A stretch of 64,000 nucleotides of DNA from an uncultured delta proteobacterium (lineage in GTDB: Bacteria > Desulfobacterota > Binatia > UBA9968): assembly GCA_963728565.1 (NCBI GenBank), contig CAVSLC010000023.1, positions 224,001 to 288,000 of the forward strand. The letters are read 5' to 3'. This document shows positions 1 to 64,000 of this stretch, piece by piece. The translations under genes were made by a program, and so were the position numbers. A model generated the notes under the pieces. That model was not told the DNA's origin and did not search any database. It saw only the letters and a program-made list of their open reading frames with translations. Within the stretch, counting starts at the first letter, position 1. Each line of letters opens with the position of its first letter.

Positions 1-1115
1 CCGACGGCGCGACCTTGTGCCAGCGGCCGGGATTTTTCCTTAAGGCGATAGATTTCGAGAGTGTCAAAGCGTTTCTGTGATTGCACCGTTTCCGGCCGCG
101 CCTGGACGATAAAAAGCTCTCCGTTGCGTCCGTCCTTCGCCCATTCAATGTCCATGGGCGTATAGCAATTGCGCTTGCGGCTGTAATGATCCTCGATCAA
201 GCAAGCCCAGCGGGCGAGGGTCAATATCTCCTCATCCGTAATGGCGAAGCGCAAGCGATCGTCCGGCCCAACGGGCACGTTCTTGACCATCTTGCCGCCG
301 CCGACATCGTAAATAAGCTTGAACTCTTTAGTGCCGGCAATCTTTTGCAGAATCGGGCGAAAGCCGTGCTTGAGAGTCGGCTTGAACACGTAATACTCGT
401 CGGGGTTGACCGATCCCTGGACGACGTTTTCGCCGAGCCCGTATGCCGCATTGATCAACACCACGTCTGGAAATCCGCTTTCTGTATCTATGGAAAACAT
501 GACTCCCGAAGCGGCGAGATCCGAGCGCACCATGCGCTGAATTCCTATGGACAACCCCACCTTTAGGTCATCGAATCCCTTGTCTTTGCGATAAGAGATG
601 GCACGGTCGGTGAAAAGCGAAGCGAAGCAGCGCTTGCAGCTTTCCAAGAGAGCCGCATCACCCTGGACGTTAAGATAGGTTTCCTGCTGGCCGGCAAAGC
701 TGGCCTCCGGCAGGTCTTCCGCCGTGGCGCTACTGCGAACCGCAACATCCACGGGTTCAGTAGCTCCTTCACAGAGCTTGTGGTAGGCCGCTAAGATCTG
801 TCTTTGCAGGTCATCGGGTAATGAGGCCTCCGTCAGTTCGCGCCGAATCGCATTGCCCCTTTGCCGAAGATTGGCAGAATCCTGAGTGTCGAGCCCGGCA
901 AGGATTTCCTTAATTCGCTGATCTAATTTCGTGCGCCGTAGCAAATCCCAGTAAGCCCCGGCCGTAATCGCGAATCCACTCGGCACCTTTATTCCTCCGG
1001 GGGTTAGCTCTCGGTAGAGCTCGCCGAGGGAAGCGTTCTTGCCGCCGACGAGCGCAACATCGTCGATGCCGATTTCCTCAAACCAGCGGATATAATGTTT
1101 GGCACTGGACATCAT
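1..1115 (-). CDS. ppsA: Phosphoenolpyruvate synthase, 5' part; runs off the window start; frameshifted near ~990 and ~770-850
   Basis: Manual translation gives MMSSAKHYIRWFEEIGIDDVALVGGKNASLGE, then AVRSSATAEDLPEASFAGQQETYLN, GLGENVVQG and MDIEWAKDG..FIVQARPETV, all PpsA motifs. GAGGAG RBS upstream. Confidence 0.9.
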   Translation of the reverse strand, partial: MMSSAKHYIRWFEEIGIDDVALVGGKNASLGELYRELTPGGIKVPSGFAITAGAYWDLLRRTKLDQRIKEILAGLDTQDSANLRQRGNAIRRELTEASLPDDLQRQILAAYHKLCEGATEPVDVAVRSSATAEDLPEASFAGQQETYLNVQGDAALLESCKRCFASLFTDRAISYRKDKGFDDLKVGLSIGIQRMVRSDLAASGVMFSIDTESGFPDVVLINAAYGLGENVVQGSVNPDEYYVFKPTLKHGFRPILQKIAGTKEFKLIYDVGGGKMVKNVPVGPDDRLRFAITDEEILTLARWACLIEDHYSRKRNCYTPMDIEWAKDGRNGELFIVQARPETVQSQKRFDTLEIYRLKEKSRPLAQGRAV

Positions 1116-1499
1116 ACGTCTCTCCTCTCTGACCGACTCCTGCTAGGCGGCCCGCCTCAGCTGATCCGCCTTTGGCGAAATGGGCCTGCGCTCATTGGAT
1201 CCGTTGCACTACATCCAAACGTTTTGAACGGATTGAACGGCTAGAGCTTTTTGAACTCAGTTCTCCCTGTAGCGGTGCAATCCGAATGTCGCTCGCAGGG
1301 GCGATTAAAGAAAGCCATGGTATGCGAAAGCTATGGCATGAGGCCGGGATGGTGCCACCAAAAACTTGCTTTGCGAATTGCAGCAGCACGGATTCTTGCA
1401 CCAATGATCACACTGTTATCGCGGCCGCACGGCGCAGCCCTTGCGCCAGGCGTAGGGATCACACGGTCAATAAAGAAGCGGTGCGTGCCGCCCGGAATC

Positions 1500-2186
1500 T
1501 TAGCCTGCGGCGGGTGCTTGGACGCGACTCCCGAGATACCGACTGAACCATTCCGCTGCTAGACGCGCCGCTTCTTGGAGCGTGCCCGGCTCTTCAAATA
1601 AATGCGTTGCACCTGGAACGATGGCCAGATGTTTTTCAGCTTTGAGTTTGGCATAAGCTTGCCGATTGAGATCAATGACAACCTCATCGAGGCCGCCAAC
1701 GATCAGCAGCGTCGGCGATTGGACCCGGTCCAGCGCCGGCATCGCTAAATCCGGCCGGCCACCACGTGACACCACTGCGCCAATCGATGAACCGAACGTC
1801 GCTGCGGCCTGCAGCGCCGCAGCCGCGCCGGTGCTTGCCCCAAAGTATCCAATGTCTAGGGAAGTGCTCCGCGGCTGCTCCATGATCCACTGGGTGGCGC
1901 GCTCCAAACGCCAGGTCAGGAGGTCGATGTCGAATCTATTCTCGTAGATGGAATCTTCCTCTGTGGTCAGCAGATCCATGAGCAACGTGCCCATCCCCGC
2001 TCTGTGGAGGACTTGAGCCACAAAGTTGTTTCTCGGACTGTGAAGGCTGCTGCCGCTGCCGTGAGCGAACAGCACGACGCCGTTGGCGTTTGCAGGGATC
2101 ACCAGCGCGCCTTCTAGCTCGATCCCGTTCGCCGGAATCTGGACGATTCGGTCGAACTGATTGTGTCCGATACGTGTTTTATTCAT
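1500..2186 (-). CDS. Dienelactone hydrolase-like alpha/beta hydrolase
   Basis: FAHGSGSS..SPRN, GYFGASTGAAAAL, VVSRGGRPDLA and PGATHLFEEPG motifs. Confidence 0.85.
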   Translation of the reverse strand: MNKTRIGHNQFDRIVQIPANGIELEGALVIPANANGVVLFAHGSGSSLHSPRNNFVAQVLHRAGMGTLLMDLLTTEEDSIYENRFDIDLLTWRLERATQWIMEQPRSTSLDIGYFGASTGAAAALQAAATFGSSIGAVVSRGGRPDLAMPALDRVQSPTLLIVGGLDEVVIDLNRQAYAKLKAEKHLAIVPGATHLFEEPGTLQEAARLAAEWFSRYLGSRVQAPAAG

Positions 2187-2206
2187 CGTGACACCACCAA
2201 CTCACT

Positions 2207-2332
2207 TCAGGCAACCAGGCAGCCGATGTTCTTGTCTTCCATAATCCAGCAAGCCTCTGCGATACTCGTCTCCGAAGAAATGGTCACCACGCGCTTTTGA
2301 CAAAATGCTCGTGAAACAAGATAGCCTCCCAT
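2207..2332 (-). pseudogene. Truncated duplicate of the N-terminus of the adjacent CBS protein
   Basis: FCQKRVVTISSETSIAEACWIMEDKNIGCLVA* parallels YCRKPVVRISPETSITEACQLMEQNNIGCLIAE in 2332..2760. Confidence 0.7.
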
Positions 2333-2760
2333 TAGGCGTTTATTTCTGGAAACTCTTCGGAGATGGCTTTGCCGATCTCCGAAATATCGCTGCCCAATTG
2401 CGCGATCAGATCTTCCAGTGTAACAAGGCCCAGAGTCGTATCGAAGCCGTTGACAATCGGTACGCGCCGGACGTGGTAGGCATGCATCAGCACGGTCAAG
2501 TGATGCAGATCCTTATCCACGGAAACACGAATCGGGTCCGGCGTCATGATGTCTTGGACCTTGGTCTTATCCGGATCGCGCTTTGTGCCGGTGACCCGGA
2601 GCGCGATGTCTCGGTCAGTGACGATGCCGCAAAGTTTTCCCTCGTGCTCGGCAATCAAGCAGCCGATGTTGTTTTGCTCCATCAGTTGGCAGGCCTCGGT
2701 AATGCTCGTTTCCGGTGATATTCTGACTACCGGTTTTCGACAATAACTTTTCAACGACAT
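2332..2760 (-). CDS. CBS domain pair protein
   Basis: GIVTDRDI, IMTPDP, VRRVPIV and GLVTLEDL. Confidence 0.9.
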   Translation of the reverse strand: MSLKSYCRKPVVRISPETSITEACQLMEQNNIGCLIAEHEGKLCGIVTDRDIALRVTGTKRDPDKTKVQDIMTPDPIRVSVDKDLHHLTVLMHAYHVRRVPIVNGFDTTLGLVTLEDLIAQLGSDISEIGKAISEEFPEINA

Positions 2761-2799
2761 GGATTCCTCCCGTAAAAGAGCCCATCTGCATTGCGTTCG

Positions 2800-3420
2800 T
2801 CATAGTTCTTTCGTTCCTATCCGGTGTATTCCCAACATCTTGAAGCCGCTGGCGCGGAGCGCCTTGGCGATTTTCTCTGGTGCCCCTGAAAGCAGACGCA
2901 AGTAGCAAATCGGATTTTCGCCCGGCTTTTCCCTGTACGTGCCGACGCCTAAAACTTCGCCGCCCTCGCGCGCGACAATGCGCGTGGCTTCGACCAAGCC
3001 GTGCTCTTCGCCTTCTAAAACCAAGTCCATCCTGGTGCTGCCGCCGTGCGACGCTCCCATGACGTCAAGGAATGCGTTGAGAATATCACTGGCGGTAATG
3101 ATGCCGATCAAGCGTCCGTCTGCCACTACAGGTAGGCCACCGACCTGCCGCTCCAGCAGAATTTGCGTCGCTTCTTCCAATGTCGTCGCCGGGGTTACGG
3201 TTAACGGATTTTCCGTCATCGCGCCGTTGATCTTGGTGTGCTCGAGATGACCATGATGCTCGCGCACGTCTCGTTCAGTGACGATGCCGACAAGCTTGCC
3301 TTCGCTCACCACTGGCACCCGGCGAAATCCGCCCGCCTGCATTTTATGCGAGGCGCGGATCAGCAAATCATCCGGCCCAACCGTAATCGGTTCTTTAGTC
3401 ATGCGGTTTCCAACGATCAT
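2800..3420 (-). CDS. CBS pair plus ACT-like domain protein (AcuB-like)
   Basis: MIVGNRMTKEP..GIVTERDV..GIITASDIL plus a C-terminal ACT-like region; GAGG RBS before ATG 3420. Confidence 0.85.
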   Translation of the reverse strand: MIVGNRMTKEPITVGPDDLLIRASHKMQAGGFRRVPVVSEGKLVGIVTERDVREHHGHLEHTKINGAMTENPLTVTPATTLEEATQILLERQVGGLPVVADGRLIGIITASDILNAFLDVMGASHGGSTRMDLVLEGEEHGLVEATRIVAREGGEVLGVGTYREKPGENPICYLRLLSGAPEKIAKALRASGFKMLGIHRIGTKEL

Positions 3421-3520
3421 ATTGACCTCACGGTTCTCTTTGTCGCTTGGCTGGGAGCAAGTCCCGTCGGGCAACGAGTCCGGCAAGCGGTACTGTCGAT
3501 CACGTCGTGGCTTATTGCCA

Positions 3521-3694
3521 TCAACTCTTCTTAGACGTCTTCACCTGCACCAGCGAAATCGTCTTAACCACTTTTGTGCTGCCGCACGAGGGACATTTAT
3601 TGTTTTCTTTAATCCGCTTGTCGTACTCGGAGAGCGACCAGATTCTTTCGAAAGCCTTGTCGCACTTCTCGCAGCGAAATTCATAAGTCGGCAT
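3521..3694 (-). CDS. FmdB-family zinc-ribbon protein (57 aa, not in the ORF track)
   Basis: MPTYEFRCEKC...KCPSCGSTKV; GGAGG RBS. Confidence 0.85.
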   Translation of the reverse strand: MPTYEFRCEKCDKAFERIWSLSEYDKRIKENNKCPSCGSTKVVKTISLVQVKTSKKS

Positions 3695-3712
3695 GTGGCG
3701 TCCTCCTGCTCC

Positions 3713-4432
3713 TCAGCGTTCGGCCTGTATCCGGTTGATGACTTCACTGACCCCAAGCACGTACCAGGCATCGCGTTCGGCCATCTGCTTCATGGTCTCA
3801 TTCGGAACCAACCCATCCATAGTGACGACCCACTCTTTGGTTGTGACCCGGATCTTGGTCGCATCGACAAATGGATCTTTTTCCAAGGCGAGGTGGACCC
3901 CGTCGGTCAGCTCATCGTCGTTATCTTCTTGCGCGGGCACTTCTTCCAAGCCGTTAACAACGTCGCGAGTCCCGGGTACCCACCAGGCAAGGACGCCGGC
4001 TAAGCGCTTGTGCGATAGGCTGGGCACTTTCCCATTGAGCGTCACTGTGCCGTCGCTGACGGCGACAACAATCGATCCCGCAAGTTCGCCCGCGGCCTTT
4101 TCAGTTGCGACCTGATTACCGACGAAGCCCTCGATAATGCAGTGTTCCAGCGCCGGTTCTTCAAACAGGACCTTGCATACGTGATCGCGAATTTCGGCGT
4201 CTCCCATTTTTTCAGCGGGAGTGACCCTCAGCCGATCGACGATTCGTCCAACACCATGAGTATGCGACGCCGCTACAAGAGCCAACTTTTTGGCGGCGAT
4301 ACCCTCGACCTCTCCCGTCAGGATCAGATCGTCGTTTTGAGCGGCAATGGCAATCGGATAGCGATGAAGGTTAATTCGGGGATCTTTTTCGAGGACGGCA
4401 CGGACCTGCTTTATGGTTGCTTGTTTATTCAT
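3713..4432 (-). CDS. BON domain protein (three BON repeats)
   Basis: Repeated D.EI...V.L / VTL.G.V / GV..V.N.L pattern. Confidence 0.85.
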   Translation of the reverse strand: MNKQATIKQVRAVLEKDPRINLHRYPIAIAAQNDDLILTGEVEGIAAKKLALVAASHTHGVGRIVDRLRVTPAEKMGDAEIRDHVCKVLFEEPALEHCIIEGFVGNQVATEKAAGELAGSIVVAVSDGTVTLNGKVPSLSHKRLAGVLAWWVPGTRDVVNGLEEVPAQEDNDDELTDGVHLALEKDPFVDATKIRVTTKEWVVTMDGLVPNETMKQMAERDAWYVLGVSEVINRIQAER

Positions 4433-4594
4433 CGTCCTTGCACTTTCGGGTTCCCCGTAATGGCGAGATTCCTGCCTCGCCGCATCGCACCTAGAGTGAG
4501 GAAAATATTGATGCGATAGCGTGCGAATGACGAGGCGCCAATCAGTTTCGGTTCCATAAATGATTCGGTGCTATTCCTATGCTCGAATTCCTGC

Positions 4595-4609
4595 GCAAAG
4601 CATGTGCCA
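4595..4609 (-). promoter_or_regulatory. Sigma-54 -24/-12 promoter
   Basis: TGGCACATGCTTTGC (GG-N10-GC) upstream of the BON/CBS unit. Confidence 0.75.
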
Positions 4610-4786
4610 TTACAATCGCCTTCTTGTTCATGGCCCTTGATAATATCGTGTCGAGATTACGAGGAATCCCAACGCCTTTGAACATGACTTGCGGTCGTTT
4701 TTTTAATCTTGATATTTTCCACCCATCAATTTCTTAGCGGCGGGAATTAAGATCACCGGCGAACTAATTCAAACAGTAGCTTTATC

Positions 4787-4801
4787 TGGCACGCTGCATG
4801 C
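4787..4801 (+). promoter_or_regulatory. Sigma-54 -24/-12 promoter
   Basis: TGGCACGCTGCATGC, 42 nt before ATG 4844. Confidence 0.7.
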
Positions 4802-4843
4802 GGGCTGTGATGTCTGTAAGCGAAGTTCGCCTGGAGGTGTCGT

Positions 4844-5098
4844 ATGGAAGATGTGGACATTGAGCAAAGATTCCATTTCATGCAAAAGCAGATCGAAGCG
4901 ACGGTTTCGTTAACGCGGGAATGCAGACTCGATCTGATGGCGGCCATTGATTCACTTAGGATCGAGCTCGAAGTCTTGAAGAGCTACATGGAACGCTATC
5001 ATCCTGGTTTTGCGGAGTCTTATCCAAAGTTCAGGGAAGAGGCGATTCAGGCAATCGATCCAGAATGGATTGGCTCGGTAGCCCGGAAAAACGCTTGA
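4844..5098 (+). CDS. Hypothetical helical protein
   Basis: GGAGGT RBS, sigma-54 motif upstream, protein-like composition. Confidence 0.65.
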   Translation: MEDVDIEQRFHFMQKQIEATVSLTRECRLDLMAAIDSLRIELEVLKSYMERYHPGFAESYPKFREEAIQAIDPEWIGSVARKNA

Positions 5099-5344
5099 AG
5101 GCCGCTAATGCAGTCGGCCTGCATGGCGCATTGCCAGTGTGCAAAAATCGTCGTCGGCCCTTGGCCATTGATGAGACGGCAAAACATGCCTCGCGGACTG
5201 GGACCGCTGCATGGATTTCGCACCAATGAGAGAAACAGACCGCGCGATTCGCAAAGGTGATTAAGGTACAGGATATCGCGACGAAAAGTCGCACCGATCA
5301 ATCTCAAATCGAATTCGTCGCCCAATTGAACAGATGATTCCAAT

Positions 5345-5575
5345 CTAGTACGGAAGGGACAGTCCGAGGCTTGCCTTCTGCGCGGGGGTCAAACGGTCCG
5401 CTCTGATATAGCCAAGCTCTTCCAGTCGTTTGATACAGGCATCGCCGTCTTCGCCCACCGGACAGTAACGGAGTTCGTTTGTCTTCACGTTAAGCAACAG
5501 GATTGATGTCGGTCCACAGCTAAGTACCGCATTGCAGATGATAATCGACATGGAAATGCCAAGGGCGTGTTTCAT
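5345..5575 (-). CDS. Small putative lipoprotein
   Basis: Hydrophobic N-terminus ending VLSC (lipobox-like) plus two further Cys. Confidence 0.45.
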   Translation of the reverse strand: MKHALGISMSIIICNAVLSCGPTSILLLNVKTNELRYCPVGEDGDACIKRLEELGYIRADRLTPAQKASLGLSLPY

Positions 5576-5748
5576 TCGATGGAATTGCGGCGGCTCTCGT
5601 CGTCTCTTGAGCGCGTCCTTATATATGTCCTGCCGATCGAAGAAGCGGAAACCGCGTTCACTTCAAGGTGTGACCGTAAGCCGCTGTGCGCGTCATTCCA
5701 GAAAACAAGCTCGGGTTCTCAGGCAGGTTGTGCACCTGGAACTTCACC

Positions 5749-6861
5749 TTAATGCCAACGGAGGTTGAAAATATTCTCATCGCTCTGCTGCACCGCAGTA
5801 TTAAATCGCTTCCCTTCTCGATTGAGCAGATCCGCCAGCCACTGTGAGTCGGTCGCGGAAGCGCGATTCAATCGAAAGCGGCGGATTTGGGTTGGTATCA
5901 GCCGCAACGCGATAAGTTTGCCGGTGCCGGAATTGATATCCGCAAAGTACATCAGACCGAGATCGCCGCGAAATTGCTCGTGGCCGCTGATGCCCTCATA
6001 ATCATTGAAAAAATCGCCGCAGCCGTAAAGAATCAGGCGCTCTCTGTAGACTTCGATTGCTTTGACATGGTGCGACGAATGGCCGTGAACAATATCAGCT
6101 CCAGCTTCCTCGACCAGCCGATGAGCGAGTCTATTCTCGCTACGGGGAATTCTATAGCCCCAGTTGCTCCCCCAGTGCATCGAGACGATAACGATGTCAC
6201 CTGTTCGTCTAATCGCGCTGATTTCATTCGCTAGGAAGCGCACAAGATCATCCGGGTAGGATTCTATCAGATGCAGGCCAGGCAGGTTTTCTCGGGCCGA
6301 CCATTCGGCCAGGATGCCGCTTGATGTCGAGCCCAGGCCGAAGACGATGACCCTTGTGCGTTCTCCAGTTTTCACGATTGCCGGCGCCCGGGCTTCCTGG
6401 AGGTTAAGGCCGGCGCCGGCGTGTTTGATCTTTACTTTGTCGAGCACGTCGAGAGTTTCGACCAGTCCGGGAATTCCCCAGTCGAGGATATGATTGTTCG
6501 CAACGACGCAGCAATCGACTCCGGCTGCCGTAAGCGACGGAATATTGTCCGGGCTCATCTTGTAGTGGACGTTTTTGCTCTGCCAGTGGGTATCGCTACG
6601 AGTGACCGCCGTTTCCAAATTAATTATCTTCGCTCGTGGTTTTTCGCGCTGAAACACCTCCACCGTGTCGCCCCAGATGTAGCTGAAATCGACCGGGCGC
6701 ATCAGCGGACCGTTTGCCTGCTCGGCAAGCCTTACATATTCGGACGCATTCTCGACGCATGGCTCGTAGAGCCGTGGATCTCCTGGATAGGGTAGGGCTT
6801 GATCGATCCCGCGCGCGGTCATCACGTCACCGCATAAAAACAAAGTCACTGTTTCGTTCAT
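5749..6861 (-). CDS. CapA-family metallophosphoesterase (poly-gamma-glutamate synthesis-like)
   Basis: GDVM..RG, NLET, ANNH.LDWG, HWG and HGHSSHH motifs. Confidence 0.9.
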   Translation of the reverse strand: MNETVTLFLCGDVMTARGIDQALPYPGDPRLYEPCVENASEYVRLAEQANGPLMRPVDFSYIWGDTVEVFQREKPRAKIINLETAVTRSDTHWQSKNVHYKMSPDNIPSLTAAGVDCCVVANNHILDWGIPGLVETLDVLDKVKIKHAGAGLNLQEARAPAIVKTGERTRVIVFGLGSTSSGILAEWSARENLPGLHLIESYPDDLVRFLANEISAIRRTGDIVIVSMHWGSNWGYRIPRSENRLAHRLVEEAGADIVHGHSSHHVKAIEVYRERLILYGCGDFFNDYEGISGHEQFRGDLGLMYFADINSGTGKLIALRLIPTQIRRFRLNRASATDSQWLADLLNREGKRFNTAVQQSDENIFNLRWH

Positions 6862-6929
6862 GCGGCTAGCGTCTTTTCAGCACGGACTGCGCACCAAAGC
6901 GATTCAACGAAGAGCCTGGCCGTCACGAT

Positions 6930-7303
6930 TTCGACTGCTTGCTCGGGCGGCCGACTGTGCGAAGACAGGCCGCTGTGTCGATGGACGCCTTTCCAAGATT
7001 GACATAGTCGGCAACCGAGATGCCCTCGAGCCGGGTCGGTTCCTGCCAGTACAAGCTGATGTCGAGTTGAGCGCGCTCGTAGAGCCGGAGCGCATTGATG
7101 GACCTGCCTTCGGATAGGATCTCGCCGCGGTTGGGGTGTATCCTTCACAACCTAAGATCACGTAAGCCCAGTGAGCTCGTGCCTGATCCGTTGGTTCCTA
7201 CCAGGGCGTGAATTTCTCGAGGGTTGATACTAATATCAAGCCTATCGAAAATACTTTGCCCTCCGATCTGGAAGGAAAGATTCTTGACCTGTAATAGTTG
7301 CAT
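6930..7303 (-). pseudogene. SufC/SmsC-like ABC ATPase remnant (frameshifted, truncated)
   Basis: MQLLQVKNLSF...EIHALVGTNGSGTSS (Walker A Lys lost); continues in other frames as ILGCEGYTPT and ERAQLDISLYWQEPTRLEGISVADYVNLG. 3' end approximate. Confidence 0.65.
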
Positions 7304-7333
7304 AGCGACTTGTCACTGCTTAATCGTCGAGTT

Positions 7334-8275
7334 TCATGCGTGCGCTAAGACATTGCCGAGTGATTCCCGGCGATACAGTCGCTGGATCGTTTCCGCCAAG
7401 AGCGGTGCCAACGACGAGACCTGGAGGGGCAGAGGAGATCGCTCAGGTCTGGGCACACTGTCGGAGACATAAATCTTCTCGATCGGCAGTTGTGCCAGCC
7501 GATCGACGGCGTTACCTACGAACAAACCGTGGCTCGCCACGACCTTAATGCCGGAGGATGAGCAGCCGGCGTCGAGCAGCGCTTTAATCGCCTTCTCTAT
7601 GGTTCCGCCGGTTGTGATCATATCATCAACGACAACTATCTCTCTGTCGCGGACATCGCCGATGATGCGTTGGACGGTGACTTCGGCGCCGCTGATGCGA
7701 GTTTTATGGATAATCGCCACCGATAAACCGAGCAGCCTGGCGTAGTGCTCGGCCATCTTGACCGCGCCAAGATCCGGCGAGACAACAACGCCATCTTTGT
7801 GGACCGAAGGTCGGACGGCATTAGCTAAAATTGAGATGGCGCTTACATGCTCTACCGGAACCGCAAAGGCGCTTTCGACTGCGCGGCTGTGAAAATCCAC
7901 GACCACGACTCGCTGGACTGCGCAGGCAGCGATCAGATCGGCAAGCAGCCGCAAGCTCACGGGCTCGCGCCCGTGGGCGCGGCGGTCCTGCCGGGCGTAG
8001 CCGAAATAAGGGATGACGGCTGTCAGGTGAGTCGCTCCCGCGCGGCGGCATGCATCGGCCAGAAAAAACAATTCAAAGAAGTGCTCGTCCACGGGGGGAC
8101 GGGTCGGCTCAATCAGATAAACGTCACACCCGCGCACGCTCTGTTTGATTTCAATGTTTAGCTCACCGTCGGGAAAACGCTCCAAAATCCGCGGCACAAG
8201 CTCGACCCCAAGATTTTTTGCAACCTCTTCAGCAAGTGGATAGTTTGACGAACCTGTGACGATCTCAAGGCTCAT
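7334..8275 (-). CDS. prs: Ribose-phosphate pyrophosphokinase
   Basis: FPDGE, PYFGYARQDR, SPDLGA and VVDDMITTGGT; AGGAG RBS before 8275. Confidence 0.92.
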   Translation of the reverse strand: MSLEIVTGSSNYPLAEEVAKNLGVELVPRILERFPDGELNIEIKQSVRGCDVYLIEPTRPPVDEHFFELFFLADACRRAGATHLTAVIPYFGYARQDRRAHGREPVSLRLLADLIAACAVQRVVVVDFHSRAVESAFAVPVEHVSAISILANAVRPSVHKDGVVVSPDLGAVKMAEHYARLLGLSVAIIHKTRISGAEVTVQRIIGDVRDREIVVVDDMITTGGTIEKAIKALLDAGCSSSGIKVVASHGLFVGNAVDRLAQLPIEKIYVSDSVPRPERSPLPLQVSSLAPLLAETIQRLYRRESLGNVLAHA

Positions 8276-8292
8276 GGTCTCTCCTAAAGCCA

Positions 8293-9723
8293 CTAGCCTT
8301 TGATGCAGATTACCGGTTCGAGCCGCGCGACGGTGCGCGCCAAGCCAGCATGATCCGCCGCTTCAACCACTTCTGTCACGTCTTTATACGCGCCCGGCGC
8401 TTCTTCGGCGACGCCGCGCATCGAACGGCTACGAATCAAGACGCCGCGGCTCGCGAGATTTTGAACGACCTCAGAGCCGCGCCACTGTCGACATGCTTGA
8501 TGCCGACTCATGCTGCGGCCGGCGCCGTGACAGGCGGAGCCGAAGGCGAGGTCCATGCCTGCCGTCGTCCCTGACAATATATAAGATGCCGTCCCCATGG
8601 TTCCGCCAATCAGCACGGGCTGTCCAACCGCTCGCAACGGCTGGGCAATTGCGTGATGTCCCGGGCCAAAGGCGCGTGTCGCGCCCTTGCGATGGACGAA
8701 GAGATGCATCTCTCTTCCATCAACAATATGATCTTCTACCTTACAGGTGTTGTGCGACACGTCATAGAGCAACGGCAGCTCCGCTTGCGGAAAAATTTCC
8801 GTGAACGCCTCGCGCACGAGATGCGTGATGATCTGGCGGTTGGCGAGCGCGCAGTTGATGGCGCCTCGCATAGCGCCCAGATAAGCTCGGCCGACCGTTG
8901 AGTAGATCGGCGCGCAAGCGAGCTCGCGGTCCGGTAAATCGATGCCATACTCGGATGCGGCGGCGGCCATGCGTGTCAGAAATTCCGTGCCGATTTGATG
9001 GCCGAGACCGCGCGAGCCGCAGTGAATAGTGAGGACGACGTCGCCTTCGAATACTTTAAAAGCTGAAGCAATTCCGCGGTCAATGATCTTGGTGACATGC
9101 TGGACTTCGAGATAATGATTCCCCGACCCGAGAGTTCCCATTTCATCGCGCTGGCGCTTCTTGGCGCGATCGGAAACTTCGGTTGGGCGCGCATCTGCAA
9201 TGCAGCCGCTTTCCTCGATCCTTTGTAGATCTTCAACCGTTCCGTAACCCTGCTTTACCGCCCATTGCGCGCCGCCCAAGAGCATCGAGTCCATTTCCTT
9301 GTCGTTCAAACTAAGCTTGCCTCGACTGCCGACGCCTGCGGGAATTCTGTGGAAGAGCGCATCGGCTAACCTTTCCTTCACCGATTGAATCTCTTCGAGG
9401 GTCACCCCGGTCAAGAGGGTGCGCACGCCGCAGGAAATATCAAAGCCGACGCCGCCGGCGGAAATGACGCCGCCATCGTCCGGGTCAAAAGCCGCTACTC
9501 CGCCGATTGGAAAGCCATATCCCCAATGGGCATCGGGCATGGCATACGAGGCTCTGACGATCCCCGGCAGAGTCGCGACGTTGGTTACCTGTTCGTAAAC
9601 CTTTTCATCCATGTCGCAAATCAACGACTCGGTAGCGAAGATCACTGCCGGCACTCGCATTTTGCCGTGAGCAGCGATTCGCCATTGATGTTCCGTTTGT
9701 CTCTGCAACCGCGTGGTATCCAC
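8293..9723 (-). CDS. rtcB: RtcB RNA ligase
   Basis: MPDAHWGYGFPIGGV, DISCG, GTLGSGNHYLE, HCGSRG, HRKGAT, SACHGAGR and EEAPGAYK. Confidence 0.95.
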   Translation of the reverse strand: MDTTRLQRQTEHQWRIAAHGKMRVPAVIFATESLICDMDEKVYEQVTNVATLPGIVRASYAMPDAHWGYGFPIGGVAAFDPDDGGVISAGGVGFDISCGVRTLLTGVTLEEIQSVKERLADALFHRIPAGVGSRGKLSLNDKEMDSMLLGGAQWAVKQGYGTVEDLQRIEESGCIADARPTEVSDRAKKRQRDEMGTLGSGNHYLEVQHVTKIIDRGIASAFKVFEGDVVLTIHCGSRGLGHQIGTEFLTRMAAAASEYGIDLPDRELACAPIYSTVGRAYLGAMRGAINCALANRQIITHLVREAFTEIFPQAELPLLYDVSHNTCKVEDHIVDGREMHLFVHRKGATRAFGPGHHAIAQPLRAVGQPVLIGGTMGTASYILSGTTAGMDLAFGSACHGAGRSMSRHQACRQWRGSEVVQNLASRGVLIRSRSMRGVAEEAPGAYKDVTEVVEAADHAGLARTVARLEPVICIKG

Positions 9724-9732
9724 GAAACTCTC

Positions 9733-10155
9733 CTAGACGTCAACAACGCACTGCGCCAGCCAGGCGCCTCCTGCGTCTTGCGCCACCTTTAACTCCGTGC
9801 ACGTGGCGCCTTTGACCTCAACGGCCAACTCATGTCGATTGGCATCGATAGATTCACCCCAGGCTTTGCCCACCAAATTGTGTCCGTCGATGTGAACCTC
9901 GAATCGCGCGAACAGCATGGTTCGCGTCGCCATCTCGTAAACCAAAGCATTAAGCCATTCGACGAGTAACAACTCATCGTCAGGTGCTTCGCATGTCACC
10001 TGGACAAGCTCTTTGGCCGCGACGGAGTTGGGGTCGGTGATGACCGCCGTCAAGGCGACAGCCGCCTGCTCGAAACACTCCTCCTTCGAGCTTCCTACGC
10101 CTCTTACGCCGATGTCGGCACCGTGAGGGGTGAGCTCATAACTGGCTTTAGCCAT
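9733..10155 (-). CDS. Archease (RtcB activator)
   Basis: HGADIG, VEVKGAT and C-terminal VDV; directly upstream of rtcB. Confidence 0.92.
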
Positions 10156-10387
10156 TTACCTTCCATCGAACGCTGCGGCTCATTCTCAAGGCAACCAGTA
10201 AGGTCACTTTGTAAGCCGCTTGAGCCCTCGATGCTTGGCTGCTTAGTGCTTGGGTCCGCAAACTGCCCGGCGTCAAGGTTGGTGGTCATGATCGGCTTCC
10301 TGCCCATCACATGGACAACTCTTCTCCCGCCGTTTAGCGGTCATTCTCTCCAAGTGAACGGCCGATCAGGGTTATTGCTCGCGCAAT

Positions 10388-10720
10388 TCAAGACTCGCCG
10401 GCTCTGATAACGTTTGGGGCGGTCACTTGGTAAAGCTCTCGCTTCGATGATTCCTCCAACAGACCGGAAATCCTTTTCGCCCACGGCTGAAAGTCGAGTC
10501 CTTCTGTGACTGTCTTAATTTGCCGCTCCAGAGTTCCGGGATCGTCTACTTCCTGCTCAAAAACCAAATCCGGAGCGCCCAAGGAACCGAAGTGTGTGCG
10601 CATAACTCGGGCGTTCCGCCCGCCCGCATTTTCTACCCATTTGAGAAGCGTCAGCAGTCCCTCTTCAACTTCGTGGGTCTTTCCAGGCAACGTATGAAAT
10701 GTCAGCCGCGATACATACAT
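10388..10720 (-). CDS. Hypothetical dimeric alpha-beta barrel (NIPSNAP/ABM-like) protein
   Basis: MYVSRLTFHTLPGKT...RELY pattern; AGGAGGT RBS. Confidence 0.6.
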   Translation of the reverse strand: MYVSRLTFHTLPGKTHEVEEGLLTLLKWVENAGGRNARVMRTHFGSLGAPDLVFEQEVDDPGTLERQIKTVTEGLDFQPWAKRISGLLEESSKRELYQVTAPNVIRAGES

Positions 10721-10765
10721 ACTTTCGCACCTCCTATTTTTCGCTATCCATGCCGAAATCATTGC

Positions 10766-10780
10766 GCAAGGAAAATGCCA
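10766..10780 (-). promoter_or_regulatory. Sigma-54 -24/-12 promoter
   Basis: TGGCATTTTCCTTGC upstream of the 10720-archease-rtcB-prs unit. Confidence 0.75.
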
Positions 10781-11111
10781 AGGCGCCGAAGCAGACGACT
10801 CGCTGCAATCTTTAGCTGAATCCTCATTTTCTTCTCATATTCGCGAAGCAGAGCGTAATTCTTTCGCATATCGATACACGAGTGCTGGCGCGTGTAATCG
10901 ATCATTTAGCGATTAACTGGACTGGAGTTTTCCGGTTCGTCACGGTTTATTTTTCAGAAATGAAATAATCTATCGCTATCGTCGAGGCGCCAGATCCGGA
11001 TACCGCCACTAAGGTGGCATTGCTGATTCGGTCATTTGGTCACGGAACAACCGAGACATGGTTCGCCACGCCGTGGGACCGCTTCGCCGAACTGGCGACT
11101 GCGCTCAAGAG

Positions 11112-11524
11112 TTAACGCCAGCATAGCGTGCTTGAAATTGATGGCTCGCAGTATTCCGGCAGCGGACCTCGCCGTGACCGCCCGCCAAAAAGATCGCCGA
11201 AGATGCCGCCGAGATCGGCGAAGCGACCGCCGAAAAAATCGCCGAAATCAAAACCGCGTAAGATATCCTCGGTGGACCAGCGTTCGCTCACCCCGGCGTG
11301 ACCCGCGACATCGTACTGCTCGCGTTTGGCCGGATCGCACAACACAGCGTAAGCCTCAGCGATCTCTCGAAATCGATCCGTGGCATCCGGCGCTGGATTG
11401 CGGTCCGGATGTGAGGTCATCGCTAACTCGCGATAGCCTGTTTGATTTGATCTTGGGTCGCTGTGCGGTCTACACCAAGAACCTCGTAGTAGTCGCGTTT
11501 ATCTGCCGTTGCGACCATGGCCAT
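11112..11524 (-). pseudogene. dnaJ: DnaJ N-terminal fragment (J domain plus G/F region), frameshifted and truncated
   Basis: KRDYYEVLGV, a frameshift, then HPDRN..FREIAEAYAVL.DP.KR.QYD and a G/F-rich tail; no zinc-finger or C-terminal domain. Confidence 0.8.
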
Positions 11525-11806
11525 CTTTTCCCTACGCTATGAAACCGCAGCAATCCCGGCTTAAAGGTGTACCCAGCGGAGAACAACCGCAATCAAAGTT
11601 TCATCACGAAACCTGTCAAGGACACGAAGGTTTGAATGACCGTATTGGTAAACTTCGTGATTTCCGCAATAGTGTGTGACCGTTGTCGCTGCTCGCGCAA
11701 ATGTTCCAGTGACTAGCCTGACGGGCCTCGCTTTAGAAGAGAATTCACCGCGGAGACGTGGAGTACGCCAAGAAAAAAGTTTCATGATACACAGCTTGGT
11801 ACTGCA

Positions 11807-12322
11807 TCAGCGCGGCCGGGCACCCGGGGACGGCGTAACGCGTTTCGAGGGCCACAAATCATTCAACGCTTTGGGTAAGCTATGTTTGACGTCCTCGATC
11901 TCGCCCGCGCTGGTGTGTCGCGCAAGAGTTTTGAAAACCGCGCGCGCGATGCTCTCGGCTCGAGAGCTGAAATCGTCTTTAAAGGCTTCCTTGATAGGCG
12001 CGAGAAAATCTTCCTTGTGCCGCGCCTTGCCCGGTTTCCCTTTGAGCGTCCAACCTTCGTAGTAGAAGCCACGCACCAGCATTGGCAGCTGCGCGCCAAG
12101 TTGGACGGCTTCTTCGATGGTCAAGCGGTCGCGTAGCGCGTGAAGCACGATGCGCAGGGCGAGGTACGCTTTATATGGATGTTCCTGCCAATCGAGCTCG
12201 TTCATAATGTCGTTCAACCAGACGTTCGTCTTTTGCAGGGTGCCGTCAAACACATCATGGCTGTTCTTGCGCCGTGTCTTCATTCCTACCAGCTGATAGC
12301 GGTATCCCGGACCGGTTTTCAT
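11807..12322 (-). CDS. DUF2267 family protein
   Basis: FDGTLQKTNVWL, VLHALRDRL, QLGAQLPMLVRGFYYEGW; start could instead be 12283. Confidence 0.85.
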   Translation of the reverse strand: MKTGPGYRYQLVGMKTRRKNSHDVFDGTLQKTNVWLNDIMNELDWQEHPYKAYLALRIVLHALRDRLTIEEAVQLGAQLPMLVRGFYYEGWTLKGKPGKARHKEDFLAPIKEAFKDDFSSRAESIARAVFKTLARHTSAGEIEDVKHSLPKALNDLWPSKRVTPSPGARPR

Positions 12323-12374
12323 AACAATTCTCCCCAACAATTTTCGAAGAAGCGATCTCAAGTAAGTGAATTGA

Positions 12375-12389
12375 GCAATTCCAGTGCCG
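12375..12389 (-). promoter_or_regulatory. Sigma-54 -24/-12 promoter
   Basis: CGGCACTGGAATTGC. Confidence 0.7.
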
Positions 12390-12448
12390 CGAGGAATGGT
12401 TGAAAAGCAAAAATATTCCGTTGAACCCGAATCCAAGCGGTAATTCAG

Positions 12449-12675
12449 CCCGGATTCCGCAGTCAAAACTGAGCGAGGGGCAAGCCTGGAGAAGCGAAGA
12501 CACCGGAGTGTTCAGTTTCAAAGTCTTTCTTGTGCTTGGCTCGCCGCGTCTATTTGCGCGACGTCGTCACGCACGGCACCGACAGTTATCGCCTCTCAGA
12601 GGTAGAAACACATTGTCTGCGCTGCGGAAGGTTTGCTCCTCGCTCATGACTTATCCTTCAACTGCGGAATCCGGG
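12449..12675. mobile_element. MITE copy 1 (non-autonomous element, IS1380-like ends)
   Basis: Perfect 15-bp TIR CCCGGATTCCGCAGT / ACTGCGGAATCCGGG, flanked by direct repeat TTCAG (12444-12448 and 12676-12680); homologous to 38661-38897 and 58092-58330. Confidence 0.85.
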
Positions 12676-12787
12676 TTCAGGCCAACTCAATTTTCACTTC
12701 TGAAAAAAACCGGCGCATCTCTTCGCAGGACTGGAAAAAACTGCTTCGCGAAGTGCGTCCTGACCGTGCAAAGTTCCGGATTTATCA

Positions 12788-12802
12788 TGGCTTGTTTCTT
12801 GC
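12788..12802 (+). promoter_or_regulatory. Sigma-54 -24/-12 promoter
   Basis: TGGCTTGTTTCTTGC upstream of acsA. Confidence 0.7.
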
Positions 12803-12903
12803 GGTTTAGACTGTTTTTGCAGCGCTGACTTGACCAGATTCGGCAGAGACGCGCGTCGGCCGAACAGATCGTCGTAGCATATGTCTCGACCCGAAAGGAC
12901 GCC

Positions 12904-14661
<1,758 letters not shown>

Positions 14662-14935
14662 TGGCAAAGCGCGGCTGGCCTCAGTTCTGAGAAGAAAGGA
14701 TACTTTGACGACGATGGCACGAAGGACGCAGAGGGTTTAGGAAAACAACTGCGAGCTTTGTGCTCATCGTGGTGAAACTGGATTCTTTCATAGAGGATAC
14801 CAAACCCGGACAGGGCGTGACTTACCACTAAGGACACTAACGACACGAAGCACACGAAGATTCGGCAGGAGTTTTATCATTCTCCTCTCCCGTTCATGCT
14901 CTTCGGTGCTTCGCGGCGACAGGGAGACTTTCTCG

Positions 14936-15931
14936 ATGCCCCGACATGCAAAACAAAAAGCGCAGGCGATCGATCGCGAGCATGCGCTGCATCTGCTCAA
15001 AGAGATGCTGCGCATTCGCCGCCTCGAGGAAAAATGTGTGGAGCTCTACACCGCCGCTAAAATTCGCGGGTTTGTCCATCTCTATATCGGCGAGGAGGCC
15101 GTTGCCGTGGGCGCGATGGGCGCGCTCGAGTCTGAAGATAATATCGTCGCAACCTACCGAGAGCACGGCCATGCACTGGCGCGCGGCATGTCGGCCAACG
15201 CGATCATGGCGGAAATGGTCGGCAAAGTGGAAGGCTGCAGCCGCGGCCGCGGCGGGTCCATGCACCTGTTCGATGCCGCCACGCGATTTTACGGCGGCAA
15301 CGCGATTGTCGGCGGCGGGCTTCCGCTCGCTGTCGGTCTCGCGCTGGCGCAAAAGCTCGCCGGGCGACAACAAATTACCGCCTGTTTCTTCGGCGAGGGA
15401 GCCGTTGCCGAAGGCGAGTTTCATGAATCGCTGAATCTTGCCGCGCTGTGGAAACTGCCGGTGCTGTTTTGCTGTGAGAATAATCTCTACGCCATGGGCA
15501 CGGCGCTATCTCGTTCCGAATCGGAGATCGACATCTGTCTCAAAGCCGCTGCGTTCGAGATGCCGGCGTGGCCGGTGGACGGCATGGATGTCATCGCCGT
15601 CGAAGACGCCACCCGGCGCGCCGCCATCGCCATCCGCGCCGGCGGCGGGCCGCATTTTCTCGAGTACCGTACATACCGCTTCCGCGCCCATTCGATGTAC
15701 GACCCGGAGCTTTACCGCGACAAACATGAAGTGGACGAGTGGAAGAAGCGCGATCCGATTCCGAGCTTGATCGAGTGGTTGAAACAACAGAACCTCTGGC
15801 AGGAGGAAGAGTGGAGCCGCATGGAGGAGGAGGTCGCACACGAAATCCAGCAGTCTGTCGAGTTCGCCGAAGCGGGCCATTGGGAACCGGTGGAAGAGTT
15901 GACGCGCTTTGTTTACTCGGAGGTGCAGTAA
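14936..15931 (+). CDS. pdhA: Pyruvate dehydrogenase E1 alpha subunit
   Basis: [24 protein letters not shown]...N TPP-binding motif and [11 protein letters not shown]. Confidence 0.92.
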
Positions 15932-16014
15932 ATGCATCGTTCAAAAATTCAATGTTCAACGTTCAACGTCGCCGCCCCAACCTTGAACTTGGAACCTTTG
16001 AACCGAGACGAGAT

Positions 16015-17010
16015 ATGAACGGGGAAAAAGTAAAAACCACGTATAGAGAAGCGATGCGCGCGGCGATCCGCGATGCGCTGCTGCGCGACCAGCGGGTCTT
16101 TCTAATGGGCGAGGATGTCGGCCGCTATGGCGGTTGCTTTGCCGTCAGCAAAGGTTTGCTCGATGAGTTCGGTCCCGAGCGCATTCGCGACACGCCGCTT
16201 TCCGAATCGGCATTTGTCGGCGCGGGAATCGGCGCAGCGATGGGCGGTGTCAGGCCGATTGTGGAGATCATGACCGTGAATTTCAGCCTGTTAGCATTGG
16301 ACCAGATCGTCAACAACGCCGCGACGATTCTGCATATGTCGGGCGGGCAGTTCAACATTCCACTGGTCATCCGCATGACCACCGGCGCCGGCCGTCAACT
16401 GGCCGCGCAACATTCGCACAGCCTCGAAGGTTGGTACGCGCATATCCCAGGGATCAAGGTGCTCACGCCTGCAACGCTGGAAGACGCCCGCGGCATGCTC
16501 TGGACGGCGCTACAGGATCCCGACCCGGTGCTGATTTTCGAAAATGGTCTGCTCTACAACATGGAAGGCGAACTGGCCGCGGATGCTGGGCCGGTCGACA
16601 TCTCCAAGGCGGTGATTCGCCGTCCTGGACAACATATCAGCTTAATCACTTATGGCGGCACTTTGTTCAAGACGCTGGCGGCAGCGGAAGAGCTGGCGGG
16701 CAACGGCATAGATGCCGAGGTCGTTGATCTGCGGACGCTACGGCCGTTGGATACGGCGACTGTTATCGGCTCCGTAAGCCGCACACACCGCGCCGTTATC
16801 ATCGACGAGGGCTGGCGGAGTGGAAGCATTTCCGCCGAGATCATGGCGCGCATCATGGAGAACGCTTTTTACGAGCTCGATGCGCCGGTTGCGCGGGTTT
16901 GCAGCGTCGAAGTGCCAATGCCTTATCCCAAGCATCTCGAAGACGCGGCGATCCCTCAGGTTCCAGGAATCGTCGCGGCGGCGCGGCGAGTAGTGACCGG
17001 CCATGAGTGA
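16015..17010 (+). CDS. pdhB: Pyruvate dehydrogenase E1 beta subunit
   Basis: GEDVG, DTPLSE, AAQHS and [11 protein letters not shown]. Confidence 0.92.
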
Positions 17011-18229
17011 ATTTCGCATGCCCTCGCTGGGAGCCGACATGCAATTCGGCACCATCGTCGATTGGCGCGTGAAACCAGGCGACGCCGTCAAAAGGGGCGA
17101 CGTGGTGGCATTGGTGGAAACTGAAAAAGGCGTGATCGAGGTCGAGATCTTCGAAAGCGGTGTCATTGAATCTCTCCTCGTTCAGCCAGGGCGGAAAGTC
17201 CCAGTGGGAACGACCCTGGCGACATTGAGCGGCGATGGCAAGAAGGTGGAGGCACAACCGGCAGCAAAGGCGGCGGTTGCTCCGCCGACCACGGCGGCGC
17301 CGCCCAAAGCCGAGATCGTGCCCGCGCAAGTCGCGGCAGCGGCTGTAGCGGAGGAATCTCTTCGTCTGCGGGTTTCGCCGCTGGCGCGTAAACGAGCGCA
17401 GGAACTCGGCGTCGATCTATCCACTCTGACCGGCACGGGTGGGAAGGGTTCGATTACCATTGCGGACGTTGAACGGGCAGCAGAAAGCGCCAAGACAATT
17501 ACGCCGGCAACTGCGCCTGTAGCGAGCAAGGGGTTGGATCTTACAGCGATGCGCCGGGTGATTGCCACCGCAATGGCGCGGTCGAAGCGCGAAATCCCGC
17601 ATTATTACCTTGCGACGACCATTGATATGGGCAAAGCCTTAGATTGGCTCGACGCAGAAAATGCCAAGCGAGCTGTGACGAAAAGATTGCTCTACTCCGT
17701 GCTGCTCATTCGCGCCATGGCTTTGGCATTGCGCACATTCCCCGAACTCAATGGCTTCTGGATCAACGAGGCATTCAAGCCGGGTGACGGCATTCACATC
17801 GGCATAGCGATTTCTTTGCGCCAAGGGGGCCTGGTCAATCCGGCGATCCACGACGCGGATAAGAAAAGTTTGGAGGAACTGATGGAGAGCTTGCTTGACC
17901 TGGTAAACCGCGCGCGCAACGGTCACCTGCGCAGCTCGGAACTTTCCGATGGTACGATTACGGTCACCAATCTCGGCGAACAAGGAGTCGAAACTGTTTT
18001 CGGCGTGATCTATCCGCCCCAGGTAGCGCTGGTCGGTTTCGGCAGGATTTCGGATCGGCCTTTTGCAGCCAACGGAATGTTCGGCGTGCGGCCAATGCTC
18101 GATGCCACGCTCGCTGCCGACCACCGGGTCAGCGACGGTCATCGCGGCGGCCGCTTTCTTTTGGCCATCGACCGTTGGCTGCAGGAACCGGAAAAGCTGT
18201 GGGAAAGACCGGCGTTCCAACAATCCTGA
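17003..18229 (+). CDS. pdhC: Dihydrolipoamide acetyltransferase E2
   Basis: Lipoyl domain (VETEKG), subunit-binding domain (SPLARKRA) and catalytic DHRVSDG. Confidence 0.9.
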
Positions 18230-18266
18230 TTAGGATTGAAAGAGATCGGTAGAGAGGGGCACTAGA

Positions 18267-18512
18267 ATGACGGAGGCCGAGATCAAAAATATCGTCCGGC
18301 AAGCATTGGGCAACATCGCGCCGGAGGTCGATTTCGATTGCATCGATCCGGCCAAAGATCTGCGCGATCAGAGCGACTTAGATTCGGTCGACTTCTTAAA
18401 TTTTGTGATCGGCCTGCATAATGTTTTAGGGGTGGATATTCCCGACATCGATCTTCCCAAGCTCGCAACCGTGAATGGCTGCATTGCCTATCTTGCTTCT
18501 AAAGTCGGGTAA
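18267..18512 (+). CDS. Acyl carrier protein
   Basis: DLDSVD phosphopantetheine motif, 81 aa. Confidence 0.85.
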   Translation: MTEAEIKNIVRQALGNIAPEVDFDCIDPAKDLRDQSDLDSVDFLNFVIGLHNVLGVDIPDIDLPKLATVNGCIAYLASKVG

Positions 18513-18523
18513 ATCGGTAAATC

Positions 18524-18901
18524 TTGAAAGATTTTTGGCATGCAGGCGAACTGTACGCAGGAGGCGGCGCAGGTCTTGCCGGCGTACTCACGAACTTCGA
18601 CACGGTTGTGGCCAATATCACGGTAAGCAGCCGGGCTTATTTGGCAACGATTACCCACTCGATCCCGGGTACCAGCGTTCAATGCTTGGTGGAGAAAGGA
18701 AAGGCGGAGGAAGTTTTAATCGAGCACGCGTCCGCCGACACAGATGCGCTGATCGTCATGGCCACAGACGGCAGCTCGGATCCAACGCTGGCTCTTGAGA
18801 TAAGCGAACCGGCAGGCGTGGGCAGATGCTGGCTCGCAGAACTGCGAGAACGCACGGAGCATTTTTTCAATTCTGCGAAGTGGCGCCTAAAAGTTAATTG
18901 A
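18524..18901 (+). pseudogene. Universal stress protein remnant
   Basis: VQCLVEKGKAEEVLIEHA..DALIVMATDG resembles the neighbouring USPs; both ends degenerate. Confidence 0.5.
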
Positions 18902-18918
18902 TTAGGGGGCTATCTTGG

Positions 18919-18933
18919 TGGCACAGGCGTTGC
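18919..18933 (+). promoter_or_regulatory. Sigma-54 -24/-12 promoter
   Basis: TGGCACAGGCGTTGC upstream of hsp20. Confidence 0.8.
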
Positions 18934-18977
18934 GGTAGCAAGTATCGATAGCAGCCAAAACAAAAAAGAAGGAGGGT

Positions 18978-19481
18978 ATGACGATGGCAGAGAAAAATAA
19001 AGAAAAAGAAACGAAGGCGGTAACTCCATGGCGACCGTTCATGGGTCTTACCACTTGGGAGCGGGACATGGACCGGATGATGGAGGACTTTTTCGGTAGA
19101 CGCGCGCGACCGTGGTGGCCGGAGCGATGGTCTAGAACCGAGGAAATGGAAGTGAAACCTCCGATTGTCGATGTTTTCGAAGAGAAGGATGACATCGTCG
19201 TAAAAGCCGAGCTTCCCGGCATCGAAAAAGACAATATCGAGGTGAATCTGATGGATCACACGCTGACCATCAAAGGCGAAAAGAAAAAAGAAGAAGAAGT
19301 TAAAGAGGAAAACTATTATCGCGCCGAGCGTTCGTACGGAAGCTTTTTACGGACTTTGGAGCTGCCGAGAGACGTTCGCGCAGACCAAATCAAAGCCTCT
19401 TTCAAAAACGGCATCTTGGAAGTGAGGATGCCCAAGACGGAAGAAGCCAAGGCCAAAGAAATCAAGGTGAAAGTCGAGTAA
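18978..19481 (+). CDS. Hsp20/alpha-crystallin small heat shock protein
   Basis: VKAELPG, ERSYGSF.R and A.FKNGILEV..PK. Confidence 0.95.
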   Translation: MTMAEKNKEKETKAVTPWRPFMGLTTWERDMDRMMEDFFGRRARPWWPERWSRTEEMEVKPPIVDVFEEKDDIVVKAELPGIEKDNIEVNLMDHTLTIKGEKKKEEEVKEENYYRAERSYGSFLRTLELPRDVRADQIKASFKNGILEVRMPKTEEAKAKEIKVKVE

Positions 19482-19544
19482 AGAACGCCGCTGGGAGCAT
19501 AGCGTAGGGATGCGGATTTTCTCGTAGAGGCGGCGGAGGAAAAC

Positions 19545-20582
19545 ATGTACAGCAAAATACTAGTCCCTTTGGACGGATCGAAGACGGCAGAGAGAGTCCT
19601 TCCCTACGCTCGCTACCTGGGGGGCAAATTCAAGGTCCCCGTTGAGTTGTTGGCTGTTGTCGATGTCGTCGAGATCGCCTCGCACATGACAAGTGAAAAG
19701 GTGCATGCTCTCGATACCATCATCGATGATGCCGTCCAACACAGCACCATCTACCTGAGGGGCGTTGCCACAACGATTGCCGGGAGTGATGTGAGATGCT
19801 CGGTGGAAAAGGGCAGAGCCGAAGACACGATCATCGAAAAAGCGGCCACCGATAAAACCATGCTGATTGCCATGGCGACTCACGGACGGTCGGGTTTGAA
19901 TCGCTTTTTGCTGGGCAGCATTGCCGAAAAGGTCCTGCGCGGCACGGCGAATCCATTATTGTTGATCCGCGCCGCGGGGGAGGCCAAATCAGAGGGCGAA
20001 GCAATGCTCAAGTCGATCATTGTGCCGCTGGACGGGTCCGAGCTTGCCGAGGCCGTGCTGCCAATCGTGGCCGACATGGCGAAAAAGCTCGATCTTGAGA
20101 TCGAATTGTTCCGCACCTATCACGTTCCATACAACGTCTACTCCGGCGACGAGGGTTTTTACGCCGTCAACTACGAGGAACTGCTTGCCGGGGTGCGCGA
20201 TGAAGCGGTCGAATATCTCGACAAGAAGGCAGGCGATCTGAAAAGACTTGGCGTCGCGAAGTTCCAATGTGTAACCAGGGAGGGTTTGGCTGCCGATGAG
20301 ATTATCTCGCTAGGGCGGAAAACGCCGGATAATTTGATTGCGATGTCCTCGCACGGGCGGTCTGGTGTAAGACGCTGGATGCTAGGCAGCGTGACCGAGA
20401 TGGTGGTGCGCCACTCGGGCAATCCTGTGCTCGTGATTCGCTCGTGTGAGCGGTCATCTAAAGCTACAGAACCATGTACTCGAAAGTTCTCGTTCCATTG
20501 GACAGATCGAAAACCGCAGAAAACGTACTGCCGCTGGCTCGTTGCTTCGCCCGCAGTCTGCAAATTCCCGTGGAGTTGCTAG
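19545..20582 (+). CDS. Tandem-domain universal stress protein; true end probably ~20450
   Basis: Two ILVPLDGS...HGRSG..GS units; the tail overlaps the next gene out of frame. Confidence 0.85.
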   Translation: MYSKILVPLDGSKTAERVLPYARYLGGKFKVPVELLAVVDVVEIASHMTSEKVHALDTIIDDAVQHSTIYLRGVATTIAGSDVRCSVEKGRAEDTIIEKAATDKTMLIAMATHGRSGLNRFLLGSIAEKVLRGTANPLLLIRAAGEAKSEGEAMLKSIIVPLDGSELAEAVLPIVADMAKKLDLEIELFRTYHVPYNVYSGDEGFYAVNYEELLAGVRDEAVEYLDKKAGDLKRLGVAKFQCVTREGLAADEIISLGRKTPDNLIAMSSHGRSGVRRWMLGSVTEMVVRHSGNPVLVIRSCERSSKATEPCTRKFSFHWTDRKPQKTYCRWLVASPAVCKFPWSC

Positions 20583-21400
20583 GCGTTATCGATATAGTTG
20601 ACATGGCCTATCATCTCGCCACGGACCAAGTGTCAATCATTCACACCATGATTGACGATGCGAGCCGAAGATTCGCCGAGTATTTGGAAGGAATTGCCCA
20701 AAATTTTCCTGGCGGCACAGTGCGTTGCACGATCCAGACGGGAAGTGCCGCCGAGGCTATTATTAATTCTGCTGCCACGGATAAACAAACGTTGATCGCG
20801 CTGGCAACCCATGGTCGCTCCGGTCTGGACCGCTGGTTGCTCGGCAGCGTCGCGGAAAAGGTTTTACGAGGCGGCTCAAATCCGACTCTGGTGGTCCGAG
20901 CTCGAGACGACAAGAATCCCAGCTGGGCAATGGCCACATTGAAGCGCGTCATTGTTCCACTCGATGGGTCCGAGTTATCGGAGAGTATCTTGCCCTATAT
21001 CAGAGAATTGGCAAAACAGCTCGATTTGGAAGTGACGCTGATCCATCTTTACCGTGCTTTGTCGGCCGTGGGCGATGGCTTTTATACTCCCCATCAGTTA
21101 GATGCGTCGACTGCCAGGCAACGGGAAGAAGCGGTGACATATCTCGAAAGTAGGACAGAGGAGATGAAACGGCAGGGGCTTAAAAAGATCTCCTTCGTAG
21201 CTAAGGAGGGTTTGGAAGCAGACGAAATACTAGCGATAGCGCGGCAGAGCCCGGATACGATAATCGCTATGTGCACGCATGGCCGTTCCGGCGTGCAGCG
21301 CTGGGCGCTAGGCAGCATCACCGAGAGAGTTGTGCGCCATTCCGATAACCCGGTTTTGGTGGTGCGCGCGGGTGTTGATCAATGGTCCGCGGGAAAGTGA
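20474..21400 (+). CDS. Tandem-domain universal stress protein
   Basis: Two USP units (THGRSG..WLLGSVAEKV). Confidence 0.9.
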   Translation: MYSKVLVPLDRSKTAENVLPLARCFARSLQIPVELLGVIDIVDMAYHLATDQVSIIHTMIDDASRRFAEYLEGIAQNFPGGTVRCTIQTGSAAEAIINSAATDKQTLIALATHGRSGLDRWLLGSVAEKVLRGGSNPTLVVRARDDKNPSWAMATLKRVIVPLDGSELSESILPYIRELAKQLDLEVTLIHLYRALSAVGDGFYTPHQLDASTARQREEAVTYLESRTEEMKRQGLKKISFVAKEGLEADEILAIARQSPDTIIAMCTHGRSGVQRWALGSITERVVRHSDNPVLVVRAGVDQWSAGK

Positions 21401-21406
21401 CGAGCG

Positions 21407-22270
21407 ATGTACAGCAAAATTCTCGTGCCTTTGGATGGGTCGAATGTTTCGGAGCAAATTGTGCCTTATGCCCGTTTCTTTGCTGATGCGTATGGCATCC
21501 CCGTGGAGTTGTTGCGCATCACCGATCCGGACGCGCGCCCGCCCTTTTGGCCTCCAGAAACAAGTGGTCAGTATTTAAGGAAAATTGCCGCTGAATATTT
21601 CTCCGGCACTACTTGCACCGCCGCTGAAGTCGGTGCGCCGGCGACGGTGATTGTCGATCACGCCAAAAGCGATCCTTCCTGCTTGATCGCCATGGCGACA
21701 CACGGCATCTCCGGAGCGCGACGTTGGCTCCTCGGTAGCGTGACGAGCAAAGTCGTTCAGGCGGCGACCAATCCTCTGCTGCTCATTCGCCCGACCCATA
21801 CTCCCGATGCCTTGAGGCCGGTCAAGATGAATCAGATCTTTGTCCCGCTCGATGGATCCGGTTTGGCGGAAAAAACCCTGCCCCATGCATGTGCACTCAC
21901 CAAGCGACTGAACCTTGAGATGCAATTGCTGCGTGTTTACTCGTTACCCATGGACGCCTATGTCGTTGCCGACGGCGTGATCGCTCAGGGTCCGGCGCAG
22001 TTCCGCGAGGAATTGGCCAGACATGCGCAGGATTACCTCGACGGCAAAGTGGCCGGCCTGAGAGCCGAGGGGTTCAAGCGAGTCGTTGCGATTGCGCTTG
22101 AAGGGGACGCCGCGAGCGAAATCATCGATTTGGGTCGCAAAGCACCAAATAGTTTAATAGCAATGTCGACGCACGGGCGGTCCGGGATTGGCCGGTGGGT
22201 TCTGGGGAGTGTCGCGGAGAAGATCATTCAGCATGCGCACAATCCGGTACTGCTCATTCGCGCAAATTGA
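21407..22270 (+). CDS. Tandem-domain universal stress protein
   Basis: Two USP units. Confidence 0.9.
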   Translation: MYSKILVPLDGSNVSEQIVPYARFFADAYGIPVELLRITDPDARPPFWPPETSGQYLRKIAAEYFSGTTCTAAEVGAPATVIVDHAKSDPSCLIAMATHGISGARRWLLGSVTSKVVQAATNPLLLIRPTHTPDALRPVKMNQIFVPLDGSGLAEKTLPHACALTKRLNLEMQLLRVYSLPMDAYVVADGVIAQGPAQFREELARHAQDYLDGKVAGLRAEGFKRVVAIALEGDAASEIIDLGRKAPNSLIAMSTHGRSGIGRWVLGSVAEKIIQHAHNPVLLIRAN

Positions 22271-22305
22271 AAGCCGGTGAGCGACCTGCGCTGCAAGACA
22301 ATCCG

Positions 22306-22791
22306 ATGCAATTCTCAACGGTTAAAATAGAAAAACCCGACAACATCAATTTCATTGTCGGTCAGAGCCATTTCATCAAGACAGTTGAAGACATTCACGA
22401 GGCTCTGGTGCAAACCGTGCCTGGAATCAAGTTCGGCTTAGCATTCTGTGAAGCATCCGGTGCGATGCAGGTTCGTTGGAGCGGCACAGACGAGCCCATG
22501 CTCGAACTCGCTAAACGCAACGCTTTGGCGCTTTCCGCCGGACACAGCTTCATCCTATTTCTGGGCCCAGGTTTTTTTCCGCTAAACGTGCTCAACGCCA
22601 TCAAGAATGTCCCAGAAGTTTGTGGGATTTTCTGTGCCACGGCCAATTCTGTCGAAGTCGTCATTGCGGAGACGGAGCATGGGCGCGGCATTATGGGTGT
22701 CATCGACGGCGGCAAAAGCCAGGGGGTTGAAAATGAAGAGGGTATTGCCTGGCGCAAACAGCTGCTGCGCACAATCGGTTATAAGTTGTGA
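22306..22791 (+). CDS. Adenosine-specific kinase family protein (DUF355)
   Basis: GQSHFIKTVED, FGLAFCEASG, CATAN and C-terminal IGYKL. Confidence 0.85.
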   Translation: MQFSTVKIEKPDNINFIVGQSHFIKTVEDIHEALVQTVPGIKFGLAFCEASGAMQVRWSGTDEPMLELAKRNALALSAGHSFILFLGPGFFPLNVLNAIKNVPEVCGIFCATANSVEVVIAETEHGRGIMGVIDGGKSQGVENEEGIAWRKQLLRTIGYKL

Positions 22792-22865
22792 TTGATAAGT
22801 TTCTCGCTTAGGGGACTTGGAAGATACATCTGATCGACTGTTATCCGCCGCGACAAGGAGCTCCT

Positions 22866-23294
22866 ATGGCAATCTTTAAAACGATACTGGCACCAACGGA
22901 CTTTTCCGACCTCTCAGCCAACGGGGTCGGTTACGCGTGCCAGTTGGCCAGGGAGACGGGAGCGGAGCTCATCGCCTTCAATGTGGTGGTATTGGACGAG
23001 AGCAACCGCATCGACAAGCGCGAAATCGAACAACACAAACAGCGGCTCGCCGATTTTGTCGCCGAGAAAGTCCCGAATGCGGGAGCTGGGTTGAAGATGC
23101 GCCAGCTCGTCGATGCCGGCCAACCCTTCGGCGCCATCGTCGACTGCGCCGAGAAGGAAGGCGTCGATCTGATCGTCATGTCCTCGCACGGACGCGGCGG
23201 CTTAGCGCGCATGCTGATCGGCAGCGTCACGGACAAGATTCTACGCGGATCGCCCTGTCCGGTCCTGGTCGTGCCGTTACAAAAAGAAAATTAG
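22866..23294 (+). CDS. Universal stress protein (single domain)
   Basis: ILAPTDFS, DLIVMSSHGRGG and GSVTDKI..SPCPVLVV. Confidence 0.92.
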   Translation: MAIFKTILAPTDFSDLSANGVGYACQLARETGAELIAFNVVVLDESNRIDKREIEQHKQRLADFVAEKVPNAGAGLKMRQLVDAGQPFGAIVDCAEKEGVDLIVMSSHGRGGLARMLIGSVTDKILRGSPCPVLVVPLQKEN

Positions 23295-23471
23295 CAACCT
23301 CGACGCGGCACTCTGCTGTTCCATTAGAATAGTCAATGGGGATTCGAACCTGCGCTGGAGCGTTGCGCTAGCATTGCTCCAGTTCCACATTGGTATGCCA
23401 GCAATGCCGCGTGAAGTTCGACAGCGCGCGAATAGAATCGATGCCGAACGTCTTCTTACTTTTAATGCCCT

Positions 23472-24075
23472 TCACCAATATCGTACGCGCCCGATATCTA
23501 GGTGGACGAAGTCAGACTTGGGATAATACCCGACGCCGCCGCTCTTGAGAGCTATCGCTGCCTTTTGCAAGATGCGCGTTTCTCGGCCGGGTAATCGGAT
23601 ATCGATCGCTTGACCGACCAGATGCAAGCTGTTTTCTCGCCACTGCCGTGCTGTGCGCGCGCAGGAACTCGTTCGTACGTGCGGAGCGATATCCGGAGAT
23701 GACGTGAAAGGGCTGATTCGCTTCGATTTCTTGGCGAACGGCGAACAGGAAATCCAGTAGCCGGATATCGATCTCGTGTACTTCATTGCTGCGCGGGTCA
23801 CGCAGGACGTAATTGATCTCGCGCAGAGATCCTTCCACATAACCGCCTTGCGCCCAGTAAATGGCCTTGAGTCTCTCGCCCGTATGCGTGTTGTAAAACG
23901 CCAAAGCTCTTTCTTCGACAGACAAGTGTTTACTCGAGCCGAGGACCGCGGACGGTAATAATCCCGTGATCGCGGCCATGCTACCGAGCTTGACGAACGT
24001 TCGCCGCGTCATTCGCATCGGCTGAGTGTCGGAGGTCTGATAGCCGCGTGTCAGCGAATGGTGAAATTTTGTCAT
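23472..24075 (-). CDS. YcbK/MepK (DUF882, M15) peptidase with Tat signal; frameshift at ~23640
   Basis: TRRTFVK Tat motif, NTHTGE, ISGYRS; second frame gives SLHLVGQAIDI..GGVGYYPKSDFVHLD. Confidence 0.85.
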
Positions 24076-25022
24076 TGCGAATCCGTAGCTCCAACTCCGC
24101 GTGTAATCGGTCTAGCGATGCCGTCTTCTTTGCGGATTATACTTTGTGCCAGGTGACGGTCAACGACAGATTCAAGATTGAAGGTTTGCAGCAATGCTTC
24201 GAAAAGTCGCGGGGCATCTGCCTCTTTTTTGTAAACATCTCGATGAGCCTCTAAGTAAACTTGCTGCCCGATTTTGGCGATCAGGAGTCGCTCATAGATG
24301 AGTAGAGCGGGAGTGCCGCGCGAGACCTCGCCAAATAGCTGGGCGATATCGTCCGCGTGGGCGCGTATGCAGCCATGGGTTTGAAATCGATAGATACTTG
24401 TCGGCGCAATCGTGCCATGAATGCCATAGCCCGGGATGCTAAGCCCCAACCAGTGACTTCCCAAAGGATTGTCCGGACCCGGCGGAACACAAGTCTTTAC
24501 CGTCTTGCCCTCGCGTTGCATCTCATCTTGAATCGACTTAGGCACATCCCATGTCGGATTTTCCTCTCTGGCAACGATGGTGAATTGGCCGGTGGGCGTC
24601 GGCCAGTCCCGTCTCCCCAGCCCCACCGGAAAGAAGCGAAGCAATCGGCCCTCCTTGAAATGAAAGAGCAGACGTTGGGGAATATTGATGAGGATACCCT
24701 CTTCGATCCGTTTGGGTATGATGTGGCGATTGTTGATGCGCAGCACTTGTCCGAGTTTTAAAGGAGAGCTCGCAGAAAGATCATTATCCGCAGCGATTAC
24801 CGCCGCGTCTACAGCGAATCTTGCGCCAATGCCGATCAGCGAATCTCCCCGCTTGGCTGCATAGGAAAACTCGCCGCCGACGAGTTGCTGCGATAACGCC
24901 CGGGGCTGTTGGCCGGCAGCCGGGCGATACCCGAGAAGCAACGACAACAGCACCAGCAAAAAACCGACGGCGGTGTGACGGTGAATGCGCATTTCAATGT
25001 TTCCGTGTTCTGAAGTGGCCAT
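24072..25022 (-). CDS. L,D-transpeptidase with LysM domain (ErfK/YcfS-like)
   Basis: GDSL..IG.RF LysM, PGPDNPLG and YGIHGT...THGCIR. Confidence 0.9.
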   Translation of the reverse strand: MATSEHGNIEMRIHRHTAVGFLLVLLSLLLGYRPAAGQQPRALSQQLVGGEFSYAAKRGDSLIGIGARFAVDAAVIAADNDLSASSPLKLGQVLRINNRHIIPKRIEEGILINIPQRLLFHFKEGRLLRFFPVGLGRRDWPTPTGQFTIVAREENPTWDVPKSIQDEMQREGKTVKTCVPPGPDNPLGSHWLGLSIPGYGIHGTIAPTSIYRFQTHGCIRAHADDIAQLFGEVSRGTPALLIYERLLIAKIGQQVYLEAHRDVYKKEADAPRLFEALLQTFNLESVVDRHLAQSIIRKEDGIARPITRGVGATDSQ

Positions 25023-25044
25023 GCAGCCTCGGCTGATGGTTCGA

Positions 25045-25761
25045 TCAATTTTTGGGATCCGGATTTCGGCGCACCAGCTCTTTCATGAAATCCATCTGGA
25101 TTTGCTGGATCTCCAGGAGCTTCTGCCACTGGTGCTTGAGCAGGACGTCAAGCTTTTCGTGCAGATGGCGGATCTCAAGCTCGGCCTTGAGATTAACTTG
25201 GTAGTCGTTTTCCGAGCGAAGACGATCTCGGACTTCCATGCGATTTTGGCTCATCATGATCACCGGCGCTTGTATCGCCGCCAAGCACGACAAGATCAGG
25301 TTCAGCAGGATAAAGGATACGAATCAAAGGGGCGGGAAAGCAGCGCGAAGCTGTTGATGCCGATCCATACCGCCAGCACCAGCGAAAAAAAGCCGATGAA
25401 TGTCCAGCTGCCGCCGAAGGAGGCGACGCGATCGGCGACACGCTGACCGAAGGTAACGCTTTTTTCGAATGCCCGGTTTAGATTCTCGGCCAGAGTTTCC
25501 TGCTCCTTCATGACTCTCCACAACTTCCTTTTCGAGCTGCGTCAGCTCGCCGACTTCTTCTTTCAGAGCGTCTTCGACGTACTCCGAACGAAAAACATCA
25601 AGGCAGTCCAGGCAGATCATATCCATGCTGGTGCCCAGGCGGGAGTCGCGTTTCTTGATCGTCTCAATGATAGCCGGCCTAAGCATCTCGCCAGGAATCA
25701 TGGATTCATAAGGGTGATTTTTCTGACAGTGAAAACAGCGTTGTGCGACGGGTTCCGGCAT
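25045..25761 (-). CDS. DUF1003 membrane protein, split into three frames
   Basis: GQRVADRVASFGGSW, AAIQAPVIMMSQNR and DYQVNLKAELEI..LHEKLD found across ORFs 25324/25302/25045. Confidence 0.8.
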
Positions 25762-25778
25762 AGTTCCTCCTTTAGCGT

Positions 25779-28700
25779 TTAGCCGAGAAATTCTAACCTA
25801 TATCCCTTTCGCCGGTAGTATTTCTTGGCTTCTTCAAAGACCAATACCAGCACCGTGCCGTGGAACGCGAACAAGTAAACATGCCAGGGGAGGGGGGCGA
25901 AGTAGTAGATCTCGGAAAGCGGCGTGTAGAAAAAAACATAGCAAAGCGCCAGCTCCAACAAGATGCCGAGATCGATGAGCGGGTTGGAGATGAAATTGAA
26001 GATGATGTAGTGCCGCTCGAAAAAAGCCGCAACCCATCGGGTGAACGGCGCGATGACGGGACGCTCGAGGCGCACGAGAGATTGAGATAGCAGCATCCAG
26101 ATGAATCTGAAGGGCAGAAGCACTAGCCCGACCGATCAGGGCGAAGAGAGCGCGGACGGCGGTGAATTCAGCGGCGCGTTGAACGTGATACTCGATGTGC
26201 ACTCGCGCGGTGTACCGAGGCGGCCGCCAGTTGGCTATGGCTGCGAGGGCCTCACTGCGACGAAGCGGGTGGAGGAAATTCCAAGAGAAGAGTGAGCTTT
26301 GCCATGACCGTTTGCATAAGACATTGGCAATCTGCGCGGTTACGGTGGGGAAAAAATATGCGGTCAATGTTTGCAGATAAGCCGACGACGCTTCCCCGAA
26401 GTTGAGGCCGGCAGGTGACGGCGGCATCGAGGCAACACTCTGGCCCGGTTTCCAGGCGCCAAGCACCCAACCCATATAAAAGTAAGTAGCGTAGCAGCTA
26501 AGCGCGAGCAGAGTTCCCTGGACAAAATAAGAGCGGAGTATGAACTTGAGCGAAAGCAGCTTTTCGTCGCGGCGCCGTGGCGTTCGCTCCATGATGCCGT
26601 TTTCCGGAGGCTCGATGCCCAAGCCCATCGCCGGAATGAGGTCCGTGCCTACATCGACCGCCAAAACGCCCATGATTGTCATTGCCAGCGGAGTGCCGGG
26701 AAAGAGTACCCAAAAAATGTACGGGTACATTTCCTGCGGGTTACTGTTGAGCACGTAGGCGGCGAATCGTTTGATGTTGTCGAATATCGCGCGGCCCTCT
26801 TCGATGGCAGCGACAATGGAGCTGAAGTTATCATCGGTCAGAATCATGCGCGCGGCCTCTTTGGCGACATCGTTACCGCGCACTCCCATAGCAATGCCGA
26901 TATCGGCCTTCTTCAAGGCCGGGGCGTCATTAACGCCATCACCGGTGACGGCGACGATCTCCCCCATCTGTTTCAGCAAGGAAACGATGCGTAGTTTATG
27001 TTCTGGCGCGACCCGGGCGAAGATGGTTTCCTGTTGGGACAGAATTTCGCGCAACGCGTCATCGTCCAACTCGGAAACTTCGGCGCCTGTGAAACATTTC
27101 AGGGATCCGTTCTGTCCAAGACCGATTTGCCGGCCGATGCTGGCGGCGGTGAGCGGGTAATCGCCAGTGACCATGAGGACGCGGATCCCGGCGGTATGGC
27201 AGTCGCGGATTGCCCCGGGAACCTCGGCCCGCGCCGGATCCGATAGTGCTACCAAGCCAAGGAAGACTAAGTGCGTCTCGATGCATGCTGTCGTGTAAGC
27301 AGCGCCGTTTAATTCCGCTCCTTCTCGGTATGCAAATGCGAGCACCCGCAGGCCGCGCTGTGCCATTGCGTCATTTTCCTCGACAATCCGCCGGCGCTCT
27401 GCGTCCGTTAGCGGGCGGATCTCGCCATTCCAACAGAGCCGGTCGCACTGTTGGAGCGTTTCCAGTGGAGCGCCTTTGACATAAATCGTTGGCTCGCTCT
27501 GCTGATGGGCCTTAATCACGACGCTCATCCGTTTGCGGATCGATTCGAAAGGATTTAAATGCAGGCGTTGATGAACGCCGCGAAGCCCGGCTTTTTCGGC
27601 CAGGCACACTAAAGCTCCCTCCGTGGGGTCGCCGATCACACGGTAATCCGCGCCTTGTTTGCTCAGCCGTGCGTTGTTGCACGTAAAAGCGCAATCCAGC
27701 AAGCGGCGCAAGGTCGGCCAATGAGAGATTGCATCCAAAGAAAGCCTTTGTCCCGAGGTTTTAAATTCTCCTTGCGGTCGATAACCGGACGCCGGAGACT
27801 TGGACGATCTTGCCGTCAACGGCAATTTCGCTGGCCATCATGAGATTTTGCGTAAGCGTGCCGGTCTTATCGCAGCAAATCACCGTAGTGCACCCCAGAG
27901 TCTCGACCGAAGGCAAGCTTTTCACCAGCGCATGGCGCTTGGCCATGCGTTGCACGCCCATCGCCAATGATAATGTCACAGTGGGAAGTAAGCCTTCGGG
28001 CACATTGGCGACAAAAAGACCGATGAAGAAAACGAACGCCGCGAGAAAACTCAGGCCCGCGAAGAGCCAGCCCATAATGAGAAAGGTTAAGCCCAAGCCA
28101 CCGGCGAGGGCGGCGATGGAGTAAACTGTGGCGCGGAGTTGTTTCTGTAACGGGCTTTGTTCGGCTCGAATGTCCCGAGTCAGATTGGCGATTTTACCGA
28201 TTTCTGTATTCATCCCGGTGCCGAAGATCACAGCCCGAGCCCGGCCGCGCAGCAAAGATGTGCCGGCGAAGATGACATTGGGTAGCTCGAGCCAAAGAAA
28301 CTTGCCCGGAATGAGAATCGGCTGATCCGACTTGTAGCGACGTGCCGGCGTGGATTCGCCGGTCAGCGAGGAATTGTCTAGCTCAACTTCGAAGGCCTCC
28401 AGCAATCGTGCATCGGCCGGTACGAGATCACCTTCTTCAACCACGATCAGATCGCCGGGAACAAGCTGGCTTGCATCACACTCCTGGAGGTTGCCGTCGC
28501 GCATCACCTGACAACGCTGGGTGATGAGTTGCTGTAAAATCTCCAAGGAACGGTCGGATTTGTATTCTTGCAGAAATGCAAAAAGGCCGTTCACCAGAAT
28601 CACAACCAAAATGGCAATTCCGAGTTGCGGCAGATCGACTCCGGGAATGAAACAGAGCAGGGCCGCGATCCAAAGCAAGATGGCAAAGAAGCTAAACAGG

Positions 28701-29296
28701 TTGCGCAAGAGCTTAAGCTGCCAGGGATCAACGCGCCACCGTTGCAGCAGGTTAGGTCCGTAATGGCGTAAACGCTGTTGCGCCTCGGTTGACGTCAGCC
28801 CATGCGTGAGATTGGTTTGGAGCTCGAAGCCGATCTGCTCCTGAGTGAGATTCAAATAGGTCGGCAAAGCCGATTGCTGCTCGGCACGCGCGATGATTCT
28901 AAGCACCCGGACCGGATCGCGCTGCGCCAAGAGTTCATCACGGATCGCCGGGAGCAGCGAGCAGATGCGCTGTAAAATCTGCAGATGTTGCGGCGGCTGC
29001 TCGGCTGGCGTTGCAAGAAGCAGGACAATGTTGATTCGTTGATTGTTAAAGGAGAGGCCCTCCGGGGAAATCCCGAGGATCAATTCCGGCGCGGCAAGAT
29101 GATCGATGCGCACATGGGGTACGGCAATTCCGTGACCGATACAACTATAGCGCTCATTCTCGTCCGCTTTTTGTGCTCGGAAATGATTGGCGAGGTCAGC
29201 CACAGACGATCGGCCACAAAGCTCGTCAATGGCTTTGACGAGGGTTCCCTTAAGCCCGAAACCGATCTTTGTTGAGTCCAGGCGGTCGGCAATCAT
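25779..29296 (-). CDS. Cation-transporting P-type ATPase (Na/K-ATPase-like) with N-terminal PTS EIIA domain; frameshifts at ~27800 and ~26120
   Basis: GHGIAVPH (EIIA), LTGES, VANVPEGLLPTVT, DKTGT, KGAP, TGD, GDGVNDAPALKKAD and DVGTD. Confidence 0.88.
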
Positions 29297-29559
29297 GGTC
29301 CAAGGCTGGGAAGCCGCTCGCTATTCGATAGACGACATTGGAGACCACGGCCGATCGCATGTAGCAACGCGGCACTCAGTACCATCAGAAAGATCCCAAG
29401 CTGGCTGACGGTCAATCTGCCGATCGGTTGGCCGATGATCATCAAGCACGCGATCAGGGCCAGGTGTTTGGCAAGCTTTATGAAAAAGGCGCCGATCACG
29501 CACGCGGGCGCGAGAAACGACTTCGTGCTAGCAGGCTCGCTTTGCTGCCGATGGAGCAT
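29293..29559 (-). CDS. Small two-helix membrane protein
   Basis: Two hydrophobic segments; overlaps the ATPase start by 4 nt. Confidence 0.5.
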   Translation of the reverse strand: MLHRQQSEPASTKSFLAPACVIGAFFIKLAKHLALIACLMIIGQPIGRLTVSQLGIFLMVLSAALLHAIGRGLQCRLSNSERLPSLGP

Positions 29560-29595
29560 GTGGGATCCTCGCCAAGTGAGCGTGCCACCGGCTGA

Positions 29596-30024
29596 TTAGG
29601 CGATCGATCCCACATAATGCAGGACGTTGGTCGTGGTGACCAAACCCACCAGGGCTCCATCACTGAGGACGGGCACACAACCGATTTTCTTGTTTGCCAT
29701 GAGCATCGCGGCATCTTTGATCGGCGTGTCGGGCGTCACCGTTATGACCCGTTTTTGCATAATGTCCTTGATCAACTCGTTTTTGAGCAAAGCCGATCTG
29801 CTTTTCTGCTTAAGACCAAAGATACGGTTCGCCGCGGCGCCGATAAGGTCTCGTCCGGAGATCAACCCCACCAACTTGCCATTATCCAAGATCGGAATGT
29901 GGCGAATGCGACCAAGAGAAATTACGTCACTAGCCAGATCTAGAGTATCGTTGGGGGCCAAAGTCACGGGCGAGCCCATCATAATCTCCTTTACGGTCCC
30001 GTTCTTTTGATTTTTATTTTTCAT
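29596..30024 (-). CDS. CBS domain pair protein
   Basis: IRHIPIL..GKLVGLIS and KIGCVPV..GLVT. Confidence 0.9.
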   Translation of the reverse strand: MKNKNQKNGTVKEIMMGSPVTLAPNDTLDLASDVISLGRIRHIPILDNGKLVGLISGRDLIGAAANRIFGLKQKSRSALLKNELIKDIMQKRVITVTPDTPIKDAAMLMANKKIGCVPVLSDGALVGLVTTTNVLHYVGSIA

Positions 30025-30099
30025 ATGAGCGCTCCTCTCAGACGTGTTGGAGGCGACGCCGGAACAATATTTCGGCGCCTCCCCTTAGCGAAGAATTGT

Positions 30100-30114
30100 G
30101 CACTGTCCGTGCCA
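30100..30114 (-). promoter_or_regulatory. Sigma-54 -24/-12 promoter
   Basis: TGGCACGGACAGTGC. Confidence 0.7.
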
Positions 30115-30331
30115 ATCGCAGCCGGTGCTTCTTCTCGGAATTCCCGTTGGCGCCAGCGCCCGCGAGAAGTCTAAACGGCAAGAATATTCACGCTAGTTCC
30201 GCATGAATAAGAAGAGCGCGGCAGAAAAAGTTTGCATCGCCTTTGGTCGACCGCGGACCTATCTTTTGCGGTTCATCGCAGATCGCTCGAAACACCGCCC
30301 TTATGCGGCATGCCTAAGGGGCAGCGCTAAC

Positions 30332-30790
30332 TCACTGAGCTGCAATCGTTGAGTTTGCCGGCTCCGTAAATGGGTAAGGACTAGCGGACGTGCTTATTGA
30401 TCCGCGAAGGTTTGTCGCCCTCCCACTGGTGCTCACAACGCAGCGCAAAGCAGAATCGCGGTATTGAGCCGTTGACTGGCACGTAATGCCGGGACCTTGA
30501 GGCACTCCACAGGAACTGGTCTCAGTAACATTGTCGCCTCTCCAATCGAAAATTTCCGCAACAATGATACGATTTACGCTATCGGTATTAGTGGCGAAAC
30601 AAGCTGCAGTAAAGCCAGCGGGTTCATGAATGGCTGCAGTTGAGAGATGTTCAAATCTCTGGAGATGACCGGCTGTCGTTTGAAACCCGGAGCCGTCTGG
30701 CCCAACAGTCGAGGGACTTTCGGCCCGAACGCCTGCGACAAAAATAAGCATGAGAATAGTCTTGGCGATGATGGCGTAGAACAACATCAT
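30332..30790 (-). CDS. Hypothetical secreted protein with four Cys
   Basis: AGGAGG RBS and a signal-peptide-like N-terminus. Confidence 0.5.
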   Translation of the reverse strand: MMLFYAIIAKTILMLIFVAGVRAESPSTVGPDGSGFQTTAGHLQRFEHLSTAAIHEPAGFTAACFATNTDSVNRIIVAEIFDWRGDNVTETSSCGVPQGPGITCQSTAQYRDSALRCVVSTSGRATNLRGSISTSASPYPFTEPANSTIAAQ

Positions 30791-30866
30791 AAATCCTCCT
30801 TTGTGCCCATCGACCGTCATTATCTTTTTTTGATTCCTGCACTCACGCAGGCAATTAGAAATCCCA

Positions 30867-31256
30867 TTACAGATCATAGATGGGCGTCCGAATCGCCACG
30901 TGCTCGCCCATGGCGATAGCGCTGACTATGTCGGCACGGCTGACGATTCCGATAATTTTGCCGCCGTCCGTAACCGGCACCCGCTTGATAGCGTGGGTGA
31001 TCATGAGCTGGGCAATCTCTTCAACAGCGGTATCCTCCCGGACACTGACAACTTTTCTGCTCATGATCGATTTGGCATCCTTGCCTTTTTTTGCCACGAT
31101 ATCCGCTTCCGAAACGATGCCCAGGATTTTACCCTGTTCATCTACGACTGGGGCACCGCTGATCTGATTTTTGATCAAGATCATGGCTAAGTTCCTGACC
31201 TTAGTGGTCGGGCTTATGGTAATGATGTCGCGGGTCATAACATCTTTGGCGAACAT
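30867..31256 (-). CDS. CBS domain pair protein
   Basis: ISGAPVVD..GIVSEADI and IKRVPV..GIVSRADI. Confidence 0.9.
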   Translation of the reverse strand: MFAKDVMTRDIITISPTTKVRNLAMILIKNQISGAPVVDEQGKILGIVSEADIVAKKGKDAKSIMSRKVVSVREDTAVEEIAQLMITHAIKRVPVTDGGKIIGIVSRADIVSAIAMGEHVAIRTPIYDL

Positions 31257-31268
31257 TGTTTGCTCCTC

Positions 31269-32282
31269 CTAGAATCCTCTTTTGGCCATCAACATCGCGA
31301 GGTCTGCTACGCGGCAACTGTAACCCCATTCGTTATCGTACCAACTCAACACCTTGGCCATCTTGCCATCGAGCACTACCGTCGATAGACCGTCCACAAT
31401 TGCCGAAGCGGGGTTGCCGCGAAAGTCGCTGGACACCAGCGGCTCACCGCAAAAGGCCAGAATTTCCGTCATAGCCCCTTGCGCTGCCTGTCTGAAAGCC
31501 TCATTGATAGTGTCCACTGTCGCAGACTTTTTAAGATCGACGACAAGGTCAACAACAGAGACGGTTGATGTCGGCACTCTCAAGGAGATGCCATGGAGCT
31601 TGCCTTTTAGCTCCGGCATGACAAGGCCAATCGCCTTTGCCGCCCCGGTGCTGGTCGGGACGATATTCATTGCCGCTGCCCGAGCCCGGCGCAGATCCTT
31701 GTGCATCAGGTCAAGAATTCTTTGGTCGTTGGTGTAGGCATGGGTGGTCGTCATGAGACCGCGCTCGATGCCGAAATTCTCGTGAAGCACTTTGGCAACT
31801 GGCGCTAGACAGTTCGTAGTGCATGACGCGTTTGAGACAATATGGTGCTCGCGCGGATTGTAGCTGGTATCGTTTACCCCGAGAACTAGAGTAATGTCTT
31901 CGTGGCTGGCAGGCGCGGTAACGATTGCTTTTCTGGCGCCGGCGCTTAGGTGCGCGCGTACCTGGGCGGCGTCGGTAAACACTCCGGTCGCTTCAATGAC
32001 GATATCCACGCCCAACTGTTTCCACGGCAAACGCGACGGATCCCTCTGGTTGAGAACGCTGATTTCTCGCCCGTCAACAGTCATGGTGCCGTCGCTCGAT
32101 TCAACTGTTCCCGGATAGATTCCGTAGGTAGAGTCGTAGCGGAACAAATGGGCGTTGGTTTTTAAGTCCGCCATGTCGTTGATGGCGATCACGGCGAGAT
32201 CTTTCTTGTAGCGTGCCTGTAGAGTGCGTAATACGAGACGGCCGATTCGGCCAAATCCGTTAATTGCGAGACTAGTCGTCAT
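31269..32282 (-). CDS. gap: Glyceraldehyde-3-phosphate dehydrogenase type I
   Basis: [19 protein letters not shown] and WYDNEWGYS. Confidence 0.97.
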
Positions 32283-32462
32283 GGGAGATCCTCTCAGCTG
32301 CCGAGGGTTAGATCGGTTGTCAAATATCCAAAGCGATCGCCAGAGGTCGACCGACCGCCCTCGCTTGCGCCTGGCGTAGCTTGTCTCGGCATAAATCCTC
32401 TCTTGCCTGAACCCCCAAACGCTATCGGACCATTCAGGATTTACTGACGCGGATTTGCATGA

Positions 32463-32477
32463 GCGATTTTCGTGCCG
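32463..32477 (-). promoter_or_regulatory. Sigma-54 -24/-12 promoter (weaker match)
   Basis: CGGCACGAAAATCGC upstream of gap. Confidence 0.55.
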
Positions 32478-32628
32478 CTCAGTGAGCTCTGGTTTTCATC
32501 TCCAACGAAAGCGGTGCCTGGTGTAATTCCTTTCGCATGCCTGCGAAGCTGGCAGATTTATATTCGCAAAACTAGGAAGACCAGGTTTCATCTTTCTTAT
32601 AGCGGTAAGTTTTTGAGTTTTTCCCGGC

Positions 32629-32643
32629 TGGCATCTGCTTTGC
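32629..32643 (+). promoter_or_regulatory. Sigma-54 -24/-12 promoter
   Basis: TGGCATCTGCTTTGC. Confidence 0.75.
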
Positions 32644-32692
32644 GCAAGTGTCAGTTCGGTAAAAGTGAAATTGACAAAGAGGGGAGAAAGTT

Positions 32693-33256
32693 ATGAGCAC
32701 CAGAGTTAGTATTGAGGAGCCGCCGATAGCGCGGATGCTGTTCAGCGATACGCGGTTCGGCTGGTTGTGGTTACCGCTGCGCTTGTACCTCGGCTACATG
32801 TGGTTTGAAGCAGGCTGGCATAAATTCGTCGATCCGAAATGGATGGGTAGCGGCGAAGCGTTGCTTGAGTATTGGAAGCGCGGTCTCAAGATGGCGCCCA
32901 AGCCGACAATTTCTTACGATTGGTATCGCGGCTTCATAGAATACCTGGTCAATGCTGAAGCGCACACCTGGTTTTCGAAGATCATCATTTTTGGAGAGCT
33001 GGCAGTAGCCGCGGCATTGATTCTGGGCGCATTCGTCGGGATAGCGGCATTTTTCGGCGGTCTCATGAATTGGAGCTTCATCATGGCCGGATCCGCATCT
33101 ACCAATGGCATGCTGTTCGCCATTGCCACTTGGTTGGTGCTCGCATGGCGTAACGCGGGCTGGATCGGCCTCGATCGGTGGCTCTTGCCGGCGGTTGGGA
33201 CGCCTTGGAAACCCGGCCGTCTGCTCGGCAGGCATCGACCAGTGAAGGTGACGTGA
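32693..33256 (+). CDS. DoxX/DoxD-like (thiosulfate:quinone oxidoreductase small subunit-like) membrane protein
   Basis: LRLYLG..W..AGWHK, GEL, MN...AGSASTN and AGWIGLDRWLLP. Confidence 0.8.
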   Translation: MSTRVSIEEPPIARMLFSDTRFGWLWLPLRLYLGYMWFEAGWHKFVDPKWMGSGEALLEYWKRGLKMAPKPTISYDWYRGFIEYLVNAEAHTWFSKIIIFGELAVAAALILGAFVGIAAFFGGLMNWSFIMAGSASTNGMLFAIATWLVLAWRNAGWIGLDRWLLPAVGTPWKPGRLLGRHRPVKVT

Positions 33257-33325
33257 GGATCAATAATTCCTGCGGGTGGGGAGCGTTTTCCCCGCCTCAA
33301 CCGAGAGGATAAAAGGAGAAGAGCC

Positions 33326-33832
33326 ATGGAAGATTTCGCGGATGTAGACGCTATGTTCGGACTCACGGCCAGGCACGACGAGATTTCGCCGATCGAAAGA
33401 TTGCTCAACCAGTTTGAAGCGCACGAAGCCAAGGAAGATCGGGCCCTGGAGTTCTACAAAAAAACTATTGCACATATGCCGAGCCCGCTTACTCGATTCG
33501 TGATGCAACTAATCATCTCCGACGAAGAGAAACACCGGGCGCTGATTCACGCCATGGTTGCGACCCTAACAGGCAGTCTCAACTGGACCAAGCCGCCCGA
33601 CGGTCTCGAAGGCATCGGCGAGTTTTCGAGCTTGAACGGCAAGGTGCGCGAGGTTACCGATGAGCTTATCCGGCTGGAGAGAGAGGGAATTCGCGAAAAT
33701 CATAACCTCATCAAAGAAAGCAGCGGCTATTACCACGGCTTATTCAAAGTCTTGCTCGACAGCATGATCCGCGACTCGGAAAAGCACGTGGAGTTGCTGG
33801 AATTTCTCCGAGAGAATCTCAAAGAAGCATGA
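33326..33832 (+). CDS. Ferritin/rubrerythrin-like four-helix protein
   Basis: DEEKH and DSEKH carboxylate-His motifs. Confidence 0.7.
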   Translation: MEDFADVDAMFGLTARHDEISPIERLLNQFEAHEAKEDRALEFYKKTIAHMPSPLTRFVMQLIISDEEKHRALIHAMVATLTGSLNWTKPPDGLEGIGEFSSLNGKVREVTDELIRLEREGIRENHNLIKESSGYYHGLFKVLLDSMIRDSEKHVELLEFLRENLKEA

Positions 33833-34067
33833 GTCGCTAGGCGAGTAACCGCCGAGGAGATCACAATGCTGATGCGCATGGACTGACTGCCTTTCGCGGC
33901 CTTCATGATCGGATCGCCGGCCAGCCACACGCCCAAAGATATCCAGAAAAGGTATTCACAATCGTCTTCCCGTTTACGGCCGGCGGTCCAAAGTGAGAGG
34001 GTGGCTCGGCTCATCGCTCAACCCTGACTGAAGTGCTCACATTCCACCATAAGCGTAAATTTATCGT

Positions 34068-35456
34068 TCATCTGCCGTCGCGGACTGCGAGCTGGCCTTT
34101 TCGTGAAGCGTCAATCGACTCTCCGAGAATTCTCGCGGCCTCCTGGGGCGCGTGAAAGCCACTGGAGTTTTCCGCCTCGACGAAGTCGAGATAGAACTGC
34201 GCCTTCCGCTGAAAGTTGCGCGCGGTATCGAGCTCGGCCTCGGCCTTACCGGCGGCTTTGGTTTTTTTCAAGTCATCGATCAAGGCGATGAGGGCGTCCA
34301 TTGCGAGATTGCGTAGGCGCAACGTCCTTTCTTGAATCGTCTCCACCCGCGCTTTCAATTCCTGCTCGGCAATTTTATGGCAGGTCTGGCAAGCGCGGTT
34401 GATGTTCAACAGCGGGCTACGCACATGATGGTCGCTGATCTTGAGCGCGCCTTCGCGCTTATAGGGCATGTGGCAGTCAGCGCAGGCTACACCGGAGCGC
34501 GCGTGAATCCCCTGGCTCCAAAGCTCGAATTCCGGGTGCTGCGCCTTGAGCACCGGCGCGCCGGTTTCGGCGTGCCTCCAATCCTGGAATTTCTCCTCGT
34601 CATAGTAGGCCAGGATCTCGTCGACTTTAATGCCTTTGGCCCAAGGATAGACGAGTCGCTTCTCGGCTCCCCTGAAGTAGTATTCGACATGGCATTGCGC
34701 GCAAACGTAGGAGCGCATCTCCTGGCGCGTCGCCTGCACGTTGACATCGTAATTCTTGACTCCCTGGCTCGTTTTGAAGCTGGCGATGCCTTCGATAAAA
34801 CCCGGCCGGGTGATTCTGAGCTGCATGGTGTCCGGAGCGTGGCAGTCGATGCAGGCGACGGGATGGTTGACGAGTTTGCGCGCATCTGAAAACGGCATCT
34901 GGTTCAGTTTTTCGAAGCCTTTGATCAAGTCGCCGCTGCCGGCTCTTTTATAGGGGAGATAGACCGACGCATGGCAGTGCAGGCATGTGCCGGGCTGCTT
35001 TACCGCGATCTGCCGCTCGGTATAGGTTTGATCGTCGAGCATGTATGCGTGGCCGCGCTCTTCTCTAAAATCTCGGGCAAACGCGTATCCGGCCCACATA
35101 ATTCTCAGCCGCGGGTCTTCTTCGAGCTTGGATTGCGCGACTACCGAGCGCGGATCGGTTTGGCTAGGGGTCTTCGGCAGCGCTTCACTGCCGCCAAACC
35201 GTGTGCGCACCTGGTCCACAGTGCGACGATAGTCGTCATACTGAAGCGGAAAGTTTTTCCCCCACATCGCCGGATCTTCAGTCTCGTCGTTGAGCTCGAC
35301 CACGCGGTAAAATGGGTTGCGCGCCTCCTGCTTGCGTTCCATGATGTTCACCAGCAGCGCAACCGCAAGTACCGCGATCGCCGCCGCGGCAACGGCCGTA
35401 CCGGCCACCAGCTTCGCACGACTCGGTTGACGGTTTTTCTCTTCGATTGAAGCCAT
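34068..35456 (-). CDS. nrfA: Ammonia-forming cytochrome c nitrite reductase, CxxCH-type
   Basis: MWAGYAF, ERGH, five hemes (CLHCH, CIDCH, CAQCH, CADCH, CQTCH), KAQHPEFE and AENS.GFHAP. Confidence 0.93.
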   Translation of the reverse strand: MASIEEKNRQPSRAKLVAGTAVAAAAIAVLAVALLVNIMERKQEARNPFYRVVELNDETEDPAMWGKNFPLQYDDYRRTVDQVRTRFGGSEALPKTPSQTDPRSVVAQSKLEEDPRLRIMWAGYAFARDFREERGHAYMLDDQTYTERQIAVKQPGTCLHCHASVYLPYKRAGSGDLIKGFEKLNQMPFSDARKLVNHPVACIDCHAPDTMQLRITRPGFIEGIASFKTSQGVKNYDVNVQATRQEMRSYVCAQCHVEYYFRGAEKRLVYPWAKGIKVDEILAYYDEEKFQDWRHAETGAPVLKAQHPEFELWSQGIHARSGVACADCHMPYKREGALKISDHHVRSPLLNINRACQTCHKIAEQELKARVETIQERTLRLRNLAMDALIALIDDLKKTKAAGKAEAELDTARNFQRKAQFYLDFVEAENSSGFHAPQEAARILGESIDASRKGQLAVRDGR

Positions 35457-35464
35457 GCCTGCTC

Positions 35465-35920
35465 CTATTGCGGATGCCCTACCGAACCGTGACAGCGGAT
35501 GCAGCTCATGCCGGCGCTTTCAGCATGGCCGCCGAGAATCGCCTCGCTGAGTTCCTGGTGACAACCACGGCATCGAGTCTCCGTGATTTGCCGGTTTCCC
35601 GGGGTAATGCCGATGGGCTCATGAAACCATCCGGTGGTGAACGCCCAAGAGTGGCGCGCGCCGTTCGCTGACTTGTTTAGATACTTGGCAATCGATCCGA
35701 CCGGCGTATGACAGTCGTTACATACCGCAACGGATCGATGGCTGGAGCGGATCCAGCCGTCGAACTGTTCCTGCATCACATGACAATTTGCACAGGCTTG
35801 GGGATTGTCGGTCAGGTAGGATGCGCCTTTGGCGTACACGAAGGTAAAACCGCCGATGCCAACCGCGAGCCCGACCGCGACACTTAGAAGCATCAGCAAA
35901 AGATTCTCTGATCGCATCAC
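35465..35920 (-). CDS. nrfH: Cytochrome c nitrite reductase small subunit
   Basis: N-terminal TM helix, CANCHVM, CNDCH, CRGCH, CIRCH and VGH. Confidence 0.93.
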   Translation of the reverse strand: MMRSENLLLMLLSVAVGLAVGIGGFTFVYAKGASYLTDNPQACANCHVMQEQFDGWIRSSHRSVAVCNDCHTPVGSIAKYLNKSANGARHSWAFTTGWFHEPIGITPGNRQITETRCRGCHQELSEAILGGHAESAGMSCIRCHGSVGHPQ

Positions 35921-35950
35921 GAACTGCGGCGCCCGCGAAACTAGCCGAGA

Positions 35951-36298
35951 CTATTGGAGATCGGCGATTTTTTTGATTCCATCGCCCCAATCTTCAACTT
36001 TAAAGTCCGAGAACGAAAGCACGATCGGCTCTTTTTCCTCGATCACGATCATCCGGTTATTATACTTCATTAGAAATGAAATCTTGAGCAATAACGAGTC
36101 GTCGCGAAATTCGAGAAGCGTGACCTTTTGCTCGAAATAGGAGTATTGCTTCTCACGCAATATCTCTTCTACTCGCTTACGTGTAAGTGTCTCTTTAGGA
36201 GCTAAAAAGCCGTCCATTTTCCCTCCCCATTCCTCGTCGCCGGCGTTCTTGAGTTGCGATCTCGACATCCTTCCTCCAGCGAATTCATGCCTGCTCAT
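35951..36298 (-). CDS. Hypothetical protein
   Basis: Fills the gap between the CBS gene and nrfH on the same strand; start uncertain. Confidence 0.5.
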   Translation of the reverse strand: MSRHEFAGGRMSRSQLKNAGDEEWGGKMDGFLAPKETLTRKRVEEILREKQYSYFEQKVTLLEFRDDSLLLKISFLMKYNNRMIVIEEKEPIVLSFSDFKVEDWGDGIKKIADLQ

Positions 36299-36716
36299 CT
36301 TCTAACCGGTCGAGTAAAAATCGCAGGACGTCAACATAGGTGACGATGCCCACGAGGCCTTCGCTTTCATCAACGACAGGAATGCCGCCGATCTTTTCTT
36401 CGATCAACAGTTCAACCGCTTCGCGGAGATCGTCCTCAGGCGACATTGTCAGCGGCTTGGCGGTCATTATGTCGGTGACATTGGCTTTGAGGGCTCTGGC
36501 CCGTTCCGCCGGCTTAAGCAGCGACGATTGAGCAAGGAAAGAGCGAATATCGCGATCCGTGACGATGCCAATGAGCTGTTTACTTTCGACGACGGGAAGC
36601 TGTCGATAGTGGTTCTCGTACATTAGCTCTTCCGCCTGGCCTACCGTATCCGAAGGACTCACTGTCAACGGATCCTTGGACATCACATCGAATATTTTCA
36701 TCGAGTTAGCTTTCAT
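36285..36716 (-). CDS. CBS domain pair protein
   Basis: GIVTDRDI and KIGGIPVVD..GIVTYVDV. Confidence 0.9.
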   Translation of the reverse strand: MKANSMKIFDVMSKDPLTVSPSDTVGQAEELMYENHYRQLPVVESKQLIGIVTDRDIRSFLAQSSLLKPAERARALKANVTDIMTAKPLTMSPEDDLREAVELLIEEKIGGIPVVDESEGLVGIVTYVDVLRFLLDRLEDEQA

Positions 36717-36746
36717 GATGATTCACCTCATCACGATCCGTAGAGA

Positions 36747-36761
36747 GCACAGGTTGTGCCA
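36747..36761 (-). promoter_or_regulatory. Sigma-54 -24/-12 promoter
   Basis: TGGCACAACCTGTGC upstream of the CBS-nrfHA unit. Confidence 0.75.
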
Positions 36762-36914
36762 AGTACGTGGAAAAATGCTCCGTAAAGTCGTCCGAGGGGC
36801 GGCACCGAGGCGCCAAACTTTCGCTCCTTTGAGAAAATACTTGCGACAAATTCTATTCGATGCGAAAGCAAAAAACTCCAGATAAGGAATAGATACATTT
36901 TCCGATCTCACCGG

Positions 36915-36929
36915 CGGCATAGTTATTGC
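36915..36929 (+). promoter_or_regulatory. Sigma-54 -24/-12 promoter
   Basis: CGGCATAGTTATTGC. Confidence 0.7.
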
Positions 36930-36972
36930 CCCATTTTCTTCATAGCTCCCGAGTCGAGTTTCAGGAGGGCAT

Positions 36973-37434
36973 ATGGAATCACTAAAGAAAATTCTAGCGC
37001 CGACGGACCTGTCGGACCTTTCGTGCGCGGGCCTGCGTTATGCGCTGGAAATGGGGCGGTCATGCACGGCAGAGGTGATCGTCTATCACGTCATCGACTT
37101 AGGCGATCACTGGATCAAGCGCGAAGATTCCGGGCCAGTCCGGGAAATGCTTGAGCGCCATAGACGCATGCTGAACAAGTTTTTATGGGAGAAGTTCCGG
37201 GAAGAGATGATTCTAACCGAAGTCCGGCAGGTGGTTGAGTTCGGGGGCGCGTCCGACAATATCGTCGAAAAGGCCGAAAGCGAGCAGGTTGACAGGATCG
37301 TTATGTCAACCCACGGCCGAACCGGCATTGATCGCTTGCTGATGGGTAGCGTTGCCGAGAAAGTTATCGCCCGGGCCCCATGTCCGGTCCTGATCGTGCC
37401 GGTGCACAAGCGTAACATCGCAAGGGCTGCCTAA
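36973..37434 (+). CDS. Universal stress protein
   Basis: ILAPTDLS and THGRTG..GSVAEKV...APCPVL. Confidence 0.92.
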   Translation: MESLKKILAPTDLSDLSCAGLRYALEMGRSCTAEVIVYHVIDLGDHWIKREDSGPVREMLERHRRMLNKFLWEKFREEMILTEVRQVVEFGGASDNIVEKAESEQVDRIVMSTHGRTGIDRLLMGSVAEKVIARAPCPVLIVPVHKRNIARAA

Positions 37435-37445
37435 TTCGTCGCAAC

Positions 37446-38261
37446 TCATCGCGCGTGATGGCGGTAAACAAAAAAATAGACCAACGCTACCATCACGCCG
37501 CCGCCGAAAATATTCCCCAATGTGACGGGCACCAAGTTAGAGACTAAGGCGCCCCATGTTAGCAGGTCCGCATTTGCCACGTCAGATCGGTCCCGTAACA
37601 AAATCCCGAGCGGGATGAAATACATGTTGGCTACGCTATGCTCGAAGCCTGCGGCGACAAAGGCAGAAATCGGGAAAACGATAGCGAATATCTTATCGAC
37701 AACACTCCGGCCGGCGAGCGCCAGCCAAACGGCAAGACACACCAGGATGTTGCACAGTATTCCCTTGAAGAACGCCTCAGCAAAAGGAAGTGCCGCCTTG
37801 GCATAAGCTATCTTTACTGCGTTTTCCCCTACCGATCCTGCGCCGGCTTCCGGGTGATTCGACAGGTAGACGAGAACCGCCAGCCCCAACGCGCCGATGA
37901 AATTCGCGCAGTAGATAATCAGCCAGTTGCGCATCAACTCCCATGAGCTTATGCGCCGACTGGCCCAGGCCATGACCATAAAGTTATTGCCGGTGAAAAG
38001 TTCCGCGCCGGCGACCACGACCAGAATCAAACCGAGTGAAAAGGCTATACCGCCGAGGATTCGGCTAAGCGCAAACCCAAGGCTAGCGTCGGCGGTGATG
38101 AAGGTAAAGTAAAGCGCCCCGAATCCGATAAACCCGCCGGCGAGCACGCCAAGCGTTGCCTGTGAAAGCAGCGGCAGGCGCGCTTTGGTGACGCCGATGG
38201 TTTCGACCCGCTCGGCGATTTCCTTGGGCGCATAAGCGTCGAAACCGAAGATTTCACTCAT
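37446..38261 (-). CDS. Formate/nitrite transporter (FNT family)
   Basis: GAELFTGN, GILCNILVCLAVW, GFEHSVANM and VTLGNIFGG. Confidence 0.93.
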   Translation of the reverse strand: MSEIFGFDAYAPKEIAERVETIGVTKARLPLLSQATLGVLAGGFIGFGALYFTFITADASLGFALSRILGGIAFSLGLILVVVAGAELFTGNNFMVMAWASRRISSWELMRNWLIIYCANFIGALGLAVLVYLSNHPEAGAGSVGENAVKIAYAKAALPFAEAFFKGILCNILVCLAVWLALAGRSVVDKIFAIVFPISAFVAAGFEHSVANMYFIPLGILLRDRSDVANADLLTWGALVSNLVPVTLGNIFGGGVMVALVYFFVYRHHAR

Positions 38262-38660
38262 GTCGAAATTCTTCCTCTGAGAGTCGCTGTAAACCGCACC
38301 GCGGGTATTTCATACCCGGCGTCAGTGTGGACTTGTCGCAATAGCTGTCGGCGACGTTGTTCGTCATACCTCCGGGATATCAAAGGTCGTGAAGATCCTC
38401 CGGGTCTGGCAATTGTATCGCGGCGCGCGGAATGTGTTCCCGAAAGGTCGTCATCTCGGTCCGGTCTGTTTTCGATTCAAAGCGTTCGACTAGTGGAAGG
38501 TAACCCAATCTGCCCAACGGCAAAAGAGATGCCCGTGCGAGCTTTGCGAGCTGCGAGCGCCATCCAGGGCACAACGGATTTCTCAATGGCGCGAAACGAA
38601 TGAGCCATGTTTAGCGATTCTGATAATCTTGGCCACCCCGCAGTACCGCTCTTCTGATAA

Positions 38661-38897
38661 CCCAAATTCCGACGTCGAATTAAAAATGCCGGAAGCGAGG
38701 TGGAATCCTGGAGCAGCGAAGGCGTCCGACTGTGAAGTTTAAGAGTTATTTTGCGCTCTCGAACGTCGTTGCGATGAGGCTTAAACATCCCTCAAATCAC
38801 CGCTGAGCGATCTCTGCTCAGAGGCAGAAACCCATTCGCCTTCGCTGCGGAAGGATTCTGCCTCGCGCTTCCTGTCAATCGCAATGCGGCATCCGGG
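38661..38897. mobile_element. MITE copy 2 (degenerate ends)
   Basis: Near-identical over ~230 nt to 58092-58330; ends CCCAAATTCCGACGT and TGCGGCATCCGGG. Confidence 0.8.
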
Positions 38898-38943
38898 TCT
38901 TCTTCTTACAAACCGGCAAAAGTATCTGGTTTCGCAGGCCTGC

Positions 38944-38958
38944 TGGCATCAAAGCTGC
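38944..38958 (+). promoter_or_regulatory. Sigma-54 -24/-12 promoter
   Basis: TGGCATCAAAGCTGC. Confidence 0.65.
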
Positions 38959-38993
38959 GTTATTTGCCGGTGAAGGCTTTGGAGGTGAGAGAA

Positions 38994-39320
38994 ATGGCAG
39001 ACGAAAAGGATCGATTTGGCGATACCATGCGGCTTGTCGAACGGGCGAAAGAAGATATTTACTTCGCCGAGCAGGATCGACAGGTGCTGGAAAAACTTCG
39101 CAGTCAACTCCGTAAGGCCGACACTTCTGACGCGCCCCGGCGCTGTCCCAAGTGCCCCGGCAAGCTAGAGGCTTACACGTTCGAGGGTTATGCGCTCGAT
39201 CGCTGTCAGGAATGCGGTGGAGTATGGTTGGATCGGGGCGAGCTCGAGGCGATCGTCAAGAAGATTAGCCGCGGTCCGCTGGGCGCGTGGTTGGATACGC
39301 TAACGGAGAAAATCAAATAG
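38994..39320 (+). CDS. zf-TFIIB-like zinc-ribbon protein
   Basis: CPKC...DRCQECGGVWLDRGELE; GGAGGT RBS. Confidence 0.85.
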   Translation: MADEKDRFGDTMRLVERAKEDIYFAEQDRQVLEKLRSQLRKADTSDAPRRCPKCPGKLEAYTFEGYALDRCQECGGVWLDRGELEAIVKKISRGPLGAWLDTLTEKIK

Positions 39321-39334
39321 CGAGGAGCTTGGAA

Positions 39335-39853
39335 ATGAGATCAGCGCCGAAAAAATACAACACCTTATACAAGAAGGGTCACATCGAAAGGGATATGTAT
39401 CTGGCGCGGCTGGATCCGAAGGGTGTTATACAATGCAGCGGTTGTGGCGCTTTCCACCATCGACGTTATTGGACTCTGACGCCGCCCACGGGTCTTAGCA
39501 GCCAGATGCACAGTCATTCCGTCTTTTGTCCCGCGTGTCGGAAGATTCAGGATAATTTTCCCGGCGGTGAACTCACTTTGCGCGGCGTTGAAGCGGAAAA
39601 TCGTCAAGAGATTGCGCGGATCTTGCGCAACGAAGAGTCGCGGGCGCGGGAGAAAAATCCGCTTGAGCGGATCATGCGCATGGATGCAGCAAATGGCGGC
39701 TGGCGCATCGAGACGACGACCGAGAAGCTGGCGCAGCGGCTGGGACGCTCGATTAGGAAGGCAAGGGGTGGAAAGCTCGCTTACAAGTGGGGGCACAACA
39801 ATAAGTTTGTCCGTGTGGTGTGGGAAAAGAGCGGGATGGGTGGGGTTAAATAG
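39335..39853 (+). CDS. BCAM0308/NMD3-like zinc-binding protein
   Basis: CSGCGA..W, CPACRKI.D..P.G, NPLERI and TTTEKLAQRLG. Confidence 0.8.
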   Translation: MRSAPKKYNTLYKKGHIERDMYLARLDPKGVIQCSGCGAFHHRRYWTLTPPTGLSSQMHSHSVFCPACRKIQDNFPGGELTLRGVEAENRQEIARILRNEESRAREKNPLERIMRMDAANGGWRIETTTEKLAQRLGRSIRKARGGKLAYKWGHNNKFVRVVWEKSGMGGVK

Positions 39854-39865
39854 GGCCGAGCATCC

Positions 39866-41789
39866 GTGGAGAAAAAAGCACAAGATTTGTCGATCGCGTA
39901 CATCATCGCGGTAATGGCGCTGATGTTTATCGCGCAGTATTTCTTGATTGCCAAGTCGGTGGAAACTCTTTCCTACAGCCAATTCAAAACTCTGCTCAAG
40001 AATAATCAGGTCAGCGATATCGTCATTCGCGAAAAGTACATTAACGGCTCGATCCAGCCCGAGGCGGTCAAAGACATTCTCGCGCCCCAACGAATCAACG
40101 AATTGGGCGAGCGCGCCAAAAAGCCGGTGCCGTTTGAGGTCGTCCGGGTCGAGGACCCTCGTTTGATGTTGGAGCTCGAAGAGGCGGGGACTCCTTTCAA
40201 AGGGGAGACCACAAGCGATTGGCTTTCAGTTGCCCTCTCCTGGCTCATGCCGATTGTCATCTTCTTTGTCTTGTGGAGCCTCCTATCCAACCGCATGGGC
40301 AGGGCCGGCGGCGGCTTGATGCAGATCGGCAAGAGCAAGGCGAAGGTATACATCGAAAAAACCACCGGTGTCACATTCGCCGACGTTGAAGGCATCGACG
40401 AAGCGGAAGAGGAGTTGATCGAAATCGTCGAATTCTTGAAGCACCCGGAGAAGTATCAGCGGCTCGGCGGTCACCTGCCGAAAGGAGTGCTGCTGGTGGG
40501 GCCGCCAGGCACGGGTAAGACGCTGCTAGCCCGGGCCGTGGCCGGCGAGGCCGGTGTGCCGTTCTTCAGCATCTCCGGCTCCGACTTTGTTGAAATGTTC
40601 GTCGGGGTCGGCGCCGCGCGTGTGCGAGATCTGTTCGCTCAAGCCGCAGCGAATGCGCCGAGCATCATTTTCATCGATGAGCTCGATGCGCTTGGAAAGG
40701 CGCGCGGCATCAGTATGCTGAGCAGCCACGACGAACGCGAGCAGACGCTCAACCAGCTGCTCGCGGAGATGGATGGCTTCGATCCCAACAGAAATGTGAT
40801 CATGATGGCTGCAACCAATCGACCGGAAATTCTCGATCCTGCGCTGTTGCGCCCCGGGCGATTTGATCGACAGGTGCTGGTAGATCGGCCGGATGTGAAG
40901 GGCCGTGAGAAAATTCTGCTGCTTCACGCTAAGAAGATCAAACTGGCGCCCTCAGTGGACCTCGCGTTGATCGCGGCAAAGACCCCAGGGTTCGTTGGCG
41001 CCGATTTGGCGAATATCGTTAACGAAGCGGCGTTGTTGGCTGCGCGGCAGAGCAAGGATGCCGTGGAAGACAACCGATTTCGACGAAGCCATCGAGCGGG
41101 TGGTTGCCGGCCTGCAGAAAAAAAGCCGGGTCATGAGCCCGAAGGAAAAGAAAACCATAGCCTATCATGAGTCCGGTCATGCCTTGATCGCGGAGCTGGT
41201 TCCTGGGGCCGATCCGGTCTCCAAAATATCCATCATCCCACGCGGCATCGCCGCGTTGGGTTATACGCAGCAAACACCGACCGAAGACCGCTATTTGATG
41301 ACTCGGTCGGAACTCCTGGCGCGCATTCATGTGCTGCTCGGCGGGCGCGTTGCCGAAGAAATGGTTTTCAACGATGTCTCGACCGGAGCCCAGAACGATT
41401 TGCAGCGGGCAACGGAAATCGCCCGGACGATGGTTACGCAGTTCGGCATGAGCGATAAATTGGGGTTAGTCTCGCTCGAGGGACCGCGGACGCCGCTATT
41501 TCTCCCTGTGCCGGTTCAGAGCGCAAAAGACTACAGCGATGACACGGCGAGGGTGATCGATGCCGAAGTCAAGGAGATCCTTACGGACACCCACCACAAA
41601 GTGCAAGAGATTTTGGCGGCGCACCGCGCGGCTCTCGAAGAGCTTGCCCAATTGCTGTTGAAAAAAGAGGTAGTCGAAAGGCCGGCGCTGCAGGCGATTC
41701 TGAAGGTCATCAGCATCGATCAGGCGAGGGAAAGAAAGAAATCGGGTGATTTGACTAAGGATGAAAATTCCAAATTAAATACCAAATAG
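39866..41789 (+). CDS. ftsH: ATP-dependent zinc metalloprotease FtsH; frameshift at ~41070
   Basis: [17 protein letters not shown] ([20 protein letters not shown]); HESGH in the second frame. Confidence 0.92.
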
Positions 41790-41908
41790 CGCACCATTTA
41801 GTTCTGCGCGGTGTTGCGCGCTCATGTTTTATTTGCGCGGCCGACACAATCCCAGAAGTACAGAATGATATGCCGTTACTCTGAGAAGACCCCAAAGGAG
41901 CAAAGATC

Positions 41909-42547
41909 ATGAAGATTAGAGCTGTTGCCAGGCAGATGATCTTCTCGCTGATATCGACGGTATTCGTAGCCCTCTTACCGGATTCACTATTTGCCCATTG
42001 CGACGGGCTCGATGGTCCCGTTGTGAACGCTGCCCAGAAGGCGTTGGAAACGGGAAAGGTCGATCCTGTGCTTATCTGGGTACCGAAAGAGGCTGAGGAA
42101 GAAATAAAGAACGGCTTTAAGAAGACGTTGGCGGTGCGCAAACTAAACCCGCAGGCTAAGGAGCTTGCAGATATGTATTTTTTTGAGACCTTGGTTCGTA
42201 TTCACCGGGCTGGTGAGGGAGAACCCTATACGGGTCTCAAACCAGCCGGACGCGATCTCGGGCCGGCCATTCCGGCAGCAGATGAAGCTTTGAAAAACAG
42301 TGAGCTAGAGCCGCTGCTGAAGCTGTTGACCCAAGAGGTACAGACTGGGATTCGACACAAGTTTGAAAATGTTCTGGCCAAGAAAGACTATGAAGCAGAC
42401 AACGTGCAGGCGGGCCGAGAGTATGTCGAGGCTTACGTTCTCTTTCTCGAACATGTCGAGCGGATCTTTGCCGCTGCGAAAAGCCCTGCGCGCGGTCACT
42501 TAGAAGAATTCGGCAAACCTGGATCGCATAAAGAAGAAAAGCGATGA
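41909..42547 (+). CDS. DUF6448-like secreted protein
   Basis: Signal peptide then HCDGLDGPVV; FFETLVRIHRAGEG.PYTGLKP. Confidence 0.75.
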   Translation: MKIRAVARQMIFSLISTVFVALLPDSLFAHCDGLDGPVVNAAQKALETGKVDPVLIWVPKEAEEEIKNGFKKTLAVRKLNPQAKELADMYFFETLVRIHRAGEGEPYTGLKPAGRDLGPAIPAADEALKNSELEPLLKLLTQEVQTGIRHKFENVLAKKDYEADNVQAGREYVEAYVLFLEHVERIFAAAKSPARGHLEEFGKPGSHKEEKR

Positions 42548-43038
42548 ACAGGAAGGCCACGTGGCAACGCAAGCTGGCGGGCGGGTAGCGAAGCCGCCCA
42601 GGCGGTAGCCAAAGTTCTGCACGAGCATTTCCTCAAGGAGGAAGAATTCGCGCTGCCACCGCTTGGACTGTTATGCGCCTTGGCCCGCGGCCAGGTCGAT
42701 GAGGATATTAAAACGTCCTTCCTGTGATTGATCGACTGAAAGCAGAGCTACCGCAAATGCTCGAAGAGCATCAAGCTGCGGTTGCGGCGCTGAAAACGTT
42801 GATCACCGCAGCGGAGGCGGACAACAAACCAGAGCATGCGGTTTGCCGGAGAGTGATGTTACATGCGCAGACTGAAGAGGAAGTGCTTTATCCCGCGGCG
42901 ATATTAATTGGAGAATATGTAAACTCAGGCTTGAAGAGGCTTCTCCACGCGGTTGACCCTACTCTCCGCGCTTACCGGCTTCTAGGAACCCATCTGCTCT
43001 CCTGGCCGACCAGGAGGGTACTATTGACCGGTCACTGA
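42544..43038 (+). pseudogene. Hemerythrin/HHE domain protein, frameshifted
   Basis: LHEHFLKEEEFALPPLGLL in one frame, then MLEEH...LHAQTEEEVLYPAAILIGEY. Confidence 0.7.
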
Positions 43039-43039
43039 G

Positions 43040-44806
43040 TTAGGAAGCAACCGTGCGCGGAAGCCACACACGAAAGGTCGTTCCGACGCCCACCTGGCTT
43101 TCGACCGATATTTGACCGCCGTGCGCCTCCGCTATCATTTTACAGATGAGCAAACCGAGTCCTGTGCCTTTTTCAGTTGATGATTCGGAACTAGCCGTTT
43201 GACCATATAATGAGAACAGCGTGCTGCATTCCGTCGCGGCGATTCCGATCCCGCTATCTGTAACCCACAAATCGATCCCGCCGTCTGCTTGTCGTGCTCC
43301 AATCCCAATTTCACCGTGCGGATTGGTGAATTTCAAGGCATTGCTGAGTAGATTATCCAAAAGCTGGTGCAGCTTTTTACGATCGGCGATGATCGAGCCA
43401 ATCCCCGGTTCCACGTCAACATGAAAAGCTATCTTCTTCTGCTGAGTTCGCCAAGTGTATTGACTCTCCACCTGCTTTAAGAGGTCGTATAACTCAAATG
43501 GTTCCTTCTCTAGTTCCAAGTACCCTGCTCCATATTTGGAGAAATCCAAGAACTCGTTGAGCATTTGCGTCAATTCATCACAGCCGTGTCGGATCATGTC
43601 GGTGAAGACTTGTTCATTCTGTTTCGGCTGTCCCGGCTTAGCCAGCAATGATGCCCCGCAGTAGATTGTGTGGAGAGCGTTGCGGAAATCGTGCGCGATC
43701 ATCGCCGCAAAGTCCGCTTGCCGGCCGCTTGCTTTGTGAAGCGCCCCGCGCATTTCGTTGATCACCTGATCGAACTGGCCGGCTGTTTTCGCAAGCTCAG
43801 CTGCCGACCGCGGAGCTTGGTTATATTCACCATCGCCAAGTGCGCGAGCGGCAACAATCAATTTCTCTAATCTACGACGTATCAAAAGATGAGCGCCTAA
43901 CCAGGTGCCTGCGGCAGCCAGAAGCGAAGCGACCATAAAAACCACTAAACTGTTGTAGAAGATTCGCTTTGAATTGGCGAAAGCAACTTCAGTAGGTATT
44001 CCAACGCTCACAAATAGAGCGCCAGTGTTCGACAGGCGATGAAGCGTCGTAAATCCGAATAAACGCCGCACTCCGTCCGGACCCTCGGCCTCAGTGAATC
44101 CTTCTTTTCGTTCCAAAATTGTTTCCACCAGGGAAGGATTGACGGTTGACGTAGAGGGCCATTGCTTTTGTTCCGGATAGCGAGCAAAGACAACCCCTTT
44201 CTGATCGAGCGCCAGAAGAGTGGCGTGGTCCGGCAGTTGCGCGGTGGCGACGATGTTGTTCAGCCAGGTTAAATCCAACCCGACGAAAACCACCGAGTGA
44301 ACAGGACCATCAGGATCAAAAGACGGGTAGGCCAAGGTTATGTTCGGCTTGCCGGACATCCTTCCTACCAGCACGTGGCTGATCCCAAGGCGCCGCTCGT
44401 TAAGCGCCTCCTGAAAATAGCCGCGGTCGGCGACGTTTGCATTACTAGGGTTCGGTAGACCGCTGCAGAAGATATCGCCTTTTGGACTCACTGCGGCAAT
44501 ATTTGTGTAATAGGGAAATTTCTTCATTATCCCGGAGAAAAGCTGGGCGCACTTGGCCGGTTTCCGTTCCCGCACTTCTGGAAGCTGCGCCAAGGTTATC
44601 AGCAGGTGATGGGCGCCACTGATCAGTATTTCTTGTTCCCTTGCCGAAAGTCGCGCGATCCGAAGCGCAGCCTCTTGAGCTTGGAGGCGCGCCTGGCGCT
44701 GCTGCTCTGAGACCGCATACAAGATGACCCCGATCATGCTTGGAAAAATGACTAAGAGGACCAGAAGCATCAGGGAGTTCCGGACTTTCTTGAAGTGGAT
44801 GTGCAT
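43040..44806 (-). CDS. Membrane sensor histidine kinase with periplasmic Cache domain
   Basis: Two TM helices, DRGYF Cache motif, H-box AHDFRN, NLLSNALKF, DSGIG and GTGLGL. Confidence 0.9.
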   Translation of the reverse strand: MHIHFKKVRNSLMLLVLLVIFPSMIGVILYAVSEQQRQARLQAQEAALRIARLSAREQEILISGAHHLLITLAQLPEVRERKPAKCAQLFSGIMKKFPYYTNIAAVSPKGDIFCSGLPNPSNANVADRGYFQEALNERRLGISHVLVGRMSGKPNITLAYPSFDPDGPVHSVVFVGLDLTWLNNIVATAQLPDHATLLALDQKGVVFARYPEQKQWPSTSTVNPSLVETILERKEGFTEAEGPDGVRRLFGFTTLHRLSNTGALFVSVGIPTEVAFANSKRIFYNSLVVFMVASLLAAAGTWLGAHLLIRRRLEKLIVAARALGDGEYNQAPRSAAELAKTAGQFDQVINEMRGALHKASGRQADFAAMIAHDFRNALHTIYCGASLLAKPGQPKQNEQVFTDMIRHGCDELTQMLNEFLDFSKYGAGYLELEKEPFELYDLLKQVESQYTWRTQQKKIAFHVDVEPGIGSIIADRKKLHQLLDNLLSNALKFTNPHGEIGIGARQADGGIDLWVTDSGIGIAATECSTLFSLYGQTASSESSTEKGTGLGLLICKMIAEAHGGQISVESQVGVGTTFRVWLPRTVAS

Positions 44807-45149
44807 CGCAATGGACCTTTCTCGCCCACGTGTTTGATGATTTTATTCGGCAAAGACGAGCGTCCGCGTTTATGGCGCTGAATGTAGCCGAACATACAGG
44901 GACCTCCGAGCACCGCCCAAGAACGCAAAGCAAAAGATGCTTGTGATTAGAGCACGACCAGAAGCCAATCTTTATTGCAAAAGTCTCTCCTAACTGTGCC
45001 AAGACGCGGATCGGGGAAAATAGGTTTTGAGGATGAGCAACTTCGAACTATTGCGGTTAAGCTATTGCGGCTTCTTCTCATTGCTGCGAATCAATCCGGT
45101 CAAATTTCGCGCGCCCGCAAAGAAAGCGGTTCTATCGTGCGCGAGCTAG

Positions 45150-45164
45150 TGGCACGGGCTGTGC
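45150..45164 (+). promoter_or_regulatory. Sigma-54 -24/-12 promoter
   Basis: TGGCACGGGCTGTGC. Confidence 0.7.
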
Positions 45165-45179
45165 GACAATGAACCGATT

Positions 45180-45524
45180 ATGGCTACATCACATGCAGTC
45201 AATTATCGAACGTATGCGCGTGCTGTGATTGCCATAGCCATGATGATCGTCTGGAGTCTGGTTGCCGTCTCCGGAGTTTTGCTCTGGCTAGCTCCACATG
45301 GACCGCGTTCCGGCTATCGATTGTTGCTCTTGGATTTAACCAAACGGGAATGGGGTGAGTTGCACACGTGGTTCAGCTTCATTGCCATTGCGATCACAGC
45401 CGCGCACCTGATCATCGATTGGCGTGGCCTGTGTGGCTGTATGAAATATCTCGCCAGTGGGCATCGGCGCGGCGCCGCTGCGAGTCACGAGGCACCAAGC
45501 GCCGGTGCAGGGGTTGAGGTCTGA
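45180..45524 (+). CDS. DUF4405-like small membrane protein
   Basis: [16 protein letters not shown] and AHLIIDW (two TM His). Confidence 0.75.
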
Positions 45525-45528
45525 CCTG

Positions 45529-47223
45529 GTGGCAAACGTTAGAGAGCGCGCAATTGCCTATTTTTCCATGGAGATCGGTCTCGTGACGGGGATGCCCACC
45601 TACAGCGGTGGGCTAGGCGTGCTCGCCGGCGACACCATTCGCGCAGCCGCCGACCTTAAGGTTCCGATGATTGCCGTTACCTTGCTTCACCGCAAGGGCT
45701 ATTTTCACCAGCGGCTGGACAGTCTCGGCCATCAGATCGAGGATCCGGTGAATTGGGCCGTGGATGATTTTCTTACGGAGTTGCCGCAGCGCGTTTCTGT
45801 GACGATCGAGAGCCGTGCGGTATATGTCCGGGCGTGGAAGTACAACTGCGCAGGTCCGGGGGGTTTCTCGGTGCCTGTCTATTTTCTTGACAGCGATTTG
45901 CCGGAGAATTCCGAGTGGGATCGGACGCTGACCGATTATCTATACGGCGGCGATCTGCATTACCGGCTCTGTCAGGAAGTTATCCTCGGTATCGGTGGGG
46001 TGCGCATGCTGCGGGCCTTGGGAGAACTTGAGATGGCACGCTACCATATGAACGAGGGCCATTCGAGTTTGCTTGCGCTTGAACTTTTGGATGAAGAAGC
46101 GCGGCGCGCTGGCAGGCCGTCGCCGAACCATGACGACGTGCAAACCGTCCGCGAAAAATGCGTCTTCACCACGCATACGCCCGTGGCTGCAGGACACGAT
46201 CAGTTTCCGATCGCGTTAGTGCATCGGATCCTCGGCAGAAAAGAGGTCGAGGATATGAAAGACGTCTTCTGCTGCGGCGACGTTTTGAATATGACTTTTT
46301 TGGCGCTCAACTTAAGCCATTACGTCAACGGTGTCGCCAAGAAGCACGGCGAGATTACCCGGCTGATGTTCGCCGACTACAATATCGACGCGATCACCAA
46401 TGGCGTTCACGCGGCCAGTTGGGCGGCTAAGCCGTTCGCCGAGCTTTATGACCGCTACATTCCCGGCTGGCAGCAGGACAGCTTTAGCCTTCGCTATGCG
46501 TTGAGCATTCCGAAGCACGAACTTGGGCAAGCCCACGCCGCTGCCAAGAAGCAGTTGCTCCATGTCGTCAATCTGGAAACGAATGCCGGCATGGATCTTG
46601 ACGTCTTCACTCTCGGTTTTGCGCGGCGCGCGGCGACATACAAACGCGCCGATCTGTTGTTTACCGATACCGCCCGTCTCACCGCTATCGCGACACAGCA
46701 TGGCGGGCTGCAAATTGTGTACGCCGGAAAAGCCCATCCTCGAGACGAAGCCGGAAAAGAGCAAATCCGGCGAATCTTTCAAGCCCGAGACCTGTTACGC
46801 GACAAGATCAAGATCGCCTACCTCAGTAACTACAGTATGGAAATGGGCAAGATGATGACCTCAGGGGTAGATCTCTGGCTCAACACGCCGCAGCCGCCGA
46901 TGGAAGCGTCCGGCACGAGCGGCATGAAAGCGGCGGTCAATGGCGTGCCGAGCCTCAGTGTGCTTGATGGTTGGTGGATCGAAGGATGCATCGAAGGTGT
47001 CACCGGTTGGTCGATTGGGCCGCCGGACGGAACGGCAGGTGCGGCAGATCATGATCGGGACGCAACTTCACTTTACGACAAACTGGACCAAATTATCCTC
47101 CCGTTATATCAGCACAAGCCCGATGGGTACCTGGACGTGATGCGTCACGCAATCGCGCTCAACGGCTCGTTCTTCAACACCCATCGGATGCTCCAACAGT
47201 ATGTGTTGAAGGCATACTTCTGA
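45529..47223 (+). CDS. glgP: Alpha-glucan phosphorylase
   Basis: [35 protein letters not shown] and EASGTSGMK; GTG start inferred. Confidence 0.93.
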
Positions 47224-47236
47224 TCCCAATGAGTCG

Positions 47237-49936
47237 ATGACTCGCGACAAAGCATGGTACCGCTCGAGCCTGCCCGAAGTATTCGAAGCGTTGGGCAGCA
47301 ACGCGGACTCCGGGTTGAGCAGCGACGAGGCGAAACGGCGCCTGCTCGAATATGGACCCAATGAGCTGCAGCGCGCCCACCGCGTATCGGTCTGGGAAGT
47401 CTTCGCAGCGCAATTCAAGAATCTTTTGATCGTTATCCTGCTAGTGGCGGTCGTCTTGTCGGCTATTCTCGGCCAAGTGATCGAAGCGGTGGCGATCGGC
47501 GTGATCATCCTCTTTGCCGCGTTGCTCGGGTTCTATCAAGAGTATCGGGCCGAGCGCGCGCTCGAAGCTTTGCAAGAAATGGCCGCACCTACCGCGGCGG
47601 TGCTTCGAGATCGTCAAGAGTTAAATATCCCGGCGCGCCATGTCGTGCCGGGAGACGTCGTCTACCTGCGCAGCGGCGACAAGATCGCAGCCGATGGTCG
47701 CCTGTTCGAGGCTGTCAACCTGCAAGTCGACGAGGCTGCGCTCACCGGAGAATCCGTGCCCGTGGAAAAGCAGACGCTGGCGCTGCCCGAGGGAGAACTG
47801 GCCGTCGCGGATCGAACCAACATGGTTTATGCCGGCACGATTGTCACCTACGGGCGGGGCCGCGCCGTGATCGCGGCGACCGCCATGGCCACTGAGTTCG
47901 GCCGGATTGCAGAGTCGCTCCAGTCAGTGGTGCCGAGCAAGACACCGCTGCAGGAGAATCTGGCGAGAGTCGCCAAGGTTCTTGCTCGCATCGCTCTGGC
48001 CATCGTCGTCGTGATTGTCGGCGTGGGCCTGCTTCGCGGCCAGGCTTTGTTGGAGATGGTCATCTTTGGCATTGCCCTGGCAGTGGCGATTGTTCCCGAG
48101 GCATTGCCCGCGGTCGTCACTATCTCGCTCGCGCTCGGCGTGCAACGCATGGCGCGGCGCAACGCTCTGGTGCGCCGTCTTCCGGCGGTGGAGACTCTCG
48201 GTAGCGTGTCGGTGATCTGTTCGGACAAGACCGGCACGCTGACGAAAGATGAGATGACGGTACGTAAGATTCTGGTTTCAGGAAAGCTGCTGGACGTGTC
48301 GGGGGCCGGATATGAACCTGAAGGCGTCTTTACACACCAGGGCCAGAGGGTCGAGCCGAGCGGCGCGCTGGCGGTGTTGTTGCAAGCCGCGGCGCTGGCC
48401 TCCGATGCGCGTCTATTGAGGCCCGAGGGTAACATGGGTGAAGAGGGTGCGTTGCCATGGCGGATCAAAGGCGATCCGACCGAAGGAGCTTTGATTGTCG
48501 CCGGCGCCAAGGCCGGATTGGACAAATCCCGGCTCGACGAAAATTTCCCGCGCATCAACGAGATCCCGTTTACTTCCGAGACTAAACGTATGACCACGCT
48601 GCACGGCACCAAGAACGGTCACGTTGCCTACGCCAAAGGAGCGCCTGAGGTGATTCTGCGGTCTTGTTCTGCGGCGCTGCACGATGGCGGCATCGTGCCG
48701 CTCGACACGTCGGTTCGAGAGATGATCCTGGCTGCTGCGCACGGCATGGCCGAGCACGCCTTACGAGTGCTCGCGGTGGCCTATAAGCCTGGCGCAAGGA
48801 TCGAGGACGCGGAGCATGACATGATCTTTCTCGGCATGTTCGGCATGATCGATCCGCCGCGTCCCGAAGCCAAGGACGCCATTGGTGTGTGCATCCGCGC
48901 AGGCATCCGACCGATGATGATTACCGGCGATCACCCGACGACGGCCGCGGCGGTAGCGCGGGAGTTGGGATTAATAACGACCCAAGCCGTCGTGACCGGT
49001 GCCGATCTCGATCGCATGGACGACGAAGATTTTGCCCGCGGAGTAGAAAATATCGCAGTTTATGCCCGGGTATCCCCAGCGCATAAACTGCGCATCGTCA
49101 CGGCACTGCAAGAAAGAGGCGATCGAGTCGCCATGACCGGCGACGGAATCAACGATGCGCCTGCGCTGCGCAAGGCCGATATCGGCATCGCCATGGGCAT
49201 GAGCGGCACGGACGTAACCAAGGAAGCGGCGGCGATGACGCTTACCGACGACAACTTCGCGTCGATCGTCGCCGCGGTCGAAGAAGGCCGCGCCGTTTTC
49301 GAGAACATAAAAAAATATTTGATGTTTCTCCTGTCGTCGAACTTGGGCGAGATCGTCCTTCTGGCCGGCGCGTCGGCTATGGGCTGGCCTCTGCCGCTGA
49401 GCGCTGTGCAGATTCTCTATGTGAATCTCGCGACCGACGGTTTGCCGGCTTTGGCTCTCGCCGTCGATCCGCACGAACCGGGTCTCATGCATCGTCCGCC
49501 GCAAGATCCGCGCACGGGCCTCTTCACTCGGCCGGTGGTGACGCTGATGGTCGTCGGAGGTCTCTGGTCGGCGCTGGTGAATATGACCTTGTTTGGTTGG
49601 GCGCTTCACTCGGGACGAAGTCTGGCCCACGCCATGACAATCGTTTTCACCGGACTGGTGCTGATCGAATTCCTCAAAGCCTACAACTTCCGCTCGGACC
49701 GGCGCTCGGCGTTGATCCGACCTTTCGCCAACAAATGGCTCAATCGCGCGATCGCCTGGGAGTTCTCGCTGCTCGTGGCAGTCATCTATTTACCGTTTTT
49801 TGCGTTGGCGCTGGGCACCTTAAGTTTAGCTTGGATGGATTGGCTCGTGGTCACTGGCGCAGCACTGACGATTTTTCCGGTGCTCGAACTGGCGAAGTGG
49901 CTGGAGCGGCGCGGCTGGTTCGGCGCCCCGCTTTAG
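47237..49936 (+). CDS. Cation-transporting P-type ATPase (Ca2+-type, P2A)
   Basis: TGES, VPEAL, DKTGT, GDGINDAPAL, SSNLGE and NLATDG. Confidence 0.93.
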   Translation: MTRDKAWYRSSLPEVFEALGSNADSGLSSDEAKRRLLEYGPNELQRAHRVSVWEVFAAQFKNLLIVILLVAVVLSAILGQVIEAVAIGVIILFAALLGFYQEYRAERALEALQEMAAPTAAVLRDRQELNIPARHVVPGDVVYLRSGDKIAADGRLFEAVNLQVDEAALTGESVPVEKQTLALPEGELAVADRTNMVYAGTIVTYGRGRAVIAATAMATEFGRIAESLQSVVPSKTPLQENLARVAKVLARIALAIVVVIVGVGLLRGQALLEMVIFGIALAVAIVPEALPAVVTISLALGVQRMARRNALVRRLPAVETLGSVSVICSDKTGTLTKDEMTVRKILVSGKLLDVSGAGYEPEGVFTHQGQRVEPSGALAVLLQAAALASDARLLRPEGNMGEEGALPWRIKGDPTEGALIVAGAKAGLDKSRLDENFPRINEIPFTSETKRMTTLHGTKNGHVAYAKGAPEVILRSCSAALHDGGIVPLDTSVREMILAAAHGMAEHALRVLAVAYKPGARIEDAEHDMIFLGMFGMIDPPRPEAKDAIGVCIRAGIRPMMITGDHPTTAAAVARELGLITTQAVVTGADLDRMDDEDFARGVENIAVYARVSPAHKLRIVTALQERGDRVAMTGDGINDAPALRKADIGIAMGMSGTDVTKEAAAMTLTDDNFASIVAAVEEGRAVFENIKKYLMFLLSSNLGEIVLLAGASAMGWPLPLSAVQILYVNLATDGLPALALAVDPHEPGLMHRPPQDPRTGLFTRPVVTLMVVGGLWSALVNMTLFGWALHSGRSLAHAMTIVFTGLVLIEFLKAYNFRSDRRSALIRPFANKWLNRAIAWEFSLLVAVIYLPFFALALGTLSLAWMDWLVVTGAALTIFPVLELAKWLERRGWFGAPL

Positions 49937-49947
49937 GGGAATCAGGG

Positions 49948-50079
49948 ATGATGCTTTGGCTGCAGTTTGCGGCAATGACGGCGGTGCTCGTTATCGCTGG
50001 GAGCAAACTTTCTAAGTACGGCGACATTGAAAAGCCCAAGCCTACGATAACCCTTGTATTAGCGCCCGGTCTTTCTTAG
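49948..50079 (+). pseudogene. N-terminal remnant of a sodium:calcium antiporter-like protein
   Basis: MMLWLQF...VIAGSKLSKYGDI, then similarity stops abruptly. Confidence 0.45.
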
Positions 50080-50228
50080 TTCTTGGCTTCTGTCCCACAC
50101 GATTTCGATTATGCCGATTCTCTGAACGCCCCAGAACGCTTTTTCTCACAGCTGCAAATTTACGGGTTGCTTTTTGTCAAAATCGCCACCGAGCAACCCG
50201 TGGAGCTCAACCGATCTCTCCTTTTGAA

Positions 50229-50243
50229 TGGTATGCCGCTTGC
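50229..50243 (+). promoter_or_regulatory. Sigma-54 -24/-12 promoter
   Basis: TGGTATGCCGCTTGC. Confidence 0.7.
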
Positions 50244-50306
50244 TCCCAAAAAAACTAAAAACTGCCGCCGCAAACTGCCCGGTGCAGGGCTGGAAGGAGC
50301 AGGTAT

Positions 50307-51260
50307 ATGTCTCGAAGCGAAAGACAGGGCGAAATTACGCCGGAGCAACTTAGGCATCGACAGATCCATAACTACTGGGCAGGAGACTTGAGTAGAAGAG
50401 TTTATCTACTGCGGCGGCAGAGAAAAGCCATTCTGGACAACTGCCGGCGGATCGCCGTGGTGGGTGCCAGCAGCGACCCCAACAGTCGGAGCTATCTCGC
50501 CATTGAGAGGCTGCTTGGCCTCGGCCTGGAAATCATTCCGATATTTACCGATCGCGAAAGCTTTCTTGGCTTGCGCTGTTTTCGAAGTTTGCGTGACGTT
50601 CCGGGCAAAATCGATATTGTGCAGATCTATCGCAACGGCGGTATCGAATTGGTCGAGCTGGCGCGCGCGGTCGTGGATAAAGGCGTGACCGCGTTTTGGA
50701 TCGAACAGGGAGTCGCGGGATCACGAGAGGTCGAGGATATTCTGGCTAACGGTCACGTCCAGCTGGTGGAGTACGAGAGTCTAGAAACCGAGTATATGAA
50801 ACATGTCCCCTTCCCAGCAGCGCCACTCTCTGTGGCTCGCAAGGACCGGAAGACGACTAAGGTTAAGGAAAGAATGTCTAAAAATCCTGCGACGGTGAAA
50901 CCGGATGACGGGCTCAAAGATGCGATCTGGAAAATGGAGCATGGCCACTTCCGCCACCTGCCGGTGGTGGATGAAAAGGACAAGCTGATCGGCATGCTGA
51001 CCGATCGCGACATTCGCCTGGTCCGGCCGTCACTTGCCTTCTTAAACAAGGAGGAAGCCGATGTGCAACTCTGGTCAATCGCGGTGCAACAAGCCGCCGT
51101 GTTCGATCCCGTCCGCGTCAAGCCGGAAAATTCGTTGAAGGAGGCGGCCGATCTGATGTTACGCTGGCATGTCGGCGGACTACCGGTGGTCGACGATCAT
51201 GAAAACGTCGTCGGCATGATCACGTATACGGACCTATTACGCGAGTTCGTGGGGCAGTAA
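50307..51260 (+). CDS. CoA-binding (YccU-like) domain fused to a CBS pair
   Basis: IAVVGASSDP.SRSY..IDIV.IYR..WIEQG, then FRHLPVVD..GMLTDRDI. Confidence 0.8.
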   Translation: MSRSERQGEITPEQLRHRQIHNYWAGDLSRRVYLLRRQRKAILDNCRRIAVVGASSDPNSRSYLAIERLLGLGLEIIPIFTDRESFLGLRCFRSLRDVPGKIDIVQIYRNGGIELVELARAVVDKGVTAFWIEQGVAGSREVEDILANGHVQLVEYESLETEYMKHVPFPAAPLSVARKDRKTTKVKERMSKNPATVKPDDGLKDAIWKMEHGHFRHLPVVDEKDKLIGMLTDRDIRLVRPSLAFLNKEEADVQLWSIAVQQAAVFDPVRVKPENSLKEAADLMLRWHVGGLPVVDDHENVVGMITYTDLLREFVGQ

Positions 51261-51394
51261 GCCGTTGCGCAAGCGTACGCTTTTGGTTTGCGAGCGCACG
51301 GAGAATTCTTTTCAGTCTTTAGAATGAAAGCGGCCGCCTCTCCGAAAGAAGAGAAAGTGCTCGGTGGCCTCCGAGCAAGCCAGTCGATGCATCG

Positions 51395-51409
51395 TGGCAC
51401 TTCTCTTGC
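51395..51409 (+). promoter_or_regulatory. Sigma-54 -24/-12 promoter
   Basis: TGGCACTTCTCTTGC. Confidence 0.8.
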
Positions 51410-51454
51410 TCTTTTGGCGATTCATGGAAGTTGAACAAATGACAAGGGGGAAAC

Positions 51455-52171
51455 ATGTTCACTGACAAAATCGAGCTCAACGATTTAGATAAAATGGATG
51501 CGGAATATAAAGATCTACTCGGGCGCGTGTTGACGATCCAAGCCGACTGCGAGATCGGCGGACCGCACCTCTATGTAGAAACGATGCTGCCGGCGGCGCC
51601 CAGCAAGCTCGATCAACTGATCGTCGCGCGCACGGCGGCCGAGGAGATCGACCATTTCCGCAAAGTGGCGCGAGTGGCGGGGGATATGGGGGTCGAAGTT
51701 TCATTTGTGCTGAGCCAGCCCAACGAAAAGCGTTTCGTCGACTCCTTCCGTGGTCTCATCACAACCTGGGAAGACCATGCCGTCTTCGGCTTTTTGATCG
51801 ATCGGGTCGGGCGATACCAGCTTGAAGAATTCTATGACTGCAGTTATCTGCCGCTGCAGCGAATTCTTCCGGACATTGTCACAGAAGAACTGGGACACAT
51901 CGAATACGGTTACAACAAAACCCTTGAACTCATGTCCAAGGGTGACGAGCAAAAAGAGCGCGTCCAAAAGGCGATAGATTATTGGTACGTTCGCGCGCTG
52001 GACATGTTCGGTCGCAGCGAATCCAAACGCGCCGAGCGCTACCTTTATTGGGGACTAAAAAGACGCAGCAATGAGCAGGCTCGCGAAGACTACATCCGTG
52101 AAGTCAATCCGATCCTGCTGAGCTTGGGTCTCAAGGTTCCCGATCCGCTCGAAGGCCGCCGCTATATCTGA
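51455..52171 (+). CDS. PaaA/PaaC-like ferritin-fold di-iron protein
   Basis: QADCEIGG, EEIDH, EELGH and ALDMFG..S. Confidence 0.75.
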   Translation: MFTDKIELNDLDKMDAEYKDLLGRVLTIQADCEIGGPHLYVETMLPAAPSKLDQLIVARTAAEEIDHFRKVARVAGDMGVEVSFVLSQPNEKRFVDSFRGLITTWEDHAVFGFLIDRVGRYQLEEFYDCSYLPLQRILPDIVTEELGHIEYGYNKTLELMSKGDEQKERVQKAIDYWYVRALDMFGRSESKRAERYLYWGLKRRSNEQAREDYIREVNPILLSLGLKVPDPLEGRRYI

Positions 52172-52185
52172 CAAAGGAGAACCTT

Positions 52186-52377
52186 ATGCCGCAAGCAGCA
52201 CCTGATACGGAAAAGCTCGACGAGCATCTACTCGAAGTCGTCCGCGCCCTGCATGGGGCGGTGAAGCAGGGACTATCCCACATGAATGACGCCAAAGTGA
52301 TGGATAAAGCGATCGCTGATAGTAAAGAAATTCTCGATGTCATTATGGCGGGAGAGGTCAAGGCGTGGCTGAACTGA
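52186..52377 (+). CDS. Small hypothetical protein
   Basis: AAGGAG RBS; operonic position. Confidence 0.55.
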   Translation: MPQAAPDTEKLDEHLLEVVRALHGAVKQGLSHMNDAKVMDKAIADSKEILDVIMAGEVKAWLN

Positions 52378-52411
52378 GTTCGGCGGAAGTTCGGCGCGGA
52401 AGGAAATTTTT

Positions 52412-52879
52412 ATGAGCGAGGGAAAAACTTATTTCTACGAGACTGAAGTCGAGTGGACAGGCGCAAAGGACCTGAAACTTAGCGGCGGCCAGCAGCCTTC
52501 GATTGCTGCCGGGGCGCCGCCGGAGTTCCATGGCCGGGAGGAAAACTGGTCCCCTGAGCATCTGTTCGTCGCGTCGCTAAACAGTTGCTATGTGCTGACA
52601 CTGATTGCGATCGCGGAATTCTCGAAAATCGCTCTCGTTAGTCTGTCTTCCACGGCGAAGGGAAAATTAGAGAAGCTGCCAGGGAGCGGTTATCAGATCA
52701 CCGAGATTGTCGTAAAGCCAAAGGTCGTTCTTGCGTCGGCCGGCGATCTCTCGCGCATGCCGCGGATACTGGAAAAAGCCAAAGAGAGCTGTTTTGTCTC
52801 CAACTCGATCAAGAGCACGATCAAGATCGAACCCGAAGTCTTTCATCGTCAGACCCAGACCTCTCCCTGCCCTTTGTGA
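52412..52879 (+). CDS. OsmC/Ohr family protein
   Basis: PPEF.G...WSPEHLF.ASL.SC and KAKESCFVSNS. Confidence 0.88.
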   Translation: MSEGKTYFYETEVEWTGAKDLKLSGGQQPSIAAGAPPEFHGREENWSPEHLFVASLNSCYVLTLIAIAEFSKIALVSLSSTAKGKLEKLPGSGYQITEIVVKPKVVLASAGDLSRMPRILEKAKESCFVSNSIKSTIKIEPEVFHRQTQTSPCPL

Positions 52880-53033
52880 GGAGTTCCGGATTGAGGCATC
52901 TGCGCGGGAGCGGAAGCGCAGTAACCGATCGACGTGATATCTGCATCAAACCGCGGCTGTTTGGCTGCAGAAAGCCTCGAGAACTATCCAGAGGAAGCGC
53001 AGTATGATGCGCGTAGAAATCCTCCCAGGTTAA

Positions 53034-53963
53034 ATGGAACGCCCCGGTCTTACTCGCTTCGCATGGCTCTCGATCGCCGCGGCCTTGGCTACCATTGCTC
53101 TGAAGGCTCTGGCGTATTTCGTCACCGATTCCGTAGGGCTGTTGTCGGATGCACTGGAGTCATTGGTGAATCTGGCTGCGGCTCTGATGGCGCTGGCAAT
53201 GCTGACTGTTGCCGCTCGACCGCCTGATGAGATTCATGCCTTTGGCTACAGCAAAGCCGAATATTTCTCCAGTGGCGTTGAAGGGGCGCTGATTGTCCTC
53301 GCCGCGGCGATCATCGCCTGGACGGCGGTGCCACGGTTGATTACGCCACAGCCCTTGGAGCAAGTCGGTACCGGTCTGGCGGCATCGATCATAGCGGCGG
53401 CGCTCAATTTTTTGGTTGCCCGCCATTTGCTCAGCGGCAGCAAACAGTATCGCTCCATCACACTGGAAGCGGATGCCCATCACCTGATGACCGATGTCTG
53501 GACGTCGGCCGGTGTGGTTGCCGGAATCGCGATTGTCGCCCTGACCGGCTGGACGCGTCTCGATCCGGTGATTGCGCTGTGTGTCGCCGTTAATATTTTA
53601 TTGATGGGAGTGCGACTGCTGCGCCGGTCGTTGCTTGGACTTTTAGACACGGCTTTGGGTCGCACCGAAGAAAAACTTATAAAAGGAATCCTCAGCCGAT
53701 ATGCCGGTCAGAATCTTTACTATCATGCGCTGCGCACGCGGCAGGCAGGAGTGCGGTCGTTTATTTCCTTCCATGTGCTGGTGCCGGGAGAATGGACCGT
53801 TCAGCAAGGGCATGATCTGGTCGAACGACTCGAGCGCGATATACGCACCGCGATTCCGGGAGCCACCGTGTTTACTCACCTCGAGCCGATCAATGACCCG
53901 TCAGCTTGGCAGGACTTAACGCTTGATCGGACAGATGATGTAATCCGCAGCAAAGGTAGCTGA
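53034..53963 (+). CDS. Cation diffusion facilitator (FieF-like)
   Basis: [24 protein letters not shown] and THLEP. Confidence 0.92.
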
Positions 53964-54053
53964 TGCAAAATCAAAGGATCATGGTTTAATGAAAGCGCGT
54001 AGTAAAATCATAAAGCCTAGATTGCGTTCCCATAAACAAAGGAGAAGCCGTTT

Positions 54054-54206
54054 ATGCCTGACTGGTTGTGGTTCGTCGCTTTTTTCGTGGCCTACATTGT
54101 GCTGATGCGCTGGGTGCTGCCTTATCTGGGCGTGCGAACTTGAATGGCCGGTGACGTCGAGTCTCGACGCACTAGCAACAAAGAGCAACGCACAGCGGAA
54201 AAGTGA
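54054..54206 (+). CDS. Candidate membrane micro-selenoprotein, 50 aa with U30 (or a 29-aa peptide if TGA is a stop)
   Basis: AAGGAG RBS; MPDWLWFVAFFVAYIVLMRWVLPYLGVRT-TGA(54141)-MAGDVESRRTSNKEQRTAEK*; hairpin 17 nt after the TGA. Confidence 0.6.
54150..54173 (+). promoter_or_regulatory. SECIS-like hairpin
   Basis: GGUG(A bulge)CGUCGA-[GUC]-UCGACG-CACU. Confidence 0.6.
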
Positions 54207-54453
54207 TGCCGGGAAGCATCGAGATTAATGGAAATCAGGTCCAGCAGACACCGAGGTCGCCTTGCCCGGTGGAATAAGTTCTCATTCCAGCAGTTCCTAG
54301 GATCGATTTAAAGAGTCAGTTGCAGCGAATCGTATTCTGATGAGCATGGAATCACGGCTCCTCATTTTCATAAATGCAAATTAGTCTGACCTTTTTCGCA
54401 GGTCTGGCAAGCCCTGACGGCTAAATTCCTCAAACCGGAAACAGAGTCAGTGG

Positions 54454-54468
54454 TGGCATATCGGTTGC
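54454..54468 (+). promoter_or_regulatory. Sigma-54 -24/-12 promoter
   Basis: TGGCATATCGGTTGC. Confidence 0.75.
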
Positions 54469-54550
54469 TCTTCTCTAAGCCGTGACCCTGGTTGCGCTCG
54501 AAGTTTGCACAAACGCAACAACACTGGGTCGGTGCAGGAGGAGAGATAGT

Positions 54551-55828
54551 GTGAAATCTTACCTGGGTATGGGCCGCAGTCGGGTGTTGCTGGTTTGCGG
54601 TGCGCTGGCGATGTTTGCGGCTGCTTTGTGGCTGTGGCTCCGCCCCGCCACCGTGACCACCGCCGAAGTGAGCGCCCGCGAGATCAGTCCAGCTATACAC
54701 GCGGTCGGGACGGTGGAAGCCAGGGTCCTGGTTCAGCTGGCCGCCAAGATCGGCGGGCGAATCAGCAGAATGCATGTCGATCAGGGTGACACCGTGCGAG
54801 CCGGCCAGATCCTTGCTCAACTGGAGGATTCTGAATCGACTGCGGAGGTTCAACGCGGCGCTGCGAACTTGGAACGAGCCAAGCTTGCTTTACATGCGCA
54901 GCAAGCAGCCCTGCTGCGGGCGCAAGCAGCACTCTCCGCCGCTGAAGCAATCGTCCTCAAAGCGCGCGCAAACCGTGCGCTTGCTTATGCCAATGCGGCG
55001 CGCTGGGGAAAGCTCGAGGCCGCGGAACTCGTAGCCAAGATCGAGCTCGATGAACGGGCTAACGCCGCCGAATTGGCTGATGCTGAGTTAAAAAGTGCCG
55101 AGGCGCTGCGCGAAGCGGCAGCCAAAGAGGCCGCGGTTCAGCAAGTCGCATTGAAGATCGTTCCCCATGACATCGCCGCTGCAGCGGCTGCCCTTGCTTC
55201 GCTTCAGGCTAGAAAAGCCGACACGGTAATCGCCAGTTCGACCGACGGTTATATAGTGAGCCGGGAAGTTGAAACCGGCGGCGCGGTCAATCCCGGAACG
55301 CCAATTCTCAAGCTCGCTGATCCGCGCACCATCTGGGCTACCGTGTATGTCGACGAGCGCGAAGCAGGTTCTCTCGAGATCGGAAACGCAGCCGACATCA
55401 CGTTGCGCTCGATGCCGGAGCGGGTCTTGACTGGCAAGGTCGCGCGCATCCGGCGCGAAAGCGATCGCGTTACCGAGCAGCTCACGGTGGACATAAGCTT
55501 CGATACACCGCCGGATCAATTGCGCCTCGGCCAGCAAGCAGAGGCGCTAATCCGAGCGGCGCCGCGAAATGTTATTGCCATGTCCGATGCAGCAGTTGTG
55601 CAGTCCGCGAGGGGAGCCGGCGCCTGGATCGTTGTCGCTGGCCGCCTGCGCCTCCGGCCAGTGCGGTTAGGGGCAGTCGATCCCTCCGGCTGGGTTGAAG
55701 TACTGCAAGGACTTTCTGTCGGCGATCACGTGGTGGTCGCTCCCGGCAAATTCTCAGATCCTAAAAACGAGGGGCGGCGCGTCATCGCGCAGCCGCGATC
55801 CTCAACCATCGCGGTCGCCAGCCAGTAA
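54551..55828 (+). CDS. Efflux periplasmic adaptor (HlyD/MFP family)
   Basis: N-terminal TM helix, KIGGRI...VDQGDTV.AGQ lipoyl-like half, long coiled coil and VEVLQGL..GD.VV. Confidence 0.88.
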   Translation: MKSYLGMGRSRVLLVCGALAMFAAALWLWLRPATVTTAEVSAREISPAIHAVGTVEARVLVQLAAKIGGRISRMHVDQGDTVRAGQILAQLEDSESTAEVQRGAANLERAKLALHAQQAALLRAQAALSAAEAIVLKARANRALAYANAARWGKLEAAELVAKIELDERANAAELADAELKSAEALREAAAKEAAVQQVALKIVPHDIAAAAAALASLQARKADTVIASSTDGYIVSREVETGGAVNPGTPILKLADPRTIWATVYVDEREAGSLEIGNAADITLRSMPERVLTGKVARIRRESDRVTEQLTVDISFDTPPDQLRLGQQAEALIRAAPRNVIAMSDAAVVQSARGAGAWIVVAGRLRLRPVRLGAVDPSGWVEVLQGLSVGDHVVVAPGKFSDPKNEGRRVIAQPRSSTIAVASQ

Positions 55829-55832
55829 ACTC

Positions 55833-57029
55833 ATGAATCTTGCGATTCGAGACGTAAGATACCGTTTTGGCCGCTTTCTTCTGACCGCCTTCGGCCTTGG
55901 TTTGCTGCTTGCGACCGTCATGGCAATGGGCGGAATTTACCGGGGCATGGTGGAGGACGCCCTCAGCATCGTGCGCGCCCCTGACGCTGATCTGTGGGTG
56001 GTGCAGAAAGACACCAATGGTCCGTTCGCCGAGACCTCAAGGGTGCCCGATGATCTCCATCGCGTGATGCGCGCGGTCCCGGGGGTGCGCGAAGCCAATG
56101 CGATCGCATTTCAGACCATTCAGCTCGACTATGAAAACAAGTCGCTCCGGGTGCAGTTGATTGGCTACCGACCAGGAAATTTAGGGGCGCCCTCAGCGGT
56201 GGCGGCAGGCCGTCCTCTCACAACCCACCGCTATGAGATGGTGTTGGACCGCAAGGCGGGAATCCCCGTCGGTGCACGCCTGCCACTGGGAAGGTCGACC
56301 TTTACCGTGGTCGGCTTAACGGAGGGCATTGTTTCGAGTTCCGGCGATTCGACGGCATATGTATCGCTGCAGGACGCCCAGGAACTGCAGTTTCTCAAGG
56401 GCAACGAGGCGGTGCGCAACGAGCGGGCGCGGCTTGTCGCCGACTTACAATCAAACCCAATACTCACCGGAGTCCCGGCGGCTTCGCTGTTTTCGATAGT
56501 GCAGAACACCAATTTGGCCAACGCCATACTCGTGCGGATCGAGCCTTGGGCTAATGCTGAGGAAGTCGCTCGACGAATCGAGCGCTGGAACCATTACCGC
56601 GCGCTGACCACGGCGGAGCAAGAAGATGTATTGGCCAAGAATGTGATCGAACGGGCCCGCCAGCAAATCATGCTTTTTCGCATTATCCTGCTCGCAGTAT
56701 CGACGGTGATCATCGCGTTGATTATCTACACAATGACGATAGAGAAGACGCGCGATATAGCGACATTGAAGATCATTGGCGCTCCGAACATGAAAATCGT
56801 CAGTTTGATTCTACAAGAGTCGGTCGCCCTTGGGGTGCTCGGGTATGGATTCGGCGCGGCGCTCATCAATCTGGTCTATGAGTATTTTCCGCGCCGGGTT
56901 GCGATTCTTGCCTTTGATCAGGGCGTCCTGTTCGGCATCGTTTTGGCGATCTGTGTCATCGCAAGTATTCTCGGGATAAGACGCGCTCTTGGCATTGATC
57001 CGACCACCGCGATGGGAGGGGGCGCGTAA
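55833..57029 (+). CDS. ABC transporter permease (MacB/FtsX type)
   Basis: ADLWV and [14 protein letters not shown]; four-TM layout. Confidence 0.9.
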
Positions 57030-57754
57030 TGGCCGTGTTGGTAGCGGAGCAGATCGTTAAAATCTTCGGTCAGGGCGAGGGCCAAGTCGCCGCTTTGAAG
57101 GACGCCTACGTTTCCATCGAGGCGGGAGAGATGGTTGGCTTGATGGGGCCGAGTGGTTCGGGCAAGACGACGCTTCTGCGGGCTCTCTCATTAATCGATC
57201 CGCCGACCAGCGGTCAGATCACCATCGGTAATGAGCTGGTGTTTCAAGGCTCCCGAGTGCTGACGGATGATAGGCAGCTACGCCGCAGGCGCATGGGAAT
57301 CATCTTCCAGGCCTACAATCTCATTCCGTTTCTAACCTCAGTGGAAAACGTCGCGCTTGTGCTGACGCTCAACGGAATTTCGAGAAACGAGGCGTTGGCG
57401 CGCGCGCACAACTTGCTCAACCGCCTCGAACTGGGGCATCGTGCCGACACCTACCCAGCGACGCTTTCAGGCGGGGAGCAACAGCGGGTTGCCGTCGCCC
57501 GAGCTGTCATCAATGAGCCAGTGATGATTCTTGCGGATGAACCGACGGCAGCCCTCGACACCGAACGAGGCAAGGCGGTGATGGATCTGCTCCGGCTGCT
57601 TGGCCGCGTGCAGCGAGCAGCCGTGATCGTTGTGACACACGATGAAAGAATGATCGAAGGCTTTGATCGCATCTATCATATGATTGACGGCCGGATCACG
57701 AACCATCTGAGTTCGGCAGAGCGCCAAGCGACGGCGGATGAAATCCATGCGTGA
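57029..57754 (+). CDS. ABC transporter ATP-binding protein
   Basis: [23 protein letters not shown] and VTHD. Confidence 0.93.
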
Positions 57755-57880
57755 CTGGTTGTGGTTCATTGCATTTTCTCGCGCTGGGTGTTGCCTCGGC
57801 TGGCGGCGCCCGGTTCAATGGCCCACGTCCACGCGACCGCACGAAAAATAAAGCAAGCTAGCAAAGGGAAAGTGAAATGA
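57747..57880 (+). pseudogene. Degenerate paralog of the 54054 microprotein (about 20-nt deletion; TGA replaced by TCA)
   Basis: ATGCGTGACTGGTTGTGGTTC...GCGCTGGGTGTTGCCT...GGTTCAATGGCC aligns with ATGCCTGACTGGTTGTGGTTC...GCGCTGGGTGCTGCCT...ACTTGAATGGCC. Confidence 0.7.
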
Positions 57881-58058
57881 AAAGTTCGCCTCAAAATCAT
57901 CAGAGCCAATCATACAGAGTCTAATGATGATTACGTGATCCGCGCCGCGAGAGGAAGGATTGAATCGTTCACTTCTTAATCTTGACAAACGGACGGAATC
58001 TTTTTTGTGTTCCTGACAATCTCGCCGTGGCCATCATTTATTAAGCAAGCGTTTCCAC

Positions 58059-58073
58059 TGGCATATCTGTTGC
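58059..58073 (+). promoter_or_regulatory. Sigma-54 -24/-12 promoter
   Basis: TGGCATATCTGTTGC upstream of MITE copy 3 and the YeeE operon. Confidence 0.75.
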
Positions 58074-58091
58074 TCCAAGGCCTTAGTTAAT

Positions 58092-58330
58092 GCCGGATTC
58101 CGCAGTCGAACTAAAGATGCCGCAAGCGAGGTGGAATCCTGGAGCAGCGAAGGCGTCCGACTGTGAAGTTTCAAAGTGTTTTTGCGCTCTCGCAGGTCGT
58201 TGCTATGAGGCTTAAACATCCCGCTTGAAGCACCGCTGAGCGATCTCTGCTCAGAGGTAGAAACCCATCGACTTCGCTGCGGAAGGATTGTGCCTCGCGC
58301 TTTCTGTCAATCGCAACTGCGGAATCCGGG
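58092..58330. mobile_element. MITE copy 3
   Basis: GCCGGATTCCGCAGT ... ACTGCGGAATCCGGG ends; flanks TTAAT / TTGAT (one mismatch). Confidence 0.82.
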
Positions 58331-58353
58331 TTGATTCGAAAGGAGGAGAACAA

Positions 58354-58818
58354 ATGAAAAGGACAGGTTGGATCATAATGATCACAGTATTCGCGGTGAT
58401 CTTCAGTGTGGCGAATTCTTTCGCGCAGCAAGGACCCGGAACCATGTGGCGCGGCAGCGGCGGATGGGGGCAAGGAAGCCAGTACAACAAGATGTACGAT
58501 CCGAAGGCGGTGGAAACGATTAGCGGGGAAGTAACCAACGTGGATCGTATTACGCCGGCCAAAGGGATGAGCGGTGGACTTCACATGAGTGTGAAGACCG
58601 ACAAGGAGACGATCTCCGTTCATCTGGGTCCGAGCTGGTATCTTGAAAACCAGGACGTCAAGATCGAAGCGAAAGACAAAGTCGAAGTGAAGGGCGCGAG
58701 GACCACTTTTGCAGGCAAACCGGCGATCATCGCGGCGGAAGTGAAGAAGGGCGATGAAGTTTTGAAATTGCGTGACGACAACGGCTTTCCTGTGTGGAGC
58801 GGTTGGCGCAGGCATTAG
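58354..58818 (+). CDS. Secreted/periplasmic OB-fold-like protein
   Basis: AGGAGG RBS, signal peptide, Gly/Met-rich linker, YDP..VETI.GEV, VHLGPSWYL and LRDDNG.PVW. Confidence 0.75.
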   Translation: MKRTGWIIMITVFAVIFSVANSFAQQGPGTMWRGSGGWGQGSQYNKMYDPKAVETISGEVTNVDRITPAKGMSGGLHMSVKTDKETISVHLGPSWYLENQDVKIEAKDKVEVKGARTTFAGKPAIIAAEVKKGDEVLKLRDDNGFPVWSGWRRH

Positions 58819-58917
58819 TTTCGACGCAACCCTTGATTCGCACGGTTTTGGTCGGCGGCTGTTTGGAACGGAAAAGCTCTCCCACCGCCGGTTCGCTGAC
58901 ACTGGGAGGAAACAGCT

Positions 58918-59439
58918 ATGGATTGGCTACGTAGAGAAGAGTGGCCCTGGTGGCAGGCGGGTTTATTACTCGGCCTGCTAAACATGGCGGCATTTTTCAC
59001 GGCGGACTATTACCTGTCGGTTTCGACGACTTTCTCGCGCGCCGCGGCAATGGTGGTTGGACTGGTCGCACCGGAGCATGTGGCGGCAAACGCATACTGG
59101 CAGAAGGTTAAGCCGATAGTCGATTGGCAATTCATGCTTGTTCTGGGAATTCCACTCGGCGCCTATCTGGCCGCGCGACTGAGTCAAAAACCCGTCGAGT
59201 TCACCGGATCGCTTCCCGATATGTGGGTCAGCCGATTCGGTACGAGCAATGCGCAGCGTTGGGTTGTCGGTATATTGGGCGGTATTTTCGTCGGTTTCGG
59301 TGCGCGCCTGGCCGATGGCTGAACCAGCGGCCACGCTCTCAGTGGAGGGCTTCAAATGGCCGTGAGCAGTTGGATCTTTCTGATCGCGATGATGATCTCG
59401 GGCACGATCATGGCGCGGCTAATTTTCCGGAGGGTGTAG
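58918..59439 (+). CDS. YeeE/YedE-family half transporter A, candidate selenoprotein (173 aa, U135)
   Basis: Reading through TGA 59320-59322 gives FGARLADG-U-TSGHALSGGLQMAVSSWIFLIAMMISGTIMARLIFRRV*, restoring the GCTSGH motif and the last TM helix. Confidence 0.88.
59329..59361 (+). promoter_or_regulatory. SECIS-like hairpin A
   Basis: GGCCA..GCUCUC-[AGUG]-GAGGGC..UGGCC; loop 18 nt after the UGA. Confidence 0.65.
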
Positions 59440-59441
59440 CT

Positions 59442-60029
59442 ATGGGTCCATTAGAAATTACCGGTCCAGCGCGTCTTGCGCTCGGACTCGCAACCGGAAT
59501 TCTCTTCGGTTTCATTTTACAAAAGGCACAGGTCACCCAGTATCAAAAGATCGTGTCTTTCTTTCGTTGGAGCGACCTGACTGTCCAGAAAGTCATGTTC
59601 GCGGCGATACTCGTCGGTATGGTCGGGGTGTATGCGCTGCATGATCTTGGTTTGGTCAATCTTCACATCAAGCCGACCTTGCTTGGCGCCAATATCCTTG
59701 GCGGCCTGATTTTCGGCATCGGCATGTTGCTCTTGGGCTTTTGACCCGGCACCTGTGCTGCGGCCTTCGGCGAAGGCCGTTTAGATGGTTTGTTTCGCGG
59801 CGTTCTGGGCATTTTGATCGGCGCGGGTATTTACTCGGAAATCTATCCGTTGATTCAGGATAATCTTCTTAAGCTCGGCGATTTCGGTAAATTGACCATT
59901 CCAACCGTCCTAGGGGTCAATCCATGGTTCGTGATCATACCGTTTACGATCATCGTCAGCGGAATTCTCCTGTGGATGGACCAGATTGATAAGCGAAAGA
60001 CGAGTAACGCAAGAGAGTTAACACGATAA
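59442..60029 (+). CDS. YeeE/YedE-family half transporter B, candidate selenoprotein (195 aa, U101)
   Basis: GGAGG RBS; FGFILQK..; GGLIFGIGMLLLGF-TGA(59742)-PGTCAAAFGEGRLD continues in frame into ORF 59790..60029, restoring the G(Y/F)CPGT motif. Confidence 0.88.
59760..59780 (+). promoter_or_regulatory. SECIS-like hairpin B
   Basis: GCGGCCUUC-[GGC]-GAAGGCCGU, 9-bp stem, loop 24 nt after the UGA. Confidence 0.7.
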
Positions 60030-60361
60030 CGTGATCTACAGGCGGGCGTAAATAATCATGAGGGGGAAAAGATGCAACAGAAAAAGGTACTCATAACCAT
60101 GTTGGCGGGCGCGCTACTTGTTTCAGCCAATCCGCTCTCTAGCGGCTGAGCAAGATCTGTAATAAATTTGATTTTTTGGAACAGTTTAGCATCAAGAGTT
60201 CTAACTTATGGGTAAATGGTTCTGTTTTTGAACAGGAAGGATAATGTTGTTGTGAATTATAGAGTGGAAGATAGATGGTTGGTCAGAGAATAGACAGATT
60301 CGCTGCAGAGTCTCGCTTTTACAGTTGGTCGATGGCATACGTGGATATCGGCAAAGGATCT

Positions 60362-60480
60362 GTGAAAACTCTCGTTCTGCTACGACACGGCGAAAGTACC
60401 TGGAACAAAGAAAACCGCTTCACAGGCTGGGTCGATGTGGGCCTAACAGATGGAGGAATCCGAAGTCGCCCGTGCCACGC
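60362..60480 (+). pseudogene. gpmA: N-terminal remnant of 2,3-BPG-dependent phosphoglycerate mutase
   Basis: [29 protein letters not shown], then similarity is lost. Confidence 0.8.
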
Positions 60481-60509
60481 GCCTTGCGGTGACCATAGAT
60501 GGAGGCGGC

Positions 60510-60632
60510 ATGAAAAATAAAAGAATCGAAACGTTCGACGATTGGAAAGATGTCTTTCACATGTGGCAAAAAGATATCAACTACGACACCGCGCTCTTTG
60601 ATTCCGTTCTGCAGGGCTATGACTTCACCGCG
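60510..60632 (+). pseudogene. N-terminal remnant, possibly of a BoxB-like benzoyl-CoA epoxidase subunit
   Basis: GGAGG RBS; [25 protein letters not shown]; family assignment is from recollection only. Confidence 0.4.
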
Positions 60633-61135
60633 ACTTGTAGAGCAACGCTCTGCCTTTGTCCCAGCCGCCGTGAATGAGCATGCCAAAGTCGCCCAGCTCC
60701 TACGGCACTTCATGGGCCGCGGCGGGATCCAGGTGCTGATGCCGACCCGCACGTCGATGAGAAAAGCTCCGGCCATAGCCAGACCGCCGATGAAATTGTG
60801 CACGCCGTCGGCGATCAAAATTAAATACGTCAAGGGCCGGTGCTCGCTCGGCGGCGGTGGCAGTGATGCCAGTGGAGAAACTGTTCGAGCGCCAGAAACA
60901 GGGTGAAACCGAGCAGCGTCCACAGATAAACGGAAAGTCGGTTGCCGCTTTTCTCGATGGCGGCGGGTATCATGTGCAGCAACGCGCCGCCGAGCAGCGT
61001 GCCGGCGGCCAGGGCGACCAGCGGCAACAGTCATTTCTTGAGCGTTGCTTCGCTGAAAAAAAGCGTGAGGCTGCCGACAAGCGCGATCGCGCTCATCAGA
61101 ATCCCGCTGGAAACAATCCAAAGAAATGTAGTCAC
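60633..61135 (-). pseudogene. ZIP-family metal transporter pseudogene
   Basis: AAGTLLGGALLHMIP, LEQFLHWHHCH, ADGVHNFIGG and HEVP*ELGDF; internal TGA and TAG, frameshifts, 3' truncated. Confidence 0.85.
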
Positions 61136-61397
61136 GGTGTTGTTTCCAGGCGCAACCACTGCCAAGCGCCGAGCTGCGCGTCCGCGCAACGAGCACAGCT
61201 CGAACGCAATCCTTCTCGAGTTTCCTGCCTGGTCAGCGCAACGCCGGTCGAGATCGTACCGCCAGTCAAGCGCGCAGCCCACGCGGCGCCGACGGTCTCT
61301 CATTCGACGCGGCTTCCACGCCAAGGCAAAGATCGGGTCCAGCTACGGCGCCAGCTCCAAGAGCAGACCCTTGGGCGGCTTTTCTTCGCCGCTGCGG

Positions 61398-63083
61398 CTA
61401 TCCGCCGGAGCCGACGAGCCGGAATCTTGCGCCCACGAGCGTCGCCACGATCACCAGGCTGGTGGAGACAAGGATCATCATGATGCCGAGGGCCGAGAGT
61501 CTTCCCCACAGGCCGTCTTCGGCGAAGCGCAGGATTTGAACCGCGAGAACTTCCGTGCCCGGCCGAGAGAGGACGACCGAGAGCGTCAGCTCGCGCACGA
61601 ACATCGTCGCCATGAGAATCCAGGCCGAGACGATGCCCGGAACGAGAAGGGGAATCATGATGCGGCGCATGGTCAGCAGCGGACTCGCCCCGCAGACGCG
61701 CGACGACTCCTCGAGATGCGCGTGGATCTGCACGAAGGCACTCGACAGCGGCCGGATGCCGTATGGCATGTAGATGGCGATGTAGCCGATCAGCAGGGCC
61801 CACAGGGTGGCGTACAGCGGCGTCTGAACGAAGAACCACATGAAGCCTATGCCGATGACGATGCCCGGAAACGAAAACGACAGATAGCTCAGGGACTCGA
61901 GGATGCCGGAAGCCGTGGATCGCACCTTGACGATAACGTAGGCGATGAAAATCGAAAGCAGCACGCCCAGAGTCGCGCCGGCCACTCCCAAAAGGAGGCT
62001 GTTCTTCAGCGACAGCACCGAAATGGGATCTTGCAGAACTTCGATCCAGTGCTTCCAGCTCATCAGGGAGAACGCCCGGGCGCTCGGCACCATGGAGTAG
62101 GGCACGAGCGAGGTGTAGAAGAGGACGGCCACCGGGAGCACGATCAGGATCAGAGAGAGAAGCCCCACGATGACGAAGAGGGGAATTCGCGCACCCTTGA
62201 GCTCCACGACCGCCGGACGAAAACCGCGGCTCGAGATCGTCACGTATCGTTCGCTTTCCGAGGTCAGTGCCCGGTAGACAATGATGAGAATGACCGAGAC
62301 CGCCAGCACGCTCATTCCTACCGCCGCGGCCTTGCCGTAGTCCGGCGCGAAGCCCCTGGCGATCATTTCGTACAGGTAGGTGGCGAGCACATACACGCGT
62401 CCGGGCATGCCGAGCACCGACGGCACGGCGAATGAGGCCAAGCTACGGACCACGCTCAGAATGAAGGCCGCCAGGATGGCGGGGCGCAGCACCGGCAGAG
62501 TCACGCGCCGCAGCGTGCGCCAAGTGCCGGCCCCGAACACTCGGGAAGATTCCTCCAGGGTCACGTCGAAGGAGCCCATGGCAGGCGCGATGATCAAGTA
62601 GGCGATGGGCAGCTCGAGCAGCCCCTCCACCAGGATCATGCCGGGCAAAGAATAAATATTGAACGGCGCGCTCTCGAGAGAAAACGACTGCTTGAGCACA
62701 AGGTTTATGATGCCGTTCGAAGGATTCAGCAGCAGCGCCCAGCTCACGGAAAAAAGCAGATGCGGGATCATCATCGGAATGATCGAGATGATCTGGAACA
62801 GGAACTTGAAAGGTATGTCGGTGCGGTTATTGAGATACGCGAGGAATAATGCCAGCCCGGTCGCGAGCGTTGATGAGCCGAGAACGAAGACGATCGTATT
62901 GGCGATCACCTCGAAAAACGCCGGGTCGGTGTAGGCCTGAATGTACTTGTCCAGGGTGAAGCTCCCGAAAGCGGTCAACCCTTTTGAAAAGCTTCCCAAG
63001 AGCAGCATGACCACCGGGCACAGGGTCAGTGAACCGACGATCAGAATCAGCGAGTAAGTCAGTTTCGATCGCGCCTGGACCAT
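61398..63083 (-). CDS. Fe3+/thiamine-type ABC transporter permease (FbpB-like)
   Basis: Two EAA-type loops (LEESSRVFGA, LEESSRVCGA) in a duplicated multi-TM protein. Confidence 0.9.
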   Translation of the reverse strand: MVQARSKLTYSLILIVGSLTLCPVVMLLLGSFSKGLTAFGSFTLDKYIQAYTDPAFFEVIANTIVFVLGSSTLATGLALFLAYLNNRTDIPFKFLFQIISIIPMMIPHLLFSVSWALLLNPSNGIINLVLKQSFSLESAPFNIYSLPGMILVEGLLELPIAYLIIAPAMGSFDVTLEESSRVFGAGTWRTLRRVTLPVLRPAILAAFILSVVRSLASFAVPSVLGMPGRVYVLATYLYEMIARGFAPDYGKAAAVGMSVLAVSVILIIVYRALTSESERYVTISSRGFRPAVVELKGARIPLFVIVGLLSLILIVLPVAVLFYTSLVPYSMVPSARAFSLMSWKHWIEVLQDPISVLSLKNSLLLGVAGATLGVLLSIFIAYVIVKVRSTASGILESLSYLSFSFPGIVIGIGFMWFFVQTPLYATLWALLIGYIAIYMPYGIRPLSSAFVQIHAHLEESSRVCGASPLLTMRRIMIPLLVPGIVSAWILMATMFVRELTLSVVLSRPGTEVLAVQILRFAEDGLWGRLSALGIMMILVSTSLVIVATLVGARFRLVGSGG

Positions 63084-63098
63084 TCCATTCGGCCTTTA

Positions 63099-64000
63099 TC
63101 AGATGGAAACAAGCAGACAGTGCGCGGGATCCACACCGAAGGTGACGAGGTCGCCTTCTTCGACGGCTGTGTCCGTATCGAACCTCGCGAGCAGGCGCTC
63201 GGTCCCGACCCGGATTTCGGCCTCGTAGGCCTCGCCGATAAAAACCAGCGATTCGACGCGCCCCTCAAGATGGTTCGCGCCGTCCGCCGTCTCGCGCTCG
63301 GCGATGCGCAGGAATTCCGGCCGTATGCACAGCGTGGCCTCGCTTCCGATGGGAAGCTCGCGGACGTGGCACACGATCGTACCCAGGCCGCAATCCACGA
63401 TCGTGCGATCGGCTTCATGGGCGCGCACCTTTGCCTTGACCAGATTGGCGCGGCCGATGAAGTCGGCGACGAATCGGGTGTCGGCATCGAAATAGATCTT
63501 CTTCGGAGAGCCCATTTCGACGATCTGCCCCGTGCGCATCACCGCGACCACATCCGAGAGCACCAGCGCCTCGATTCGATCGTGGGTCACGTAGACAGCG
63601 GTGATCTTCAACTCGCGCAGGAAACCTCTCAGCTCCTTGCGGGTCTCCTCGCGGAGCTTCGCGTCGAGATTGCTTAAGGGCTCGTCGAATAGGATGACTT
63701 TGGGCTCGGCCACCAGGGCCCGCGCCAGCGCCACCCGTTGCTGCTGGCCCCCGGAGAGCTTGGTTGCCGGACGCCTCTCGAATCCTTCGAGGCGCACGAA
63801 GTGCAATGTCTTCTCGACCATTCGACGGATCACATCGCGCGGAAGCTTACGGACCTCAAGGGGATAAGCCACGTTATCGAAGACGTTCATGTGCGGCCAG
63901 ATGGCATAGGTCTGGAACACCATCGCGAGTCCCCGCTCCTCTGTCGCAATGGAGATGTTCTTCTCCTTCGACCAGACCAGCTCGCCGCCGATCCGGATCT
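63099..64000 (-). CDS. ABC transporter ATP-binding protein (PotA/FbpC-like); 5' end beyond the window
   Basis: MVFQTYAIWPHM, LSGGQQQRVALARAL, DEPLSNLD and a TOBE-like C-terminus. Confidence 0.92.
   Translation of the reverse strand, partial: IRIGGELVWSKEKNISIATEERGLAMVFQTYAIWPHMNVFDNVAYPLEVRKLPRDVIRRMVEKTLHFVRLEGFERRPATKLSGGQQQRVALARALVAEPKVILFDEPLSNLDAKLREETRKELRGFLRELKITAVYVTHDRIEALVLSDVVAVMRTGQIVEMGSPKKIYFDADTRFVADFIGRANLVKAKVRAHEADRTIVDCGLGTIVCHVRELPIGSEATLCIRPEFLRIAERETADGANHLEGRVESLVFIGEAYEAEIRVGTERLLARFDTDTAVEEGDLVTFGVDPAHCLLVSI

Follow-up and report, generated by a model that had tools for sequence, protein, structure and literature searches.

Small selenoproteins that hold a selenocysteine (Sec) on a membrane anchor occur in eukaryotes: SELENOK and SELENOS are ER proteins with Sec near the C-terminus and a SECIS in the 3'UTR. 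The microprotein described here resembles them in architecture only, being small, with one transmembrane (TM) helix and a predicted Sec on a probably disordered cytosolic tail; it differs from them in the eukaryotic ER location, the C-terminal Sec and the 3'UTR SECIS, and homology is not expected. Bacterial genes with a bacterial SECIS (bSECIS), as the accessible part of PMC13188914 describes them, have an in-frame UGA, a stem-loop in the coding region, Cys homologs and a nearby second Cys, and in the model given there a G is among the first loop positions and the loop lies 16-37 nt past the UGA. The microprotein gene has the same four features, but the product is far smaller than in most of the families listed there (about 50-77 residues), sits on a membrane anchor and lacks a thioredoxin-like fold. 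Table 1 of that source catalogues 119 prokaryotic selenoprotein families, and no entry in the table matches. The GUxSG type YeeE/YedE (TsuA) family of the same table is like the microprotein in its membrane location, in the use of Sec for a conserved Cys, in its presence in the same region and in the sulfur/selenium theme, but it consists of polytopic transporters with curated models and has no sequence relation to it. TsoA (LULAxC, NF045695; accessible part of PMC13188914) has U-x3-C compared with U-x4-C in the microprotein, a resemblance of the motif only, and NCBIfam gave no match to the microprotein even at E<=10. The SAO system, going by the accessible part of bioRxiv 10.1101/2022.07.06.499078, is a different one.

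The window, that is, the whole 64-kb stretch of DNA analysed, carries the microgene on the forward strand at 54054-54206. An earlier note, made from the letters alone, had described an AAGGAG ribosome-binding site, a single TM helix, a TGA at codon 30 and 20 more open codons starting with MAG, and all of these were found where it had placed them. The Shine-Dalgarno (SD) sequence AAGGAG lies at 54039..54044, and the ATG at 54054 starts 9 nt further on. The 29 codons before the TGA (54054..54140), MPDWLWFVAFFVAYIVLMRWVLPYLGVRT, encode a TM helix at about residues 4-22, where the Kyte-Doolittle 19-residue maximum is 2.01, and then the juxtamembrane segment LMRWVLPxLGVxT. Codon 30, the in-frame TGA proposed as Sec, occupies 54141..54143, the tail of 20 open codons, MAGDVESRRTSNKEQRTAEK, which begins with MAG and is hydrophilic and charged, occupies 54144..54203, and the terminal stop TGA is at 54204..54206. 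Of the 75 family copies that begin with a canonical start codon, 68 have an SD 4-mer at -18..-4; among 5000 random positions, 543 do. Residues Y14, L17-P23, G26 and T29 are invariant in the 37 full-length rows of the family alignment. Past Sec, most relatives have a Ser-Cys pair, which is missing from the window tail; aligned with most of its relatives, the window copy shows a gap of 6 nt that it shares with two others (L001 and L002). Upstream is a CDF cation efflux gene (53034..53963, forward strand; Pfam Cation_efflux 3.5e-39, ZT_dimer 1e-17), and downstream Pfam finds genes for a HlyD-family adaptor, a MacB/FtsX-type permease and an ABC ATPase (ABC_tran) (54482..57754, forward strand), which confirms the earlier placement between a CDF metal exporter and an ABC exporter.

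A genome scan, in which the best 80 of 104 relatives were kept, gave copies in 79 loci, and together with the window there are 81 intact copies. The hosts of these best 80 belong to Acidobacteriota, Binatia and 'Deltaproteobacteria' MAGs, Chloroflexota, Verrucomicrobiia and Armatimonadetes, with one alphaproteobacterial MAG. All 81 intact copies including the window have TGA at the codon-30 site (80/80 aligned, best 80 of 104 relatives), which does not amount to 80 independent events because the copies share phylogeny. The Thr codon directly before it is ACT in 45, ACC in 24 and ACG in 11 of the 80 aligned copies, and the terminal stops are TGA (33), TAA (26) and TAG (19). Thus the UGA is conserved while the true stops vary. 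The earlier note had regarded homologs ending at this site with mixed TAA, TAG and TGA as evidence against Sec, and the opposite came out: the mixed stops occur only at the terminal position. Past the TGA, all 80 aligned copies keep frame 0 open over 16 codons or more, compared with 55 and 28 of 80 that reach 15 codons in frames +1 and +2. Synonymous variation is seen in the aligned copies at Ala +2 (GCT 22, GCG 16, GCC 13, GCA 5), Ser +4 (TCG 26, TCC 22, TCA 5) and Cys +5 (TGC 53, TGT 17). The DNA past the TGA is coding, with a frame that continues beyond the UGA and evolves as a protein-coding one.

A profile search over 1.84 billion representatives gave 656 matches at E<=1e-3, and 149 representative homologs were classified. 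The search for homologs with Cys or TGA after the LPxLGVxT motif, which the earlier note had suggested, found both forms, and its worry that Cys variants might be missing proved groundless, since Cys stands at the TGA-aligned position in 94/149. Against the Sec reading, a few of the protein records have Leu (3) or Ser (1) there. Hundreds of full-length relatives have …LPxxGxxT-C-MSGxC around the site, and a second Cys at +5 was present in 81 of 93 Cys forms. Comparison of Sec forms with Cys forms by hhalign gave a probability of 99.87% (E 1.5e-31). On sequence grounds the window gene is shown to belong to a large unnamed family of 50-90 residues with the pattern …(L/M)(N/M)RWVLPxxG(V/I)xT-[C/U]-M-(S/A)-x-x-C. 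Those Cys forms that bear a taxon name come from Planctomycetota and Acidobacteriota, and an hmmsearch with the Cys-form profile against six-frame translations of all loci gave 82 matches and no Cys form among them. An xExR motif, encoded by the hairpin described below, is found in 59/79 Sec forms against 1/195 Cys forms; the absence of the hairpin from Cys forms is judged here from this peptide motif, at the protein level. A FastTree phylogeny of 273 rows and 31 columns required at least 8 Sec/Cys changes, compared with 68 with shuffled labels, in a tree that is poorly resolved and gives neither direction nor a count of origins.

These data also bear on a simpler explanation, that the TGA is a true stop which ends a 29-residue membrane peptide, and that a second micro-ORF (MAxSC…) is translated by re-initiation at the adjacent ATG. 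The codon after the TGA is indeed ATG in 76/80 copies, and databases do hold the 29-residue form, which makes up 20/28 matches in protein collections and 33/149 classified homologs, the latter stopping exactly at the TGA site; partial termination at UGA is expected even in real selenoprotein genes. In the other four copies the codon is ATA (twice), AGT or GCG, and therefore the tail there is no separately initiated ORF. TAA or TAG would couple the two frames equally well, yet neither occurs at the site in any of the 80 copies, the Cys homologs are one continuous ORF with Cys at this very position, and the hairpin-encoded motif goes with the TGA forms. We consider re-initiation quite unlikely.

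The selenocysteine reading needs a host that decodes Sec. Two YeeE/TsuA-like genes at 58918-60026 of the window are matched by their profiles across an in-frame TGA ('ADG-U-TSGH' and 'LGF-U-PGT'), which implies that the organism decodes Sec; the description of the microgene as a third selenoprotein, made in advance of the analysis, fits with these two. No selA, selB, selD or tRNA-Sec was found within the 64-kb window or the 60 loci scanned. TGA ends 24 of the 46 Pfam-supported ORFs in the window and therefore is an ordinary stop in the host genome, which argues against a reading through of the UGA without Sec, either by near-cognate insertion of Trp or Cys or because TGA is a sense codon. What speaks for such decoding is that some of the classified homologs have, as protein records, W (15) or G (2) in this position. 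But the W and G records bear the same hairpin-encoded motif as the TGA forms and are most simply explained as TGA codons to which annotation pipelines applied translation table 4 or 25, and relatives with a sense codon have Cys, not Trp. Read-through without Sec is thus highly improbable.

The selenocysteine reading also needs a SECIS. The candidate hairpin lies at 54150..54173 (forward strand) and has the form GGUG(A)CGUCGA / loop GUC / UCGACGCACU, with 10 base pairs and one bulged A; its G-leading loop is 17 nt past the UGA, as had been reported. It was evaluated by fold, covariation and geometry against controls. The fold z-score of the window hairpin was -1.1 to +0.06, not significant, and single-sequence folding statistics were discarded as evidence for the hairpin. 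The window hairpin alone is no better than chance, and it is comparison that makes it significant. Of the family copies, 76/79 satisfy a loose bacterial-SECIS rule, as do 290/952 ordinary TGA stops and 1501/5000 random TGA triplets, both control sets being drawn from the same DNA; a strict hairpin geometry is present in 69/79 family copies against 31/952 and 138/5000, respectively. RNAalifold gave a 5-bp core with compensatory changes in 4/5 pairs. In a 7-pair structure, 89.9% of 556 cells were paired, against 24-42% with the partner columns slid, double changes occurred in 6/7 pairs, and the observed score was reached by 0/500 shuffles. The covariation check proposed beforehand therefore came out in favour of the hairpin, with compensatory changes in six of the seven pairs, and the fear that no conserved hairpin would be seen was not borne out.

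The loops start with G (GTC 54, GGA 7, GGC 5 among family copies), and the distance from UGA to loop is 23 nt in 65 copies; the family distances of 17-23 nt are inside the 16-37 nt of the bacterial model, with the 17 nt of the window near its lower limit. In this short distance and in the missing second Cys the window copy is atypical. Hairpin codons are almost without synonymous variation (GTC 60, GAG 61, TCT 55), and the residues encoded by the hairpin differ wherever base pairing persists. With an early loop G, a suitable distance and a conserved structure, the stem-loop appears to behave as a SECIS. Rfam gave no match at gathering thresholds over the whole window, and within 54000-54500 an Rfam scan by E-value turned up snoRNA matches at chance level only.

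A conserved hairpin behind an invariant UGA could also belong to a regulatory leader peptide. As with tnaC, a pause or termination at the RF2-specific UGA would let the hairpin attenuate the next genes. The short ORF, the invariant UGA, the conserved hairpin and the frequent position upstream of co-directional genes would suit such a role, and read-through that depends on selenium could in principle link the expression of the genes that follow to the selenium supply. An attenuator is expected to have an intrinsic terminator or alternative hairpins and one fixed downstream gene, but 53850-54650 contains 0 terminator-like sites and no promoter-like site, no U-tract follows the hairpin, and the following genes vary widely among loci; the window and L001 have the microgene in common and different followers. 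Moreover, 16 residues before and 5 after the site are conserved, as in a functional protein, and Cys homologs have no stop at the site. We therefore regard a leader peptide as very unlikely.

Weighing all this, we put the probability that window 54054-54206 is a genuine selenoprotein gene with a tiny membrane-anchored product at roughly 85%. In the selenoprotein reading, ribosomes would start at the ATG behind AAGGAG, the hairpin 6-30 nt past the UGA would act as a bacterial SECIS that recruits SelB and Sec-tRNA, the UGA at codon 30 would be read as selenocysteine, and translation would run to the second TGA. The predicted product has about 50 residues with one N-terminal TM helix, and the positive-inside rule would place the N-terminus out and the C-terminus in: the mean of K+R in the family is 0.01 in the N-terminal flank against 4.87 in the C-terminal flank. 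Sec would then lie about 8 residues beyond the helix, on the cytoplasmic side of the membrane, and the charged tail that comes after it is probably disordered. In most members the Sec or Cys at the site may form a redox-active pair (selenenylsulfide or disulfide) with the Cys five positions on. The reaction partner of this pair would be oxidised or electrophilic, for example a disulfide, a persulfide, sulfane sulfur or a soft metal, and thioredoxin would recycle the pair. The window copy would need an external thiol, because the second Cys is lost. When selenium is scarce, termination at the UGA would leave the 29-residue anchor only. That this is a selenoprotein gene is well supported; the partners and the chemistry we infer, the likely functional group being a selenol/thiol (U/C-x4-C) on the cytoplasmic face of the membrane.

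Fusions and neighbours give some indication of this chemistry. A WCGPC thioredoxin is fused to three longer relatives and a rhodanese to one, as read at the protein level, and the three thioredoxin fusions point to a probable recycling by thioredoxin. DUF302 adjoins 22/80 copies (best 80 of 104), and ArsR-family regulators are found within two genes in 9 loci, as are rhodanese-domain proteins (likewise 9). RND or MacB-type pump genes are beside 13/81 copies, and the HlyD-MacB-ABC exporter type of the window also adjoins the microgene in L003, L004, L008, L010 and L011. AcrZ is a small single-helix accessory subunit of an efflux pump and is without a Cys/Sec motif. The microprotein is like the AcrZ type in having about 50 residues, a single helix and adjoining pump genes (in these 13 copies), but it differs in its Cys/Sec motif and in a neighbourhood that is not constant. 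A redox or metal sensor or an accessory subunit of a transporter, the roles guessed in the earlier note, may each apply; the neighbourhoods together with the thioredoxin fusions favour a role at the membrane in thiol/selenol redox or in sulfur/metal chemistry. We suggest tentatively, as a possibility to which we give somewhat less than even weight, that the gene represents the Sec branch of an unannotated, widespread family of single-pass microproteins beyond the 119 catalogued ones, in which a selenol at the membrane surface, recycled by thioredoxin, would give sulfane sulfur or soft metals to neighbouring DUF302/rhodanese proteins and exporters or take them over from these.

Known families gave no counterpart. 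The window protein matched 0 families of Pfam-A and NCBIfam release 20.0 at E<=10, and 17 Sec and Cys relatives had only chance-level matches in Pfam/NCBIfam, save for the fused thioredoxin domain of one of them (P0102). The best hits of a PDB sequence search, E 0.26 (profile A4) and 1.3 (profile A3), were chance TM-helix matches. No description of the family was found in the literature searched.

If the reading is true, the microgene would represent a kind of selenoprotein family that the catalogue so far lacks, a microprotein on a membrane anchor, found in Acidobacteriota and Binatia, which are abundant in soil, and in architecture a bacterial counterpart of SELENOK and SELENOS. The Sec forms would show which residue is catalytic throughout the family, the hundreds of Cys forms without assigned function included. 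A 50-residue peptide with one Sec, a defined SECIS and thioredoxin fusions would be suitable for the study of selenol chemistry at membranes, and the microgene itself would be a compact natural SECIS cassette. It would also reveal a blind spot of annotation, in which the family escapes any method that requires a long ORF or a query with Cys: pipelines miss it because the ORF ends at 29 residues, and methods based on Cys/Sec pairs never see such a short query. Those forms that have a name at all in the protein collections searched, the 29-residue one included, are called 'hypothetical protein', and the ESM Atlas holds one unnamed 'hypothetical protein' cluster (score 0.85) of 123 members, with Planctomycetota as the commonest phylum.

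The microgene (54054-54206, +) starts with ATG at 54054 behind a Shine-Dalgarno site AAGGAG (54039-54044, +) and encodes 29 codons, MPDWLWFVAFFVAYIVLMRWVLPYLGVRT, up to an in-frame TGA at codon 30 (54141-54143), followed by 20 further codons, MAGDVESRRTSNKEQRTAEK, up to the terminal stop TGA at 54204-54206. With a Kyte-Doolittle 19-residue mean of 2.01, residues 4-22 form the one transmembrane helix of the microprotein. Folding gives a hairpin of 10 bp at 54150-54173 (+), with a single bulged A and a GUC loop whose G is 17 nt downstream of the UGA. The microgene has a CDF cation-efflux gene (53034-53963) on its upstream side, and an HlyD / MacB-FtsX / ABC-ATPase exporter (54482-57754) downstream. 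All these elements, as the earlier note had described them, were found in the window. Its proposal that the microgene encodes a selenoprotein was also supported, by TGA at this site in 80 of 80 aligned copies, by a conserved hairpin and by aligned Cys homologs, and we put the probability that UGA-30 is decoded as selenocysteine (Sec) at roughly 85%.

TGA serves this genome as an ordinary stop codon, as it ends 24 of the window's 46 Pfam-supported ORFs (TAA 12, TAG 10; the 47th leaves the window end and was not counted). When the 50-residue read-through was used as a protein query, there were 28 matches: 20 were exactly 29 residues long, three more stopped at the same Thr, two continued through the site, as Ser or Trp, into MSGSC, and three appeared frameshifted. 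A genome scan gave 172 pattern matches, 104 of them encoding a relative, and the best 80 of the 104, in 79 loci, were kept. According to record titles these loci belonged to Acidobacteriota (54; Pyrinomonadaceae, Blastocatellia, Chloracidobacterium, Bryobacterales, Solibacteraceae, Terriglobia and others), Candidatus Binatia (8), 'Deltaproteobacteria' or uncultured delta proteobacterium MAGs (9), Syntrophobacteraceae (2), Chloroflexota (2), and Thermodesulfobacteriota, Verrucomicrobiia, Armatimonadetes and Alphaproteobacteria (one each). With the window there were 81 intact copies, and all 81 carried TGA 13 codons after the start of the LMRW motif. In the nucleotide alignment of 80 copies (L078 was too short and was left out) the site codon was TGA throughout, the Thr before it was ACT in 45, ACC in 24 and ACG in 11, and the terminal stops were TGA 33, TAA 26 and TAG 19. 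Two loci had two copies each, L011 (6471-6623 and 10001-10156) and L043 (4504-4707 and 6472-6669). One further copy, in L044 (10001-10103), is frameshifted; its shifted frame, …LPRLGSHLNGEFL and then a stop, still spells a …T-TGA-ATG… stretch in our reading of the translation. The frameshift reflects either a sequencing error or decay of this copy. Near-identity between the window and L001, its closest relative, begins about 65 nt before the gene, ends about 45 nt after its stop and gives way to unrelated sequence on both sides, so the microgene is a self-contained unit.

Past the TGA, frame 0 stayed open for at least 16 codons in 80/80 copies (median 26), and 15 codons were reached in frames +1 and +2 by 55/80 and 28/80. 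The codons between TGA and hairpin vary synonymously (Ala: GCT 22, GCG 16, GCC 13, GCA 5; Ser: TCG 26, TCC 22, TCA 5; Cys: TGC 53, TGT 17), and the DNA past the TGA appears to be translated in frame. After the site the consensus reads M-(A/S)-x-S-C, and 70/80 copies have Cys at +5. As ATG follows the TGA in all but four of the 80 copies, the tail might be a second ORF that is initiated separately, but the four copies with ATA, AGT or GCG at this codon argue against it. A Shine-Dalgarno 4-mer precedes the start in 68/75 copies, compared with 543/5000 random positions.

To find Cys homologs, 37 full-length read-through sequences were made into a profile (A3), which matched 656 of 1.84 billion representative proteins at E<=1e-3, 44 of them at E<=1e-10. 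Among the 150 matches listed, the site residue was assigned for 149 (P0027, another form ending at the site, was left out). It was Cys in 94, Trp in 15, Leu in three, Gly in two and Ser in one; 33 proteins ended exactly at the site and one was frameshifted, these counts including P0073 (Cys) and P0134 (Trp), which were placed by eye. The next Cys was at +5 in 81 of 93 Cys forms found by regular expression among the matches listed, and the family motif is …(L/M)(N/M)RWVLPxxG(V/I)xT-C-MSGxC. Comparison of the Sec-form profile with a 40-row Cys-form profile by hhalign gave 99.87% probability (E 1.5e-31) and placed the Sec column on the Cys column; identity in this column is built in because Sec was written as C, and the score comes from flanking columns. 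The Trp and Gly forms (P0005, P0030, P0031, P0034, P0039, P0040, P0041, P0109 and others) keep the hairpin-encoded motif of the TGA forms, so their site residue is likely a TGA that automatic gene callers translated under tables 4 or 25. If so, this reading of TGA is an annotation artefact that masks Sec codons. The Cys-form profile matched 945 proteins at E<=1e-3 in a 5.8-billion-cluster collection. Among the 120 matches listed, every named one was a 'hypothetical protein', no Pfam domain was present in any, and the organisms named were Planctomycetes/Planctomycetota or Acidobacteriota. In a poorly resolved tree with 79 Sec rows and 194 Cys rows, at least 8 state changes were required, compared with 68 for shuffled labels.

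The window hairpin taken alone proves little. Its fold z-score was -1.1, Rfam had no match to it, and a loose bacterial-SECIS rule was satisfied by 290/952 ordinary TGA stops and 1501/5000 random TGA triplets in related DNA. In the family, RNAalifold on 80 rows gave a 5-bp core with compensatory changes in 4/5 pairs. When we specified a 7-pair structure and scored it on the alignment, 89.9% of 556 cells were paired, compared with 24-42% when partner columns were slid, and double changes occurred in 6/7 pairs (62 cells). None of 500 shuffles reached the observed paired percentage or covariation score, though kinship alone can make sequences exceed shuffles. The stem GUCGA/UCGAC was replaced by GCCGC/GCGGC, GUCGG/CCGAC, AUCGA/UCGAU or GUUGA/UCAAC, in which the encoded amino acids differ and pairing is kept. 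Stem codons had nearly no synonymous variation (GTC 60, GAG 61, TCT 55), therefore the constraint in the stem is on the RNA and not on the peptide. G is the first loop base (GTC 54, GGA 7, GGC 5), and the loop is 23 nt from the UGA in 65 copies; the window, L001 and L002 share a 6-nt deletion, which explains the distance of only 17 nt in the window. A strict geometry (distance 17-24 nt, loop <=4 nt) was found in 69/79 copies, compared with 31/952 true TGA stops and 138/5000 random TGAs. The bacterial SECIS model, as summarized in a 2026 review, puts a G, 16-37 nt from the UGA, among the first two nucleotides of the loop (PMC13188914), and the conserved hairpin of the family fits this model. 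The xExR peptide encoded by the hairpin at +8/+10 was present in 59/79 Sec forms and only 1/195 Cys forms, so the hairpin goes with the TGA, as a SECIS should.

Recoding here follows the standard bacterial mechanism, and the protein family is new: the microgene represents a new family within a known kind, the bacterial selenoproteins, and its unusual features are small size, membrane anchoring and abundance in soil phyla. Pfam and NCBIfam gave no match at E<=10 for the window protein, and only chance-level matches for 17 Sec and Cys relatives, apart from a fused thioredoxin domain. No relative was found in PDB, and in the ESM Atlas the microprotein matched an unnamed cluster. Among the 119 selenoprotein families in Table 1 of the review there was no matching entry (PMC13188914); TsoA (LULAxC) is the nearest, by motif only, and its model fails to match the microprotein. 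Full-text literature searches turned up nothing that describes the family. [quoted passage not shown] The family may have been overlooked because its ORF has 29 residues and its Cys forms are unannotated.

Mean K+R in the Sec forms was 0.01 in the N-terminal flank and 4.87 in the C-terminal flank, so by the positive-inside rule the N-terminus should be outside, and the tail and Sec in the cytoplasm. Four longer relatives were found, and the scarcity of such relatives is weak evidence. P0102, P0276 and P0277 have a Cys-form microdomain, a linker and a complete WCGPC thioredoxin (TIGR01068 at 1e-30 in P0102), and P0278 has a Cys-form microdomain with a rhodanese domain; they are either true fusions or merged neighbouring genes.

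We scanned the nearest ORFs (77 upstream, 73 downstream) and 80 second neighbours, and no partner gene was constant across loci. There were two patterns. In Acidobacteriota, DUF302, for which we know of no function, adjoins 22/80 copies (19 directly downstream, three directly upstream). These DUF302 proteins (L062 10265-10678, L016 10248-10694 and 20 further loci) lack a signal peptide and are cytoplasmic, with two conserved Cys in the motifs GACNP and LPCN. ArsR-family regulators and rhodanese-domain proteins (CoA-disulfide-reductase-rhodanese, MBL-rhodanese, tandem rhodanese, rhodanese-YgaP) occur within two genes in nine loci each, and TauE, multicopper oxidases, CDF, VIT1 and OEP/HlyD efflux genes are also present. 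The ArsR-type regulator of L062 scored below cut-off with the models of BigR (sulfite-sensing) and TsoR. DUF302 has been noted within sox clusters of sulfur oxidisers (PMC5037610). In Binatia, 'delta' MAGs and Chloroflexota, the window, L003, L004, L008 and L010 have the microgene beside an HlyD-MacB-ABC exporter; in L011 its two copies bracket the HlyD-MacB(-ABC) operon, and acetate kinase follows the second copy. Alternatively an RND pump adjoins it (L007, L024, L055). Other genes nearby include P-type ATPases, Na/Ca exchangers, acetate kinase and phosphorylase-like genes. Our best reading is that the microprotein would hold a selenol/thiol pair (U/C-x4-C) at the membrane, acting in the chemistry of sulfur, oxidative or soft-metal stress, and that thioredoxin would recycle this pair. 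The second Cys is lost in the window copy, L001 and L002, so the window copy would need an external thiol.

A window scan for in-frame TGAs found two adjacent half-size YeeE/YedE/TsuA-like transporter genes, at 58918-59436 (+; TGA 59320-59322, 'ADG-U-TSGH') and about 59480-60026 (+; TGA 59742-59744, 'LGF-U-PGT'). TsuA/YedE models match both read-through products across the TGA (E 1e-12 to 8e-15), with scores under full-length cut-offs as expected for half-size proteins, and a hairpin follows each TGA. YeeE/YedE with the GUxSG motif is listed as a selenoprotein family in Table 1 of the review (PMC13188914). These genes, probably the other two selenoproteins of the earlier note, indicate that the organism uses Sec. 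Scans of the window and of 60 loci found no selA, selB, selD or tRNA-Sec gene.

Two window genes are split into overlapping ORFs in different frames: a P-type ATPase with N-terminal PTS_EIIA_2 at 25834-29296 (-; 25834-27825 and 27761-29296) and, likewise, FtsH at 39866-41789 (+; 39866-41170 and 40995-41789). They may be frameshifts, pseudogenes or assembly errors. The segments 18978-23294, 29596-31256 and 34068-38261 contain tandem universal-stress-protein genes, many CBS-domain proteins, Hsp20, an NrfA/NrfH-type cytochrome c nitrite reductase and a formate/nitrite transporter, which give the window the look of a stress or dormancy island. In Binatia-type loci the microgene is likewise found with similar Usp, CBS-CoA-binding, phosphorylase-like and P-type ATPase genes.

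Follow-up and report, generated by a model that had tools for sequence, protein, structure and literature searches.

The locus analysed here belongs to the YeeE/YedE (Sulf_transp) family, in which two described types of transporter provide the closest comparisons. One type is the single-chain YeeE/TsuA protein (S. thermophila, PDB 6LEO; E. coli YeeE) that is paired with YeeD/TsuB. This protein has three conserved cysteines, C22, C91 and C293, of which C91 and C293 line the central constriction and are both reported as essential (PMC7449682). In the published YeeE model these cysteines merely guide thiosulfate via hydrogen bonds. The other type is the split form known as PmpAB or YedE1E2 (Cupriavidus, Sinorhizobium, Serratia), where each gene of an adjacent pair codes for one half of YeeE and each half has one conserved Cys at the C293 or C91 position. 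PmpA and PmpB are subunits of ~130 aa with four transmembrane helices each that map onto the YeeE halves and for which a heterodimer has been proposed (PMC11582611), and YedE1E2 is reported to import zero-valent sulfur in a manner that requires both subunits and that is abolished by a Cys to Ser change of either conserved Cys (PMC10812762). The same superfamily contains the YedE/FdhT selenium-metabolism membrane protein, which is proposed to carry selenium rather than to contain it. Finally, selenoproteins of the YeeE/YedE family are already present in a 2026 review, the searched text of which gives one Sec in one motif, GUxSG.

Our overall reading, to which we assign a probability of roughly 0.85, is that the locus is a split YeeE/YedE-family transporter operon of the PmpAB/YedE1E2 kind that has Sec at the essential Cys of each half, with UGAs that would be decoded by SelB and hairpins and with a covalent chalcogen relay that would operate across a pseudo-symmetric heterodimer.

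A tandem pair of half-size YeeE/YedE genes

The window, which is the whole 64,000 nucleotide stretch of DNA that was analysed, contains two tandem genes termed here gene A and gene B; these genes and all other features given below are on the + strand. Gene A (58918..59439) runs from an ATG at 58918 to a TAG at 59437-59439 and has 173 codons for a half-size membrane protein that resembles PmpA or a YedE half. Its frame contains a TGA at 59320..59322 that, given the TGA/Cys alternation among relatives, is read as selenocysteine U135 in the context ARLADG-U-TSGHALSGG. Gene B (59442..60029) extends from an ATG at 59442 to a TAA at 60027-60029 with 195 codons for a half-size membrane protein that resembles PmpB or a YedE half, and its TGA at 59742..59744, which alternates with TGC among relatives, is read as U101 in the context MLLLGF-U-PGTCAAAFGEG, where Cys105 is located four residues past the Sec. 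Shine-Dalgarno-like sequences can be read for both genes, specifically GGGAGG at 58904..58909 with the ATG of gene A 8 nt on, and GGAGGG at 59429..59434 for gene B, the latter within the 3' end of gene A. The stop of gene A and the start of gene B are 2 nt apart, which suggests that translation of the two genes may be coupled.

Both read-through products match PF04143 well above its cut-off of 27 bits, with gene A scoring 86.5 bits over profile positions 171-307, the C-terminal half, and gene B scoring 69.4 bits over positions 12-157. Each match spans both sides of its TGA, and no further stops or frameshifts are present in either gene. Gene calling does not recover these frames. The product called for gene B in the window is a 124-aa fragment that ends ...LLLGF at the TGA, and a 64-member cluster of relatives stops at this same position. 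As standard gene callers cut these genes in two, the family is under-counted in soil and sediment genomes. An earlier note on this DNA had described two tandem YeeE/YedE genes with TGA at the conserved Cys, a nearby Cys in gene B and frames that standard callers would fragment, all of which is borne out here with the coordinates of both genes and both TGAs unchanged. The two genes are also the sole PF04143 matches, and the only Sulf_transp system found, in the genome assembly.

When aligned with S. thermophila YeeE by a phmmer comparison against the PDB, U135 of gene A falls on C293 and U101 of gene B falls on C91. This alignment shows that the predicted Sec positions correspond to the C293 and C91 positions of YeeE, as the earlier note had placed them at both central sites. 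Thus residues that are Cys at the constriction of YeeE, and Cys in each half of YedE1E2/PmpAB, are both Sec here. Gene A is the counterpart of PmpA, the C-half, and gene B of PmpB, the N-half. There are also several differences. The A/B pair, which by sequence is homologous in fold to YeeE/TsuA, is composed of two chains whereas YeeE/TsuA is one, and of the three YeeE cysteine positions it retains just C91 and C293, the C22 position being Thr32 in gene B. Unlike in YedE1E2/PmpAB, gene B has the extra Cys after its Sec, and with 173 and 195 aa the two products are longer than the PmpAB subunits.

Sec machinery and Cys/Sec alternation among relatives

The genome is a draft assembly of 28 contigs that is 80.55% complete with 5.84% contamination, and it contains a full set of Sec genes. 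These comprise a tRNA-Sec (74.2 bits, anticodon tca by ARAGORN) on contig C25, and selA (607.5 bits), selB (395.7 bits) and selD (382.3 bits) on contig C28, while the A/B pair is on C23. The selD gene carries its own in-frame TGA at a G-U-A-A-K site. A genome-wide code change in which TGA is a sense codon is rejected, as TGA closes 910 of 2168 long open frames and is otherwise the commonest stop of this genome; this code is also ruled out by the ending of these same genes in TGA in the species-level genomes G010 and G014.

Comparison with relatives revealed that both positions alternate between Sec and Cys codons. Among 66 close-clade loci, site A is TGA in 48 and TGC or TGT in 18 (two of the latter being outside the clade), and among the 52 of these loci where site B is visible it is TGA in 42 and TGC in 10. 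When the two sites are scored jointly in the 66 loci, 37 have Sec at both, five have Cys in A with Sec in B, one has the inverse arrangement and nine have Cys at both, with one site lying off the contig in the remainder. The species-level genomes G001, G010 and G014 each have TGA at the two positions. More distant homologs have Cys at site A, many Chloroflexota loci also have TGA at site B, and a phylum sample contains 21 loci with Sec in A (as GUPSG) and Cys in B. On a tree of 42 loci there are at least four changes at site A and at least three at site B. The Cys/Cys forms do not represent loss of the Sec trait, a possibility that is rejected by the presence of selA in all five genomes tested, a Cys/Cys one included.

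The sequence past each TGA is, as judged from substitution patterns, under purifying selection. Specifically, comparison of the window's own genes with orthologs that have Sec at both sites gave a median dN/dS past the TGA of 0.074 in gene A (n=36) and 0.155 in gene B (n=33). These values were obtained from ungapped windows, which are misaligned upstream of the A site in L207, L230 and L209-L212 such that the values there are artefacts.

SECIS-like hairpins and alternative readings of the TGA codons

A SECIS-like hairpin is located downstream of each TGA. The hairpin of gene A (59335..59350), identified by folding and comparison, has a GCUCUC/GAGGGC stem at 59335-59340/59345-59350 and an AGUG loop that begins 18 nt past the UGA. 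The hairpin of gene B (59763..59777), identified by folding and RNAalifold, has a GCCUUC/GAAGGC stem at 59763-59768/59772-59777, extendable to 59760-59780, with a GGC loop that begins 24 nt past the UGA. The bSECISearch model reportedly allows a window of 16-37 nt from UGA to loop, and both hairpins have the SECIS features of a short distance past the UGA and a G among the first two loop positions.

The significance of these hairpins comes only from comparison among relatives because, taken alone, neither folds better than shuffled sequence in single-sequence folding (z = -1.08 for A and -0.21 for B). Within the clade, 35 of the 37 distinct TGA forms have a complete stem of A versus 0 of 14 TGC/TGT forms, and the stem of B is complete in 33 of 33 distinct TGA forms versus three of nine Cys forms, although kinship inflates all such tests of TGA versus Cys forms. 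Compensatory changes are present in both, with pair 17-30 of hairpin A being CG in 20 and GC in 17 forms, and pair 25-33 of hairpin B being UA in 27 and CG in six. All six pairs of hairpin B are kept in the 33 forms and this hairpin is recovered by RNAalifold. When all 37 rows are aligned, RNAalifold does not recover hairpin A, since two subgroups have it in registers that are one base apart; when it is scored by counting the named structure in the two registers, 90.1% of cells are paired across the alignment. The contrast is weak among distant homologs, where a hairpin of -7.5 kcal/mol or lower is present at A in 24 of 28 TGA forms versus 61 of 92 Cys forms, and at B in 50 of 54 versus 48 of 66. 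TGA and Cys forms of A are not told apart by plain 50-nt folding energy (p = 0.35), and scanning 58000-61000 against Rfam with a permissive threshold yielded no more than a chance match to a snoRNA (E 0.65). Overall, the comparisons with relatives show the UGAs of both genes to be genuine, selected Sec codons as far as sequence can reveal. The stem-loops of the earlier note are present at its distances, with the early loop G, and are tied to the TGA state; its checks for Sec machinery, for alternation at exactly these two codons in close homologs and for conservation beyond them all supported its reading.

These data also bear on three other explanations of the TGAs. If the TGAs were nonsense mutations, then a change from TGC/TGT to TGA, which takes a single base, would have knocked out both genes and left them to decay, a view in line with the broken genes that adjoin gene B downstream (60030-61330) and with G001, the nearest genome, where gene B is short of ~45 codons near its 3' end. 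However, both TGAs are kept in the 37 close-clade loci noted above, which derive from many assemblies, dN/dS past the TGAs is about 0.07 and 0.16, the hairpins follow the TGA state and both genes are otherwise intact, so we regard a double nonsense pseudogene as highly improbable. An error of assembly or sequencing at both codons, for which the draft and partly contaminated nature of the assembly could be invoked, is scarcely credible given that the same TGAs are found in independent genomes, in dozens of contigs from metagenomes, and in four other runs whose contigs span both codons. In the latter contigs (two DNA and two RNA-library runs), none of the 40 differences listed out of 143 hits a TGA; these contigs come from relatives, with the RNA-library ones at ~90-97% identity and possibly derived from contaminating DNA. 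No run in the sequencing-run search had more than one third of the sampled words. The alternation with Cys, the TGA-linked hairpins, the purifying selection and the Sec machinery together rule out both the pseudogene and the sequencing error.

It is also conceivable, but quite improbable, that the UGAs are real and conserved yet do not mainly specify Sec, and instead cause termination with a selenium-dependent read-through switch or are read by near-cognate insertion. Sec insertion in bacteria is often inefficient, such that truncated products are expected beside full-length ones, and metagenome protein P0033 has W at the B site, possibly because that gene was called with a code in which TGA is Trp. 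This explanation is nevertheless at odds with a hairpin of SECIS form that accompanies TGA and disappears in Cys forms, with full Sec machinery in a genome where TGA is an ordinary stop, and with alternation at both sites to Cys, the chemical analogue of Sec.

Predicted mechanism, substrate and relation to catalogued selenoproteins

With both UGAs read as Sec, SelB would decode each of them with the aid of the hairpin within the coding sequence 18 (A) or 24 (B) nt downstream. From homology and the published work on YeeE and its split relatives, the two products are predicted to form a pseudo-symmetric heterodimer in which the Sec pair is opposed at the narrow central part of the pore; for reference, the cysteines of YeeE are ~7 Å apart. 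The Sec residues may then function as selenolate nucleophiles that relay sulfane-sulfur or related chalcogen species covalently across the membrane, with Cys105 of gene B as a possible resolving partner.

Sec is normally recruited to positions where Cys undertakes nucleophilic or redox chemistry. In addition, a selenol, being ionised at physiological pH, is unfit for the role of hydrogen-bond donor that has been proposed for the YeeE cysteines. The occurrence of Sec at one or both essential positions in several lineages thus argues for covalent pore chemistry. If true, the repeated recruitment of Sec to either or both sites would indicate that the whole YeeE/YedE family functions as a covalent chalcogen relay, with persulfide or selenosulfide intermediates, rather than by passive guidance. 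The natural Sec/Cys variants make this transport mechanism directly testable. We put forward only tentatively the more specific proposals that a Se/Se pair faces across the constriction of a YedE1E2-type transporter, or forms a Se/Se/S triad with Cys105, that a covalent relay is family-wide, and that the UPGT site of the B half and the double-Sec heterodimer are uncatalogued.

The substrate and transport mechanism of the pair are inferred from its relatives, and by analogy with YedE1E2 and TsuA the substrate is most likely zero-valent or sulfane sulfur, or thiosulfate. The earlier note had suggested a transporter of S/Se oxyanions, of which the family assignment stands, while nothing found here ties the pair specifically to thiosulfate or selenium. 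Specifically, the TsuA models NF052577 and NF041049 gave 47.9 and 56.5 bits (cut-off 400) and 29 and 35.5 bits (cut-off 645), respectively, and the YedE/FdhT models NF033796 and TIGR04112 gave 34.4 and 36 bits (cut-off 350) and 30.6 bits (cut-off 200). With scores this far under the cut-offs, and with no sulfur or selenium genes among the scanned neighbours of the pair, an oxyanion substrate is a guess. The neighbours scanned also contain no persulfide dioxygenase, rhodanese or ArsR-type gene, which is a difference from YedE1E2/PmpAB, and the whole 80.55% complete assembly has no TusA/YeeD-family partner (PF01206).

The same genes, with the same Sec residues, could alternatively handle selenium rather than sulfur, for example in selenite or selenide uptake, in detoxification or in feeding SelD. 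Comparative genomics and reports from Methanococcus connect YedE-type proteins with the use of selenium (PMC5322559, PMC11097638, PMC11582611), and the A/B pair shares this link through its superfamily and its weak matches to the YedE/FdhT models. We consider selenium handling unlikely, since those matches reach only 30-36 bits against cut-offs of 200-350, the pair is on a different contig from selA, selB and selD as well as from the tRNA-Sec and is not beside sel genes, Cys/Cys forms exist in genomes that retain selA, and the characterised two-gene relatives are reported to import zero-valent sulfur (PMC10812762).

In regards to novelty, the A/B pair is a two-Sec version of an already catalogued selenoprotein family. 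The catalogued family is the same Pfam family, and the G-U-T-S-G motif of gene A is of its GUxSG type, whereas F-U-P-G-T of gene B does not fit this motif. Neither the B-half Sec site (F/Y/L-U-P-G-T) nor double-Sec pairs appear in the text of the 2026 review that was searched. Neither Zhang & Gladyshev 2008 nor Peng 2016 names the YeeE/YedE family in its main text; their supplements, outside this search, may hold an earlier listing of a B-type site or of double-Sec pairs. The family is also not mentioned in the deep-Sep paper. No description of a membrane transporter whose two protomers both contain Sec was found in the literature searched. Relative to the earlier note, which left it unconfirmed whether such Sec pairs are catalogued, novelty is reduced by the catalogued family, with its gene A type motif, and by the known split forms, whereas nothing was found in print for the Sec of the B half or for double-Sec pairs. 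If correct, the pair would carry Sec in each protomer of a membrane transporter, and the B-half UPGT site, which is widespread in Chloroflexota, would together with the double-Sec heterodimer constitute uncatalogued forms of selenoprotein.

Finally, a conserved neighbour upstream of the pair (58351..58818) codes for a putative secreted protein of 155 aa that resembles MamS/MamX domains. Its product has no Pfam match and only a weak match to NCBIfam MamS (26.5 bits, cut-off 200), and its atlas neighbours all have PF26390. This MamS/MamX-like gene likewise precedes the pair in G001, G014, L169 and L171, and in L178, a Cys/Cys locus.

A split YeeE/YedE transporter with two in-frame TGA codons

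The two neighbouring half-size YeeE/YedE genes, here termed gene A and gene B, lie 2 nt apart on the forward strand, and each has a GGAGG-like ribosome site ahead of it. With TGA read through, gene A extends from its ATG at 58918 to a TAG ending at 59439 (173 codons), and gene B from its ATG at 59442 to a TAA ending at 60029 (195 codons). Under the standard code each frame has a single interruption, the TGA at 59320-59322 in gene A and that at 59742-59744 in gene B. The read-through products match Pfam PF04143 (Sulf_transp) well over threshold, with gene A matching the C-terminal half (86.5 bits, profile 171-307) and gene B the N-terminal half (69.4 bits, profile 12-157), and these are the only Sulf_transp matches in the whole assembly. 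Against the curated TsuA and YedE/FdhT models, both genes score far under the model cut-offs. As the earlier note had anticipated, standard gene calling fragments the pair: gene B is called as a 124-aa product ending in LLLGF, and a cluster of relatives with 64 members ends likewise.

The Sec machinery that the earlier note had named as a check is found in the assembly (4.53 Mb, 28 contigs, 80.55% complete), specifically a tRNA-Sec (74.2 bits; anticodon tca by ARAGORN), selA (607.5 bits), selB (395.7 bits) and selD (382.3 bits). This organism is able to read UGA as Sec. Elsewhere in its genome TGA is an ordinary stop, closing 910 of the 2168 open frames of at least 300 codons, and the A and B orthologs in the related genomes G010 and G014 also use TGA as their terminal stop. 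The selD gene (locus L018, contig C28 38569-39495), located directly after selA and selB, is itself a selenoprotein gene, its in-frame TGA falling at the customary G-U-A-A-K site (KAAG-U-AAKLGP).

Alternation, selection and SECIS hairpins at both codons

The double-Sec YeeE/YedE pair is real and has good support, and the earlier note was right to read it as two selenoprotein subunits, with Cys/Sec alternation, dN/dS, hairpin contrast and Sec machinery all in agreement. When close relatives swap TGA with TGC or TGT at a single codon, this is the classic sign of a real Sec site, and the signature, which had been proposed as something to look for in homologs, holds at both sites of the pair. Gene A, searched against 61 related genomes, matched in 12, with one internal TGA in four (own genome, G001, G010 and G014; 86-99% identity), and the B genes of these four also carry a TGA. 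Further close relatives came from one scan of GTDB species genomes and one of JGI metagenome contigs. Among 66 close-clade loci whose contig covers one or both sites, Sec occurs at both sites in 37, at A with B off-contig in 10, at B with Cys at A in five, and at A with Cys at B in one; nine have Cys at both, and four have Cys at A with B off-contig, two of which actually lie outside the clade. With both sites masked, a 42-locus tree requires a minimum of four changes at site A and three at site B.

Among 120 more distant loci with both motifs, a set chosen by similarity to B from which three spurious rows were removed, Sec is present in A only in 21, in B only in 47, in both in seven and in neither in 45. 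Many of the Sec-in-B-only loci are from Chloroflexota/Anaerolineae records. Loci L096-L153, mostly from such records, commonly pair Sec at a B-half [YF]-U-P-G-T-C site with Cys in the A half, and a conserved hairpin of its own, of the GCCGCC-GGU-GGCGGC type, follows the UGA of this site by about 17 nt. A metagenome called protein (P0033) that is 88% identical to B has W at the Sec position and S for the +4 Cys (LLGF-W-PGTS); this W may reflect gene calling with TGA translated as Trp rather than a real TGG.

Translation runs on past the UGA in both genes. The window genes were compared with orthologs having Sec at both sites, using ungapped codon windows, the Nei-Gojobori method and pairs with dS>0.1. 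Median dN/dS is 0.074 across the 38 codons 3' of the TGA in gene A (n=36 pairs) and 0.155 across the 80 codons 3' of that in gene B (n=33), which bears out the conservation past the TGA that the earlier note had suggested checking. Upstream medians are 0.075 for A and 0.048 for B; the few upstream values near 1 are misalignments, and high downstream dN/dS at the G001 locus comes from a deletion in that locus. In G001, the nearest related genome (L021, 2025-2474; 97% identity in A), gene B retains the Sec TGA and hairpin; some 45 codons are missing close to its 3' end and the frame ends early, perhaps through a deletion or through faulty assembly of this 620-contig draft. In metagenome loci L180, L181 and L215 the gene A TGA and hairpin are kept and the sequence diverges completely about 11 codons later (SGGLRLPGRF), a point that suggests a rearrangement or chimeric join.

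Both stem-loops that had been placed downstream of the TGAs are there. Hairpin A (stem 59335-59340/59345-59350, forward strand) has an AGUG loop and lies 18 nt after the UGA, and hairpin B (stem 59763-59768/59772-59777, forward strand) has a GGC loop and lies 24 nt after. Across 37 distinct TGA-form sequences 90.1% of hairpin A cells pair, with slid controls lower, and one pair alternates between C-G (20) and G-C (17). In roughly half of these sequences pairing improves when the register is shifted by one and the loop has 5 nt, which explains why RNAalifold missed hairpin A. Hairpin B was found by RNAalifold and retains all six pairs in 33 of 33 sequences, one pair being U-A in 27 and C-G in six, and another G-C in 25 and G-U in eight. 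Within the clade the complete stem goes with the TGA forms (A, 35/37 versus 0/14 Cys forms; B, 33/33 versus 3/9), all such counts being inflated by kinship, and mean local folding energies for TGA versus Cys forms are -10.8 versus -5.0 kcal/mol for A and -13.1 versus -6.4 kcal/mol for B. The Cys forms encode identical amino acids, and it is their different choice of synonymous codons that disrupts the stem. Single-sequence folding z-scores of both hairpins are unremarkable, and the TGA versus Cys contrast across distant homologs is weak.

No public sequencing run held more than one third of the sampled words. Contigs with at least 85% identity to the window, from two runs of soil DNA and two of RNA libraries, cover both TGA codons. 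Single contigs bridge the codons in X15 (59020-59674 and 59659-60001) and X17 (58903-59474 and 59597-59786). None of the 40 differences listed, out of 143, falls on either TGA, and the difference 59337 T>C converts a G-U pair of hairpin A to G-C, as in orthologs. The RNA-library contigs that cover the pair do not prove transcription.

Position of the Sec residues and a possible mechanism

When searched with phmmer against PDB sequences, U135, the Sec of A, aligns with C293 of Spirochaeta thermophila YeeE, and U101, the Sec of B, aligns without gaps with C91, in keeping with the earlier note's placement of both TGAs at conserved family cysteines; gene B has Thr at the C22 position. In YeeE, C22, C91 and C293 are described as about 7 Å apart and lining the thinnest part of the protein, with C91 and C293 indispensable and C22 dispensable (PMC7449682). 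For short two-gene relatives, PmpB is described as the N-half with the C91 cysteine and PmpA as the C-half with the C293 cysteine, and a PmpA-PmpB heterodimer is the authors' proposal (PMC11582611). Thus gene A is PmpA-like and gene B is PmpB-like, although both exceed the ~130 aa reported there for PmpA and PmpB (PMC11582611). Among characterised systems the nearest is YedE1E2 (Cupriavidus and Sinorhizobium), described as two half-size proteins that are both required for import of zero-valent sulfur and in which a Cys to Ser change at either subunit's single conserved Cys abolishes activity (PMC10812762).

By homology, A and B would pair into a pseudo-symmetric heterodimer whose centre would hold U135 and U101. 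Since selenols are mostly ionised at neutral pH, Sec would be better placed as the nucleophile of a covalent chalcogen relay than as the donor of a hydrogen bond, and U135 and U101 may be such nucleophiles. Cys105, four residues past U101, could then resolve a selenosulfide; a Cys at +4 occurs in 44/54 Sec forms of B versus 16/66 Cys forms, a comparison confounded by lineage. The main value of the double-Sec pair is as a mechanistic hint for the whole YeeE/YedE family.

Relation to known selenoproteins and genomic neighbourhood

Gene A is of the type of YeeE/YedE selenoprotein already listed in reviews, as the 2026 selenoprotein review has an entry with motif GUxSG that cites Zhang & Gladyshev 2008 and Peng et al. 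2016, and a 2022 review has the same entry. The 2026 review text has no UPGT-type entry for YeeE/YedE, no PmpAB and no heterodimer, the family goes unnamed in the main texts of both papers cited, and full-text literature searches for YedE, YeeE or thiosulfate transporter with Sec, and for PmpA, PmpB and YeeE, gave nothing further on Sec in the family. Judged from the main texts covered, a B-half Sec site and the presence of Sec in both halves together are provisionally new, within a known selenoprotein family with a known split architecture.

The neighbourhood is of little help for function. None of the neighbourhood ORFs scanned is a sulfur or selenium metabolism gene, and no TusA-family gene occurs in the 80.55% complete assembly. 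Neighbours include a MacB-type ABC/HlyD efflux set, a CDF transporter, OsmC, a P-type ATPase and a CBS protein. The stretch immediately before the pair, 58351-58818, encodes a secreted MamS/MamX-like protein (155 aa, no Pfam hit) that is kept upstream in several relatives, including a Cys/Cys locus. Just 3' of gene B, 60030-61330 contains broken genes, specifically a 25-codon secreted-protein remnant (60073-60150) that is full-length in G001, an 81-aa fragment (60275-60520) matching only positions 1-31 of 194 of His_Phos_1 (phosphoglycerate-mutase-like), and ZIP-transporter pieces in two different frames of the reverse strand (60423-61196 and 60833-61027).
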